Part shown: one piece after another, positions 1 through 64,000 of the stretch | Layout of the letters: every line of letters begins with the position of its first letter | Numbering within the stretch: position 1 is the first letter of the stretch | Assembly (NCBI RefSeq): GCF_902459465.1 | Contig: NW_022985705.1 | Coordinates: forward strand, 124,001 to 188,000 | DNA: 64,000 nucleotides | Direction: 5' to 3' | DNA from: Asterias rubens | Taxonomy: Eukaryota | The notes under the pieces: generated by a model | The model's input: only the letters and a program-made list of their open reading frames with translations | What the model was told of the DNA's origin: nothing | Databases searched by the model: none | Program-made: the position numbers and the translations under genes

Positions 1-63
1 ATTGCTTTGGTTTGCCATTATTATGTCATTATTTTTTTTTTCCCTAAATGTCGTTGCTATTAA

Positions 64-2114
64 GGCGCCTTGTCAAAACCTCCAAGCTGTTCCATTCCGC
101 GTGCATTTTGCGGGAGTCCGCGGATTTTTGTAACAAAAGAACCCGTAGCAACCGGGCATGTCCACGGCCACCACGGCTCATTTACATGTCAATAAACATG
201 AATATTCCGGGGGCTCCGCGGAGCGACCGGTCGGCCATTGTAAGGTCCAGCTTGTGAGCTGATCGGCGGAACTGCGGAGGAACGTAGGTGGTTAACAATG
301 GTTTTACCTTAATTTGCAGATTAAAAAGCAAAGTAAGGGTGGATGTGTAACTAAAATCCATTTCCTCCAATGTGTGATTTTTAAGACTTGGTTGGGCCTA
401 CATTACCAAAACATGAATTTTAAAAATGGTTGTCTTTATTCCCGGATTCGACAAAAGTTCCAGGCTACGTGCAAACTCCGTTGTAAGCTAACCCTCTAGT
501 CACTGCACCGCCCGAGTTTCTGAAAACCAATTTTTCAAGATTCTTGCAGTAAACAACTGGAATCGTAGTTCAATTTTTAAAAGATAGCTTAATATTTATG
601 CACATTTTTTTACCCTTTTGGTAATGATTGTATAAAAGTACAAGCTCCCATTGGGAACAATAATCGGCTCTCGAATATTTTTTTGTAAGGATAAAATGGA
701 CACAATAGCTTTTCAAGGCTTTTATCTGGCTCAATGCTCATACTAATTAAATGCGAAGGCGTTAGTTTTCGACAATATCATCATTAATGATGAATAAATA
801 CAGTTTCCGTTGTGTTTACTAATTGGTATGAGCTAAATTATTTCATCGAAGCTAATGACGATGAAATAATTTAGCTCATACCAATTAGTAAACACAAAGG
901 AAACTGTATTTATTCATCATTAATATTGATATTGTCGAAAACTAACGCCTTCGCATTTAATTAGTTTGAGCATTGAGTCAGATAAAAGCCTTGACAAGCT
1001 ATTGTGTCCATTTTATCCTTACAAAAAAAAATTCGAGAGCCGATTATTGTTCCCAATGGGAGCTTGTACTTTTATACAAACATTACCGAAAGGGTAAAAA
1101 ATTGTGCATGAATATTAAGCTATCTTTTAAAAATTGAACTACGATTCCAGTTGTTTACTGCAAGAATCTTGAAAAATTGGTTTTCAGAAACTCGGGCGGT
1201 GCAGTGACTAGAGGGTTGTCAGAGTATCCAGTGGACAATTTTAACTGTTCGTTCTTACTTTCCAAGCGGAAAACATTGGTTTCTTATTAATAAAATCCCA
1301 AGTCACCGTCACCAATAAACAAATCTACACACCTGTGCGAGTGTGTCTCCATGTCAAAACAACCAGATAGTCTGGTTTGTCCAATGTCTGGGGGGGGGGG
1401 GGGGAGCCACAGTTTTAGAGACCGATGTTTCTATTGGCTGTTGAATTTAAATATAGCGCGCAACGAATGTTTTCATTGGTCGATTTTGCCCTACTGCCAG
1501 AGCAGCATATTGTATTCAACATCATGGAAGAAAACGTTAAGTAGTCGCGGCGGCGGTGATTTCTTATTAATTTAGCATCGTTTTTCTTGCGGGAAAATCG
1601 ATTAAATGTGAATGGTTTCAAGTTAAAAATCAATATTTTTGTATCAAGCATAAATGTTGCAAATTATGCTTCGCAAATTGGATCGCAACATTTGAGATGC
1701 ACTTTTTACAATTGCATAGCAAATCATCAAAATTGCATCACAAATTGCGATGTATACAGGCGAAATCGTTCCCTGATTATCACAAGCGCTGGATGGTGTA
1801 ATTGTCTTGTCGGTGCGGCCTGTCCGCTTCCAGGAGGATGTTATTCATGAGTAAAAAATGTATTGTTCTGGAAGAGCACGGCCGGTCCGCGTCCAAGCCG
1901 CTGATATGACCTGAAAATACAACTTGTTTATTCATGAGACTTATTGTTATACTAACAATAGCGCCTGGCAAGGATAGCTCATTAACTTCGCCGCGCTTCA
2001 ACGCACATGGCCGTTCTTCCGCAGACTGTCCGAGGTCCTTAGCAACGGCGGTATTTGCTGTCCAGTCCGCAGACTGTCAGCGGAGGAACGCCCGGGAGGT
2101 TTTGACAAGGCGCC
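64..2114. mobile_element. Non-autonomous PIF/Harbinger-type DNA transposon (~2.05 kb)
   Basis: Perfect 20-bp TIRs GGCGCCTTGTCAAAACCTCC (64-83) and its reverse complement (2095-2114). Both ends are flanked by a direct TAA (61-63, 2115-2117), the typical Harbinger TSD. No transposase ORF inside. Confidence 0.85.
490..1217. mobile_element. Foldback (long hairpin) element nested in the Harbinger element
   Basis: Arms 490-848 and 859-1217 are near-perfect reverse complements around a 10-nt loop (849-858). The ends AACCCTCTAG...CTAGAGGGTT resemble degenerate piggyBac (TTAA)CCCT...AGGG(TTAA) termini, but the TSD is not intact. Confidence 0.9.
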
Positions 2115-2279
2115 TAAGTGGGAATATGGAAACGTGAGAATGTTTGACTGAGTTGGTCATTGATGTTGCAAGATAATAATGAAAGAAAAAAACAAAATGA
2201 ACACATTTTGTGTGTGTGTGCTTTCAGATACATAAAAAGGGCTACAGGCCTGAAGTGTTTTTTTTATTTGAGTGAGAAA

Positions 2280-2408
2280 TTGCCTCTTTCTCCAAAACTA
2301 CGCTACTTCAGAGGGAGTTGTTTCTTACAATGTTTTAAAATAATATAAACAGTTCTCCATTGCTCGTTACCAAGTTAGTTCATTTTTATGCTAACAATTA
2401 TGTTAAGT
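2280..2408 (-). repeat. Degraded fragment of Kolobok/T2-type MITE family B
   Basis: Matches the reverse complement of the copies at 25835 and 47703 (AAAACTACG..CTTCAGAGGGAG..TTTCT..ACAATGTTTTA..CTCGTTACCAAGT). Boundaries approximate. Confidence 0.6.
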
Positions 2409-2645
2409 ACTTACATCACCGAATTTAAAGTGCGCCTTTTTTAAAGGATACAAAGCGCTAGGGATAATGCAACCAAAAACCAAAAGAGAATAATATAAAT
2501 AATAGTAAGCAAAAATATTAGAAGTGACGAAACAAAAACACATTAGATGGAACGATTAAACAAATGTTTCATACTATAGTTACCAATGGGGTAAGATTGT
2601 GTGGGTTTCAAAATAATAATTTACAAATGTTATTTTACCTTTCAG

Positions 2646-2883
2646 AGCGGCTGTGCCAAATAGCACCAAGAGTGCTAGAGTTGTCAGATCAGGTGCCATT
2701 ATTATTCCGAAGGGTGTTAGTTTATCAGAATATCACAGAACCACGGCAGAATCTCTGTACCACACTGTATGCATTACAAAACATAATGGTAGGCTTGCCG
2801 CTATAATTGCATGGGGATGTCGACTTCGTGATTTACTTCAAATTACCGTGCCAAGTACAATGTCAGAATATATTGATCACTGA
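2646..2883 (+). CDS. Candidate terminal coding exon of an unidentified upstream gene
   Basis: Acceptor TTTTACCTTTCAG ends at 2645, followed by an open frame to TGA (AAVPNSTKSARVVRSGAIIIPKGVSLSEYHRTT...). More GC-rich than the flanks; AATAAA near 3233. No family recognised. Confidence 0.25.
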
Positions 2884-3439
2884 GTAATGCTGGTGCCGTG
2901 CGGCTGTTAAACGATTTTAATTATCTTCAGCAAAATCGATTGTTTTCGTTTGACGATCAAAGGCTATAGAAGATATAGTTTTATTGAGCCACGTATCATC
3001 ATTTTCTTGGCACCAGCACCAAGGTTATAAGCTTGCCTTTTAGCTTGCCATTATGCAGTCGCGTTGAATGACTTTGTGTGATGGCTAAAAATGTTCTATG
3101 CAATAACTTATTTTATGAATGGCTTGGATAAGATTTGATGTGGTGCACATTCTTATTTCATTAGAATTGCCATCCTCAAAACTTTTCCTGTTTTTTTTTC
3201 AAAGGATATTCCATTTTGAATCGGTTTAGAAGAATAAATAAATTCCCTTGAAAATCACTTCGATAGTGGCAAGTTCTAAGTGCATTTGAAATCCCCCATG
3301 AGGGCGTTTGTCTGCTTCACTACAGCAAAACGAAATACTTTTGGAACTTGGGGCATGCGGCAGTATTTGGAGTGTATAATTTCCTTATGCATAATAAAAG
3401 TTTTATTAAATTCTGACATGGAACTTTACCGATCATCAC

Positions 3440-3570
3440 TTAAAGCCATTGGACACTTTCTGATTAGAACAAAAATTAAAAGTTCAAAGATACAGAAGGG
3501 ATTTGCTCACGAAAGACTTCCCTTGAATTATTATTCCATGAAATGCTTTACTTTTTTAGTAACCATTAAA
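3440..3570. repeat. Truncated Kolobok/T2-type MITE family C
   Basis: TTAA+AGCCATTGGACACTTT end, followed by degraded similarity to the copy at 46992. Confidence 0.55.
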
Positions 3571-4056
3571 AGAAGAGGGCGCTATATCAGTCAATAATAA
3601 GAGCCGTATATCGGGACGATTAAAAACCACGATCACACAATTGGAAGTACGATTATTCCCTCGCATTTCAACCCGCTCAAAAATGCCGTAGAATTCGTTG
3701 AGCATACACTGTTACAAGTCTATGTCGTCCAAGTGCATGCTGATGTCACGACAAAGGACTGACCAAGTTTAGGAAATCAGCTGACACAGCCCCATTCCAA
3801 CTGGTACCTAAGCATAACAAAGCAAAAACACACATACTTACAGCATTGCACCATGCTAAATAGAACAGCCTACGAACCGTTCCACGTTCACGTACATAAA
3901 CAAGTCCTCTGTACACGGAAAACAATTCTTGAAAACATCCATTTCTTATGAAATGAATCGTTTTGAATAAAACAAGTATTTAAAAACTCCTGGTTAATCA
4001 TGTTTTATCATTTAGGGTAAAATCTGCTGAGATACTTTGATTTGAAGAATTCATTA

Positions 4057-4124
4057 TGACGTCACGCGGATTGATATTGGCTTGACGTGTTTATAAAGGA
4101 AGCAATGCCATTTTAATTTCCTCT
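4057..4124 (+). promoter_or_regulatory. Putative PABP core promoter: CRE, TATA-like box and TCT/5'TOP-like start
   Basis: TGACGTCA at 4057-4064, TTGACGT at 4082-4088, TTATAAA at 4091-4097, and a pyrimidine run TTTCCTCT at 4117-4124 about 28 nt after the TATA-like box. It lies directly upstream of the A-rich exon. Confidence 0.5.
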
Positions 4125-4322
4125 ACAACATTGACGCGGAGTGGTTGTGTGTGCAGTGAATACGTTCACACAACCCCATTTAAAATAAAACGTTCCTTTG
4201 GAACATAAAAAATACAAAAAAAGTTTAAAAGTAAAAAACCAACAAATAAAAAAAGTAAAGAAACTACTGTGCTTGCTGCAGACGAGGAAACTACGGGATT
4301 TTCAGCTTATATACGTGTAAAC
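4120..4322 (+). promoter_or_regulatory. PABPC1: Non-coding exon 1 of PABP with A-rich autoregulatory sequence (ARS)
   Basis: Oligo(A) clusters at 4182-4263, no upstream ATG, and a consensus donor GTAAGT at 4323. The matching acceptor TTTCCATTACAG ends at 5738, 20 nt before the PABP ATG. A-rich 5'UTRs are an established PABP feature. Confidence 0.65.
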
Positions 4323-5310
4323 GTAAGTCACATATGGAACTGATAAATGAAACTGAATGAAAATTTGCCAAGCACGTCGTTGGTGTTCACGTGTGGCGAA
4401 TGACGAGTAACAATTTCCCCGAAACGTGCTTTCATTTTTGGTGTGGTACAAAAATGGGTTATAATTCCGTGTCTGACTGCCACTTTTTCATTTATAACGA
4501 AATAAAATTATATCTTATTTACTGAACATCATTGCTTAGGCGTTGAATGAGTCGTTGATTGAGGACACTTATTTTTTTCTTCTATCTAATAATATTATAA
4601 AAATGTAATGTGATTGTGAGAGAGAAAGGCAGCGGCCGCGGCGGCGGCGGGAGGGTAGAATGATTGCGCAACTTAACTGTCATGTGATTCATGTTAGTGC
4701 CCCATAAAAATAAAAAATTAAACATTTATTATAGCGTTACTTAGTACTAGTTAGCGGTAGTAATACAAATTTACATGTATTTTATACTTGGGCTTACAGG
4801 CCTACAAGTACAATACAATACATGTCAAGAGTTTGATTCCTTTATTTTCTTTTTATAGCCTAATAAAGCCCTAATTTTAATTTAAAATTGTTTTATTTTT
4901 ACTTTGCCAGGAGATGTACAGCTTAGTCATGATTTGCCTGCTTTAACTTATTGTTGCGTAGGTCAAAATAGTTGCTTTAACTGCAGTGCAAGTGCAATTA
5001 TTGCATTGCATAGTATATAGTGTATACTTCACATTTCATACTACACAAGTTCAATATTTTATTGTATCCTCTGCTTACCTTGCCTTTTTCTTTGAATTGG
5101 AAAAAAAATAATGATGCCATATATCAACCGATGCCCTAATTATCTTTATTTGTTTTTATTAAGTATGCAAACATGTATTAAAACTTGATGAACATTGAAA
5201 TGTTCAAACCACACACCCATCTTCGATGACTTCAACTGGCCCCATTTGTTTTGAGTTTTTCCAGTTTTCACGGCAAACAAGAAAGCATGGTTTCCCTGTG
5301 AAGCCATACT

Positions 5311-5428
5311 AAAGATGTTGTAAAAGTAGAATACAATGATCTACACAAACATGCCTCGAAATTGCACGGTTTTCCTTTAACCTCTATGACCAACACGGTC
5401 GGCCATTTATGGGAGTCAAGTTTTTGAC
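5311..5428. repeat. Internal fragment of Kolobok/T2-type foldback MITE family A
   Basis: Near-identical to part of the copies at 10267, 25312 and 57003 (GTAAAAGTAGAATACAATGATCTACA...CGGTCGGCCATTTATGGGAGTCAA). Confidence 0.75.
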
Positions 5429-5439
5429 GTATACTAATT

Positions 5440-5612
5440 AGACTGGGTATTTCCTGCTGAAGTAAGTTTATGAGTTCTCAAAGATTTAGGACAGTCCTAC
5501 CTTAGGACTTGTCCTAGGAGATATAAAAAACGAATGGCTAGTCCTAAGTTTGGACCTGAAATCGTCCTAACTCGAGATAAGACTAGTCTTAACTCTTTGT
5601 GAAATCCACCCC
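5440..5612. repeat. Harbinger-like MITE end (…TTTGTGAAATCCACCCC)
   Basis: Terminal motif shared with 50205-50350, followed by AGG. TCCTAA/TTAGGA sub-repeats are also seen at 54020-54180 and 27765-27915. Confidence 0.55.
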
Positions 5613-5752
5613 AGGCCTAGTAATGTATGGAAAAATTTGGCCATTGTAAAAAGCCGAAGTGCGTGTCGTAATGATTATGGACTGCACTTCAAATTTAATA
5701 AAATCATTGACATTGGAGTTTCTCTCTTTCCATTACAGAACAAAACCAATAA

Positions 5753-16031
<10,279 letters not shown>

Positions 16032-18485
16032 TAACAGCAAGAAGCGCACCACAGCAAGCATGTACAACCCTTCATTCATTGGCTTTCTGCCTACACTTGC
16101 GTTCTCAAGAATAGTCGCTGTAAATACTAGCTTGGATCAGACACAAGATGGCATTCTCAATCATCCCAGCATGGATGCTATCATCCTTGATTGGGATGAT
16201 TGAATATCCAATGGTGGAGTCTAACCAATCCAAAATAAATCAGAATCTATAAGCTTCCGACACAGGCGGAGTGTAAAACACCCAATCAAGTTGTCATCAG
16301 TCAGTGACATTTAGACATATTCACACCGATTGTCACCATTTGTACAGGCATTTTTCAAGTTTCTACAGATTGTCTGGTATTGAATACTTTGCAGTGGATT
16401 TGGAGATTTCTGCATTGTGCATGGAATTTTACCTGTTTCAGAAATGTTTTTTGAAATGGGAGTAGCAACTTGAAAAATGACGGTCACTAAAGCATTTGAA
16501 ATGATCCAGATTGCAAGTTGTTCAAATTCGTCAGTGATTATTTGTAGAAACATACTGTAAAGTGTTTACTTCCTTTATTCATCGATCGATCGATTAATCA
16601 AGCGTCAATCAATCAATCTTCGGTACTAAGACAGGGATGATATGGTTGGCCCAAGTTCAAGTGAATATGCCCAGTCTTAGCATTATGTCTTGTGAAAGTG
16701 CTAAAAGGAAAGTCAAAGAATGGAAAGGTTTCATGTTGGGGGGAAACATTTCGTCGGTAAACATTAAGTAGATTTAGCAGAAGAACACTAAAAAAAAAAT
16801 CAAAAAGAACAAAAAAATAGTAAAATTGTGTGAAAAGGAAGTTGAGAAAAAAAAATTTTTGCAAAAAATTCTTCAACAAGCCAAGCTGCTTGGAAAGACA
16901 AACAAAAAAATCGAAAGAAATGTAAAACCAACAAAAAAAAAGAAAAAAAAACCACATTAAAAAAAAGCAAAATTCAAAATAAGGTGTTATCAATAGAGGG
17001 CAGTGTATCGAGAAAGAGACGACAAACGACGAATCCTTCAAGATTTCAGTGAGAGCAAAAAAATACAAAAAATAAAACAGTACAAACAAAGAAGAGATAA
17101 TCAACTAATTAAGCTGCACCAGTTGTAATGGTGTCTAAAAAAGAAAAAAAATATCTAATAAAAACGGAAAAATAGTCTTAAAAATGTTACAAAAATGTAA
17201 AACAGTTAAACAAAAAATGTTGCAAATTTATTGAGCAGATTGTTGCGCTTTCAATTATTATTTTTTGCTGTAACATCGTTATTTTTTATTCTGAGACTTC
17301 TTTAAAAAGAAACATGTTTGCGGAACACGTTGTTGAATTGATCTACGTATCGTACAGATTTGAAAAGGTAAATTTCCCCAAAGTATTCCATCAAAAGTTT
17401 CGGACAAGATGTCGAAGTATAGTGACAAAAATTAAGTTGACATTAGTTCATGTTGGTTATACTTGCTGAAACGAGGACAACAATAGAAATACCCTAGCAA
17501 GATAAACCCGTCAAAACCGTTACGGTGACCTCTTTGAACATTTATTTTATTTTAATTGCTTTAAGAAAACAATATGTTTTAAAGACGTGATAAATACTTC
17601 CAACTACATGTACATGTAAATGTTTTTAGTGAGAGCTTAAAATGTTGTTCCTTTTTTGGGAGTTGCGTAACGAGGTCCCACTACAGGGCCTGATTTAACC
17701 CAGCTGTTCAGTGTAAAATGGGAGTTTGAAAACAATAATCCGTGGCCCCTTCAGAACAATGCACAGGGCGGGCAAATGAACATTGCTCTTTGACCTCTCA
17801 TGGATAGCGCTGTACTCTAATAACGTCATGTGCACAAGGTCTATTACATAGCTGTTTAAGATGGTAACCATTTTCTGCTTAAGCAGATTAAGCTGTCCCT
17901 TATTATGTCACTCCCCCTTATGTAATCCCATCCTTTTATGTTTTTTATTTTAAATTTATTTTAATTTTGCACAAAAATATGGGAGAACTAGACCTGCAAC
18001 AGACCTGAACTGAAGCGGATGAACTGTTCCAACTAGTATTGTTTTTCTTCTGGTAAACCTCATGAATTGTAACATCTGGGAGGTACCGAGTTTAGAACTT
18101 GAAAAACATGTGCTATGCGGGAAACTTTCAAATTGTCCAAATTTAATCTCATCCAAGGTTTGTGGGGTAAACACTGTACCTCTATGAAGTAGCCTTAAGT
18201 GATTGCTCAACAGTGATGTTGTAAAGTTCAATTTTGGGACTAAACTTTCAACTTATTCTGTGCATCACTACAATGCCAGTTGCATGGTTAAAATAATGAA
18301 ATGTTTGTACATGTATTTTTTTTTAAGGCAAATAAGTAATTTCTTGTATAAGAGCCTTTATAATACAATGTACAATTATCCCTAAAATTGTGCACATTTT
18401 TTATGCTTTGTTCAGATTAAAAATAGCTGCTGTTATTTTGTTATGTTTTTGCTTTTTTTGTTTTGGTTTTTAAAAAGTCAAAGTT

Positions 18486-18591
18486 AATAAAGTAAGCTTG
18501 TTTTCACCACAGTTACCGAGTATTAGGTGATTTTCTTTCTTGTTTGAACTTTAATTTTATTTAAATTAATTACAAACTCTATGAAAATAAA
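18486..18591 (+). terminator. Likely PABP polyadenylation signals
   Basis: AATAAA at 18486-18491 and 18586-18591, at the end of a long A/U-rich 3' region; not confirmed by transcript data. Confidence 0.4.
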
Positions 18592-18959
18592 TAATATAAA
18601 ATAACCAGATTTTATCCTCGCCTATAAATTAAATGAAAGGCACATGGCCATTCAAGGTGATTGAACTAGGGCCAAAGTTCATGGTTAGATTAGTAAACTT
18701 GCCCAGTCCCTCCGATTAATACTTGAATTTTGATCCAGATGTTTGTGCGACATTATTTTCTTTCTTTACGATTCTCTATCTCTGCAATCCGCATATAATT
18801 ATACACAAACAAATTATTTATAAAAATATAAAATTTAGTTTCTAAATGGCTTAGAAATTAAGTTTGTGTACAACACTACAAACATTCTTATCCAATCCTC
18901 TTCGGCAACCCTTCTGTTTACAATAATTATTATTACCCACCGTTTCATATGGGTTGCCG

Positions 18960-19205
18960 TTGGCTATTTTTACACAACTATCAACAATGACTCTTTGGAG
19001 CGATGGGGGCTCAAATTGTTATCAAAATTGCAAGAAAAATAAAGACAGTAAAACGCCCTTGTTACACAAAATGTGTGTGCTCTCTTAGATTCAAATATTA
19101 ATTTAGTGTGAAACTACCTCATTCTATTCTACGTAACTTTAAGAAGGAACCGTTTCTCATAATGTGTTTTACTATCAACAGCTCTTCGTTACTCGTTACC
19201 AAGTA
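18960..19205 (-). repeat. Old MITE fragment related to family B
   Basis: CCCTTGT.ACAC, AACCGTTTCTCA.AATG, CTATCAAC and TACTCGTTACCAAGT motifs match family B in reverse orientation, with high divergence. Confidence 0.5.
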
Positions 19206-19244
19206 CGTCGACCAAAATATTTGTTGAGTAATATATAAGTTGAT

Positions 19245-22200
19245 TTAAATGAGCAGTTCTCCTCTGTAGTCTAGTTTCTGGTTTGTAATATTCTGACCGA
19301 GGAACACACTGATTGCCGACAGAATAATCGTAAAGTTATGTCCTTTGCTTTCTTCGTGTATCTCTGCCGAGAAGGCCAAAAGGCGATCCCAAAAAGCCTC
19401 ATGGCGACAGCTCCTCTGACGCGAGAGGGCGTAGTTAAACTGAACCCACACGTCGTCGATGTTGATGCCGCCGACTGCAAGTAACGGTAGAATGAGCACC
19501 AAGAATTTCTCATTAAAGATAACGATGTTGATTAATAAATTTTCATTGGCGAGATACATCTTTGTCCCGCTGTAGACTTCGTAGTTCCATGTGATATGGA
19601 CGGTGATTCCTAGCACGGCTGAGGCCATGATGAACGGCATCAGGAATGTTAGCACACGCCTAAGCAGGCAAAACTCGTGGTTTATCTCTGCTATGCGACG
19701 CCTACACAGGGCAAGGTTTCCTTCGTAGCGTTTGATGAACACCAGGACAAGGTTAAACTCTGCTGTTAAAGCCATGCGCATGACCAGGACATAGTACCAG
19801 AAGCATGCGAAGAGTGGAAGCCCAACAACCGACGTGCCAATGATCACCACAAGCTTAAAGAGTGTGAAAGCTAACTCTCGTCTGGCCGTTGTTGGAGTGT
19901 AACTCTGTTTGTTATCCATCGCGGCACTGAGAATTTGAATACCGTTCAGAACATGCAGAGCATTAATTGCCAGAATCCAGACGGTGGTAAAGAATAGGAA
20001 CAGCACACCAGGTAAACGGAACTGTGTACCAGTTAAACTCAACAGACGCCTAGCAATGTAGTCTTGATGAAGCACTTGCCACCAAGAGCTGTTTTTCTTC
20101 CCTGAGGCCCGGTGGATATACCGCATGGTGTTTGACACAGTGCAGATCAGAGCAACCTCGAGTAGTATGGCTTCATATGATAAGACAGACAGGAGATGTG
20201 TGATGTAGCGGAATATACCCCAGAACTTGATCATATACCAGAACAGTGCGACTATGGTACACACAAGGAACATCAAGATGGGAAGGTTGGCCAGAATGCC
20301 ACACGGGGCACTGTTCAGTCGTTCTGGAACTGAAAACAAAACATTGGTTTTACACCAAAAATGTGCACCAATAAAAAAACCACACTGCTGGCACTAGTGG
20401 AAATGCGTCATTTTCGGGTATGACTAGAACCATGTATTTAAAACCACCTGGATACAAACCACACCCTTCTTATTTGTCCACCCGATATATAAAGATTCGG
20501 GTCTCGACTTTATATCAATTTTTTAAAGCTACTTCCCCATTATTTGTTATCACAAAAAGTTAAAGTCCCAAGTATCGTGGCCCTTCAGAGGGCTTGTAAA
20601 CGCTAACGTCATGGGTAATAATAGTTTTCTCCGAAGTGCAAGGCCATGTGGAGTAGTAGATTGGACCATTCTATTTTGAGGAGGGGGGGGGGGCATAAAC
20701 ATGACTCTATAGCGGCAATGATATAGCACGCTTACCAGCTTTAGTGAAATCGTTTATCGCTGCCCCGTTGGCGTTCCATAGGACACTCCTGCACACGGCA
20801 CAGTTGCCGTCTTCTTTTGATTCTCCATCAGTGACGTCATCTCTCTCGGTGTCCGGTTTTTTCCCTTCACCAGTTTCCATGTCAGTAGTAGCAGTGTCGA
20901 CTGCCATGTGGAAACCTGTAATGAAATTATCAAACAAATTTGGAAGGCTATAGATAATCCCCCTACTCGTACCTAAGAGCTGAATTGCGAAGGGTACGCG
21001 GCTACAACGTGTCCGAGAAGCAGGTTTGCAAGGGTGCCTTCGTAGGCAGCCAGCCACATCAACCCATTATGACCACGGAGCACAGCCACATCGAAATGAA
21101 TGACCCGATGGTCTGGAAACCCTCGTTGCACAGCAGAGAGTCAACGCACGGTAGCACTGACCGGGTATCGAACCAGCGTCACATTGGTTGAGAGGCGAAC
21201 GCTTTACGCTCATGCCAATAAACACTGCCCCAGTAAAGGCAATTTTGGATTAGAGATTCAGCGTAGAGAGTGATGCAATGCGTTATGACCTTCAGCCAAA
21301 CTTCTCAAATCCAGACTTCCTAGCTGTAAAAAAGTCCTCATTGTGAATTTTTGTTATAGTAATGTTGTTAACTTTTAGCACTTTACCACCCACAGGCGCC
21401 CGTACCGCCCGCAACCGCCCTCGAAGTTTGACAAGTTGTATTACTTAACATAAGACTAAAACACAGCAAACAGTCTAAGAGCGTGATCTCAAGATGGCAG
21501 CAGTCTAAAATAGTACAAGGTCCCAGTAAGAAAAACAAAACCAATGACAAACTTGAGGCGTGTACATTGGAGCCAAAACGAACAACATAATATTAACTTC
21601 ATGGTTTTTTTTTTACAATCGAGGTTTAGAAAATGAAATTCTTCAAAAACACAAACTCAAAGTAAGCTCACGGCAAACGGCTGGTCAGTATTAACATGGT
21701 AATACAATTCAACTGAAATATTGTAAAAATGTTTAGTCTTGCATATTAAAATGAAAATAGAATGACTGAAACAAAACTTAATGAGAAGAAGGACATCGCG
21801 TGTGTACGACATCGAACTTATAATGCATGTGTGTATACAAAAAAAAAACAATGTTTGAGCTCCCTTTTCAATGGTTTGAGTGGTTTAGGGAAACGCGTGA
21901 TTTTAATGCGTGTTTTACGTATGACTGAATTATTTTATTTGTGCTGAAATTGCCCGGGAAAACCTACACTATGAAGCCACCGTGGTCAAGTGTTCAGATT
22001 AAAGGATGTGCAATAACGGTGTTGGGTTCGAATCCTACCAAACTAACCACTGATTTCACCACCCACCTCACAATGACTATAGAATTACGTCGTCGTCTAG
22101 TTTACTGATTGACAGTGTCTTGATTATTGCAACTCATCGTAGGAACGTTAAACCAATGTTGTTTTGTATGAAAAAGAATGGATGTTGCCAGCTTGGTTTT

Positions 22201-22672
22201 ACTATCCCCTGTGGGAGTTTGCCGAGTTCCCTGGAAGGGAAGATACTTTTTCCGTACACCAAAATTGGCAACTGTCGTATTCCTTTTTATTTGGAATTTC
22301 TAAACGATTAAAAAAGGGAACCATTAAACAAAAATCAGGATTTTCTTTTTGCATGATAATTCTCTACAGAAACAAATATTTGACTACGGGAAGATGGGCT
22401 AACAAGTAAACACATACGCCAACAAACAAACGAACGAACAAACGAACGAACGAACAAACACCCCAACAAACAAATAAACCAAATGCATTTTTATTTTTCA
22501 ACTTACTCATAACGTCATCACCCGGAGGTTTCCTACGACAAAGAATACATGGTCTGGTCACTTGAAGTGGCCGGCCTTGAAACACACCGAGTAGGGTCAA
22601 AGTTGCAACCAAAAACTTCGGCCATGGAGGACTTGCTGTACTAGTGTTTGACTTTTTAACCACATCATCCAT
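19245..22672 (-). CDS. Uncharacterised 7-TM protein, paralog 1 (GRL/7TMIC-like, inferred), ~476 aa
   Basis: Exons 22672-22507, 20915-20736, 20329-19245 with two phase-1 GT-AG introns (1431 nt). N-terminus MDDVVKK...PPWPKFLVATLTLLGVFQGRP...CILC...CAVC..LWN, then seven hydrophobic segments. Strongly similar to paralog 2. Gene model is solid; the family call is inference. Confidence 0.85.
21110..21230 (-). repeat. tRNA-derived SINE head fragment
   Basis: Minus strand reads TTGGCATGAGCGTAAAGCG...GCTGGTTCGATACCCGGTC (A-box-like and B-box-like). No full cloverleaf. Confidence 0.45.
21975..22065 (+). repeat. tRNA-derived SINE head fragment
   Basis: GCCACCGTGGTCAAGTG...GGGTTCGAATCCTACC (degenerate A box, B box). 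Confidence 0.45.
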
Positions 22673-23356
22673 GGTTGGAAAGGGAAGTAGAGAGAATTGC
22701 AAAGAATTAAGATCTGAACTACACTTTTACTGAGTAGAGTTTCATAATAAATGTATGACAACAAAGATACATTCCTTCGGCTTTATACCAGTTACTTTAC
22801 CTTGATATCTATGGAACGCCAAAGAGGCATACATTCCGATCAAAATATAATGACTAAGGAACGCCAAAGGGCATACATTTTAATCATCACATCGATCGGT
22901 GTGTTGATCGGATAATTGTATACCTCTTTTGCATTTCATAGATATTGTTACAGATGGGCTTTCTCTCCCCCTTATCCTGTTCCTTTTGTTATGACATATT
23001 TGTTTGTCTTTAAGAACATCTGTGGTATTTGGCAAAACAGGTCAGTCTGTTTCACAATGTGTATTGTTAGATGTTATGCAACGGTCATAATGTAACATTG
23101 TGTCCTTAATGTGTTGACACTCCAAACTTATTATTAAGGTGCAGTGGACACAATGTTTAGTATAATTGCCCACTGCATTGTGTGATGTTTCTAGCCTATA
23201 AAATACTGGGTATGCCTCTTGCTGGGTTACACTCATCACTCCGCCACCACCGAGTCAGCCAGGGGCTCTGCCCAACTCATACATTGATGGGTGTCACCAC
23301 TTCAACCATCGGCCACACCATTGTCCAGTATTGGTGTTTCAGCCATATTCCAGTTA

Positions 23357-23619
23357 CAGAGACAGTCAGTCACAACTGTGCTCTTTCTCCTTCAAGTTGA
23401 TGGCTTGAACCAACCGGTTCTTGCACAGAGACAGTCAGCCAAAACTGTGCTCTTTCTCCTTCAAGTTGATGGCTTGAACCACCCGGTTCTTGCGCTCCGA
23501 TGGCCTAAAACCCACGCCCGGTTTTGAGGCTCTTCCTAGATGGCCTAAAACCCACGCCCGGTTTTGAGGCTCTTCCTAGATGGCCTAAACCCATGCCAGG
23601 TTTGAGGCTCTCCCTAGAT
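23357..23619. repeat. Compound tandem repeat: 2 x 69 bp followed by about 3 x 40 bp
   Basis: 69-bp units start at 23357 and 23426. 40-bp units GATGGCCTAAAACCCACGCCCGGTTTTGAGGCTCTTCCTA start at 23499, 23539 and 23579 (third copy degenerate). Confidence 0.9.
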
Positions 23620-24826
23620 GTACCAATCTAGTGCCAGACGTCAATTTAGAAGAGGCACCGTGTAACCAGCACATCGAACCCAGTCATCAAACTTCCGGTA
23701 GCTATAATCTTAGGGTCTCTCATTTGAATTGTATTAAATCTGCCATGTGCATTATTAATGGTTCTATTGCTTTAAATATTGTTGTTTGAGTAAAATAAAT
23801 TATCATCGTGAATATAATCGCTGGTTTAGGTTTCACTCTTCCTTGTCAAATGTCTCTGTCGTGCCTTAGTTCCTTTTTGACATTGTAATGAATTAGGCGC
23901 ACGTAACAATATCAAGTATTAAAAACAGGAACTATACTGTGTTGATATACATTGCAATATTTGTATTGTAGATTATTTTAAGACAAAAACTGATGAAACC
24001 AAAACCTGCAAGGAAGTAAATAACCTCGATTCTTCCGGATCTTGTATAAACACATCGAGAGAAAACCACTGAAAAATATAGAGGATAGAAGGATTCGGTT
24101 TCAAGAAAATACATACACTTTTAGTTTCTTTTGATGAGGAAGTTTGTTGAGAAAACCCCAGAAAAATGTTTCGGTATTTGTTAGCATAATATGTTTCGTA
24201 TAAAGATTGTCAAAGACCATGTATACCATACCATACCAGCACTTGATTAAAACCAACATATAACTTGGTTTTATAGCAAACCCATGAAAGTTTAAGCTCA
24301 AAAGGCCCTCTTAGTTTTCAACGTTCTAAGAAATCGTGTTTTTGGAACTGCCAGTTCAATTTTGTTTAACCCATTTCTCGACACATCATAAGTGAAAAAG
24401 GATATTTGTACTTGTGGCCATTATATTTTCCACGTCACCACCAAGGGAGTGCTCATCTTTATCGTTGTTGTTTTCCCAAAGGCACACAAAATCCGTCAAT
24501 AAATTAATGAAAATTTAAATTGCAACTCTGTGTTTTATAAAATACAAAACCAATGTATTGTGTATGTACCGGTAAGTTACATGAACAGTTCTAATGCGCA
24601 CTGGTAAAATTCAAGGTTATTGAAGCAAGCAATGTGTTTGTTTTACAGTGTTGATTTTGAGTCAAGTATTTTGATCCGGTGAACGTATTTCTCGTTCAAG
24701 TCGGTTTTCTTATTTGAATCTGCAAATGTTATAAAGATAATACCTGGGAACTGTCGTCTTCATCAAAGCGAGTCTGTAGCCATACGTTAAATGCTGAACT
24801 CTTACACAGTTGCGCGTCATTGACGG

Positions 24827-25210
24827 TGTCGCATGCAGTTATGTCATCTATGCAATATTATGCGGAGGACATTATTGCATATGCAATAATGTCCGTTGGA
24901 CGGTTTTGCATATGCAATCGTGTCCGCCCGGGCGCAGCTGCATATTGTGTCAAAACCGTCCTTGCTGTAAACTAAACGCCCTTGGTCGACGGAACACGTT
25001 CGCAATTTTTTTACAAGCTAAGTGCATGTTCGGCCGTTGGGTAGTCGCTGCAATCATAAATACGTGAATAATCATGCTGCATATACGTAGGTTCCGTGCA
25101 TGCACGCTCGCACATACATGTACAGTCGTGTACATGTCCCGGACACGATTGCATATGCAAAAGTGTCCGGAGCGGACAGTATTGCATGGTGGACACAATT
25201 GCATCTGACA
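24827..25210. mobile_element. Non-autonomous element with TGT...ACA ends and 4-bp TSD (Ginger-like)
   Basis: TIRs TGTCGCATGCAGTTATGTC and GACACAATTGCATCTGACA; direct ACGG on both sides (24823-24826, 25211-25214); internal GGACACGATTGCATATGCAA sub-repeats. Confidence 0.7.
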
Positions 25211-25311
25211 ACGGCTCTTGGCCGTAACCGAATTGGCGTCTTCAGCTACGGCTATAGGGTGGTTGGGTGTTGCTAAGGATTTCACGATGACGCGGAAATA
25301 AACCTGTCGCC

Positions 25312-25700
25312 TTAAAGAAACACGTTGCCTTGGATCGGATGAGTTGATCTTTGAAAAGCGTTTGTAACCGTTTGTTATAAAATGCATATGGTTGGAAAGA
25401 TTTTGTAAAAGTAAAATACAATGATCTACACAAGTTTGCCTCGAAATTTTGTGGTTTTCCTTTTACTGTGCGAACTAACACGGTCGGCCATTTATGAGAG
25501 TCAAAAAATTGACTCCCATAAAGGCCGACCGTGTTAGTCGACGAGGTAAAAGGAAAACCGTGCAATTTCGAGGCATATTTGTGTGGATCATTGTATTCAA
25601 CTTTTACAAAATCTTTCTACCCGTATGCATTTGATAAAAAACGGTTACAAACGCTTTTCAATGACCAACTCGACCGATCCAAGGCAACGTGTTCCTTTAA
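25312..25700. mobile_element. Kolobok/T2-type foldback MITE family A
   Basis: TTAA|AGAAACACGTTGCC ... GGCAACGTGTTCCT|TTAA. Confidence 0.88.
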
Positions 25701-25834
25701 CTGTAGCTGCCAATTTTGACACAGCTTAACCTTGATCTGTGGTCATAGCGCGCCGGGTGTGTAGTAACTGGGTGAGAGTTCATGTTTCCATGTTACATCC
25801 TCAAGCAGACTATGATCATGACGACAGTGCCCCT

Positions 25835-26217
25835 TTAAAGGCAGTGGACACTATTGGTAATTGCTCAAAATAATTATTAGCATAACACCTTACTTGGTAA
25901 CGAGTTATGAGGAGAGGTTTGTAGTATAAAACATTGTGAGAAACGGCTCCCACTGAAGTGACGTAGTTTTCGAGAAAGAAGTAATGTTCCACGAATTTGA
26001 TTTAGAATTTTAGGTCGAAATCAACCATCTGAAAGCACACAACTTCGTGTTAGCATGGTTCCGACAAGGGTGTCTTTTCTTTCATTAATATCTGGCAACT
26101 TCGGCAACCAATTGAGTTCAAATTTTCACAGGTTTGTTTTTTATGCATATGTCGAGACACACCAACTGTGAAGACTAGTCTTTGACAATTACCGATAAAA
26201 GTGTCCAGTGTCTTTAA
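25835..26217. mobile_element. Kolobok/T2-type MITE family B
   Basis: TTAA|AGGCAGTGGACACTATTGGTAA ... GTGTCCAGTGTCT|TTAA. Confidence 0.88.
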
Positions 26218-26727
26218 AGGTTTAGGACAGCTGAAATAGTCGCAAAAATACGTTATGTCTTTGTAATTTTATTTTATTGATTCATTTTAATTTCACACTT
26301 CAAACATTACAATTAAAACAATCACAGACAATCCAGAGAAGGGCAAACGTATTGTTAAATGGTTTTGCCCATCTCTTAAAAAAAACTGTCATAAAAAATA
26401 TGTGCCCCCCGACCTAGCTCATTAAAAGGTAAAAATAATGTATATATTATAATTATACTATACATTACACACTCTAAAATTGTGGTGAAAAATTAAAACA
26501 AAAGATGGCAAGCAAAAGCAATACACACACGATAATATAAAAGAACCACCGTATAAAAACTACCAAATTAAAACTACGGCCGAGAGTTATTGTTATCAAT
26601 CATAAGCAATACATGACCTTTATGTGGGAAATAGGGACAACCCCATTGTGACTACACTATTCTGCATGTACGCGCATTATCCTTTATTTTGGTTGTAGTA
26701 ACAACCGAAATCAGCTTTTGCGCGTTT

Positions 26728-27155
26728 GTAAAGGATTTAGGTACTTTTTCAAAATGTCCACAGATTTACATTAATTTTACAGGGTTTGAAGATAATGATA
26801 GTGGAAAGCTTACCTTCAAATATTACTTGCTAAGGTTGTTTAGTTTTTGAGAAATGAGTAAAACAAGTCACAAAATAATTTTGGTCTCACGAGACCAAAA
26901 TTATTTTAGCATGTAAAATCACCTTAACCAGTTATGATATTATACCAAAACCATAGCATAACTGGTTAATACGTTTTTACATGCTAAAACTGAGATGAAA
27001 ATTATTACTTTTACTCATTTCTCAAAAACTTCAGCACCTTAGTAAGTAAAATTTCAAGGGAAGCTTTCTACTATCATAATCTTCAAACTGTGTAAGTTTA
27101 ATGTAAATCTGTGGACATTTTGTTTTTTGTTAGGACAAAGTACATACCCCTTTAA
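26728..27155. mobile_element. Kolobok/T2-type foldback MITE family D
   Basis: GTAA|AGGATTTAGGTACTTT ... AAAGTACATACCCCT|TTAA; long inverted arms (CCACAGATTTACATTAA / TTTAATGTAAATCTGTGG, TTTTGAGAAATGAGTAAAA / TTTTACTCATTTCTCAAAA). Confidence 0.75.
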
Positions 27156-27944
27156 AGGTTTTCATTCACAGTTTTCTCGAATTATTAGGCCCCCCCTATG
27201 ACTTTTTTCCACATAAAACTAATAATAGATCACAGAAAAAAAATATATACTATAGTACGAACTTCCTCACGAGGTGGCTTTCAGACTTTAGCTAAATTAA
27301 ACATTAATGTTTTGTATATTAATAGTTACTCCTGTATTTTAAAACTTTAACTGCATCTTTTTTCCTAAGTTTAAAATTTTAAGCTTAAAATTACTATTAT
27401 CATAGTCCAAAACTTGCTATAAAAACAGGATTTTAGAGGTAAACACATTTTTGGGGGGTATAATCTAGTTTCTCCAAATAACAAAAACATGCTTTTTGTG
27501 AGCAATATAATGCACACCAATTATTGAGTGGTTATGAAACACTTTAAAAGAATCATAATTTTTTTTTTGAGGAACAATAATGTTAAAAATATATCCTCAT
27601 CTATTTTTAGCTTGTTTAAGGAACTAGGGAACTTAACAAAAAATCCCGTCTTTTCTTTCAGTTTTGATGAACAAGGGCAGTGACCTACCTAGGGGGGGGG
27701 GGGATACGAGCGCCCCGTTGATAATTTTTAAGATTGGAAGTATCCAGAGTTATGGTATGTTTCGATGAAAGGTAGTCTTATCTCAATTTGGGATGAGTTA
27801 CTCGTCCTTAAGACTTGTCTTAAGTTTTCCCATGACGAGATCTAGGACTAGTGCTAAGTTTGAACTTGTAAAATAACGACCCATTGCCTTTAAGACGAAT
27901 CGTAGCTCTTTGTGAACAAGTGATCTTACTCTGCTCTTTACACA

Positions 27945-30683
27945 CTACAAGAGCCCATGGTTAGTCGTGTAATCAAGTCGCTGATCTGCCAAATTGTGAC
28001 CAAGATATAAACTGATCAGTGAGAGAAACAACATCAAGTTATGGCCGGCTTTACGTTCATCTTGTAGCTCGGCAGTAAACCCCAAAAGCCGCTCCCAAAA
28101 CTCCTCATGAAGACTGTTTCTCTGCCGCATGAGGGCGTAATTAAACTGCTGCCAGATGAAATCAATGTTGATCCCACCCACTGCTAGTAAAGGTAAGATG
28201 AGAATAAAACATTTCGAAGTGAAGATGAAGATGTTGATTAGAAGGTTTCGCATCGCGATGCCTTTGTCTTTCTCGCTGTAGATTTGGTAGTTCCACGTGA
28301 TGTGGACTGTGAGACCCAGAACGGAAGAAGCGACAATGAACGGCATCAGAGTCGCCAACAACACGTGCAGAATACGGAAATCATGATTGACCTCAAATAC
28401 ACGGCGACGACACAAGTCTAAGTTCCCCGTATTGCGCTTGATGAAAACTATCACCAGATTTAACTCGGTTGCCAAAGCTGTGCGCATGACAAGTATGTTA
28501 TACCAGAAAAGTGTGTAGATGGCGAGACCGATGATTGACACGAATATCACCATGGTCGTGTTCAAAATCGTAAACGCCTTAGTGGGTGGAGACTTCTCAA
28601 TTAATGAAATACCCATGGGCATGCAGGAGTCGTTGGTTAATAACGTCGCATTGACTCGACTTAGAGAGTTAACCAAAAGTACAACCTGCATGGTATTCAC
28701 TACAAGTAGCCAGACTAAACTGAAGATCAAAAACACCTTCTTGGGTAAGAGGAACCTGCGACCGGCCAGGCATCTCAAACGCCTCAGTATGTAGTCCTGA
28801 TGAAGCACATCGTACCACGACCAATCACGCACTGGTTCCCGACGACGGTACTGGACCGCGTTGGACAATGTACAAACTAAAGCCACCCCGACTATGATGT
28901 CACCAAATGCAAAGAAAGACACTAAATGGTTGATATTGCTGATTTGACCCCAATACGTAACTACATACCAACCTAGTGTGAATGTGGAGCAACCGAGGAA
29001 TGTTAAAATTAGTAGATTAGAAAGGACACCACACACTCTGCTGTTAAGCCAACCTGGAACTGAACAGATACAAAGGAAACCATTGTTTAAACAAACATGT
29101 GGCACAAACAATAAAGATGGAGGCAATCCCACTGCTGCCACTGTCAATAGTGATGTAATATGTTATTATAGTAAAGTTATTATTTTGTAAATAACCTACA
29201 CCGTTTTGTATATATTTTAATGTGGCCCAAATAAACAACCATATAATTATGAGTACTGATCCCTCTTCTGCCACTACACAGGTTGTATAGTAAACTTGAG
29301 TGAGATCCCTGCTTATACGGCAAGTGCGTATTGAATGGCTTCTTATTGGCACACTGTAACAAATATAATAAAAATTAGAGGTAGCTAGGGCTCCGGCACA
29401 TTAATCCGAAGGGTCGCATGTGCAAGTATCGTTTATGTATGCCTAATTGTGTTCACTGCGCAACCCTAAATTTACCCACGGTCAGTTTGTCTTATACAAA
29501 AAGTAGTACAGAAAAAAAACGAGAAAAAAAACATATCGTGCAGATTTATGGTTTTGTTTCTTTAGCACTATACAGTTCTGCAAATACGAACCTGCTTTTG
29601 AGCAATCCCTGACTATTTCCCCATCGGCGTTCCATAGGAGACTGGAGCATACAGTACAGCCTGGTCGACTACTACCATCAGCCTCATGATTATTCTCAAC
29701 GTTGCGATTTTCACCACTGCTGGATTCTGCATCGCAGTCTGTATCAACTTTTGTAAAGGGGAACAAAACAAGTTTGTCAAAATCTTTTAATAAAATACAT
29801 AGAACTGTACATGTGATGGTTGGCGTTTTCTTACAAGTCTTTGATCAAGACGCTGCTTTTGTTTATTATCTAGAAAGCTGTACTCATCCTGGAATTTCGA
29901 AACAGAAGGGTCTTCAACCAAAACTACTTTCATATACCATGCAGGAAGCAATATTGATGCCAACCTTGATATACATGTAAATGAAGCAATTTTCTCAAAA
30001 CAAACTGCAACTTTGATCACAGGTTTCTCGGTCAATTGCTACACCCGGATCATTTGATTTCGTTTGAAAATGAATGTTTCGTTGAACCAGCATTCAATAG
30101 TCAAAAGGAGTGAATCAATTTCACTAAGTCAGCATTCAGTGGTAAAGATCACTTCAATTATTCTAGAGGTCGCAAAGACCATTCGATTTTTTGCAAAAGC
30201 CAATTGCGAGAGGATGGTCAATATCTTTGCAGTATTTGCGATAAATTTGCAGCTTAAGTGCAAATGCAAAGACATCACAAATAATAAGTCGCAATCGATT
30301 TGTAAAGATATTTGCAAAACTCCAAATATTTTTCGCAAACTGTTTGCAAAGATAGTGTTTGCGATGCATGGTATCTGTTCGGTGACACTATATCGCTGTG
30401 AAATACCAACTATAATGGGAGTCGACATATTTCGGTGGAGGGGAAATATCTAAACAACAGGTAACTTTGAAATGGCATTCACGAGTGAGTTAGTGGGCCT
30501 ACCCTTACTTGATTTACCACCATCTCCTCGTTTGTGGCGGCAATCATAACACGGTCTGCAAGCGTCTAATGGACGACCCTTAAAGACTCCCAACAATGTC
30601 AAAACAGCCAAGAGAAACTTGGGCCACGTTGGGATGACAGCATTATGTTCGGCTGGCTCTTGGTCCATGTTAGTGTTGCTCAT
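27945..30683 (-). CDS. Uncharacterised 7-TM protein, paralog 2 (GRL/7TMIC-like, inferred), ~481 aa
   Basis: Exons 30683-30509 (phase-1 donors at 30503 or 30518 are also possible), 29747-29592, 29059-27945. Intron positions and phases match paralog 1. Shared motifs WPKFL..LTLLGVF.GRP, C..C, C..C..LLWN, VLHQDYI.RRL, TVHITWNY and LILPLLAVGGINID. Confidence 0.85.
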
Positions 30684-30890
30684 CCTGTATTTTTATTGAC
30701 ATGATAAAAACTGTATTACACACTAAAATCGACGAAATAACAAAATTACTTTATGAAAATATTATTTCAAATCACATAGTGCTTCCGGTTTACGGGGCAC
30801 CACCATTTTCTTTTTTTTTTTCCTTTGAAAGGGACGTAAAGCCGTAGGTCTTGTGTGTTGCGTATGAACGAACGTAAGAGTACACTTATT

Positions 30891-31766
30891 TTAAGACAAT
30901 GGACACTTTTGTTAATTACTAAAATAATTATTAGCATAAAACCTTACTTGATAACGATGGGGAGAGGTTGATGGTATAAAACATTGTGAGAAACGGCTCC
31001 CTCTGAATTAATTTAGTTTTCGAGAAAGAAGTAAATTTGATATTGAGACCTCAGATTTAGAACTTGAGGTCTCGAAATCAAACATCTGAAACCACACATT
31101 CCAACCTCGTGCGACAGATGTTTTTTATTTCATTACTATCTCGCAACTTAGACGATCAATATTGAGCTCAAATTTTCACAGGTGTGTTATTTTATGCTGA
31201 TGTGATACACCAAGTGAGAAAACTGGTCTTTGACAATTACCAAACGCGTACAGTGCCTTTAAGGCAGTGAACACCATTGGTAATAAATTACCAAAAATAT
31301 ATTTTATCATAAAACCTTTCTTGATTACCAGTAATTGGGATGGGAGAGGTTGATGAGGTTGTGAGAAGAATGGCTCCCTCTGAAGTAACGTAGTTTTTAA
31401 GAAAGCAAGTAAGTTTCCACGTAAGGTAACCCCAACATAATTATGCATAAAATAACAAACTTGTGAACATTTGAGCTCAATCGGTTATCGAAGTTGCGAG
31501 ATAATAATGAAAGAAAAAACACCCTTGTCAGACGAAGTTGTGTGCTTTCAGATGCTTGATTTCGAGACCTCAAGTTCTAAATCTGAGGTCTCGAAATCAA
31601 ATTCGTGGAAAATTACTTCTTTTTCGAAAACTACTCCACTTCATGGGGGGGGGGGCGTTTCTCACAATGTTTTATACTACCAACCTCTCCCCATTACTCA
31701 TTACCAAGTCAGGTTTTATGCTAATAATTATTTTGAGTAATTACCAATAGTGTCCACTGCCTTTAA
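30891..31766. mobile_element. Cluster of three family-B MITE pieces (full +, truncated +, partial -)
   Basis: Copy 30891-31262 shares its right TTAA (31259-31262) with a second left end (GGCAGTGAACACCATTGG) that is truncated near 31410. An inverted copy follows and ends CAATAGTGTCCACTGCCT|TTAA at 31766. Confidence 0.85.
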
Positions 31767-34309
31767 AAAATGGAAACATGATATCATACTTGCCTTTGTT
31801 GGTAGTCCGTTGCTTTGTAAGGTGCTGCACACATATTCATTAATAAGTTATGTTTAGTGTGGCTCATAACCTTTAATGTATGAACTTGCGTAGGCCTATC
31901 AGTTACACAATCTTACCTCTGCATTGTCGATAAGATAAACTGCGTCTAAATGCTCCGTTGGCTTTATTCTCTTTCCTGACTTCCTGCTTGTATTGTGTTA
32001 CGATCCAGCAAAAAAGTACAACAAATTTCCAGCACATGATCGCAATTTAATTCTGGTTGCATTTCACATATTCGTGCCAAGTTTCTATTTCGGTAAACGG
32101 TGTTTAGACAGCACGTGCTTATGTAGGATTTTCTTTTTTTACTTCCTCTTTTGTAAAAAAATATATACATGTATATATACATATGTTAATTTAACATTTT
32201 TTTATCTTAAAGTGAAGATAAACGTTGAATCCATCCACGTTTCGCGAAGTGACAGCGGGTACCAGCCGCATCTCTGGCCGCAGCATTCTTAAACGGACAC
32301 CACGCAAATTCTTGATGTCCAGCCATTCCTCAGAAATAATAGAAACGATTCATGAATCAATCGTGTATCAATTCCAAATGTTTTTGGGGGTGAAGAAACA
32401 TCCGAATTATTCTACTTTGAATGGAATCCCTTCTCAAAATATTGTTTATGCCTGTATCACCAGTTACAGTGCTTCATTAATTCGTTAGTTTTGGAGTAAA
32501 TTACCAATCTGTGACACTTCCTTTAACGGTACGGAAAAGATTCCCAAGGGAGCCACAGGGTTGAAACTGAGATGTTATAACTAAAGGTCATAATAATAGC
32601 AATGGTTGTGGAACTGGCTTAGACTCCAATACCTCTGACGCACACGTAAATTCAAGAACTTTGCCTGTGGAATCGGGTAAAAAAGATCAACATAAACAAA
32701 GTTAAATATCAACACTGAAGCGGTTCCCGCCTTTTAATAACTATACATTCAATATATTTTGCTTCAAGTTGTTCACTCGGACCTCGGTGCTTGTCGAAAC
32801 TACAGATCCTACAAGTTTATAAAACTGATTGTGGATCTAGCCTTCATCATGGGAGAGGGCATCATAACTGAATGTGAAAGTCCACCATGGCCAAGATGGG
32901 TTCTCGTTGCACTGACTCTATTGGGAGTGTTTAAGGGTACACTGTAAAAAATAGTTAGTCAATCTTGCTTATAAATTGGTCAAAATGACTAAGTTTGCCT
33001 AGTCCTGTGTCTCTGACTAATGTAATGTTAGCCTGACTAATCTTATATTTGCTGTGACTAATCACTATAAGTCAGAACTTTAACCCGTGACTAGAATTTT
33101 GTTTGGACTAAAACGATTTAGTCAAAATGTCGGGTTTTGACTAATTTTGACTGGTATGAAGCTACGGTGCTTTGACTAAGTAAGATTGGTCATGTTCCCG
33201 CCTTCCCAACATTTTAGATGTGGGAAAAATATAAATTGCCCGCGAATTAGCAGGATGCTGGTACCCGGCGGCAACGTCAATGTATAGTTAGTGTGTAACT
33301 TGGGTTTTTAGCTTGTACCCGTTAACTTGCAAACTGCAGCTAGCATGCAGGGCGTACATGATACTCTCCCGTTCGGCGTGTGTGATACATACACTTCACA
33401 GGGCAAGGAGGCTCAATCCAGGCTCCGACCAGTTTCAGAAATAAGGTGAGAATATTGGTTTTCCCGTTACATTTTTAAAACCGTAACATACTTAGCCAGA
33501 GGGAGACCGTTACATTGACGTTAGTCTACAATCATATTGTGGAAAAGCTTTTAGTGTTTTTGGCCACAGAACTCTAGGTGCATAGGCCAGCACTTAACGG
33601 CGGCTAGGCCTTGCATTACGTGTCAAAATGGAGCATGCAGGCGAAGTTTATCAGGTAGATTCAAGTTTAAAATCTCTGATTTTCACCCTATAATTAATAT
33701 TGCCAGACTGAGAATTTAATGTAGAACACTTTATTGTAAAGTTTGTATATTTTCAAGATATAGCGACTGTAAAAGGACGAAACAAAAAAGCTTGTTTAGC
33801 ATGTTGTTGTTTTTCCAGTGGGGCTACGGGCGTGTGTATAGTGTACGTGTGTGTACACAAACGATGGGCCTAATCATTGTAGTTTGTATGCAATGCATGC
33901 CCTTGCTTTAGGCTTTACTGCACGACACATGATGTGCAAGGCCTAGTCGGTTAATGTTTAAATCAACCCATGCTATATTATAATATTATGGGGATGGTCA
34001 AAGCTTATTATTTATTGGCCATCATAAAGTGCGGTCCTAAATGTCTTCCAATCAGCAAGGACTTTACATTTAAAAATAAGTTCATATTCATAACTAACTT
34101 GAATTTGAAAACATGGGCATTAAAGTTTCCATGTAACAAACGTAGGCCTAACGACAAGTAACAAGTAATAACGGTAGCATGTTCGGAAAATCAAGTGTAC
34201 CAAGCGATGGAATGTAGTTATCGCAACTCTATAGTCCATCAGCCCCAAATTTTGGACTATCAAGTTAAGACTTATAATGTAGCAACTAACGAGGACAAGG
34301 TATAATTCT

Positions 34310-34817
34310 TTAAATGTTTACTGAAGCACAAAGTATTGATACTTTTATGTTGCACCTCATAATTTTTTTAATGATTTAGTTGTAAAAAATCATTTTATAC
34401 ATTCCATTGTACACATGATTTATTTCCTTTAAAAAATAAGGCTTCAGGAATGCCAACAAAAATAGGTCACTTGCTGACAATGGCTGGATTCTCAATGTGA
34501 CATCATCTTACATGTTTCCTGAGCTATTCCAGAAAACAATTGTTCTGAAATGGGGTCTGTCAAATGAATGACAAATATGTGTTTTTTCTTTTAACAGACT
34601 CACTCAATTCTGTTCAATGAATGTGAGGTCATGTTGAGAATCTAGCCATGTCAAAAAGTGACCTATTTAGGAGTTCATGAAGACAATTATTTTTAAAGGA
34701 AATAAATCATTTAAAATTACACAGGGATGCACAAGACTTTTTTCCAACTTAATCATTTAAAAACAATATAAGGTGCAATATCAAAGCATCATACTTTGTA
34801 TTTCAGTAAACCTTTAA
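34310..34817. mobile_element. Kolobok/T2-type foldback MITE nested in the EnSpm element
   Basis: TTAA|ATGTTTACTGAAGCACAAAGTA ... TACTTTGTATTTCAGTAAACCT|TTAA; inner inverted pairs ATGATTTATTTCCTTTAAAAA / TTTTAAAGGAAATAAATCAT and AATAGGTCACTT / AAGTGACCTATT. Confidence 0.7.
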
Positions 34818-35080
34818 ATATATGTAATAATTGCATCATGGGAAATGAGTAAAACAAATGTCTTGCCCTACACCGATTTGATAAGCACTGTATACTCAGG
34901 AGCTTTCAAGTCCTGGGGAAAAAGTTCCACAGGCAACTCAGGTGGGTTTCGAACCCACAACTTAACCACTAGACCACTGAGCAAGGCGGATCCAGTATTA
35001 TTTGCAGTGGGTACCGGGCTTGGTGGTCTAGACATCTGCTGTAGTCACGCAGGAGTCATAGGTTCGAATCCTGACAAGGG

Positions 35081-35368
35081 CCCAATTTCATAAAGCTGTT
35101 TACCGGTAAGCACATTTTTGTGCTTACTGTTGCAGAAAAATGTGCTCAAGCATACATATGTAAACGTATTTCATTCACCATGATTTCTCAAGTTAGCAGA
35201 AAATTTCGTAGCGCGCATGCACGTTCACCATGGATTTGCATTGTTACGTCACTCATGTGCTAACAGCGGGTTAGCCAGCATTTACCCTTGCTTACGATAA
35301 ACAGCTTTATGAAATAGAAATTCTGCTGAGGGAACTGCTGCTTACATCTTTTATGAAATTGGGACCAT
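35081..35368. mobile_element. Family E Harbinger-like MITE nested in the EnSpm element
   Basis: GGCCCAATTTCATAAAGCTG at the left end and TTTATGAAATTGGGACC at the right. Confidence 0.65.
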
Positions 35369-35982
35369 GTTGCCTGTGGAATTTTTTATCCGCAAGACTC
35401 GAAAGCACTGAATATATATACAGTGCTTATCACATCGGTGTAGGGCAAAACAAAATTTTAAGGCATCATCTATACTCACACCACACTGAATATTTGTTCC
35501 TTTTTAGCACAATTATAAGCCACAGACTTCACAGAACTTGGAGAGAAAATATTTTGACAACCATCTCCACTGAGTGGGGATTGTTTTATGCAAAAAATAA
35601 TAACCATCAGAACTGTGAGCTCTTTTGTTTTGTTTACAGCTTAGCTTGCTTAATTGTATGTTCTGATTGGTTGCCATTCAAGTTCTAAATATAAAACAGC
35701 ACCTGTAACTCAAATGCGGGACAATACATCTTTCAAACATTGTCTTTTTAAAATCCATCCTGTCTGCATTTAAATAGATAAGATGTTTCATTTAAGATTT
35801 TCTGTTATTTTGAATACTTTTATTTAATAGTAAAGTTGTAGGTTTTGCTATATTTCCGTTGTAGTCTGAGCAGCTTTGTCCTGTGAGAAACCCATTTCAT
35901 CATCAGCAGCATGTCTTGGAAGGCAAGGTTAGTTTCTAATTTTTGTTATTCTGTAAACCGCCAAGATTTGAATTTGGCTTAT

Positions 35983-37123
35983 GGGTCATTCCATGTCAGT
36001 TCAACAGGCTTTTGGACCTGACCTTCACGGATCGACACAAAATTTGGTGTGCTGATTTGACTTACTGAGAAACCCCCAGAACTGAATTTTTATGTCATTC
36101 AGATAATTACTTTTTGAGATACAGGTTAACAAACTTTTGACTAATTAGCTTGACCCTCTATGTTTGGACAACCATATCTCCAAAAGTAAAGCACCCACAT
36201 AACACTTTCCACTATTTTAAAGCTCTTGACGGAGAAAAAAATTCCACTTAGCATTTAACAAAATTACGCACAATTTTTTTGGGGGTGGGGGGGGGGGGCA
36301 TGTGGGGGCAAAGATTTTACTTTTGGGGCCCAAGAAGTGCAAGCCATTTAATATGTTACTTGATTTACACATTTTAAAAAAACATTTTTTATGATTTCAA
36401 TGAGGGTTGGGGGGGGGGGGGGGGGGAGGAGGAGGGGGTGGAGGCCGCCCTGCCCCCACCCCTTCTAATTATGCCACTGCACATGAGTCATGTCATGGGA
36501 CATGTTTTTAAAGTTACAGTACTAACTATTATAGGCCTACTGTATACACGTGTACATGATGTACGTGTACATGATGTACGTGTACATGATGTACATGTAC
36601 AGCTGTATACATGTATGTACACCTGCATATGTACATTCATTTAAAGTTTTTAACCTTTATAGCCTGTGTTCATATTATCATAACTCCAAAACTGTAAGAG
36701 TGCCCATCCTAAATTTTTCTGAAAATGTTGCTTATATCATGAGCTAACAATGAAAAAATTACGCATTTTGAAAAATATACATTTTCGCAATCAAGGGCAA
36801 ATGTCACATTTGTGCGTAATTTTGTTGTGCTACGTGGAATTTTTTCTCCTTATTTTATTAAATGAAGGCCATGTCAAGAGCTTTAAAATAGTGGAAAATT
36901 TATTTATGTGGGTGCTTTACTTTTGGAGATATGGTTGTCCAAACATAGAGGGTCAAGCTAATTAGTCAAAAGTTTGTTAAGCTGTATCTCAAAAAGTAAT
37001 TATCTGAATGACATAAAATGTCTGTTCTGGTGGTTTCTCAATAAGTCCATTCAGCACACCAAGTAACGTTTCAATCTGTGTTGGTCAAGTCCAAAAGCGT
37101 GTTGAATTGACACGGAATGACCT
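35983..37123. mobile_element. Long-TIR element (~250-bp arms) nested in the EnSpm element
   Basis: 35983-36230 (GGGTCATTCCATGTCAGTTCAACA...AAAGCTCTTGAC) is the reverse complement of about 36873-37123 (GTCAAGAGCTTT...TGTTGAATTGACACGGAATGACC). Superfamily not assigned. Confidence 0.75.
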
Positions 37124-37790
37124 ATTGTCATGTTTTGATAACCATCTCTAAAAATAAAACACCTAGGGGCCTACAGTGATAATTTTTACACCAGTTTAAA
37201 GCTCTTAATATGTCCCAGATTTCATAAAAACTAAATCAACATTATATTATGTACCACAAAAACATTAATTACGCAAAAAAATTACATTTGACCTTGATTA
37301 GCAAGGTCATTTTTTTTATATGTATAATTTTTATCTCAATGTTAGCTTAAGATGTACATTAGCAATATTTCTAGAAAAGGTTGGGATGGGCACGCGCACA
37401 GTTTGAATTATGATTATTTGAACAATGGCGGTTAAGGATGAAAACTTAAAAAGTATGTACATATGCGTGTGCTTATTATGTGCATGTATAATAATGTACA
37501 TGTGTAAAAATATTACCTTTGACCTTGATTAGCAAAATGCATTTTTCAAAAGGCATAATTTTTATCTCATTGTTAACAATATTTCTAGAAAAAAACTGAA
37601 CAATATGTCAAACTTAACAATATGTCAAAAAATTATGACATACAATTTTAATTATCAATTTTTTTTTCAAAGTCCTTTAAAAGCAGTCATGTGACAAGGT
37701 GATGAAGGACCAAGCCAGAGACGAGGAAGTCCTTTAACATTCTAGAATAACATTCTTTAAAATAAGTATGTTTTTCTGCATTTTTTACAG

Positions 37791-39317
37791 AAGCTATCAG
37801 TATTGCTGCCATCCTTGGCATCCCATGTACACTAAAAGAAAAAATCTGCAATATGTTGATTCTGGGTGATGAAGATGGGGTAAGTAAAGGGTTGCTCACA
37901 CTGCAGCCGTAACAAGAAACAATAACACTCAAAAGAACATGGTCTATTGGTTGAATAAGCATGCGCATATTCCACACAGTATAATTAACCAGTAGACTTA
38001 AACAATTGAGTGCATCTCTGTTTCTTGTTTTTGTGATGCATCTCTGCTTTTTAAATAAGGGAATAAAAGAGTGGTAGTGAGGTCTTAAATGACCCTTTAA
38101 GACTGGCAGGGTCATGTCCATGCAATAAAGGGCCAAGTTTGAATGGGCATGGTTTATGTCAGCATTGCGTCATTAAGGTAGGCGTGTGGCTATGAGTGCT
38201 TAACACGCGTTAGCCAACCGGTCTTAAACAAGTCCAGCTCAGACATAAAAACACCCCCATGTGACATGCTCTCCATTGGGAATAGCGAAACTGTCTGGGA
38301 TATTTATGAATGAATGATCAAATCCAAAACTCTTAATTGACTTACTCATGACTTGAATTATAACTTGTATTAATTTGTCACATGTTGGGTTGAATTAACA
38401 CTCAACTTCATGGACTTAACTTGGACTCAACTCAAACGCAAGACAAAGACTTGAACTCAAGAAAAGAAAGACATTGATAATTTTTGAATGACTGATATAC
38501 AAACTCTCAAATTCACCTTCGGTTACAATTCACTTTTGGCTGAACAAACAAAAGTGAAGAATACATTATTTGGACCTTGGACCACCATTTATCCTACACT
38601 ATGCATGAGGCAGTCTCATTTTATATACTCATAAACTGATGAGGGTTTTTGAAATTGCATCTGCAACATACCAATGGCCAATTTGTGTTGTTTTGAATTA
38701 ATAAACTCCTCAGAGAGAGTATATGCACTGTGATTGGTCGAAGAGTGGTCACGTTGGGGTGTATTAAAATGTGATGTAAAGACAAGTTCTGTGGAACAAG
38801 TGAAAATTCACAGTAAAGGTATTAATTCATGGGAACAACAGTGTGAGGACCTGGTCTTCACTGGGTAGTAATGACCATGGCCGCTGTTAATGAAAATCGC
38901 TTTTGGCTTGGTCCATTAACAACAGCCAGCCACCAACCCGGTCATTACCACACAGTGAAGACCAGGTCCTCACACTGTTATTCCCTAATTAACACACTGT
39001 TATTCCCTAATTAAAAGTATTTATTTTTTCATATACAGGGGACAGCTTGGCCTGTCATTGAGGGTAATGACAACAGACTTGAGGACTGCACTTCATTTGA
39101 CGTGATCATTGATGGGTTGGCTGTCAGCAGCTCCACTTGTCTCCTGACATCGGTGAAAGTGTATTTAGCCAGCTTTTATGTTTTCAATTTGGCTTATCCC
39201 ACATGCCTCAGGAAAACTTTGTCTTTTTTCCAGAAAATTGTCCTGAACATCCAAGACAATATTCCTCTCGACCGCAGTGTTATATCTTGCCTGGACAAAC
39301 TGAATAGGTACATTTGA
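37791..39317 (+). CDS. Last two exons of the transposon's accessory ORF (resembles the C-terminus of SAMD3-like/EnSpm second-ORF proteins)
   Basis: Exon 37791-37879 (AISIAAILGIPCTLKEKICNMLILGDEDG) splices in phase 0 to 39039-39317 (GTAWPVIEG...FDVIIDG...YLASFYVFNLAYPTCLRKTLSFFQKIVLNI...DKLNRYI*). The FYVFNLxYP...FFQK motif is recalled from such proteins, not searched. Confidence 0.55.
38822..39013. repeat. Hairpin element with a duplicated right end
   Basis: AACAGTGTGAGGACCTGGTCTTCACTG / CAGTGAAGACCAGGTCCTCACACTGTT inverted arms. ACACTGTTATTCCCTAATTAA is repeated twice at the right end. Confidence 0.7.
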
Positions 39318-39338
39318 CTGTGACCATTTTTCTTGGTT

Positions 39339-39715
39339 AAAGCAATGTGTTACTAACATAAACCAAGTAACTGCATTTGACTCAGTAGTTCCTCTTGATC
39401 AAAGCATTGTGTCTTACTAGATAAACAAGTTACATGTACATATACTGCATTTGACTCAGTATGTTCCCCTCGATCAGATCATTGTGTGTTTATACTAAAG
39501 TAAACCAAGTTAAGCTGCATTTGACTCATCAGTATTTTTCCTCTTGATAAACGCATTATGTCTTACTATGAACAAGTTTTACTGCATTTGACTTAGTATG
39601 TTCCTCTCAAAGTATTGTGTCTTACTAAAATAAACCAAGTTAAACTGCATTTCACTTAATTAGCATGTTCCTCTTGATCAAAGCATTATGTCTTGTTAAG
39701 ATAAACTGAATATTC
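39339..39715. repeat. Minisatellite, about 6 degenerate 60-75 bp units
   Basis: Recurrent AAAGCATTGTGTCTTACT...AACCAAGTT..ACTGCATTTGACTCAGTATGTTCCTCTTGATC. Confidence 0.85.
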
Positions 39716-41519
39716 TTCTTAAAGGTACATTACAGGATTGATAAGGATCACTCAAATACTTTAATTGTTGAATTTCTGTTTGAAAGCTTAATGGTTATGA
39801 AGTTAGTACTAGGACTGTGAAATGTTTCCCCCTGAAATAAGGGCATATTCGAAAAAACTACCTGATAATCTAAAAACAAACAACATCTGATTTTGTTTGT
39901 TAACAACCCAAATTGACCATATGTGTACAAAATAACCATTGTTCATTGATTTCTCTATAACATTAATAACGATTTGATACAAATCACAAGTTTGTTTTAA
40001 GATGTAATTGAATTGAATGCATCCAACCAAAAGCCAATCCTGTATCGTACCTTTACCCTAAGAATTAAATCTTACTTGTGACAATTCACTTCAAATAGTT
40101 TTGACAGGGTGCCTTTGGAATAGTGGATGGGCCTCTGGCAAAATATTGACTTGACAGTTGTTGTATTATTCCAGTGTTCGTTGGAAGTTTTCTTCTTAAA
40201 TAGGGAGGGGGGGTAACCTGAAACATAGGAAAGTAAATAGTTTTCCTTGAATATTGTTGTGAACAGAGGCATTATATCCATGTTTTTACAACACGTGTGA
40301 TTCAGGATGTCATTATCTCTTATAGCAATTTGATAATCTCAGTTTGAACATCATAATTCTTACATCATTGGGCATCATTTGTGTTAAGAAAAAAATGCAT
40401 TTTGAATAGACTGAAATGTTTGCATAAAGATGTAGGGATGTAAATTTAAATTAGTGTCAATGGAGCTTTTTCTCAAAAGTAGCAGTTGTACCTGGCCACG
40501 GTGACCCCCAGTTAAAAACAATGATGTTCTTGATTATAACAACCCCAGATCTGCCAAATGTAATGTCATTTGGACAAAAATATAATGACAAATATGGAGA
40601 AAATATATACAGTCGTAAACATTGGGCAAAAACCCTCTGTTGGTACTTTTTTTTTTAAATGTCATCTTGTATATTTGAAGGAATTTTTAGCAGATAAATA
40701 AAATTGAAGGGAAACTGTAGGGGTTCAAGAACCCTCTTTTGAGAAAGTAAAGGGTAAATGAGTGTGCTAATTTTAAACAAGCAATTTTATCACATTATTT
40801 ATTTATAAATTGTGTGGAGTTCAATGAACTTTGAGTCACCATTGTATTAGTTATGCCTTGTTGAGATTAAATTTGAATTAAAGAATTTTCAGAATGTATA
40901 AAGTTGTCGAAGTATACTTTCTAGTAAGATTTTAATTTATAATCCATCTTAAATTCTAAATGGTTTCTTTCATGGAAAACAGTTTAGAAAATGATTTTGT
41001 TTTTGGATGAACAATTTTCCATTTTTTGTTTGATGATGCAACAATACACAATGTCCAGGTACATCAAAAGAACGTGGGAAGACATTCCTGACTGATGCCA
41101 CTAGTCAAGATTTAAATTGTTGCTTTGACTAATGCCATTAGTCAAATCAACGAACGACCTAAGTGAAGTACTGGACCAAGATTAAAAGTCGCTGGACTAA
41201 TCTAAAAAGTCGCTGGACTAAGCCAAAATGTTGATGGACTAAACATTAGTCGTATGAGACATCTTTTTAGTCAAGTCACTGGACTAATGTAAACTAGTCA
41301 CATTTCTGACTAAATCCTTAGTCATGCTCAGACTTTTGACTACTTAAAATTAGTCGTGTCAGACATGACGCTGGACTATTTTTTTTTAGTCAAATTGACT
41401 AATTAATTTTTAGAGTGTACCACGATACAGGCAAATAGACGATGCCTGCTTTGTCGTCAAAAACGTGAAGGCATTGAGTGTATATTTGAAGGTAAGAACC
41501 ATAGATTTATGTTATGGGA

Positions 41520-42105
41520 TGCACCGGCACTGACCGTTGCTAAGATTTGTCGAACACAAATTAGTCGCTCATAATGTGTCATTAGTACATGGACCATGTC
41601 TATCAAGCTGTATAGACAAATGCGTTAATTATAATGGTGTATGTGTACGACTGGTCAATGTCCGACAAGACATGTCGGACACAATGTGTCGGTCATAGGG
41701 TCATGCACTAATTAAGTGGAATTATGTTCCGACAATGGTTTACTTACACGACATATAGGTTATTATGTACCACACAATTATTCGGACACATTAAGTCCAT
41801 AATGTGTCACGTGGTGTACTATTTGTCGGAACATTATGCGGTATCGGACTCATTGGGTTGGACAAAATGGGTCACGTGCACGACAAGGGTCACTTTGTAC
41901 GACAATATTTGTTGGACTCATTAGTCGATCGTAATGGGTCATAGTTTCTGGGCCATATGTCTGGCATGATGTACCGGACAGGGTGTGTCAGACATTAATA
42001 GGTCACGTGCACGACATTGGTACGACAAGACATGTCGGTCATAATGGTTCATGTAGGCCTACTATGCATGGACATTTTGTCCGACATGATGTATCGCACA
42101 CCATA
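41520..42105. repeat. Degenerate repeat built from CCGACA/TGTCGG motifs
   Basis: Repeated CGACAAGACATGTCGG, TGTCGGTCATA and GGTCACGTGCACGACA. Confidence 0.6.
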
Positions 42106-42497
42106 CTCCAGCTCTAATGTAAAAATTTACCCGGATTGAGATCCCAGAACTACTTTGGGGTCAGGCTGACCAGGAAACTAGTTTAAAAAATTGTGAATTT
42201 GTTTCGAATTTCGCACCAGTTTTCAATTCAATTCAATTCAATATGGTTTATTTTCATATAAAATACAAGACCAAAAAAAAGTCATAGACTCATGGCATTT
42301 GGTTAACAAAAAATTACATCAAAAATATATGTACAAGTTTACATGATAAATCAATAGTATTAAAAAGTTTGATCCGTTTCTGGATCAGTTTGCCACAGAA
42401 ACCGGATCAAACTGACCCGGTATCTGAAAAAATCAAGCCACACTGGTCTAGGAATCGGGGTCATGATCAATATTCTTATCAGGAAGTTTAAGAGGTT

Positions 42498-42997
42498 NNN
42501 NNNNNNNNNNNNNNNNNNNNNNNNNNNNNNNNNNNNNNNNNNNNNNNNNNNNNNNNNNNNNNNNNNNNNNNNNNNNNNNNNNNNNNNNNNNNNNNNNNNN
42601 NNNNNNNNNNNNNNNNNNNNNNNNNNNNNNNNNNNNNNNNNNNNNNNNNNNNNNNNNNNNNNNNNNNNNNNNNNNNNNNNNNNNNNNNNNNNNNNNNNNN
42701 NNNNNNNNNNNNNNNNNNNNNNNNNNNNNNNNNNNNNNNNNNNNNNNNNNNNNNNNNNNNNNNNNNNNNNNNNNNNNNNNNNNNNNNNNNNNNNNNNNNN
42801 NNNNNNNNNNNNNNNNNNNNNNNNNNNNNNNNNNNNNNNNNNNNNNNNNNNNNNNNNNNNNNNNNNNNNNNNNNNNNNNNNNNNNNNNNNNNNNNNNNNN
42901 NNNNNNNNNNNNNNNNNNNNNNNNNNNNNNNNNNNNNNNNNNNNNNNNNNNNNNNNNNNNNNNNNNNNNNNNNNNNNNNNNNNNNNNNNNNNNNNNN
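42498..42997. other. Assembly gap (500 N)
   Basis: Run of exactly 500 N. Confidence 1.
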
Positions 42998-43311
42998 TTT
43001 CATTTAACAAAAAAAGGATACATTTTAACAATCTCAGACAAAACAAAATAATTTTGAAGAATAGCCCAGCCAGTTGCCTTTAAAAATTTATCTTATCCAA
43101 CAAAATTGTTTTGTGCAAAGCTAATTTTTGTGTGTGCTTAAGCAGCTATATGAAAATGGAACATGGTGTTCATAATAATATATTATAGCATTGTGTATGA
43201 TGGTGCATCATAATAAATTGTAAACAGGACTCCAGGGTCAGCAGAATAAAGGAAAGTGCATGAAGAAACAGAGTGTACAAGGATGAAGAGAGGAAGGCTG
43301 CATGGAATTAC

Positions 43312-46300
43312 CTGTATCTTCCAGAGCTGTGTAATCAACCTCATCACCAGTGGGTACATATTCTCATCCCCGGCAGACAATGACTGCAGTGTCTTCAGCA
43401 CTGATGTCATACACACTTTATGTGTGACTGTGTGGGGAATGGCAGTCAGCAGGTCATAGGTCAAGGTCGGGTCATGTTCCTCACCGAGTCTGTAGAGAAG
43501 CAGTGGCAGGAGGGACGGTGCCTGCCAAAAAAGATCAAAACAGTTATGTCATCTTAGTGAAGCTGTTTCTAAGAGTGTTGCTGTGGGCATCTTATGCTCT
43601 AACGTATGTTAAGGGTGCACCCCAATAAATAAGTAGAAAACAGAGCATCAACCTCTTACATTTTTTGTAGACCCTCAAAATATTCTATATTAGACAGATT
43701 TGAGGGCCCTCAAAAAGGGCTTCAGTGTAAATGTTTTGCCCAATTAAGACCTAGGGGTTGTCGACTTCCAACATAATGTATTTTGGATGACAAAGGCCAT
43801 TGAACAAAAAAAAATCGTTTTGCTGAAAGTGCAGAGGAATTTTTTAAGGTTGATGCTCGGACTTTTGAAAGATTACACTGTGGTAGGGGTGGTTTAATTC
43901 GGAGGGGGAATAACTAGACAGCCCCAGGGACTCCCCATTATCAGACATGGCCATAACTTGACCTTGTAAGTCTGCTGCCATCTAGTGTCAAGACAAATCT
44001 TCTGCTGAGACCATGGATCACTTACCCATCTATTATCTCGATTTGCAATCTGTATTAATACATCGAGTGCTGCACGTACGACCCTCCTCCCTCGTCCCCA
44101 CAGTAATGAAGTCACTATCAGCATTACAATGCTGGAAACACTATCACTATGGCTGACGTTCAATTGGACGGCAACTAGCCAATTGTATGCAGCATTGGTG
44201 TCCTCCATCACAGCACGGAATAGATGGGAACAGTATTTCATCAACTGGTACCACGCATTCTTGGACGGGTTCTTTTGTGCAATGAAGGTAAAATGGAAAA
44301 TTAAAAATTAAATAATAACAAGCAGTTTTTTATATTGCCCATTTTACAATAACGTATCAATGAGCTTTACATTTGTACCCTGGTCATTGGGCCAATAACA
44401 TTCCTTTAATCTTTCTCAGCTCTCATTTCATTTCATTTTTTTCATTTTCATTGTTATTGGCCAGACTTTTAGATTTTCCAATGGAAGTGCCCTTTGCAAA
44501 ATGAAAATGGCCTTGCCCTTTCAACTGTTCAAAGTTGAGAAGATTAAAGATTCTGGGGAGTTCACAGTTCACAGCCCTGAGCTGGCGTGGCAACAGATCA
44601 GGGCCCAATTTCATTTTCAGTTTATAAGTGTATGTTAATCATTACCAATGGGAGACTTTTGGGACTCTTGGTGGCAGCAGACTTACCAGGTAAAATCCAT
44701 TGTTCTTGGTCATGTGCGCACGCTCAGAACTACAGAAACAATGGAAATTTACCTGGTAAGTCTGCTGCCACCTAGCGTCCCAAAGTCTCCCATTACAAAA
44801 GTACTGACTGAACTTGATAACAATAACAAAACTGATCAATTTAAGATTCTGGGGAATTTACAGCCCTCAGCTGCCGTGGCAACAGATCAGGGCCCAATTT
44901 CAGTGGCTCTGCTTACCGCCGAATACTGATCTTATGAATGCCTAGTAACGTGAAGTAAGCAGGTGAACAAGCAAAAATTCCCAGCTAACCTGTGAAATCT
45001 GCTTGACAGAAGCGCAGAATTTCCTGCGTTTGCTGATTCTCTGCTAACGGTAAGCAGAGCTGTGAAATTGGGCCACGGTTCAGGCCTGGAATTTCATCTT
45101 TGAACATGTTGAAAGGGCAAGGCCATTTTCATTTTGCAAAGAGCACTTCCATTGGAAAATCTTAAAGGGCACCAAGACCAAGACCAGGGCCCAATTTCAT
45201 AGAGCTGCTAAGCACAACAATTTGCTAAGCATGAAATTTCTTCCTTGATAAAAACAAGATTACCAACCAGGTTTCCATTTGTTGCATTTGCTTGTTACTG
45301 GTATTCAGCTGTTGTTCGCTTATCCCGAAAATCACGAGGACATTTGGTTGGTAATCCTGTTTTTATTGAGGCAGAAATTTCATGCTAAGCAAATTTGTGT
45401 TCTAAGCAGCTCCATGAAATTGGGCCCACGGCTAACGGAGGCCATGGCCTCCGTGGAGTGCGTGTAACTCCAGGCCTGTAGTTTATAAGTTTATTTCAAT
45501 GATTACCAATCACAAAGTTACAGACCGAACCTGACAACAATAACAAAGATGATCAGTTTAAGATTCTGACTACCTGCTTCTGCAATGCCGGTCTCTGCTT
45601 TAGACCATTCTGGCCGAGCCTTCTCACAACAGCAAGGAGTTTGGATGCTGCCGCCTGATTGGCCGATATTTGGTTGGTTCCCATCACATTCACTGGTACC
45701 GAGATTACTTGCAGCAGTGGAAGGATGAACAGTTGAACGCAGGTATTCAACACGGACACCTCTTCTCCACAAACACAGACGACTTTCCTGACTGAAAACA
45801 TACACGTATTTTCAATTTCTTAAAGGGAAGCTATACATTTGGTAATCACTCTTAAAATGAATGGCAATGAAAAGTGGTATAAAGCAATTGGAGAAACGTT
45901 TCAATTCGAACTAATGTGGTTATGTAAAAAGATATAATTTGTTTTTTCCCCCAAAATTTGTATCTGAGATGTGTTGCTACAGTTATGCTTTTCAGATCGT
46001 TTATTTCAATTAGGGGAGTATTCTTTCAGCATTATTCTTCGCTCCAGATTTTTGGCAATATCTGAAAAACATGACCACCTTTTCAAATGTAATTTTCACA
46101 TCGGTTGGTTTAACAAAATTAAAAAAAATGAGCAGGCAATTTAACCACCAGCTTATTCTATTTGGCACGAAATTGAATGCTATCTGAAAAGGGTCATTCG
46201 ATTTCGTTTTAAGACTAGTCAAATGTACTTTTACGTTATTCGATTTAACAAAATAATCATTTAATTTAACAATTCATCAAAACAACATTCAAATTCACAG

Positions 46301-49300
46301 ATGCTTCTTGAGGCGTGTGTGTCACGAATAAGAATGACGCTACGCTAAATTGAACAGAGTGCTTAAGGAATTTGACTCGACCCAAAACGAAATTGAATGG
46401 CCGAATTCTGAATTTGAAACGCAGTAACAACTGGAGAGGCAAAACAGTTTTAATTCGAACGCATGAAAATGAAATTGATTGCTCATTTGCCAAATTTGCC
46501 CGTGAAAACCTATATTATTATTTTTTTTTTTTTTTCTTTTTTCGGGGGAACCCAGATTTCCATTTAAAAATGGAGAAATCACATCCCTGATTTAATACTA
46601 ATTATATTCATCAAACTTACCAACAGACAGTAGCCCTCCTAGTTGATTACCGGGAGTCTCCAACATGAGACAGCTCAGTGAACAGATCAGCGTCTCATCC
46701 ACTACATCAGCACCACAAACATCTACCATCTGCTCCAGGACCTTCAGACTAGCGGCCATGTCATGGCCGTGGGTCAAGCAGTCTTTGCAGAGCGTCACGC
46801 TCAGCACAGACAGCGATTTGTAAGTATGTTTGTCTGTGGATGGGAGACCCTGAGCAACTTGGATGATGGTGGCGAGATGGGAGGTGGCCTCGGTTAGCTC
46901 TGGCAGGCTAGTCACCTGGAATGATAGTTAAAATAATAGGATGATATTACGATATCGTCACAATTTGATATTGAGGACAATTTAATCAGCATTAAACCAT
47001 TATACACGTTCGGTACAGAAAAAAAAAAAGTTCACAGATTTACAAATAACTTACAGGGTATACAGAAGGTAATGGTGAAAGACTTCTCTTGAAATATTAT
47101 GCCATAAGATGCTTTACTTTTTGAGAAAACATTAAAACAATATCAATTCTCGATAGCGAGAACTACGAATTACGAATTTATTTTGAACACATGTCATGAC
47201 ACGAAGAAACGTGCGGAAACAAGGGTGGGTTTTCCCGTTATTTTCTCCCGACTCCGATGACTGATTGAGCCTAAATTTTCACAGGTTTGTTATTTGCTAT
47301 AGATGTTGTGATACATGAAGTGTGGGCCTTGGACAATACTGTTTACCGAAAGTGTCCAATGGCTTAAAAATATTTGAAAGATTGAAATACCAAAGACAGC
47401 GAATTCCTCATATAAAGACGGTATTCTCGATGAAATGATCTCAATAATCAAACTAAACTCCTTAGAAACATGCAGCACCAGCAACAAAACTGGAGCAAAC
47501 AAAGCTACTCAATCAAACCAATCACACAAATGTTACGTACTGTCGATTTTGGAACTATTTGATTGACAATAACTCTTCATTTCATTTCATTTCAATAGGT
47601 CGTTGTGAAAAAAATATGTCCTCGCAGGAGCACTAATCACTATAGGAGTACACAATCTGAGAAGCATAGAAACTGATATCTTTCTACATTTAACCACATT
47701 ACTTAAAGACAGTGGACACTATTGGTAACTACTCAAAATAATTATCAGCATAAAACCTTACTTGGTAACGAGTAATGGGGAGAGGTTGATAGTATACAAC
47801 ATTGTGAGAAACGGCTCCCTCTGAAGTCACGTAGTTTTCGAGAAAGAAGTAATTTTCCATGAATTTGATTTTGAGACCTCAAGTTTAGAATTTGAGGTCT
47901 CGAAATCAAGCATCTAAAAGCAGACAACTTTGTGACAAGGGTGTTTTTTTCTTCTTTCATAGTTATCTCCCAACTCCGACGACCAATCGAGCTCAAATTT
48001 TCACAGGTTTGTTATTTTATGCATATGTTGATATACACCAAGTGTGGTCTTTGACAATTACCAAGTGTCCACTGTCTTTAAACATTTCAAACGTTAAACG
48101 TTTCTCTAAATGCTTTATTTCTGCGCCGTGAACAGCCAGCAGGGTGGATACGTGCGCATCACAAGTGTTATTATTATTATTATTTTTGTTATTATTATTA
48201 TCGAAAGCTGCTGAAGGCTTATAACCAATAGTTTTAATTGCCATTAATTTGAAAAGTGATTACCAAACATATACCTTCCCTTTAAATAATTATTATTAGT
48301 TTCACTAATAATGAATGCTTTGATTGATACCTTGGTCTGGTGCAGGCAATCTATGACAAATGCAAATAACTCAGCGGCCACAGAGTCAAGTCGACTTGTA
48401 GAGACACTAGACTGGCAATGCTGCAGCAGAGTGTGAGTTAACAGTGTCTTGAAGGTTGCTAGTTGATAGGGTAGGGCTGGATTCAACATGGTGTATGCTA
48501 GGAAGGGATGTAACATCCTCACTGTGTAACGCGAGTACCTGCAAGACAATGGATTCTGTTACAACAACAACAGGCCTTCAAATAACCCTCGGCAGCCACA
48601 GCACGGGGAGAATTTTGAGACGCTGGTGGCAGCAGACAAAACAGTCCTTTTTTGTGGCTCTGAGCATGCGCCAAGCTGTTGTGCGCATAGGACTGAGTAC
48701 ACGCACTACTACCGAGAACTGTAAAAAGGACCGTCCAAAAGTCTCCCATTTCCATGGTGGCCTGTGCTTTTGCTAGCTATGGTTCCCTCTGCAAGGTTCC
48801 AATACAATTTACATTGTCCCTGTATAAGTGCCCCTTACCTCCTGCAAGAGCGAAGTGCAAGGCCTGCAACATGGAGTATGTTTGACAGGGGTGTAACATA
48901 TTGACGGCGTGACAGACATAACTACAAGACAACAATGTCTGTTGCTGTATCATAGACGGATTAAATATGATGTAAGCTAGAGAATGGTGTAACACACACC
49001 TTGTATAACATGAGTACTTGCAAGATAAAAATGGCTTCTGTCTCATAAGACAATGTTCGAGAAATGACCCATGTGCTACCAAAGTGCTTCGGTAGCATGC
49101 ACTGCAGTTTAGTTGCCTGTAAATGTTGCCTCATGTGATAAGGCTTTTAAGATCACTCAGCCACGACACTCTAGAACTTGTGAAATGTTGGAAGTGTTGT
49201 GACCGAGCTGTTACGGGTACCGAACCCAAGCTCTGCTGCATCTGATCAGCAGAGTCCCAGTTGTGACACTTGTGTCCTTAAGCAAGACACTTAATCATTG

Positions 49301-51628
49301 CTTCGTCCTTTGGATGGGATGTAAATGTGTAGGTCCAGTGTGTTGTTATAAAAACTATCAACGCACGTAAAAGACCCTATCGCCCCGGTGTGCCTGGCAG
49401 TGCGACCATCTTCAATCATGATAGCTGCACTAGAAAGGAAGAGAGAAAGACATATTTAATAGGCACTTACTTGTAATCTGTTAGTAGGTGAGACACATGG
49501 TGTAGGACCGATGGCCAGCAATCAGGTCTACTGGTCAGTATTGAGATAAATGGATGAGGAGGTGACCTGGAAGCAAGGGCAATCACATCAACATCTTTAA
49601 AATGTTATGATAATGCTACTTAAAGGCAGGGGACACTATTGGTAATTACTCAACATAATTGTTAGCACAAAAAACCTTACTTGGTTATGAGTAATGGGGA
49701 GAGGTTGATAGTATAAAACATTGTGAGAAACGGTTCCCTCTGAAGTAACGTAGTTTTCGAGAGAGAAGTAATTTTCATCGAATTTGATTTTGAGACCTCA
49801 GATTTAGAATTTGAGGTCTCGAAATCAACCATCTGAATGTGCACAACTGCAGGTGACAAGGGTGTTTTTTCTTTAATTAATATCTCGCATCTTCGACGAC
49901 CGATTGAGCTCAAATTTTCACAGGTTTGTTATTTTGTGCATATGTTGAGATACACCAAGTGAGAAGACTGGTCTTTGACAATTACCAATAGTGTCCAATG
50001 TCTTTAAACATTTTCTTTTATAATGAGGAGAGGTTGACATTGTTTATTAAAAAGCCTAATGGAGCGCATCGGCAGCTCAGGGCTGTATACTCCACAGGGA
50101 GCTGAGAAAGATTAAAGGAATGTTCTTGGCCCAGTGACCAGGCAGGTTACCAATGTAAAGCGCAAGGTCTTTGAAAGGTCAAGGGCACCAAGGCAAATGA
50201 CCTGGGGTTGATTTCACAAAGCAATAAAATCCATCGTAAGACAATATGTCAGTATCACCATAGTGACTTGTATGGTGACATCACACTTTACTAAGCAACT
50301 ACGATTGATTTGCAGTTAAGATCAATCTTAGATCTTTGTGAAATCGGCCCCAGGGGGCATGGAGATGGCGGCTCTCACCTTCGTTGCCTCCTTGAAGTGT
50401 ATACAGGCCTGCGCATAAATACACATTTACGCATTTCATTGTAAAATACACAACATAAGAACTAGTTATATAGAAATGCTAGCTTACCTTAGCCCATACG
50501 GGCAGTGATACACCCCCTCAATGGTAACGCTTGTTCTTATCTGTAGCAATATTAGCTTTCCAACTGCTTGAATGACCCCGGTAGTGTTAACAGCAGAAGG
50601 AATGACATTTAAGAGTCCTTTGACTACGTAGGATAGCTCTGCGTGACCGTGCTGAACTAACGACACCAGACAGTCACTGCAGGCTAGACACACTGAGGAG
50701 GACTCCACGGTACATTGCTCCCAAACAAGCTTCAGTTCCGCTATCTGTAATCAATCAAAGCAAGGTTGAGGCTATACTGATTTTAGTTGGTGGGCTATAA
50801 ATCAATTTTTTGTTTAAGTAGTCCACCAAGGGCAAGCAGATCAACAAAGTTACTCATGATGATTATGTGGCCATCAATTGCTGAAGTGCACGCTTCATAC
50901 AGGCACACAATGCCAGGTTTCAAAACTGCTTGTGTTATGGAGCCATGCAATAAGTTGAATGGTCTTTAGATTGTGTTCTCTCTCTCTGTGACATTTGATA
51001 CTCCTTATAATTAGATCTCAGATCAATGCACAGTGGACAACAAGACAACATTTGATTTATTGTAGGGGAAATCTGTCTTAGGTAGCACACAATGTCTTTT
51101 GCTCAAAGTGCTGGGCAAAAATTGCAAGTCTTGGGCGGGCCAAACCAGAATTTGCCCACTGAATAAAAGTGCCTGAAGGGGTAAGTTTGGTTACCAGTCA
51201 ACTCTGTCTAAGGTCACCTTGGTCAACCTGGTCGGCAAGTGTTTTTTTTTGTTAAGTGGTTGAGTGGGAAGTGGCAGGATGTTACTGGCTCAGAAATGAA
51301 TACTAATCACCTTTAGGGTCATGGTTCTCGTCAACAACTTATTTAAATTTTCGGACCAATTTGACCTAGAGTGTGGTGAAAATCTTATAAATTATTTATT
51401 TTCATACACGTATGTTGTAGTGTGTATTGTACAATGGCAAGTTCTCAGAGACACTAGTAGTACGACTGAGCAACAGCACTACTCTACCTGAGGGGAATTA
51501 CTGGTGATGAGATCGTCCTTTAATATCTTGCTCTTCTGTGATACGATCTGACTGTAGAGTTTTGAAGCAGCTGCGGTGTTCAGACCACGGTCACCAAAAT
51601 GTAGACGAGTCTTCAAATCCTCAGCCAT
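43312..51628 (-). CDS. FOCAD: Focadhesin, 5' part only (8 coding exons, 557 codons), truncated by the gap
   Basis: Exons 51628-51488, 50744-50488, 49566-49471, 48538-48331, 46915-46621, 45791-45574, 44271-44026, 43521-43312, all GT-AG and phase-consistent. Motifs match recalled human FOCAD: MAEDLKTRLHF, LKLVWEQC...HAELSYVVKGLLNVIPS, PHPFISILTSRPDCWP, APSLLPLLLYRLG...LITQLWKIQ. Confidence 0.9.
44644..44797. mobile_element. Hairpin MITE (AATGGGAGACTTT...AAAGTCTCCCATT)
   Basis: Inverted arms with GGTGGCAGCAGACTTACCAGGTAA / TTACCTGGTAAGTCTGCTGCCACC; partial relatives at about 43930-43990 and 48620-48752. Confidence 0.75.
44891..45074. mobile_element. Family E Harbinger-like MITE
   Basis: CAG|GGCCCAATTTCAGTGGCTCTGCTTAC ... 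GTAAGCAGAGCTGTGAAATTGGGCC. Confidence 0.75.
45188..45426. mobile_element. Family E Harbinger-like MITE
   Basis: CAG|GGCCCAATTTCATAGAGCTGCTAAGC ... GCTCCATGAAATTGGGCC|CAC. Confidence 0.8.
46992..47367. mobile_element. Kolobok/T2-type MITE family C
   Basis: TTAA|ACCATT... GTGTCCAATGGC|TTAA; reverse complement of 10791-11163. Confidence 0.85.
47703..48081. mobile_element. Kolobok/T2-type MITE family B
   Basis: TTAA|AGACAGTGGACACT ... AGTGTCCACTGTCT|TTAA. Confidence 0.9.
48839..49035 (-). pseudogene. Two degenerate tandem copies of the start of FOCAD coding exon 4
   Basis: Copies start at 49017 (acceptor mutated to CAA) and 48921 (TAG acceptor). Both align without gaps to the first 55-70 nt of exon 48538-48331; the second copy matches 37/55 by hand count. 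Confidence 0.7.
49200..49410 (+). repeat. SINE (degenerate tRNA-like head plus CORE-like body)
   Basis: GTTGTGACACTTGTGTCCTTAAGCAAGACACTTAA...GTCCTTTGGATGGGATGTAAA; shared with 13925 and 30828. Confidence 0.6.
49620..50007. mobile_element. Kolobok/T2-type MITE family B
   Basis: TTAA|AGGCAGGGGACACTATTGG ... CCAATAGTGTCCAATGTCT|TTAA. Confidence 0.9.
50205..50350. mobile_element. Harbinger-like MITE (GGGTTGATTTCACAAAG...CTTTGTGAAATCGGCCC)
   Basis: Imperfect TIRs flanked by CTG and CAG. Confidence 0.65.
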
Positions 51629-52349
51629 GTTGGAATTTGAAGAGGTGACCAGAACAACTCAATTGAGAAAATGACTCACAGAGGTTTACTCGGCTCAGTT
51701 GATTAGCAGTGCCAGCGCAGTAAACTGAAAATAAATTGTTGAGAATGATGACGATATCAACTTACTCATCGTTCGGTATAGATTAGAACTATGCATTGCA
51801 TAGTGATAGTCCTATGAGGAATTGGTCCACTAGCGTTCTTTTGTGGACACGACAGAACCTTAAGTCAATACAGAGTCGTCTAAACTGTATTTCCGTTATT
51901 GGTGTAACTAATAATAGCACGAATTAGCGCCGTCGCCAGATTTTATTTTCCGTGCATAGCTAGAAGTTCCTGCCATGGCACGCATTGGTTTTACGTCATG
52001 ATTATATGAGCTGCAAAAATATGAAAACAATGTAGAATTGGTAGGATTTGAACCTACAACCTTGTGATTAATAATACAATTACAAATACAAGCAAGCCTG
52101 ACAGTGTGACACTCACACTGCACTACCTACCTGGCTGGTGGTCCTGGATCATTCATTTATATCAACTCACATTTTTATCATATTCTGTCACTGCTGTCTA
52201 CACCAAGAAACATAGCTGGGAAATCCCATAGTTGCACAACAGCATATTGACTGTGCGTTTAACTTGAATTTGTAATCATAAAAATGTATGAAATTTAATT
52301 ACACAAAAATACAGCTGGAAAACAAACACAAAGGTCACACACTCACCTA

Positions 52350-52790
52350 CCTCGCTCACGAGCCACAAGTACACAGCACCTCTACGAGAAATTCCCCGCG
52401 TCCGTCATCCATAAAAGAGAAACAGCGCCACCAAGCGACAAAACAGGCTAAGTGGTGTCCGCTACTATACTACTTCTTTGACATTCGACCTTATTTTGGT
52501 GACTGATGACCGTATGCTTTCTTTCTTCTCTTCCTTGGAATGCTCTAATTTCATCATTTGGGTCACACACAAAGCAAGCACTTACTTATTATTGTGAATG
52601 TGAGTTTCTTAGTTTTACTTGGTCTCTTTGTCATTTTTAACATTCGTATTATTATTACTCAGTCTTTTTGTATTCTTTTTGTCTGCCCGCCCGCTGCCCG
52701 GTGCGGTGTATTTTTTTTTCTTTTCTTTTACACCTCAGCAGCGCTCTGCGAGGGGTTTTGTACTGAGTCTACCTCCATAACACTACACTG
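52350..52790. promoter_or_regulatory. Putative bidirectional promoter and first exons of FOCAD (-) and CCDC124 (+)
   Basis: The two start codons face apart and are 1.7 kb apart (51628 and 53313). There is a minus-strand donor GAG|GTAGGTGAGT at 52350, a possible plus-strand donor GTATGC at 52512, and GC-rich patches. TSSs are not determinable. Confidence 0.5.
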
Positions 52791-52922
52791 GGATAACTTT
52801 CCGTATGGCGCCACCACTTTTTCACACATTTTTACAAAAAGGGATATCTCATTGAGGTAAATTAGGTCTTATATTATTTCATATCGAATGAAAAAGTGGT
52901 GGCGCCATACGGAAACTTTTCC
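52791..52922. mobile_element. Merlin-like palindromic MITE
   Basis: GGATAACTTTCCGTATGGCGCCACCACTTTTTCA ... TGAAAAAGTGGTGGCGCCATACGGAAACTTTTCC; same family as 60412 and 61783. No TSD visible at this copy. Confidence 0.75.
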
Positions 52923-53312
52923 CATTAAGGCCCCCCTCCCCCTACTCCTAGTCCTAGAACTATGAAGTTCGGTTCCGCGATCGTCTCCACGAGTCCAAGT
53001 TTGTGGTTAGACTCGGAGTCCAAGTTTGTGGTCCGAGTCCACAAACGTGGAGATGATAGCGGAACAAACTTCACAGTTCTAGGAGTAGGCCTACCCTACC
53101 TGGGAGACTCCCTCCCCCCCCCCCCCCCCCCCCCCTGCCCCCAGGCCCTCACCTCTTCCAACTATGTGCCACTGGTGGGAAGTACAATTTTTAAGGGAAA
53201 CAAAAAACAAAAAACTATTAACTAACACTCGGTGTAGTGTAGCATCCATTATAAAAAAACATTTATAATATTTTGTTTGTGAACAGGGAATTCCAGCTCG
53301 TAGGCCTAAAGG

Positions 53313-56300
53313 ATGCCCAAGAAATTTGCAGGAGAGAACTCCAAGGCGGCGGTTGCCAAAGCACGGAAGGCTGAACTTCTGCATGAGAAAGAAGCCGCTA
53401 AACAAAAAGCAGAAGAAGATGCATACTGGAACGACGATGACAAACATGTCAAGAAAAAACAACAGAGGAAGGTAATTACCAGGGCCCAATTTCATAGAGC
53501 TGCTTAAGCAAAAAAAATTGCTTAAGCAGAAACATCCTTGCTTAGTAAAATGCTAAGTTCTTGCTAAGTAAACAACAGCTAAATACCAGGCAATATATAT
53601 GGCATGTCATTTGACCAGTAACATGTGTAAAATAAGCAAGCTATTTTCGTGCTTAGAGCAAATTTTGTTGCTTAAGCAGCTCTATGAAATTGGACCCAGC
53701 AGAGTTGTAGTTGAGTCACCAGTCCAAGTCCAAGTCACTTGGTCAGAGTCCATGTTGGAATCCTGAGTCATTTAGGTCGAGTACGAGTCACTTGGTCAGA
53801 GTCTTGAGTCCTTTGGGTCAAGTCTGAGTCACTTGGTCAGAACCAAGTTCGAGTCCTGAGTCACTTAGGTTGAGTCTGAGTCACTTGGTTAGAGTCCAAG
53901 TTCGAGACCCGAGTCACTTTTTTAAATCACTTAATAGTTGGGATACTTAAACCTGGGCCCAATATCTTAAAGCCTGTTCGTCCAAGTTGTGTCTTGAGAC
54001 GACTAGAGTCCGAGTCCTGCAGCAGATTTCACGAAATGCTAGGATTAATCCTATCTTGAGTTAACCCGTCCTAACTTAGGATGGGTTCAATGCTACTTAA
54101 CGTCTTCGGATACGGAACTGAACTCGTCCTAAGTATTAAGATTAATCCTAAGTTAGGAAGAGTTTGTTGAAATTTACGGCTGAACTCGAGTTTTACAACT
54201 CTGTTTACCATATTCGGTTGTTCAATTGCAGGAAAATAAAGACAAGAAACGAGAGGAGGAGTCGATGAGGAAGCTAGAATCTCGTCGTCTCCTTGAGGAA
54301 GAAGAAGAAATCTTGAAGGCAGCTACTAAGGTGACCAAACCCAGCAAGCTGACCAGGGTTCAGATTCAGGCTGAGCAGGAGATTAAAGCAGCCCAGGAAG
54401 GTAAAAATGTGAAATGAGAATCATGTAGGCAGAATTGATACTTTTTACAATTTAATTCATCAATTCGATTCAATTCAGTTCAATTCGAACTTGCATTTAC
54501 TTTTCTTAATTTGGGGTTGAACAAAGAAAAATTTACCAAAGTGGGATTTGAACCAAGACGTCTGGATCATTGATCCAGCGCTCTACCACCTGAGCTATCT
54601 AGCCCTATGTTGGGGGTCTCCCTATTGTTTCAATGTCTTTATTTGGGGGTGCCAGTCAGAAGCCATACAACCATTAAACCACTGTATAAGCCAGGAATCA
54701 CACTTAAGTTTACAATACAACTACATCTACATCTATGATAATACTTGTCAAAGCCTTTTCAGCGTCTAGACAAGGTGAGAAGACAATGAAGAATCTTCAG
54801 TTTGGGAAATGGGCGGAAAACCCTAGAGAATTGTTCCAGGGAAAACCCATGAATTCAAGGAGGGACTTTTAAAAGCCCAATCAACATAGTGCCCTGGTAG
54901 GATTCGAACCGGGGTCCCCAGAGGTGGAAGGCGTGGCAAGACACCACTGCGCCAACCTGACAACGTGGGAAGCGGCAGCCAAGGGATCACGTTAAGGGGA
55001 TGTGACTTTCCACTTTAGATATCAAATAATAAACCACCAGGAAAACTGACTTGGTAAATTTAAAATTTTTTGGGGTTGAACAAAGACAAATGTACTAGAG
55101 CGGGATTTAAACCCCCCGAAAATTATGACATTTTATTTTTTCTTAAGCTGCTGAGAGGAAGAAGAAGCAGCCAAGCACCCATCTGGATGAACCACTTGAG
55201 GAGAATCCTAATATAGCCCTCGCTGCTGAAGAAGCTTCAGGGGATTCGTCGGCCAGGAATGTAGAGGAAGCTATTGGTGCTCTTAGGTCAGTAGAAAATG
55301 TTTAGATGCTTTGAATTGTGATTTATCATTGCGTAAACATGGTCTAGCCCCGAAATATATCTCAGAATTACTTTTTCCCAAAAAGCAACCTACAACTCGT
55401 GTTCTCCGATCATCATCTACCGCCCACCTGGAATTCAACTCTGGTCCTATCCCCCGCACTCGCTATGGAAACCGCTCCTTCTCAATCGCCACTCTCACTC
55501 TTTGGAACAATCTTCCTGTTCACATCCGTGCCTCCACTACACTGGACTCATTTAAAACCGTTGTAAAACACACTTATTTAAATCCATCTAATCTATTCAG
55601 TTTCTGCTATTTCATCCCACTTTTAATTGTAATTTTTTTGTTATCTTAAACTTCCTGTTCAGCGCTTAGAAACCTTTTATTAAGCGCTATATAAATGCAT
55701 GTTATTATTATTATTATTATTGTTGTAACACAATGTGTATATCTACTTGTTGGTAGATATAGACATGGTGTAACCAACAACCATATATGATAATACCCAT
55801 CACCATTCAATGCCTCAAATCCCATACTAATGGTATTGAACAACAAAAAATACAAACTTTCTGTACAATTTACAAACAGTTGTTCTCTACTATAGACAAC
55901 CTGTACAGTTGAAGAGCTACAAAGGGTTGGTGAACTTTTACTGACAATAGTGTTACTGAAAGCAGGATGGTTAATTTAACTTGGAATATTTCACACTGTA
56001 CAAACATTCTGAAAATAGGAAGATTAGTATGAACTTAGATCGTAACACTGTGCACAAATACTGAAAGTGTTCATAATGAAAGTTATGGAAAAAAATAACT
56101 TAAAGTGAAAGTGAAAGTGAATTTGAAATCCGAACTGTAAAAACATTCTGAAGGTTGGAATGTCAATTTGAATTAAAAGAGCAATAACACTGTACAAACA
56201 TTGACTTAGTTTACAACTGAATTCTTCTTTATTCCGGAGTGTATTTTTATTTTTTTTTTTTTCTTCACTGCAGTATCACCGACCCCGCCCTTGAGAAACA

Positions 56301-56478
56301 TCCAGAGAGGAGAATGAAGGCCGCCTACAAAGCATTCGAAGCAATCCACCTCCCGCGCCTCAAGGCAGAAAATCCCAACCTCAGAATGTCCCAGTTCCGG
56401 CAGATGTTGAAGAAGGACTGGAGTCGCTCACCGGACAATCCGCTAAATCAGAGGACGTCATCGTACAACACAAAATGA
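53313..56478 (+). CDS. CCDC124: Coiled-coil domain-containing protein 124 (Lso2 ortholog, ribosome-binding/hibernation factor), 223 aa
   Basis: Exons 53313-53471, 54232-54400, 55148-55286, 56274-56478 (672 nt, phase-consistent). Motifs MPKKFAGENSKAAVAKARKA, EDAYWNDDDK, ARNVEEAIGAL, EKHPERRMKAAYKAFE and LRMSQFRQMLKKDWSRSPDNP. Confidence 0.96.
53483..53696. mobile_element. Family E Harbinger-like MITE with CAG TSD
   Basis: CAG|GGCCCAATTTCATAGAGCTGCTTAAGC ... GCTTAAGCAGCTCTATGAAATTGGACC|CAG, starting 11 nt into the CCDC124 intron. Confidence 0.88.
53700..53925. repeat. Degenerate tandem repeat of GAGTCACTTGGTCAGAGTCC-like units
   Basis: More than 8 GAGTC-containing units; a related short array lies at 52990-53045. 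Confidence 0.75.
54508..54605 (-). repeat. tRNA-derived SINE
   Basis: Minus strand reads GGGCTAGATAGCTCAGGTGGTAGAGCG (A box) ... GGTTCAAATCCC (B box), then TTTCTTTGTTCAACCCCAA. A second 3' piece lies at about 55065-55112. Confidence 0.7.
54775..54960 (-). repeat. tRNA-derived SINE, second family
   Basis: Minus strand A box TGGCGCAGTGG (54954-54944) and B box GGTTCGAATCC (54910-54900), then a body GGCACTATGTTGATTGGGCTTTT. Confidence 0.7.
55320..55721 (+). mobile_element. 5'-truncated L2/CR1-clade LINE 3' end
   Basis: Translates to HGLAPKYISELL...RVLRSS...YGNRSFS...LWNNLP.HIR.S..LDSFK, a typical L2-clade ORF2 C-terminus. The tail AGCGCTTAG...TAAGCGCTATATAAAT is followed by (TTA)n. Confidence 0.85.
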
Positions 56479-56564
56479 AAACAAACGTATATTGCTGGAG
56501 ATCTTTGATCAAGTGCGCCTCACCGTGCAGACTTTTATGAATGTTAACCATCAGTGTTGTAGCC

Positions 56565-56735
56565 ACGGTGGGCGGTGCTGGACGGGCCTGCCCAAAACTA
56601 ACAAATTTCGCCCAGCACTCTGAGCAAAGTCAATGTGCTGCCAGCACAGGTTTCCCCTAGATTGCACTCCAGCAATGATGGCCCCCATATCTTAACATGA
56701 ACAATTTTGTTGAACTGCTCGCCCTTGGTGGACTA
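56565..56735 (+). repeat. Dispersed repeat family H
   Basis: GGGCCTGCCCA..ACTAACA...TTTCCCC.AGATTGCACT.CAGCAATGA.GGCCCCATA...GTTGAACTGCTCGCCCTTGGTGGA, also at 62490-62660 and inverted and split at 50820-51160. Confidence 0.75.
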
Positions 56736-57002
56736 AGTTGGATTTAGAGGACGACACTAAAATTGGTCTAGCCACAACACTGTTTACCATCTATGAGAGA
56801 TGTTAGCTTCCCATATAATGGCCTCTCTCAGGATGCTGCCTTTTGGGGTTATAGGTTTTTCCCAAACCTTTTACAAAGGTCTAAACTTTTCATTTACAAT
56901 GACAACATTTAAAACCAACAGTAGAAAGCAGAAGATGAATAATATTTTCATTTGGCAACTGCTTCTTTGCAAATTGACCGACACTCTGAAGGTGTAGAGT
57001 AA

Positions 57003-57381
57003 AGGAACACGTTGCCTTAGATCGGTCGAGTTGGTCTTTGAAAATCGTTCTGTAACCGTTTGTTGTAAAATGTATATGGTTAGAAAGATATTGTAAAAGT
57101 AGAATACAATGATCTACAGAAATATGCCTAGAAATTGCGTGGTTTTCTTTTTACCCTGTCGACTAACACGGTCGGCCATTTATGGGAGTCAAAATTTTGA
57201 CTCCCATAAATGGCCGACCGTGATAGTTCGCGACGTAAAAGGAAAACCGTGCTGTTTCGAGTGATACTTCTGTGGATTATTATATTCTACTTTTAAAACA
57301 TCTTTCTAACCATATGCATTTCATAAACGGTTTCAAACGCTTTTAATAGACCAACTCGTCCGATCCAGGCAACTTGTTCCT
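57003..57381. mobile_element. Kolobok/T2-type foldback MITE family A
   Basis: GTAA|AGGAACACGTTGCC ... GGCAACTTGTTCCT|TTAA; centre TTATGGGAGTCAAAATTTTGACTCCCATAA. Confidence 0.88.
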
Positions 57382-57955
57382 TTAAGAGCAAGAGTTTGGG
57401 TGCATTGAGCTGGGACAGCTTTTATGTGACTTGTTGCTGCAGGGGTCAGACCTTATAGGCAATGTAGCCAGCAGAACATGAGTCACGTTCAATCACAAAT
57501 TATTACCAATATTTCTTCCCTATCTTCTGGTTGTCCAGGGTACGGGCGATGAAGAATTGGAGATGTTGCAGTTTTCAGCAGCCCATCTTTTCTTTCTCAT
57601 TTTAAACTTTTGCTTCATTTTTTTGCGGGCAAAGCAATATTTGTTATTGACGGTGCCTCTATGGGGGAAATGTAAAGTTATTTTATAATATTTCAAGGAG
57701 CACAGAGGCGGTGACAAGGGACATTGTGTAGTATAAGGCCTGTAGTTGCACAACACTAAAGTAAAGGAGCTGAAAGTTACGTCCCTGGCATGCAAGAAAA
57801 TGGCTAATGTAGGGTCTTTGTGGCCAAAACTGGCTGTGACTAATACGTTTTGTAAGAAATAAAATCAAAAGATAATGCCGAATGTGCAAGAAAAATAAAT
57901 TGTTCAAACGAACAGCTCACATTATTTAAATAACATAGGCTGTGTGTCGATAGTC

Positions 57956-58150
57956 CGGGCCCATTTTCATAAAGATGCCAAGCAGAAAATGGTGCTTAGC
58001 AAATTTTCCCACTGAGCAACCATTAGCAGGGAACCAGTCACAAGCAATATGTGTTACTTGTTATTTTGGCTGGGTAATCTGTTTGTGCTTAGCAAACATT
58101 TTCTTTGCTGAGCAAATATATTTACGGTTCACAGCTTTATGAAATCGGGC
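57956..58150. mobile_element. Degenerate family E MITE
   Basis: GGGCCCATTTTCATAAAG ... GCTTTATGAAATCGGGC. Confidence 0.6.
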
Positions 58151-58309
58151 ACAGATGTCATGGTGTTCAGTTATAGGGTAAACTATTATTGAATGTAAAA
58201 ATAAAAAGAGGATCGAGTTGTCAAGTATTAAAATACTAGTGGCATCCAAATACTGTTCTTGGCTTTATAATTTTTTTTAAAGTAAGCCTTCAGCTCCCAA
58301 TTTTATTGA

Positions 58310-58461
58310 GGGTGCGTTCGTTTAGCTTCCCTGGGTCGACTGGGGTGTGTGGCAGGTTTTTTTTCCAGGACAAACGTGGGTAATTATCTGCACACGTTCG
58401 TCCTGGGAAAAAAAACCGCCACACACCGGGGTCGACCCAGGGAAGCTAAACGAACGCACCC
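58310..58461. mobile_element. Harbinger-type hairpin MITE with TGA TSD
   Basis: Perfect 31-bp TIRs GGGTGCGTTCGTTTAGCTTCCCTGGGTCGAC; direct TGA at 58307-58309 and 58462-58464. Confidence 0.88.
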
Positions 58462-58568
58462 TGAATAATTGCCATTTTCTTCTAGCTATTGAGAACTTTG
58501 GGAAAGTTCATAACACTTGCTACTGAGCTTGTTAAAAAACATGCCATTATGCTAAGTGGCTTCATCTG

Positions 58569-58836
58569 GGCCCAATTTCATAGAGCTGTTAAGCACATAA
58601 ATTTGCTTAACGTGAAATTTCTAGTTGCGATGACCTAACCCTCGGGAGGAGAAATTTCTGCGTGGGTAAACACAGGATTATCAACCAAATTTCCACATTA
58701 TTTTCAGAATGAGCAAACAACAGCTGAATATCAGTAACAAGCAATATGCAACAAATGGAAATTTGCCTGTTTTTGTCAAGTAAGAAATGTTATGCTAAGC
58801 AAATTTGTGTGCTTAGCAGCTCTATGAAATTTGGCC
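58569..58836. mobile_element. Family E Harbinger-like MITE with CTG TSD
   Basis: CTG|GGCCCAATTTCATAGAGCTG ... CAGCTCTATGAAATTTGGCC|CTG. Confidence 0.85.
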
Positions 58837-58927
58837 CTGTCATGTCCCGGGGGAAAAATGCGACCGTGCGAAAGTGGCAGTGTAAAAGATTGTCAAGAGG
58901 GGGCGCTATGTGTAAACAGTCGATGTC

Positions 58928-59081
58928 ATAGACCTTTTCGTAAATACCGGGGCGCGCGCGTAACGCTTGGAATTAGGTGCATTGTGGTCTAGCTGGTATC
59001 CAAATTTGATCCATATCTATCCCACAATGCACCTCATTCAACAGTCTGCGCTTGCGCATTGGTATTTGCGATAAGGTCTAT
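58928..59081. mobile_element. Unclassified hairpin MITE (ATAGACCTT...AAGGTCTAT)
   Basis: Inverted ends, plus an inner pair GGTGCATTGTGG / CCACAATGCACC. Confidence 0.7.
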
Positions 59082-59510
59082 TTCCACGTTCCGCGCTAAA
59101 AGACTTGAAAAATAAACACACCGCATGATTCAGGGGTCATGATGTTACCAACGCGTAATTCTCACGGGTTGTTTTTACCATACTGTGCGTGATTTAATGG
59201 GACTTTACCACACAGATAGACATGCTGGTCGGTCTGTACTACTGTGGTAGGTCGGCAGGGTGTCGAGTGACTGAGTTTAATCGGTGAAAGTCCAAGGTAC
59301 GTCGCCAAGTATTACACCAGATTAAAAACTAAACATATGAGTTTGTGTTCCGTATCGAGATATGTTTATCTCTATAGTTGTATTGCCAGCCAGAGTTGAG
59401 CATTGTATGTGTGAAGTGGAATGGTCATGAACATGGTGGTCAACTCTTCTTTGGCAACAAGGACGAAATAGATTACAATCTTGGTCGTGATGTCGGAATT
59501 AAGTTCAGAA

Positions 59511-62500
59511 ATGGAGACGTAAGTAAAGTAGTCGCCTCAGTTGTGTACAATGCAGGTGTATAATAATAATTGTTCATGATGGTTTCTTCATGTTGGACTG
59601 TCTGAATTTTAATCTGAATATTATAGACGATGCGTGTGACATCACAGTTTACAGTTTACAAAATAGCCACAGACTCTGTGACAGAGCCTGGACTTCCTGC
59701 AGGCACGATTTGTACACAACCTAATGGAAGAAAACATAAAATCTAATATTTTATGGAGATTGCACTAGGACTGTCTTATTCCTATCGACCTTGGATAATG
59801 AAAGGGGGCACATCTCAAAACTTGCCAAACTTTTTCTTTCATAAAAAACTCTTGGATTTACATGACTTATGTGGAATAATGACACAGAATGTCAACTTTC
59901 CCATATGGTCAGTGCAGTATCTTGCCTGCCATGGACTAGCTAGCCCAGGGCCCAATTTCATGGCTCTGCTTACCACTGATTTCTGTGCTTACGATCACGA
60001 TTCCCCGCTTATGTGCCAAGCGCCGAATTTCTGCGCTAGCCTTGTAAGCGTAGAATGCCTAGTAACGCGGAGTACGCACACGCAGAAGCCAAACCTCGCC
60101 GCTAGCCGGTGCAATACGCTTGCCGTAAGCACAGAATTCCCTGCTTCCATAAGCGCCGATTCTGTGCTTCAGTAAGTAGAGCCATGAAATTGGGCCCAGC
60201 TAGGACTCCTCTACTAGGGCTACCAGACTAACCAAAGAATGTGCAAGGTCACACTTATTGTAAACAAAGGTCACATGGTCTATATCATCCTAATGTTTGT
60301 AAACATCACATCAACATCTTTTGTAGAGAAGACAAAGACATCAGTTTTAGATGTGGGAGGAAAACCCTGTTGGTACACTGTTTCTAATAGTGTTAATTTA
60401 ACCAAACCAATGGATAACTTTCCGTATGGCGCCATCACTTTTTCACTAATTTTACAAAAAGGGATACCCCATTGAGGTAAATTAGATATTAACATATCGA
60501 ATGAAAAAGTGGTGGCGCCATTTGGAAACTTTTCCAAACCAATAAATAACTTTGCCGTAACTTTTAATTAGAAACATATTTGCGTCTAAAGAAAAAACTT
60601 TCTGTATCATATAGGGAATTCCAAAGAGGAAGTTTTTTTTTATAAGTCACATTTCAGAATTTGGTGTTATTTTTATACTGTAATCCACTTATCTGATAAC
60701 CATGATGATTCTTCCAATACACAGGTCATTGATTAATAATAAAGTTCAATCAGTCCGGGTCATTTCAACTTTGCAGTAACCACATGGGCCTAATTAGGCC
60801 ATAGATAAATTACTTCTTACATGACTGATCAATTTCTGTATGAAGTGAAGAACAACATTTGTCTGTCACATTTTGTCTGTCACTTTTTACGCACAACCCA
60901 TCTTTCTTGAAACAAGATCTCACCAAAATTAGGCTTGATGTGTTGTTTGTGTTCTCAATGAGCTTGTGATTGTTCTAGAATGTAACAACCCTGCTGAAAA
61001 AAAACAGGCATGCATATTGGAGAGTCAAAAGTGGTATGTTGCTCGCAACGCAAATTTGTTCATGACACATAATGTGTAGATACTGATCTTTTTTCCCATA
61101 TTATTGCTTGAAGTTTAGTGTGATTTTGTTAATTATTTTTGTCTATATTGACCATTGTTTAATTTATGTTAAATTAATCCTTTTTTTAATTTTTTAATTT
61201 TTTATTAATGTTACAGGGAAAATCAGACATGCACCCTGAAGGAGTACCGGGGATTCCTGGTTCACTGCTCGTTTCCTATTTCGGTATGTTGGCTCCTCCC
61301 ACTTCGACTTTGCATTAAAAAGATATTTACTCCCTCACACAACAAAAAAACCACCTCTGCACAAATGGGCTTCTACCACTTCCATCATTTTGGAAGTAGG
61401 GCCTACAAAAACCATTTTGGGAGTACCCGGAATTGTTTGTCCATTCCTATTTGTTTTCAGCGCGAAATTTGAATATGATGTCATTGGATTTCAACATACT
61501 AGAGGGTCTTTACATGTACATTCTTATGATGTATTTTTCATATAAGTCAAAAGTAAAATTCAAAGTTGTTTTGATTAAAAACATGTAATCATCAAGTCAG
61601 GATCAAATTCATAATTCCCCGTTCAAAAATAACACCTATTTTTACTAGAATGATGTCATTAGATGTTTTTGATTTCGACAAACTTTGCACTGTATGGAAG
61701 GGTATGGTATGCAATGGCCTGTGTGAACCAGTCTAATTTTGAGCCCTAGGCCTATGTTATTGATATCTCGCATGTTTCGTGAGGATAACTTTCTGTATCC
61801 TGCCACCACTTTTTCACTAATTTTTACAAAAAGGGATATCTCATTGAGGTAAATTAGATCATTTCGAATGAAAAAGTGGTTGTGTGAAACAGAAACTTTT
61901 CCTTTCATGAATACAGTCCACTTGCAGTAAGCCTTGGGTCCAATGTTCTGTCAGTTTTGAATAATATGGTATTGCTTTTGGTTTCAGGTTGTTATGGTGT
62001 TAATCCTCAGCTTCATGCAACGCACCAAGAAGGAAAGAAGAACCGGACGCTCCAATTGGTTCAGGGAAAATTTCTCCCTTATTTTGTAAGTTTCTATAAA
62101 GCCATAATGTCTATTTGAAATTTTAACGGGTACCGTCACTTTTAGTTTATATTCATCTGATTTATTCAATTCAATTCAATTCAATTCAGTAACATTTATT
62201 TCAATGCTGCAATTCATTACAAAAAAGCACAATAAGTTGAAATTACCCAAGTAACACAGTAACATGAGATAATAAATATATTTGGTGCACAATGATTCAA
62301 TAGTAATCAGCAGATAAATACACAACATCTAGGTGTATGATGAAGCAGAATGCTTTTGTACCATAACCTATGAACAAACAAACATAAAACCACGGATCGT
62401 GACGGGACAAATATTTATTATTGGCAGTGCAAGTCTCGTGCGTATTTGACAAGTTTAACCTGTATAATTGCGCAAGTTTGTTTCCTTAGGACGGCGGCTG

Positions 62501-63488
62501 GGCGGGCCTGCCCAGAACTAACATAATAATTTTGCCCAGATGAGAAAAACACACTGTACTGCCTAGCACAGATTTCCCCCAGATTGCACTTCAGCAATGA
62601 AGGCCCCATACCTAAACACGAATAATTTAATATTGTTGAACTGCTCGCCCTTGGTGGATTTAGCTACCTTCATGCATTCAAACTATAAGGACCAAAGTGG
62701 GCCCCAAAATGTCTGAAAACACGCGAAAATTGCACGATGTGTTGATTTATTAAAAATTTTCTCATAGCATATGTTTTTTTTTAACAAGGTGGTTGGCACT
62801 GGTGAAAAGCATCCCTTTTTTTTTTATTATACGAAATATGGACAGATGAGCAAGTTGACAAACTAGCAAATGACAACAAATGGAATTTCATCTTTGAAAG
62901 GGCAAAGGCCATTTTCATTTTGCAAAGGGTACCTCCATTGGAAAATCTGAAAGTCAATGGGAAACTTTTGAAGGGGCACCAATGCCAGGACCAAGGGACT
63001 ACGGAGGCCATGGGCCTCCGTTGCCGGGTCTGCCTCGTTGATGATGTAGGCTGTAAACAGTGATTATTGGATTACAAAATTGTTTACAAGGATTTAAACT
63101 GCCTCTAGCTACCAGGCAGTCTCGGTGGTCTAGTTGGTAAGACACTGCTCTAGAATTGCAAAGGTGGTGGGTTAGAATCCCAACCTAGTAATATGCCTGT
63201 GATTTTTGTTCACATAGCTCGGGAAAGTACCGAGTATACAGTGCTAACACACATCGGTGTATATATGTAAAACTAAAATTAATATTCTTCTTCCTGATGC
63301 AAACTTCCATCTATTAAATATTTGTTACATTATTCTGTGTCCTTCCAGTCCGGTTGATCTTTATGAGAACCATGACCGACTGGCCTACTGCCTCGCTTTC
63401 GGGGCTTCCTCCTCCATGGTCTTGGATCTACTGTTTAACGACTACACTGCATACCTGTTTCATCAAGAGCCTCCAGGATGGTCAAAGA
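59511..63488 (+). CDS. STRA6L: STRA6-like multipass membrane protein (RBP-receptor family), 5' part; continues beyond the window
   Basis: Exons 61217-61283, 61988-62085 and 63349-63488 splice in phase to ENQTCTLKEYRGFLVHCSFPISVVMVLILSFMQR...FPVDLYENHDRLAYCLAFGASSSMVLDLLFNDY...PPGWSK. This matches recalled STRA6L motifs (NITC..FLHYSLIPS..ILVLSFLQRR; PLDF..NRWSYGAAFGA). The start (ATG 59511 in exon 59378-59518, giving MET-ENQTC) is tentative. Confidence 0.8.
59949..60196. mobile_element. Family E Harbinger-like MITE with CAG TSD
   Basis: CAG|GGCCCAATTTCATGGCTCTGCTTAC ... GTAAGTAGAGCCATGAAATTGGGCC|CAG. Confidence 0.9.
60412..60535. mobile_element. Merlin-like MITE with perfect 8-bp TSD
   Basis: GG...CC termini; AAACCAAT duplicated at 60404-60411 and 60536-60543. 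Confidence 0.85.
61783..61902. mobile_element. Merlin-like MITE, diverged
   Basis: Same family; flanks TTTCGTGA and TTTCATGA (7/8 match). Confidence 0.75.
62885..63012 (+). repeat. Dispersed repeat family G
   Basis: TTTGAAAGGGCAAAGGCCATTTTCATTTTGCAAAGGG.AC.TCCATTGGAAAATCT, also at about 45095-45185, inverted at about 44460-44525, and as fragments at 11880 and 50170. Confidence 0.7.
63098..63262 (+). repeat. tRNA-derived SINE, third family
   Basis: GGCAGTCTCGGTGGTCTAGTTGGTAAG (A-box-like) ... GGGTTAGAATCCC (B-box-like), with a tail ATACAGTGCTAACACACATCGGTGTA also seen at about 35420-35440. Confidence 0.65.
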
Positions 63489-64000
63489 GTAAGGCAACAT
63501 TTTTCCCTGTTTTTTCTCGTAACAGTGTCCACTGGCCAAATGCCAGTGAAAACACCCCAGGATATCAGTCACACTCTATTTTAAAATTTTTTAAAATGGT
63601 CTGGCTGGCTGGAAGTGTTGAAAAGCATGTCCCTATTTTTGGACGGATCAAACAATTTATTGGTTTTCCATTACAACCCCTGGCTCAGTTGACTTCAGTG
63701 CCTCTGCATTGTTAATTATATTTTGAAATACTGTGTGTCTTCATTCATGTAATAGTTAAAAACAAAAGGTGTGCTTAGAAAACACTGCAGGACTTGTTCC
63801 GTTATTATTCATTTGGAACTTATATTGCAGGGATGACAAATTTCGGACTTTTATCTGAATTCTGACTTTTTCAAATCTATCTGGTAAACGAAAAAACGCT
63901 GTACATGTACATCTCCAAATAACGTAAGTCATGCTCTTTGATCTACTTCTCTAGCACTGGGGTTGCTGCTCCCTGTCGCTGGGTTATCGAAAATTGGAAA

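What the first reader, a model, noticed from the sequence alone, without database searches (positions are those of the whole stretch)
19245..30683. Tandem family of unnamed 7-TM proteins with inferred insect OR/GR-type (N-in) topology: candidate new chemosensory ion channels
Seen: two intact ~480-aa paralogs with identical exon structure and seven hydrophobic segments. The loops after TM2 (YRRREPVR..RRLRCLAGRRFLLPKK) and TM4 (IKR...CRRR) are strongly basic. Paralog 2 has N-glycosylation sequons (NAT, NDS) in the TM3-TM4 loop. By the positive-inside rule this gives N-in/C-out topology, the reverse of a GPCR. Established: OR/GR/GRL (7TMIC) channels have this topology, an N-terminal re-entrant S0 helix ending in a hhG-P-like motif, long helical TM4-TM5 and TM6-TM7 loops, and a split TM7. 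Here the equivalents are LTLLGVF.GRP, xEINHEFxLLRRVL and FWDRLLAF. Inference: these are divergent 7TMICs. The TYhhhhhQF TM7 signature is replaced by S(V/L)(F/Y)LG(Q/H)N, so the pore may differ. Local expansion to three copies is typical of chemoreceptor families.
Basis: partly seen in the sequence, partly recalled or inferred. Interest (0 to 1): 0.8.

Follow-up and report, generated by a model that had tools for sequence, protein, structure and literature searches.

The report
Sea-star relatives of insect taste-receptor channels
Two neighbouring sea-star genes encode membrane proteins that fold like insect smell and taste receptor channels although sequence searches do not recognise them, and they define an unnamed family found across echinoderms and acorn worms; whether they sense chemicals is untested.

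Summary
Two intact three-exon genes lie on the minus strand: A (19245-22672, 476 aa) and B (27945-30683, 481 aa). They are 50% identical, with phase-1 introns at the same positions.

The proteins are not canonical animal GRLs:
- No Pfam hit in 53 members.
- No TYhhhhhQF motif.
- No 3' introns; S1-S7 is a single exon.

The family has 98 representatives at E<=1e-3. All 30 looked up are echinoderms or hemichordates, and NCBI calls them "uncharacterized".

It is probably a cytoplasmic zinc site.

dN/dS of 0.09-0.24 indicates purifying selection.

The third copy is only an exon 1, split by an 8.5-kb insertion, and the locus then runs into the assembly gap.

Channel activity and a chemosensory role remain inferences. 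GRLs are already known in these phyla, and a few sea-cucumber members are auto-named "Gustatory receptor", so novelty is moderate.

The parts
22507..22672 (-). Paralog A exon 1: start codon, S0 helix (WPKFLVATLTLLGVF) and first CxxC (CILC). Ends in a phase-1 GTAAGT donor.
   Evidence: conserved N-terminal block in the family alignment
20736..20915 (-). Paralog A exon 2: acidic, probably disordered linker and second CxxC (CAVCRSVLWNANG). Phase-1 on both sides.
19245..20329 (-). Paralog A exon 3: all seven transmembrane helices S1-S7b and the stop codon, with no intron.
30509..30683 (-). Paralog B exon 1: start codon, S0 helix (WPKFLLAVLTLLGVF) and first CxxC (CRPCYDC).
   Evidence: junction matches NCBI model P0006
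29592..29747 (-). Paralog B exon 2: acidic linker and second CxxC (CTVCSSLLWNADG).
27945..29059 (-). Paralog B exon 3: S1-S7b and the stop codon. NAT/NDS sequons lie in the S3-S4 (EL2) loop.
32849..32940 (+). Paralog C exon 1, 5' part (MGEGIITECESPPWPRWVLVALTLLGVFKG), head-to-head with B.
   Evidence: 88% nucleotide identity to the A. amurensis copy-C locus
32941..41408 (.). 8468-bp insertion that splits exon 1 of paralog C. It begins CACTG... and is absent from the A. amurensis orthologue.
41409..41491 (+). Paralog C exon 1, 3' part (..IQANRRCLLCRQKREGIECIFE), carrying the first CxxC and a phase-1 GTAAGA donor.
42498..42997 (.). Assembly gap (N run). The orthologous alignment of copy C to A. 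amurensis ends here. Exons 2-3 of copy C are not seen after it. Not filled.

Best explanation
Genes A and B are tandem paralogs of an unnamed family found across Ambulacraria (echinoderms plus hemichordates). [quoted passage not shown]

Predicted architecture of each ~480-aa protein:
- A cytoplasmic N-terminus.
- A short re-entrant S0 helix (WPxxhxxxLxhLG).
- Seven membrane helices. S4, S5 and S6 extend far into the cytoplasm and, together with S7a, form an 'anchor' bundle.
- A short S7b that ends outside the cell.

By analogy with the solved insect receptors, four subunits would assemble around a central pore lined by S7b. A ligand pocket would sit in the outer half of S2-S4 and S6 of each subunit. 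This assembly and function are inferred, not shown. The part that differs most between A and B is S3, EL2, outer S4 and EL3.

Three traits set the family apart from canonical animal GR/GRLs:
- There is no TYhhhhhQF motif. The window proteins have (F/Y)LG(Q/H)N(I/L)..Q, and many relatives have ..Q-F..Q.
- The whole S1-S7 core is one exon, so the 3' introns typical of GRL genes are absent.
- An ~85-residue cytoplasmic insert lies between S0 and S1. It carries two CxxC motifs separated by an acidic disordered linker, which I infer to be a C4/C3H zinc-binding module.

My odds:
- 7TMIC fold and homology: about 0.9.
- Forms a ligand-gated cation channel: about 0.5.
- The ligand is an external chemical cue, that is, a chemoreceptor: about 0.3.
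For: Fold:
- The AF2 model of P0006 (96% identical to B) has pLDDT 84.8 and pTM 0.87. The model of window A exon 3 has pLDDT 91.3 and pTM 0.89.
- Both were made without templates, from alignments holding only family members.
- In Foldseek against the PDB, the top 22 chains are all insect GR/OR at probability about 1.0, then probability drops to 0.2.
- All top 30 hits in AFDB Swiss-Prot are OR, GR, GUR-3 or EGL-47.

Sequence features: language-model neighbours at 0.95-0.96 are 7tm_7, DUF267, Trehalose_recp, DUF3537 and 7tm_6 clusters, for both P0006 and window A.

Topology:
- IL1 holds 6-9 K/R, against 0-3 in the outer loops.
- 49 of 50 members have more K/R in the predicted inner loops.

Real, constrained genes:
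- dN/dS is 0.09 (A) and 0.24 (B) against A. amurensis, and 0.14 for A at dS 0.72.
- The three-exon structure is conserved in Acanthaster and in a hemichordate.

Family range: 98 representatives at E<=1e-3. All 30 looked up are ambulacrarian, covering five echinoderm classes and two enteropneusts.

Cys module: 23 members have CCCC, 4 have CHCC, and about 10 have neither pair.

A-B divergence: 11-30% identity in S3, EL2, outer S4 and EL3, against 69-80% in inner S4, outer S5 and S6.
Against: - There is no sequence-level link to OR/GR. Pfam gives nothing for A, B or any of 53 members, even at E<=10.
- A family profile finds no OR/GR chain among PDB sequences.
- TM-scores to solved structures are only 0.4-0.57, and Foldseek E-values are about 1e-3.
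- The pore-gate Q-F of GRs is not conserved in the window proteins.
- I have no tetramer model, no expression data and no functional data.
- The models are predictions.
- Non-insect GRLs with known roles are often not chemosensory (development, light, egg-laying; PMC7746228).
Confidence: 0.75

Rival explanations
1. The proteins have the 7TMIC fold, but their role is not external chemoreception. They could act in development, reproduction, internal signalling or intracellular membranes, possibly not as ligand-gated channels at all.
For: - Known non-insect relatives have roles in body patterning, light or H2O2 sensing and egg-laying. Sea-urchin GRLs are expressed in early development (PMC7746228).
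- GrlHz and PHTF are broadly expressed and their function is unknown (PMC9998090).
- The gene family is small here: 3 at this locus and at least one more (P0008) on the same A. amurensis contig. This is unlike the very large receptor repertoires typical of chemoreceptor families (general knowledge; not measured here).
- The GR gate residues are not conserved.
- The conserved cytoplasmic Cys module suggests intracellular regulation or partner binding.
Against: - Tandem duplication with the fastest divergence in the outer S3-EL2-S4 region is the pattern expected of ligand-binding diversification.
- Sea cucumber and Ptychodera carry runs of near-consecutive accessions or locus tags on single contigs.
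Confidence: 0.45
2. The resemblance is convergent or a modelling artefact. These would then be an unrelated seven-helix membrane protein family, such as a transporter or scaffold, that AlphaFold packs into an OR-like bundle.
For: - No profile-sequence similarity to any OR/GR.
- TM-scores are near 0.5.
- Helical bundles can reach middling Z by chance, according to the tool notes.
- The ESM-Atlas shape search returned only TM<0.3 hits.
Against: - Two different proteins at 50% identity give the same answer.
- An independent language-model method points to the same Pfam families.
- The alignments used for modelling held no OR/GR.
- From memory, Orco and all later OR/GR structures post-date AlphaFold2's training cut-off.
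Confidence: 0.07
3. They are divergent G-protein-coupled receptors with N-out topology.
For: Seven hydrophobic segments. Starfish chemoreception has so far been attributed to GPCRs (PMC6267866).
Against: - No GPCR appears in the top 50 of the wide scan.
- There is no 7tm_1, 7tm_2 or 7tm_3 Pfam hit.
- K/R bias places IL1 inside, with the N-terminus inside.
Confidence: 0.02

Closest known systems
Insect gustatory receptors (BmGr9, DmGr43a, DmGr64a; Pfam 7tm_7)
- Same length class and the same predicted N-in/C-out topology.
- Long cytoplasmic S4-S6 plus S7a anchor, and a short S7b. The architecture is as described in PMC12635824.
   Different: - About 10% identity and no 7tm_7 hit.
- TYhhhhhQF is absent. 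The gate Q-F is replaced by N-L or N-I in the window proteins.
- An 85-residue insert with 2xCxxC lies between S0 and S1.
- There are no 3' introns.
Insect odorant receptors (MhOR5, ApOR5, AgOR28, Orco; Pfam 7tm_6)
   Different: - No sequence similarity.
- ORs are an insect-specific offshoot of GRs (PMC7746228), so the likeness reflects the shared superfamily fold, not orthology.
Canonical deuterostome GRLs (SpurGRL1 of sea urchin, SkowGRL1 of acorn worm; Robertson 2015, Saina 2015)
   Same: Same phyla, same superfamily and similar length. They have an S0-like hhGh motif.
   Different: - The canonical GRLs keep the TM7 motif (T-Y/F...Q) and the characteristic 3' introns (PMC7746228).
- Their S0-S1 linker is short, as seen in the supplement text.
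- The present family has none of these features. I compared the two by reading only; no alignment was run.
Drosophila Grl proteins (cryptic 7TMICs found by structural screening; PMC9998090)
   Different: - The Drosophila Grls are fly-restricted and probably derived from fly Grs.
- This family is ancient, being shared by echinoderms and hemichordates.
- It also has its own conserved gene structure and Cys module.
PHTF, GrlHz and plant DUF3537 (other 7TMIC branches)
   Same: They share the superfamily fold. DUF3537 clusters appear among the language-model neighbours (0.92-0.93).
   Different: - PHTF has a long IL1 between TM2 and TM3; here IL1 is 35 residues.
- GrlHz has BLAST-detectable homologues across Holozoa and sometimes an N-terminal WD40 domain. 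Homologues here are ambulacrarian only, and the N-terminal extra is a Cys module.
- DUF3537 proteins have long IL3.

Membership tests
7TMIC superfamily (structure-defined: OR/GR/GRL/Grl/DUF3537/PHTF/GrlHz) | About 350-500 residues, seven TM helices, an N-terminal re-entrant helix, and TM7 split into 7a and 7b | tested here: met
   476 and 481 aa. DSSP of the models shows S0 at H38-46, seven long helices, and S7a H444-461 with S7b H465-480.
7TMIC superfamily (structure-defined: OR/GR/GRL/Grl/DUF3537/PHTF/GrlHz) | Intracellular N-terminus and extracellular C-terminus, with intracellular loops longer than extracellular ones | tested here: met
   This is a prediction only. IL1 is 35 aa with 6-9 K/R, against EL1 of 3 aa and EL2 of 12-18 aa. 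K/R density is 0.171 inside and 0.101 outside, and 49 of 50 members are biased the same way. No experimental topology exists.
7TMIC superfamily (structure-defined: OR/GR/GRL/Grl/DUF3537/PHTF/GrlHz) | Homo- or hetero-tetramer with a central pore lined by S7b; ligand-gated cation conductance | not testable with these tools
   Only monomer prediction is offered, and no electrophysiology is possible.
Animal GR/GRL family in the sequence sense (Robertson 2015; Pfam 7tm_7 PF08395) | TM7 signature TYhhhhhQF | tested here: not met
   A has SAISVFLGQNITNQ and B has SLISLYLGHNLADQ. The family consensus is T..FS...G.(Y/F).G...x.Q. Some relatives keep a Q-F pair, but the window genes do not.
Animal GR/GRL family in the sequence sense (Robertson 2015; Pfam 7tm_7 PF08395) | [quoted passage not shown] | tested here: not met
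   S1-S7 is one uninterrupted exon in A and B, in Acanthaster P0013 and in the hemichordate P0042.
Animal GR/GRL family in the sequence sense (Robertson 2015; Pfam 7tm_7 PF08395) | Match to the Pfam 7tm_7, Trehalose_recp or 7tm_6 models | tested here: not met
   No such hit for A, B or any of 53 members at E<=0.1, nor for 10 members at E<=10.
PHTF-like Class-B 7TMIC | [quoted passage not shown] | tested here: not met
   IL1 is 35 residues.
GrlHz (GrlHolozoa) | BLAST-level homologues across Holozoa, including insects and lancelets | tested here: inconclusive
   An exhaustive phmmer search gave 98 hits. All 30 sampled are ambulacrarian. No direct comparison with a GrlHz sequence was possible.
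Rhodopsin-like or other GPCRs | GPCR 7TM fold, N-out topology, Pfam 7tm_1/2/3 | tested here: not met
Zinc-binding C4/C3H module (for the S0-S1 insert) | Four conserved Cys/His ligands in two CxxC knuckles, co-occurring, in a reducing compartment | tested here: inconclusive
   The pattern is CCCC in 23 members, CHCC in 4, and both pairs missing in about 10. Both knuckles are modelled with pLDDT 85-92. A cytoplasmic location is inferred from the topology. I had no coordinates to check geometry, there is no zinc-finger Pfam hit, and no metal analysis exists.

The most novel reading that the evidence does not exclude
This is a deuterostome (ambulacrarian) branch of ionotropic OR/GR-type receptors that sequence-based surveys have not recognised. 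It would actually serve as chemosensory ligand-gated channels in sea stars, sea urchins and acorn worms. Its gating or assembly would be controlled by a family-specific cytoplasmic zinc module between S0 and S1. If so, insect-style ionotropic chemoreception would also operate in deuterostomes, and would offer receptor targets for behaviour control of pest sea stars.
Probability: 0.2. Interest if true: 0.75.

Novelty: new variant of a known kind. Interest (0 to 1): 0.5.

Why it matters
The insect OR/GR superfamily is known to be ancient, but its deuterostome representation has rested on a few sequence-recognisable GRLs plus PHTF and GrlHz.

This locus adds a second family, invisible to sequence searches, that is conserved across all five echinoderm classes and in enteropneusts. 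The family has its own gene structure and an added Cys4 module. NCBI annotates its members as 'uncharacterized'.

It gives concrete candidates for testing several questions:
- Do echinoderms use ionotropic 7TM receptors alongside their GPCR repertoires?
- How far can the S7b pore motif drift?
- What does a cytoplasmic metal-binding insert do to a 7TMIC?

The advance is incremental rather than conceptual. Structural screens have already shown that cryptic 7TMICs are widespread.

Tried and rejected
- Pfam on all exons, on 53 family members, and on 10 members at E<=10: no informative hit.
- Family profile against PDB sequences: only noise such as claudin and MCT8, E>0.1.
- Word-indexed profile search with A1: returned only sea-star proteins and did not reach further.
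- ESM-Atlas shape search: TM<0.3 throughout, uninformative.
- Profile-profile comparison with canonical GR/GRL: not run. No canonical sequence was available as a tool reference, and I did not paste the ones printed in the paper supplement.
- Search for exons 2-3 of copy C using A, B, other family proteins and the A. amurensis copy-C exons: nothing beyond chance downstream of 41491. The weak collinear-looking hits at about 44.8-45.4 kb found no support when the A. amurensis copy-C exons and locus were searched against the window.
- Expression evidence: the only non-genome source of A (ENA ERZ1764473) is a metagenome contig carrying unspliced genomic sequence.
- Saina 2015 and Robertson 2015 are not held in the library. 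What they say is cited through PMC7746228.
- Supplement of the Himmel 2023 preprint: the accession lists are not held, so I could not check whether family members were already in their 7TMIC catalogue.
- Residue-level equivalence of the conserved C-terminal Gln (Q485 in P0006, Q466 in A) with the GR motif Gln: only alignment end-points were available, so this is unresolved.
- Other long ORFs in the window: no Pfam domains of note.


Full report
**What is there**

The window is animal DNA of about 39% GC. Its closest relatives in the databases are sea stars of the genus Asterias.

Two genes lie on the minus strand between 19245 and 30683, each with three exons.
- A: 22672-22507, 20915-20736 and 20329-19245, giving 476 aa.
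- B: 30683-30509, 29747-29592 and 29059-27945, giving 481 aa.

Both introns are GT-AG and phase 1, at homologous positions. A and B are 50.1% identical. B is 96% identical to an NCBI model from Asterias amurensis (P0006), which uses the same junctions.

**The third copy**

Copy C is head-to-head with B on the plus strand. Only its exon 1 is visible, at 32849-32940 and 41409-41491, and it is split by an 8468-bp insertion.

The A. amurensis locus (L004) has three intact genes of 472, 496 and 477 aa in the same order and orientation. It lacks the insertion. Its nucleotide alignment to the window runs up to the N gap at 42498 and does not resume after it. I found no exon 2 or 3 of copy C in the window.

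**Are the genes real and constrained?**

For exon 3, dN/dS against A. amurensis is 0.09 for A (dS 0.12) and 0.24 for B (dS 0.05). For A against a more distant asteroid contig (L005) it is 0.14 at dS 0.72. This indicates purifying selection.

A maximum-likelihood tree puts A and B in different well-supported sub-clades of a 100/100 asteroid clade. The duplication is therefore older than the genus.

**Family and range**

- Pfam finds nothing in A or B.
- An exhaustive phmmer search of 1.84 billion representatives with B exon 3 gave 98 proteins at E<=1e-3, 52 of them at E<=1e-10. Most aligned over the S4-S7 half.
- I looked up 30 of these, spread from the best to the weakest. All are ambulacrarian: asteroids, echinoids, ophiuroids, holothuroids, a crinoid, and the enteropneusts Ptychodera and Glandiceps. 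Nearly all are named 'uncharacterized'.
- One sea-cucumber member (A0A2G8K354) is auto-named 'Gustatory receptor' in UniProt. Two further sea-cucumber proteins with that name (A0A2G8KNA0, A0A2G8KDM1) are among the closest AlphaFold DB structural matches.
- Runs of near-consecutive accessions or locus tags on single contigs in sea cucumber and Ptychodera suggest clustered copies there too. I did not check distances or adjacency.

**Fold**

I modelled P0006 (full length, 53-sequence alignment A1) and window A exon 3 (58-sequence alignment A2). Neither run used templates, and neither alignment held any OR/GR sequence. Confidence is high: pLDDT 84.8 with pTM 0.87, and pLDDT 91.3 with pTM 0.89.

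- In Foldseek against the PDB, the top 22 chains for P0006 are all insect GR or OR structures at probability about 1.0, after which probability collapses. Window A gives the same picture.
- All 30 best hits in AFDB Swiss-Prot are OR, GR, GUR-3 or EGL-47.
- Independently, protein-language-model features place both P0006 and window A next to 7tm_7, DUF267 (nematode SRR), Trehalose_recp, DUF3537 and 7tm_6 clusters at 0.95-0.96. The literature counts all of these families as 7TMICs (PMC9998090).

I conclude that the proteins have the 7TMIC fold.

**Anatomy (P0006 numbering, from the model)**

- S0: 38-46
- Cys-rich insert: 47-132
- S1: 133-161
- S2: 165-197
- IL1: 198-232
- S3: 233-267
- EL2: 268-285
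- S4: 286-334
- S5: 339-387
- S6: 398-419, with a cytoplasmic extension at 425-437
- S7a: 444-461
- S7b: 465-480

The 49-residue S4 and S5 helices, the S6 extension and S7a correspond to the 'anchor domain' of GRs. S7b corresponds to the pore helix (architecture as reviewed in PMC12635824).

IL1 carries 6-9 K/R, against 0-3 in each outer loop. Across the family, K/R density is 0.171 in the predicted inner loops and 0.101 in the outer ones, and 49 of 50 members are biased the same way. B has NAT and NDS sequons in EL2. A has none there, but has NIT in the extracellular tail.

Family-wide conservation is concentrated in S4-S7: F310, Y312, R318, D340, C342, R343, W381-N-Y383, P415, A418, G420, G421, W428, F431, W447, S472 and Q485.

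Between A and B, identity is 11-30% in S3, EL2, outer S4 and EL3. It is 69-80% in inner S4, outer S5 and S6. This is the pattern expected if the outer pocket diversifies while the assembly core is kept.

**How it differs from canonical GR/GRLs**

[quoted passage not shown] Neither is present here.
- The S7b end reads SVFLGQNITNQ in A and SLYLGHNLADQ in B. The family consensus is (Y/F)-h-G-h-x-h-x-x-Q, and some relatives keep a Q-F pair.
- The whole S1-S7 core is a single exon in A and B, in Acanthaster, and in a hemichordate.
- No Pfam 7tm_7 or 7tm_6 match exists in any of 53 members.
- A family profile finds no OR/GR among PDB sequences.

The canonical SpurGRL1 and SkowGRL1 sequences printed in the Benton 2020 supplement look different. 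They have a short S0-S1 linker and a T-Y/F...Q end. I compared them by reading only.

The family is therefore a cryptic, structure-level relative, like the Drosophila Grls (PMC9998090). It is not a member of the sequence-defined GRL group.

An ~85-residue insert lies between S0 and S1. Its layout is R(R/K)-C-x-x-C, then an acidic low-confidence linker (pLDDT 43-50), then C-x-x-C-x-x-h-x-W-(D/N)-x-x-G. Exon 1 ends after the first knuckle, and exon 2 carries the linker and the second knuckle.

Among members with an N-terminus, 23 have all four Cys and 4 hemichordate members have C-H-C-C. About 10 lack both pairs together. Co-occurrence and Cys-to-His exchange are what metal ligands do. Both knuckles are modelled confidently (pLDDT 85-92), and the topology places them in the cytoplasm. 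I infer a C4/C3H zinc site. I had no coordinates to check the geometry, and no zinc-finger family matches.

**Mechanism**

Shown:
- The genes are intact and under purifying selection.
- The proteins have the OR/GR fold, with charge bias consistent with N-in topology.
- Conservation is concentrated in the anchor and pore half.
- Divergence between the paralogs is concentrated in the outer half.

Inferred:
- The subunits form tetramers with an S7b-lined pore.
- They are gated by a ligand bound in the outer pocket.
- The Cys module binds zinc and regulates assembly or gating.

Not addressed here: expression site and ligand.

**Novelty**

GRLs in Echinodermata and Hemichordata, and the existence of sequence-invisible 7TMICs, are already published (PMC7746228; PMC9998090; bioRxiv 10.1101/2023.08.30.555482). 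I found no paper that describes this family or any 7TMIC in sea stars. The held supplement of the 2023 screen did not let me check their accession lists.

I rate this a new variant of a known kind, of moderate interest.

Noticed in passing
window 32941-41408: An 8468-bp insertion beginning CACTG... sits inside exon 1 of paralog C. It is absent from the orthologous A. amurensis locus, so it is a lineage-specific insertion. Only short ORFs are seen inside it.
   Followed up: partly
window 25835-26218, 30890-31262, 31442-31766, 47703-48085, 49620-50017: An interspersed repeat of about 400 bp, 77-85% identical to a segment in an intron of A. amurensis copy C. Copies flank genes A and B.
   Followed up: no
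L004 12215-18581 versus window 29060-29591: Intron 2 of the B orthologue is about 6.4 kb in A. amurensis but 0.53 kb in the window, so a large insertion or deletion separates the two species.
   Followed up: no
L001 (ENA ERZ1764473, contig k141_13010416): A metagenome-assembly contig carries paralog A exon 3 at 100% protein identity, with intron sequence read through as an ORF. This is sea-star DNA in a metagenome, not a transcript.
   Followed up: partly
P0008 and P0011 (not in the window): Asterias amurensis has a fourth paralog (P0008, 480 aa, about 82% identical to B) on the same 17.7-Mb contig as the locus. Its A. rubens counterpart is annotated only as a 246-aa fragment (LOC117305859).
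   Followed up: no
L002 (Acanthaster planci DF978678.1): The Acanthaster homologue P0013 is a single copy within the 27 kb fetched. Its neighbours are MORN, Rad52/RDM1 and carbonic-anhydrase genes. Synteny with the window was not checked.
   Followed up: no
window 42498-42997: A 500-N assembly gap falls where exon 2 of copy C would be expected from the A. amurensis spacing. It was left as it is.
   Followed up: partly

What the first reader, a model, noticed from the sequence alone, without database searches (positions are those of the whole stretch)
32849..41491. Third 7-TM paralog disrupted by an 8.5-kb EnSpm/CACTA transposon; removing it restores the exon exactly
Seen: ...GTG TTT AAG GGT A|CACTGTAAAAA [8478 bp] TTTTTAGAGTG|TA CC ACG ATA CAG.... 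Deleting the element and one TA gives GVFKG-TT-IQANRRCLLCRQKREG, collinear with paralog 1 (GVFQG-RP-LQVTRPCILCRRKPPG), and ends at the same phase-1 donor. The ORF track misses this because the halves are 8.5 kb apart. The flanking exon has no stops or frameshifts, so the knockout may be recent or polymorphic (inference). This captures a birth-and-death event in a putative receptor cluster.
Basis: seen in the sequence. Interest (0 to 1): 0.72.

Follow-up and report, generated by a model that had tools for sequence, protein, structure and literature searches.

The report
Recently mobile transposon splitting a receptor gene
An 8.5-kb cut-and-paste transposon that has lost its own enzyme gene sits in the first coding exon of a taste-receptor-like gene in a sea star; the uninterrupted version of the exon also exists, so this is a real, recent and ordinary gene knockout by a transposon family that still looks mobile.

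Summary
Window 32940-41417 is an 8,478-bp element with CACTG...GAGTG termini and TA on both sides. It splits exon 1 (32849-32939 and 41420-41491) of a GR-like 7-TM paralog.

An empty site with a single TA lies 97 kb away on the same scaffold, in front of a gene whose three coding exons are all open.

Contigs of other public samples show three states of the site: empty (two samples), both haplotype types at about 1:1 (the probable source animal), and an extra TA on a filled-type haplotype (one sample). The last is probably an excision footprint.

The element is a non-autonomous deletion derivative of a 15.2-kb element. One full copy carries an intact 809-aa transposase with two C2H2 fingers, an invariant D-D-E triad with C(2)C and H(3)H motifs, and a RAG1/Transib-like fold (Z 21.6). 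This places it in the CACTA-Mirage-Chapaev group. As in other animal CACTA elements, the target duplication is 2 bp, not the 3 bp of plant En/Spm.

There are about eight insertion sites in the genome, 98.5-100% identical.

Caveats: the locus lies on a gap-ridden unplaced scaffold with redundant copies, so allele versus recent paralog is not settled. The filled junction was not seen directly in reads. The scan had already noted other CACTA elements and this receptor family elsewhere in this genome.

The parts
32849..32939 (+). Exon 1 of receptor paralog 3, 5' half (ATG to the target TA)
   Evidence: Open from the ATG. Collinear with the first exons of paralogs 1 and 2. 1 substitution in 1.88 kb against the left flank of the empty copy.
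32938..32939 (.). Left copy of the TA target-site duplication
   Evidence: Every copy of the family has TA at both ends. The empty site has a single TA.
32940..41417 (+). Non-autonomous 8,478-bp transposon of the CACTA-Mirage-Chapaev group, an internal-deletion derivative of a 15.2-kb element
   Evidence: It aligns to the 15.2-kb copies on C15, C32 and C24 as positions 1-4746 plus 4737-8478, with 6.7 kb (including the transposase gene) missing.
32940..32950 (+). 5' terminal inverted repeat CACTGTAAAAA
   Evidence: Identical in the other copies.
32955..33179 (.). 5' subterminal array of GACTAA/TTAGTC motifs (9 copies in about 240 bp)
   Evidence: Only 3 copies occur in the middle 7.7 kb, and the window background is about 0.15 per kb per orientation.
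33346..33446 (+).
   Evidence: Sequence only. Inferred from the two-gene design noted earlier for this genome (s1-150324). Not tested with RNA.
35981..37125 (.). Internal inverted duplication (222-nt arms, 90% complementary), present in all copies
   Evidence: (pair I1).
37676..37685 (+). Junction of the 6.7-kb internal deletion that removed the transposase gene
   Evidence: Imperfect 10-nt similarity (TTTAAAAGCA against TTTATAACA) at the two break points in the long copy.
39015..39314 (+). Open 100-codon exon of the element's conserved accessory gene
   Evidence: Identical in 7 copies. Matches at 30-48% amino-acid identity at 25 or more other genomic places, several of them 4-9 kb downstream of related transposase genes on the same strand.
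41127..41402 (.). 3' subterminal array of GACTAA/TTAGTC motifs (13 copies in about 300 bp)
41407..41417 (+). 3' terminal inverted repeat TTTTTAGAGTG
41418..41419 (.). Right copy of the TA target-site duplication
41420..41491 (+). Exon 1, 3' half, up to the phase-1 donor G|GTAAGA
   Evidence: Collinear with the empty copy, where the exon is continuous.
42498..42997 (.). Assembly gap (500 N) that ends this copy's right flank after 1.08 kb; exons 2-3 of this copy are not in the window
   Evidence: The other right-flank copies run on for 7.7 kb or more and carry the remaining exons.

Best explanation
An internally deleted, non-autonomous copy of a low-copy, recently active cut-and-paste DNA transposon of the CACTA-Mirage-Chapaev (CMC) group inserted at a TA in the first coding exon of a GR-like 7-TM receptor paralog. 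It duplicated the TA and truncates the product to 32 residues.

The copy keeps both termini and the subterminal GACTAA arrays, the presumed transposase-binding sites. It can therefore be moved in trans by the 809-aa transposase of the 15.2-kb full-length copies. That transposase has two N-terminal C2H2 fingers, a RAG1-like catalytic core with D279, D373 and E626, a C393-x2-C396 motif and an H602-x3-H606 motif.

The insertion is not fixed. An empty version with a complete, open gene is on the same scaffold and in other samples. One sample carries GGTATACC on a filled-type haplotype, which is most simply read as an excision footprint.

Shown: the element, the TA duplication, the empty site, the copy structure, the intact open reading frame, and the fold and motifs.
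Inferred: trans-mobilisation, allelic status, excision, and loss of receptor function.
For: Junctions and exon restoration.

TA at every end of every copy.

Two independent filled/empty pairs with a single TA in the empty form:
- the host exon;
- a copy nested inside another copy on C24, compared with the uninterrupted C15 copy.

Family structure: 15.2-kb copies, and 8.5- and 7.3-kb deletion derivatives, 98.5-99.7% identical.

Intact 809-aa open reading frame at L037:1368-3797(-).

Transposase identity:
- 7,089 relatives in the HMMER search.
- Invariant D373, C396, H602, H606 and E626; near-invariant D279 and C393.
- 11 of 41 relatives match Pfam Transposase_21, 5 match DUF4218 and 2 match Plavaka.
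- AlphaFold model with mean pLDDT 90.6. The 49 best Foldseek matches are all RAG1, RAG-like or Transib. VIA-align gives Z 21.6, rmsd 4.5 A, 460 aligned residues, model 109-666 on RAG1 477-1025.

Subterminal motif arrays.

Literature:
- Animal CACTA elements have CAC..GTG termini and a 2-bp duplication (PMC6004678).

Population evidence:
- X3 and X5 contigs span the empty site.
- X1 holds C and A at L038:3052 at word depths of about 155 and 143, with left and right flank depths of 331 and 311.
- An X4 contig spans the site with TA put in behind L038:3047. It also carries 5 of the 7 diagnostic filled-haplotype variants it covers (2715, 3052, 3326, 3348, 3368).
Against: - The filled junction itself was not displayed in read-derived contigs. 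Loose ends at the site were not among the rows shown, so support outside the assembly is indirect (contig breaks at 3050/3053 and the 3052A contig ending 6 letters from the site in X1).
- Only Logan contigs were available, not raw reads, so zygosity and copy number rest on mean word depths.
- The scaffold is unplaced, has three N gaps and holds large near-identical direct and inverted duplications.
- Copy B joins a different left flank to the same right flank; this may be a chimera or a real rearrangement.
- Two of the three long copies show frame-breaking single-base indels. Given 61 gap openings against 13 substitutions, these may be assembly errors, but they could be real.
- No Pfam model reaches its cut-off on the transposase itself.
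- No RNA evidence for the transposase was found.
Confidence: 0.85

Rival explanations
1. The filled copy and the empty copy are two recently duplicated loci (paralogs) present in every animal, not alleles. The insertion would then be fixed in one duplicate, and the species keeps an intact twin.
For: - Both forms lie on one scaffold, 97 kb apart.
- The cluster clearly duplicates: three paralogs in the window, and a paralog-2-like exon downstream of the empty copy.
- The right flanks differ by 2% while the left flanks differ by 0.05%, a mosaic that gene conversion between paralogs could produce.
- A 1:1 depth ratio in X1 fits this reading as well as the allelic one.
Against: - X3 (depth about 19) and X5 show only the empty-type variant at L038:3052, and X4 shows only the filled-type variant. 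Fixed paralogs should give both in every animal.
- In X3 the contig spanning the site has the same depth as its flanks (18.8 against 19.3-20.5).
- The scaffold shows typical signs of uncollapsed haplotypes: an inverted duplication of about 2 x 31 kb at 99.5% identity, bounded by gaps, and the same insertion flank on three small scaffolds.
Confidence: 0.25
2. The extra TA seen in sample X4 is an ordinary 2-bp indel polymorphism (TA against TATA) unrelated to the transposon, not an excision footprint.
For: It is a single contig at depth 6.5 from a marine metagenome. TA repeats are prone to slippage.
Against: - The change is exactly one extra TA at exactly the insertion point.
- It sits on a haplotype carrying the filled-type variants at 2715, 3052, 3326, 3348 and 3368.
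- The filled allele has only one TA on each side, so it cannot have arisen by insertion into a TATA allele with a TA duplication.
Confidence: 0.3
3. The junctions are assembly chimeras: a repeated 8.5-kb element was wrongly placed between two halves of an intact exon.
For: The assembly around the site is poor (gaps, redundant copies, and copy B with a foreign left flank). The copies differ mostly by single-base indels, which suggests unpolished long-read sequence.
Against: - Both junctions lie precisely at one TA with a perfect 2-bp duplication, as in all other copies.
- The right junction was assembled three times with the same flank.
- In X1 short-read contigs break exactly at the site, and a filled-type variant 5 bp away is present at half depth.
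- The footprint-like allele in X4 implies that an element once sat there.
Confidence: 0.03
4. The element belongs to a TA-targeting superfamily other than CMC, such as Tc1/mariner, or is a Transib or RAG-like transposon.
For: A TA target duplication is the hallmark of Tc1/mariner. The transposase fold is closest to RAG1 and Transib.
Against: - No Tc1/mariner-type domain or fold appears. The length (809 aa), the C(2)C and H(3)H motifs and the subterminal repeat arrays do not fit Tc1/mariner.
- By established knowledge, Transib and RAG-like elements make 5-bp duplications; here it is 2 bp.
- Relatives match Transposase_21, DUF4218 and Plavaka, not RAG1 models. Identity to RAG1 is only 12-13%.
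Confidence: 0.03

Closest known systems
Animal EnSpm/CACTA elements (for example ENS1_Cis of Ciona savignyi and the CMC-NA MITEs described in PMC6004678)
   Same: Invariable 5'-CAC...GTG-3' termini, a 2-bp target duplication, non-autonomous derivatives moved in trans, and paralogous empty sites as proof of transposition.
   Different: Sequence relationship to those named families was not tested because no reference sequences were available. Here the duplication is always TA, and the element is 8.5-15 kb with a second gene.
Plant En/Spm (CACTA) with its internally deleted dSpm/I derivatives
   Same: The same design: an autonomous element and deletion derivatives that keep the termini and subterminal repeat arrays, insertion into exons, and excision that leaves footprints. 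Relatives of the transposase weakly match Pfam Transposase_21 (tnp2) and DUF4218.
   Different: The termini are CACTG/CACTC, not CACTA. The duplication is 2 bp (TA), not 3 bp. The transposase is encoded by an intronless open reading frame with N-terminal C2H2 fingers.
RAG1 / Transib transposase (solved structures such as 6dbx, 6oep, 6pqx)
   Same: The fold of the whole catalytic core (Z 21.6 and 16.0). By established knowledge of mouse RAG1 (D708, C727/C730, H937/H942, E962), the spacing of the motifs is almost the same here: D373, C393/C396, H602/H606, E626.
   Different: 12-13% identity, a 2-bp instead of a 5-bp duplication, no RAG2-like partner gene, C2H2 fingers at the N-terminus, and a BAH-like domain at the C-terminus.
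ESTA (EnSpm-like transposons with TA duplications) of rust fungi (PMC12730594)
   Same: CMC/Transib-type motifs combined with a TA target duplication.
   Different: ESTA is a fungal lineage, some members of which carry a TET/JBP gene. No relationship was tested.

Membership tests
CMC / CMCT clade (CACTA/EnSpm-Mirage-Chapaev, with Transib) | DDE triad in an RNase H-like core | tested here: met
   D279 is present in 40 of 41 sequences; D373 and E626 in 41 of 41. They lie on or next to the strands and the helix expected in the model. This rests on conservation and fold, not on biochemistry.
CMC / CMCT clade (CACTA/EnSpm-Mirage-Chapaev, with Transib) | [quoted passage not shown] | tested here: met
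   C393-x2-C396 lies 20 residues after D373. H602-x3-H606 lies 20 residues before E626. All are invariant or nearly so.
CMC / CMCT clade (CACTA/EnSpm-Mirage-Chapaev, with Transib) | Termini 5'-CA(C)...(G)TG-3' | tested here: met
   CACTG...GAGTG in all copies.
CMC / CMCT clade (CACTA/EnSpm-Mirage-Chapaev, with Transib) | Target duplication of 2-5 bp (2 bp in animal CACTA, PMC6004678) | tested here: met
   TA, shown by two filled/empty pairs and by TA at all 17 inspected ends.
CMC / CMCT clade (CACTA/EnSpm-Mirage-Chapaev, with Transib) | Fold shared with RAG1/Transib, the only solved members | tested here: met
   Foldseek E 1e-9, with the top 49 hits all RAG1, RAG-like or Transib. VIA-align Z 21.6 for RAG1 and 16.0 for Transib.
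CMC / CMCT clade (CACTA/EnSpm-Mirage-Chapaev, with Transib) | Match to the curated Pfam models Transposase_21 / DUF4218 above their cut-offs | tested here: inconclusive
   This protein gives no match. Of 41 relatives, 11 match Transposase_21 (best E 9.2e-8), 5 match DUF4218 and 2 match Plavaka. Where scores were shown they were below the gathering score.
CMC / CMCT clade (CACTA/EnSpm-Mirage-Chapaev, with Transib) | Placement among EnSpm, Mirage or Chapaev reference transposases in a phylogeny | not testable with these tools
Plant-type En/Spm CACTA in the strict sense | CACTA terminal pentanucleotide and 3-bp target duplication | tested here: not met
   The termini are CACTG and CACTC (reverse complement of GAGTG). 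The duplication is 2 bp.
Tc1/mariner | TA duplication together with a Tc1/mariner-type DD(E/D) transposase | tested here: not met
   The TA duplication is met, but the transposase is a RAG1-fold protein with C(2)C and H(3)H motifs.
Transib / RAG-like transposons | 5-bp target duplication; RAG2-like partner gene (for RAG-like elements) | tested here: not met
   The duplication is 2 bp. No Pfam match to a known family, RAG2-like included, on any open-frame piece tested beside the transposase gene.
Gustatory-receptor-like 7-TM channel family (the host gene) | Recognisable 7tm_7 / GR-like sequence or fold | tested here: inconclusive
Pfam gives nothing. The language-model search lists clusters carrying 7tm_7, Trehalose_recp, DUF267 and DUF3537 at scores of 0.93-0.97. 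I did not fold this protein.

The most novel reading that the evidence does not exclude
This family is mobile today in wild sea stars: it inserts in the germline (a polymorphic exon insertion) and excises (the TA footprint allele), driven by an intact RAG1-fold transposase with C2H2 fingers and a C-terminal BAH-like, possibly chromatin-reading, domain. That would make it a naturally active CACTA-type element in a deuterostome, and a tractable relative for comparison with RAG and Transib and for use as a transposon tool in echinoderms.
Probability: 0.45. Interest if true: 0.6.

Novelty: new member of a known kind. Interest (0 to 1): 0.4.

Why it matters
This is a clean, well-documented case of a DNA transposon knocking out one member of a fast-evolving receptor cluster. 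Three states of the site are visible in public data: filled, empty and footprint-like.

The transposon side is the more useful. The family has about eight nearly identical insertion sites, deletion derivatives, a copy inserted into another copy, and at least one intact transposase gene. It is therefore a good candidate for a currently active CACTA-type element in an echinoderm.

Its enzyme shares the whole core fold and motif spacing of RAG1. Such an element could serve to compare cutting chemistry and target choice (2-bp TA against 5 bp) within the RAG1/Transib/CMC group.

For the receptor family, the practical points are that this paralog is not uniformly functional across animals, and that the assembly of this scaffold over-counts copies.

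Tried and rejected
- Pfam on the transposase and its pieces gave only weak C2H2 matches.
- A profile search against the sequences of solved structures found only the two C2H2 fingers. The RAG1 relationship appears only at the fold level.
- Pfam on candidate accessory-gene pieces gave nothing. A look-up of earlier findings by sequence was blank.
- A search for RNA runs holding the transposase gene found no run on record as RNA. Runs of unknown kind hold up to 76% of its words, and a 'starfish metagenome' cDNA library holds 18%. Expression is therefore unresolved, and no read-laying run was left.
- Only Logan contigs were available, with no raw reads. Zygosity, true copy number and read-level junctions could not be measured. 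Loose ends at the site were not among the rows shown.
- I first read the transposase gene of the C15 copy as a pseudogene with six or more frameshifts. I dropped this as a firm claim after finding that the indels are private to each copy, lie mostly in short single-base runs, and outnumber substitutions 61 to 13. The C24 copy is open.
- I considered that the three insertions with the same right flank on C35 show duplication after insertion. I rejected this in favour of redundant assembly because left- and right-flank depths in X1 are equal (331 against 311), and copies B and C form a gap-bounded inverted duplication.
- I did not use the search for homologous proteins, complex prediction or the metagenome and genome locus scans, because the questions did not need them.
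- Splicing out of the element, or use of its donor at 33446, was not tested.

Full report
**The observation**

The window reads ...GTGTTTAAGGGTA|CACTGTAAAAA at 32939/32940 and TTTTTAGAGTG|TACCACGATACAG at 41417/41418. Its 11-nt ends are 10/11 complementary, and the repeat finder extends the arms to 40 nt at 80% (pair I7).

Upstream, an ATG at 32849 opens MGEGIITECESPPWPRWVLVALTLLGVFKG. Reading into the element gives T-L-stop, a 32-residue product. Taking out the element and one TA gives GVFKG-TT-IQANRRCLLCRQKREGIECIFE, followed by G|GTAAGA at 41491/41492.

The first exons of the two neighbouring paralogs on the minus strand (about 22588 and 30590) are collinear and also end in phase-1 donors. 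The phase is the same; the position differs by a few codons.

**It is a mobile element, and the target duplication is TA**

The first 401 bp and the last 358 bp of the element occur at 7 and 10 places in this 417.6-Mb genome, at 98-100% identity. All 17 inspected ends abut TA, in otherwise unrelated flanks.

Sorting by flanks leaves about eight distinct insertion sites. Three small scaffolds (C32, C38, C83) carry the same flank and are therefore redundant.

Two independent filled/empty pairs prove the duplication:
- The host exon (next section).
- An 8.5-kb copy inserted, inverted, into a 15-kb copy on C24. It reads GCCAT-TA|element|TA-CATTA, where the C15 copy reads GCCATTACATTA.

The hexamer GACTAA/TTAGTC occurs 9 times in the first 240 bp and 13 times in the last 300 bp. 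It occurs only 3 times in the middle 7.7 kb, against a background of about 0.15 per kb per orientation. These are subterminal arrays of the kind that bind transposase in CACTA-type and several other element families.

**The empty site**

The window is C35:124001-188000. At C35:253546 the same scaffold reads ...GGGAGTGTTTAAGGGTACCCCGATACAGGCAAATAG.

The left flank matches window 31053-32939 with 1 substitution in 1.88 kb. The right flank matches 41418-42497 with 22 substitutions in 1.08 kb.

Behind the empty site the whole gene is open: exon 1, a short exon 2, and a 369-codon last exon. Pfam does not recognise the protein. The language-model search lists clusters carrying 7tm_7, Trehalose_recp, DUF267 and DUF3537.

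**State of the assembly**

In the window the right flank ends after 1.08 kb at a 500-N gap (42498-42997). Exons 2-3 of this copy are not there.

Two more element copies on C35 have the same right flank:
- Copy B (C35:193159-200428) is 7.27 kb and has a different left flank.
- Copy C (inverted, from C35:241561) is cut by a gap.

B and C, with the blocks that follow them, form an inverted duplication of about 2 x 31 kb at 99.5% identity, bounded by gaps. The host locus occurs nowhere else in the genome: the left flank is at 2 places and the right flank at 4, all on C35.

**Independent samples**

Only Logan contigs were available. I laid four runs on the empty locus, L038:1000-6000, where the site is at 3046-3047.

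- **X1**, probably the source animal. Contigs break at 3050/3053. Position 3052 shows C (empty type) and A (filled type) at word depths of about 155 and 143. The left and right flanks have depths of 331 and 311. Equal flank depths mean the extra right-flank copies B and C are not additional real copies. The 1:1 ratio means one filled and one empty class.
- **X3 and X5.** Contigs run across the empty site with the empty-type base only. In X3 the spanning contig has the same depth as its flanks (18.8 against 19.3-20.5).
- **X4.** A 1,143-bp contig crosses the site with TA put in behind 3047, reading GGTATACCACG. It carries the filled-haplotype bases at 2715, 3052, 3326, 3348 and 3368.

The filled allele has one TA on each side, so it cannot derive from a TATA allele by a TA-duplicating insertion. 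The simplest reading is excision of the element with both TAs left behind. That allele would still be frame-shifted by 2 bp.

Taken together, I read the insertion as polymorphic and probably heterozygous in the reference animal (about 0.7). Two recent paralogs remain possible. The footprint reading I put at about 0.6-0.7.

**What the element is**

Compared with the 15.2-kb copies on C15, C32 and C24, the window copy lacks 6.7 kb in the middle. The junction is at window 37676-37685, with short imperfect similarity at the break points. The missing part holds the transposase gene.

In the C24 copy this gene is an intact, intronless 809-codon open reading frame (L037:1368-3797, minus strand). In the C15 and C32 copies it is broken by private single-base indels. 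Across the 15.2 kb those two copies differ by 61 gap openings but only 13 substitutions. I therefore treat these breaks as possible assembly errors, not as established pseudogenes.

The protein has 7,089 relatives at E 0.001 or better in the representative library. Full-length relatives are about 800-900 aa. In an alignment of 41 of them:
- D373, C396, H602, H606 and E626 are invariant;
- D279 and C393 are nearly invariant.

This gives D...D...C(2)C...H(3)H...E, the signature stated for the CACTA-Mirage-Chapaev-Transib clade (PMC12730594).

The spacing is close to what I recall for mouse RAG1. Here the C(2)C motif starts 20 residues after the second D, and the E lies 20 residues after the H(3)H motif. 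In mouse RAG1 the corresponding residues are D708, C727/C730, H937/H942 and E962 (established knowledge, not tested here residue by residue).

Other evidence on the protein:
- Pfam gives nothing for the protein itself. Of its relatives, 11 of 41 match Transposase_21 (tnp2 of En/Spm), 5 match DUF4218 and 2 match Plavaka.
- The AlphaFold model is confident (mean pLDDT 90.6, pTM 0.82).
- Its 49 best Foldseek matches in the PDB are all RAG1, amphioxus RAG-like or Transib transposase.
- VIA-align gives Z 21.6 (rmsd 4.5 A, 460 residues, model 109-666 on RAG1 477-1025) and Z 16.0 for Transib. P-element transposase follows at Z 9.1.
- The N-terminal 60 residues are two C2H2 fingers.

The genome holds 50 or more further loci encoding relatives at 27-43% identity, many with open frames of 750-940 codons.

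**Classification**

CAC...GTG termini, a 2-bp duplication and subterminal arrays match what is described for animal CACTA elements (PMC6004678). Chapaev makes 3-4 bp duplications (PMC4079192). By established knowledge, Transib and RAG-like elements make 5 bp and plant En/Spm makes 3 bp with CACTA ends.

So 'EnSpm/CACTA' is right in the broad, animal sense and not in the strict plant sense. The exact lineage needs a tree with curated references, which I could not build.

**Mechanism**

Shown: the structure, the TA duplication, the empty site, the intact enzyme gene elsewhere in the genome, and the fold and motifs.

Inferred:
- The enzyme from full-length copies binds the GACTAA arrays of this defective copy and cuts at the CAC...GTG ends.
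- It integrates at TA with a 2-bp stagger.
- The insertion abolishes the receptor product.
- Excision leaves TA-TA.

**Verdict**

This is a real and well-supported transposon insertion polymorphism in a receptor cluster. It is a new member of known kinds on both the element and the event side. The transposon family looks currently mobile and is the more interesting half. Interest 0.4.

The scan had already noted other CACTA/EnSpm elements with a second gene, and the receptor family itself, elsewhere in this genome.

Noticed in passing
L037:1371-1805 (-) = C24:360871-361305, residues 665-809 of the transposase (not in the window): The C-terminal 145 residues of the transposase fold on their own into a confident beta-rich domain (mean pLDDT 94.5). 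Its 15 best matches among 48,161 representative chains are all BAH domains (MET1, DNMT1 BAH1, TNRC18, ZMET2, AIPP3, ASH1L, ORC1 and others), at Z 5.3-8.9 with about 92-112 residues aligned. The Z values are middling, so this is a lead. If real, the RAG1-fold transposase carries a possible histone-mark reader. Y715, F733 and Y790 are nearly or fully invariant.
   Followed up: partly
window 39015-39314 (+); also L036 about 4766-8140 (+): The element carries parts of a second, spliced gene downstream of the transposase. The 100-codon piece in the window is open and identical in 7 copies. It has 30-48% amino-acid matches at 25 or more other places in the genome, several of them 4-9 kb downstream of related transposase genes on the same strand. 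Pfam does not recognise it. The ATG...GTGAG piece at 33346-33446 may be its first exon.
   Followed up: partly
C35:188001-262000 (loci L022, L028, L032-L035, L023, L029): The scaffold beyond the window repeats window blocks 5311-16203 and the element plus right flank, in direct and inverted order, at 98.5-99.9% identity. The breaks fall at N gaps, and there is an inverted duplication of about 2 x 31 kb centred near C35:224830. This probably reflects uncollapsed haplotypes or palindromic mis-assembly, so gene counts for this receptor cluster from this scaffold are inflated.
   Followed up: partly
C35:193159 (locus L001), left end of copy B: Copy B joins a unique left flank (...GTGTTCAAGGGAAGGTA|CACTG) to the right flank of the receptor exon, and has its own internal deletion (element positions 3479-4737). 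It is either a chimeric contig joined inside the repeat or a real recombinant between two insertions. It implies one more insertion site whose right flank is not assembled.
   Followed up: no
C24:335656-369000 (loci L024, L030, L025, L031): The only long copy with an intact transposase gene is itself interrupted downstream of that gene. One interruption is an inverted 8.5-kb copy of its own family with a TA duplication. The other is an unidentified insertion of about 8.6 kb flanked by AAACA on both sides.
   Followed up: partly
Loci L003, L006, L011, L015 (flanks of the C99, C24 and C15 copies): The 3' flank of the C15 copy resembles the reverse complement of the 5' flank of the C24 long copy. 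The 5' flank of the C99 copy resembles the reverse complement of the C24 3' flank. The element seems to sit at the same TA of a diverged repeat in both orientations, which hints at a preferred target or at a larger composite unit.
   Followed up: no
window 32940-32946: The 5' end CACTGTA matches 6 of 7 positions of CACTGTG, the reverse complement of the V(D)J heptamer CACAGTG (the heptamer is from my own knowledge). This is in line with the CAC termini shared across the RAG1/Transib/CMC group. No claim is built on it.
   Followed up: no
L038:1167-2001 = C35:251667-252501, and window about 31053-31900: The stretch just upstream of the receptor gene is a very high-copy repeat. Word depths are 10^6-10^7 in X1 and X3, against about 300 and 20 for the flanks, with many joints and loose ends.
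   Followed up: no
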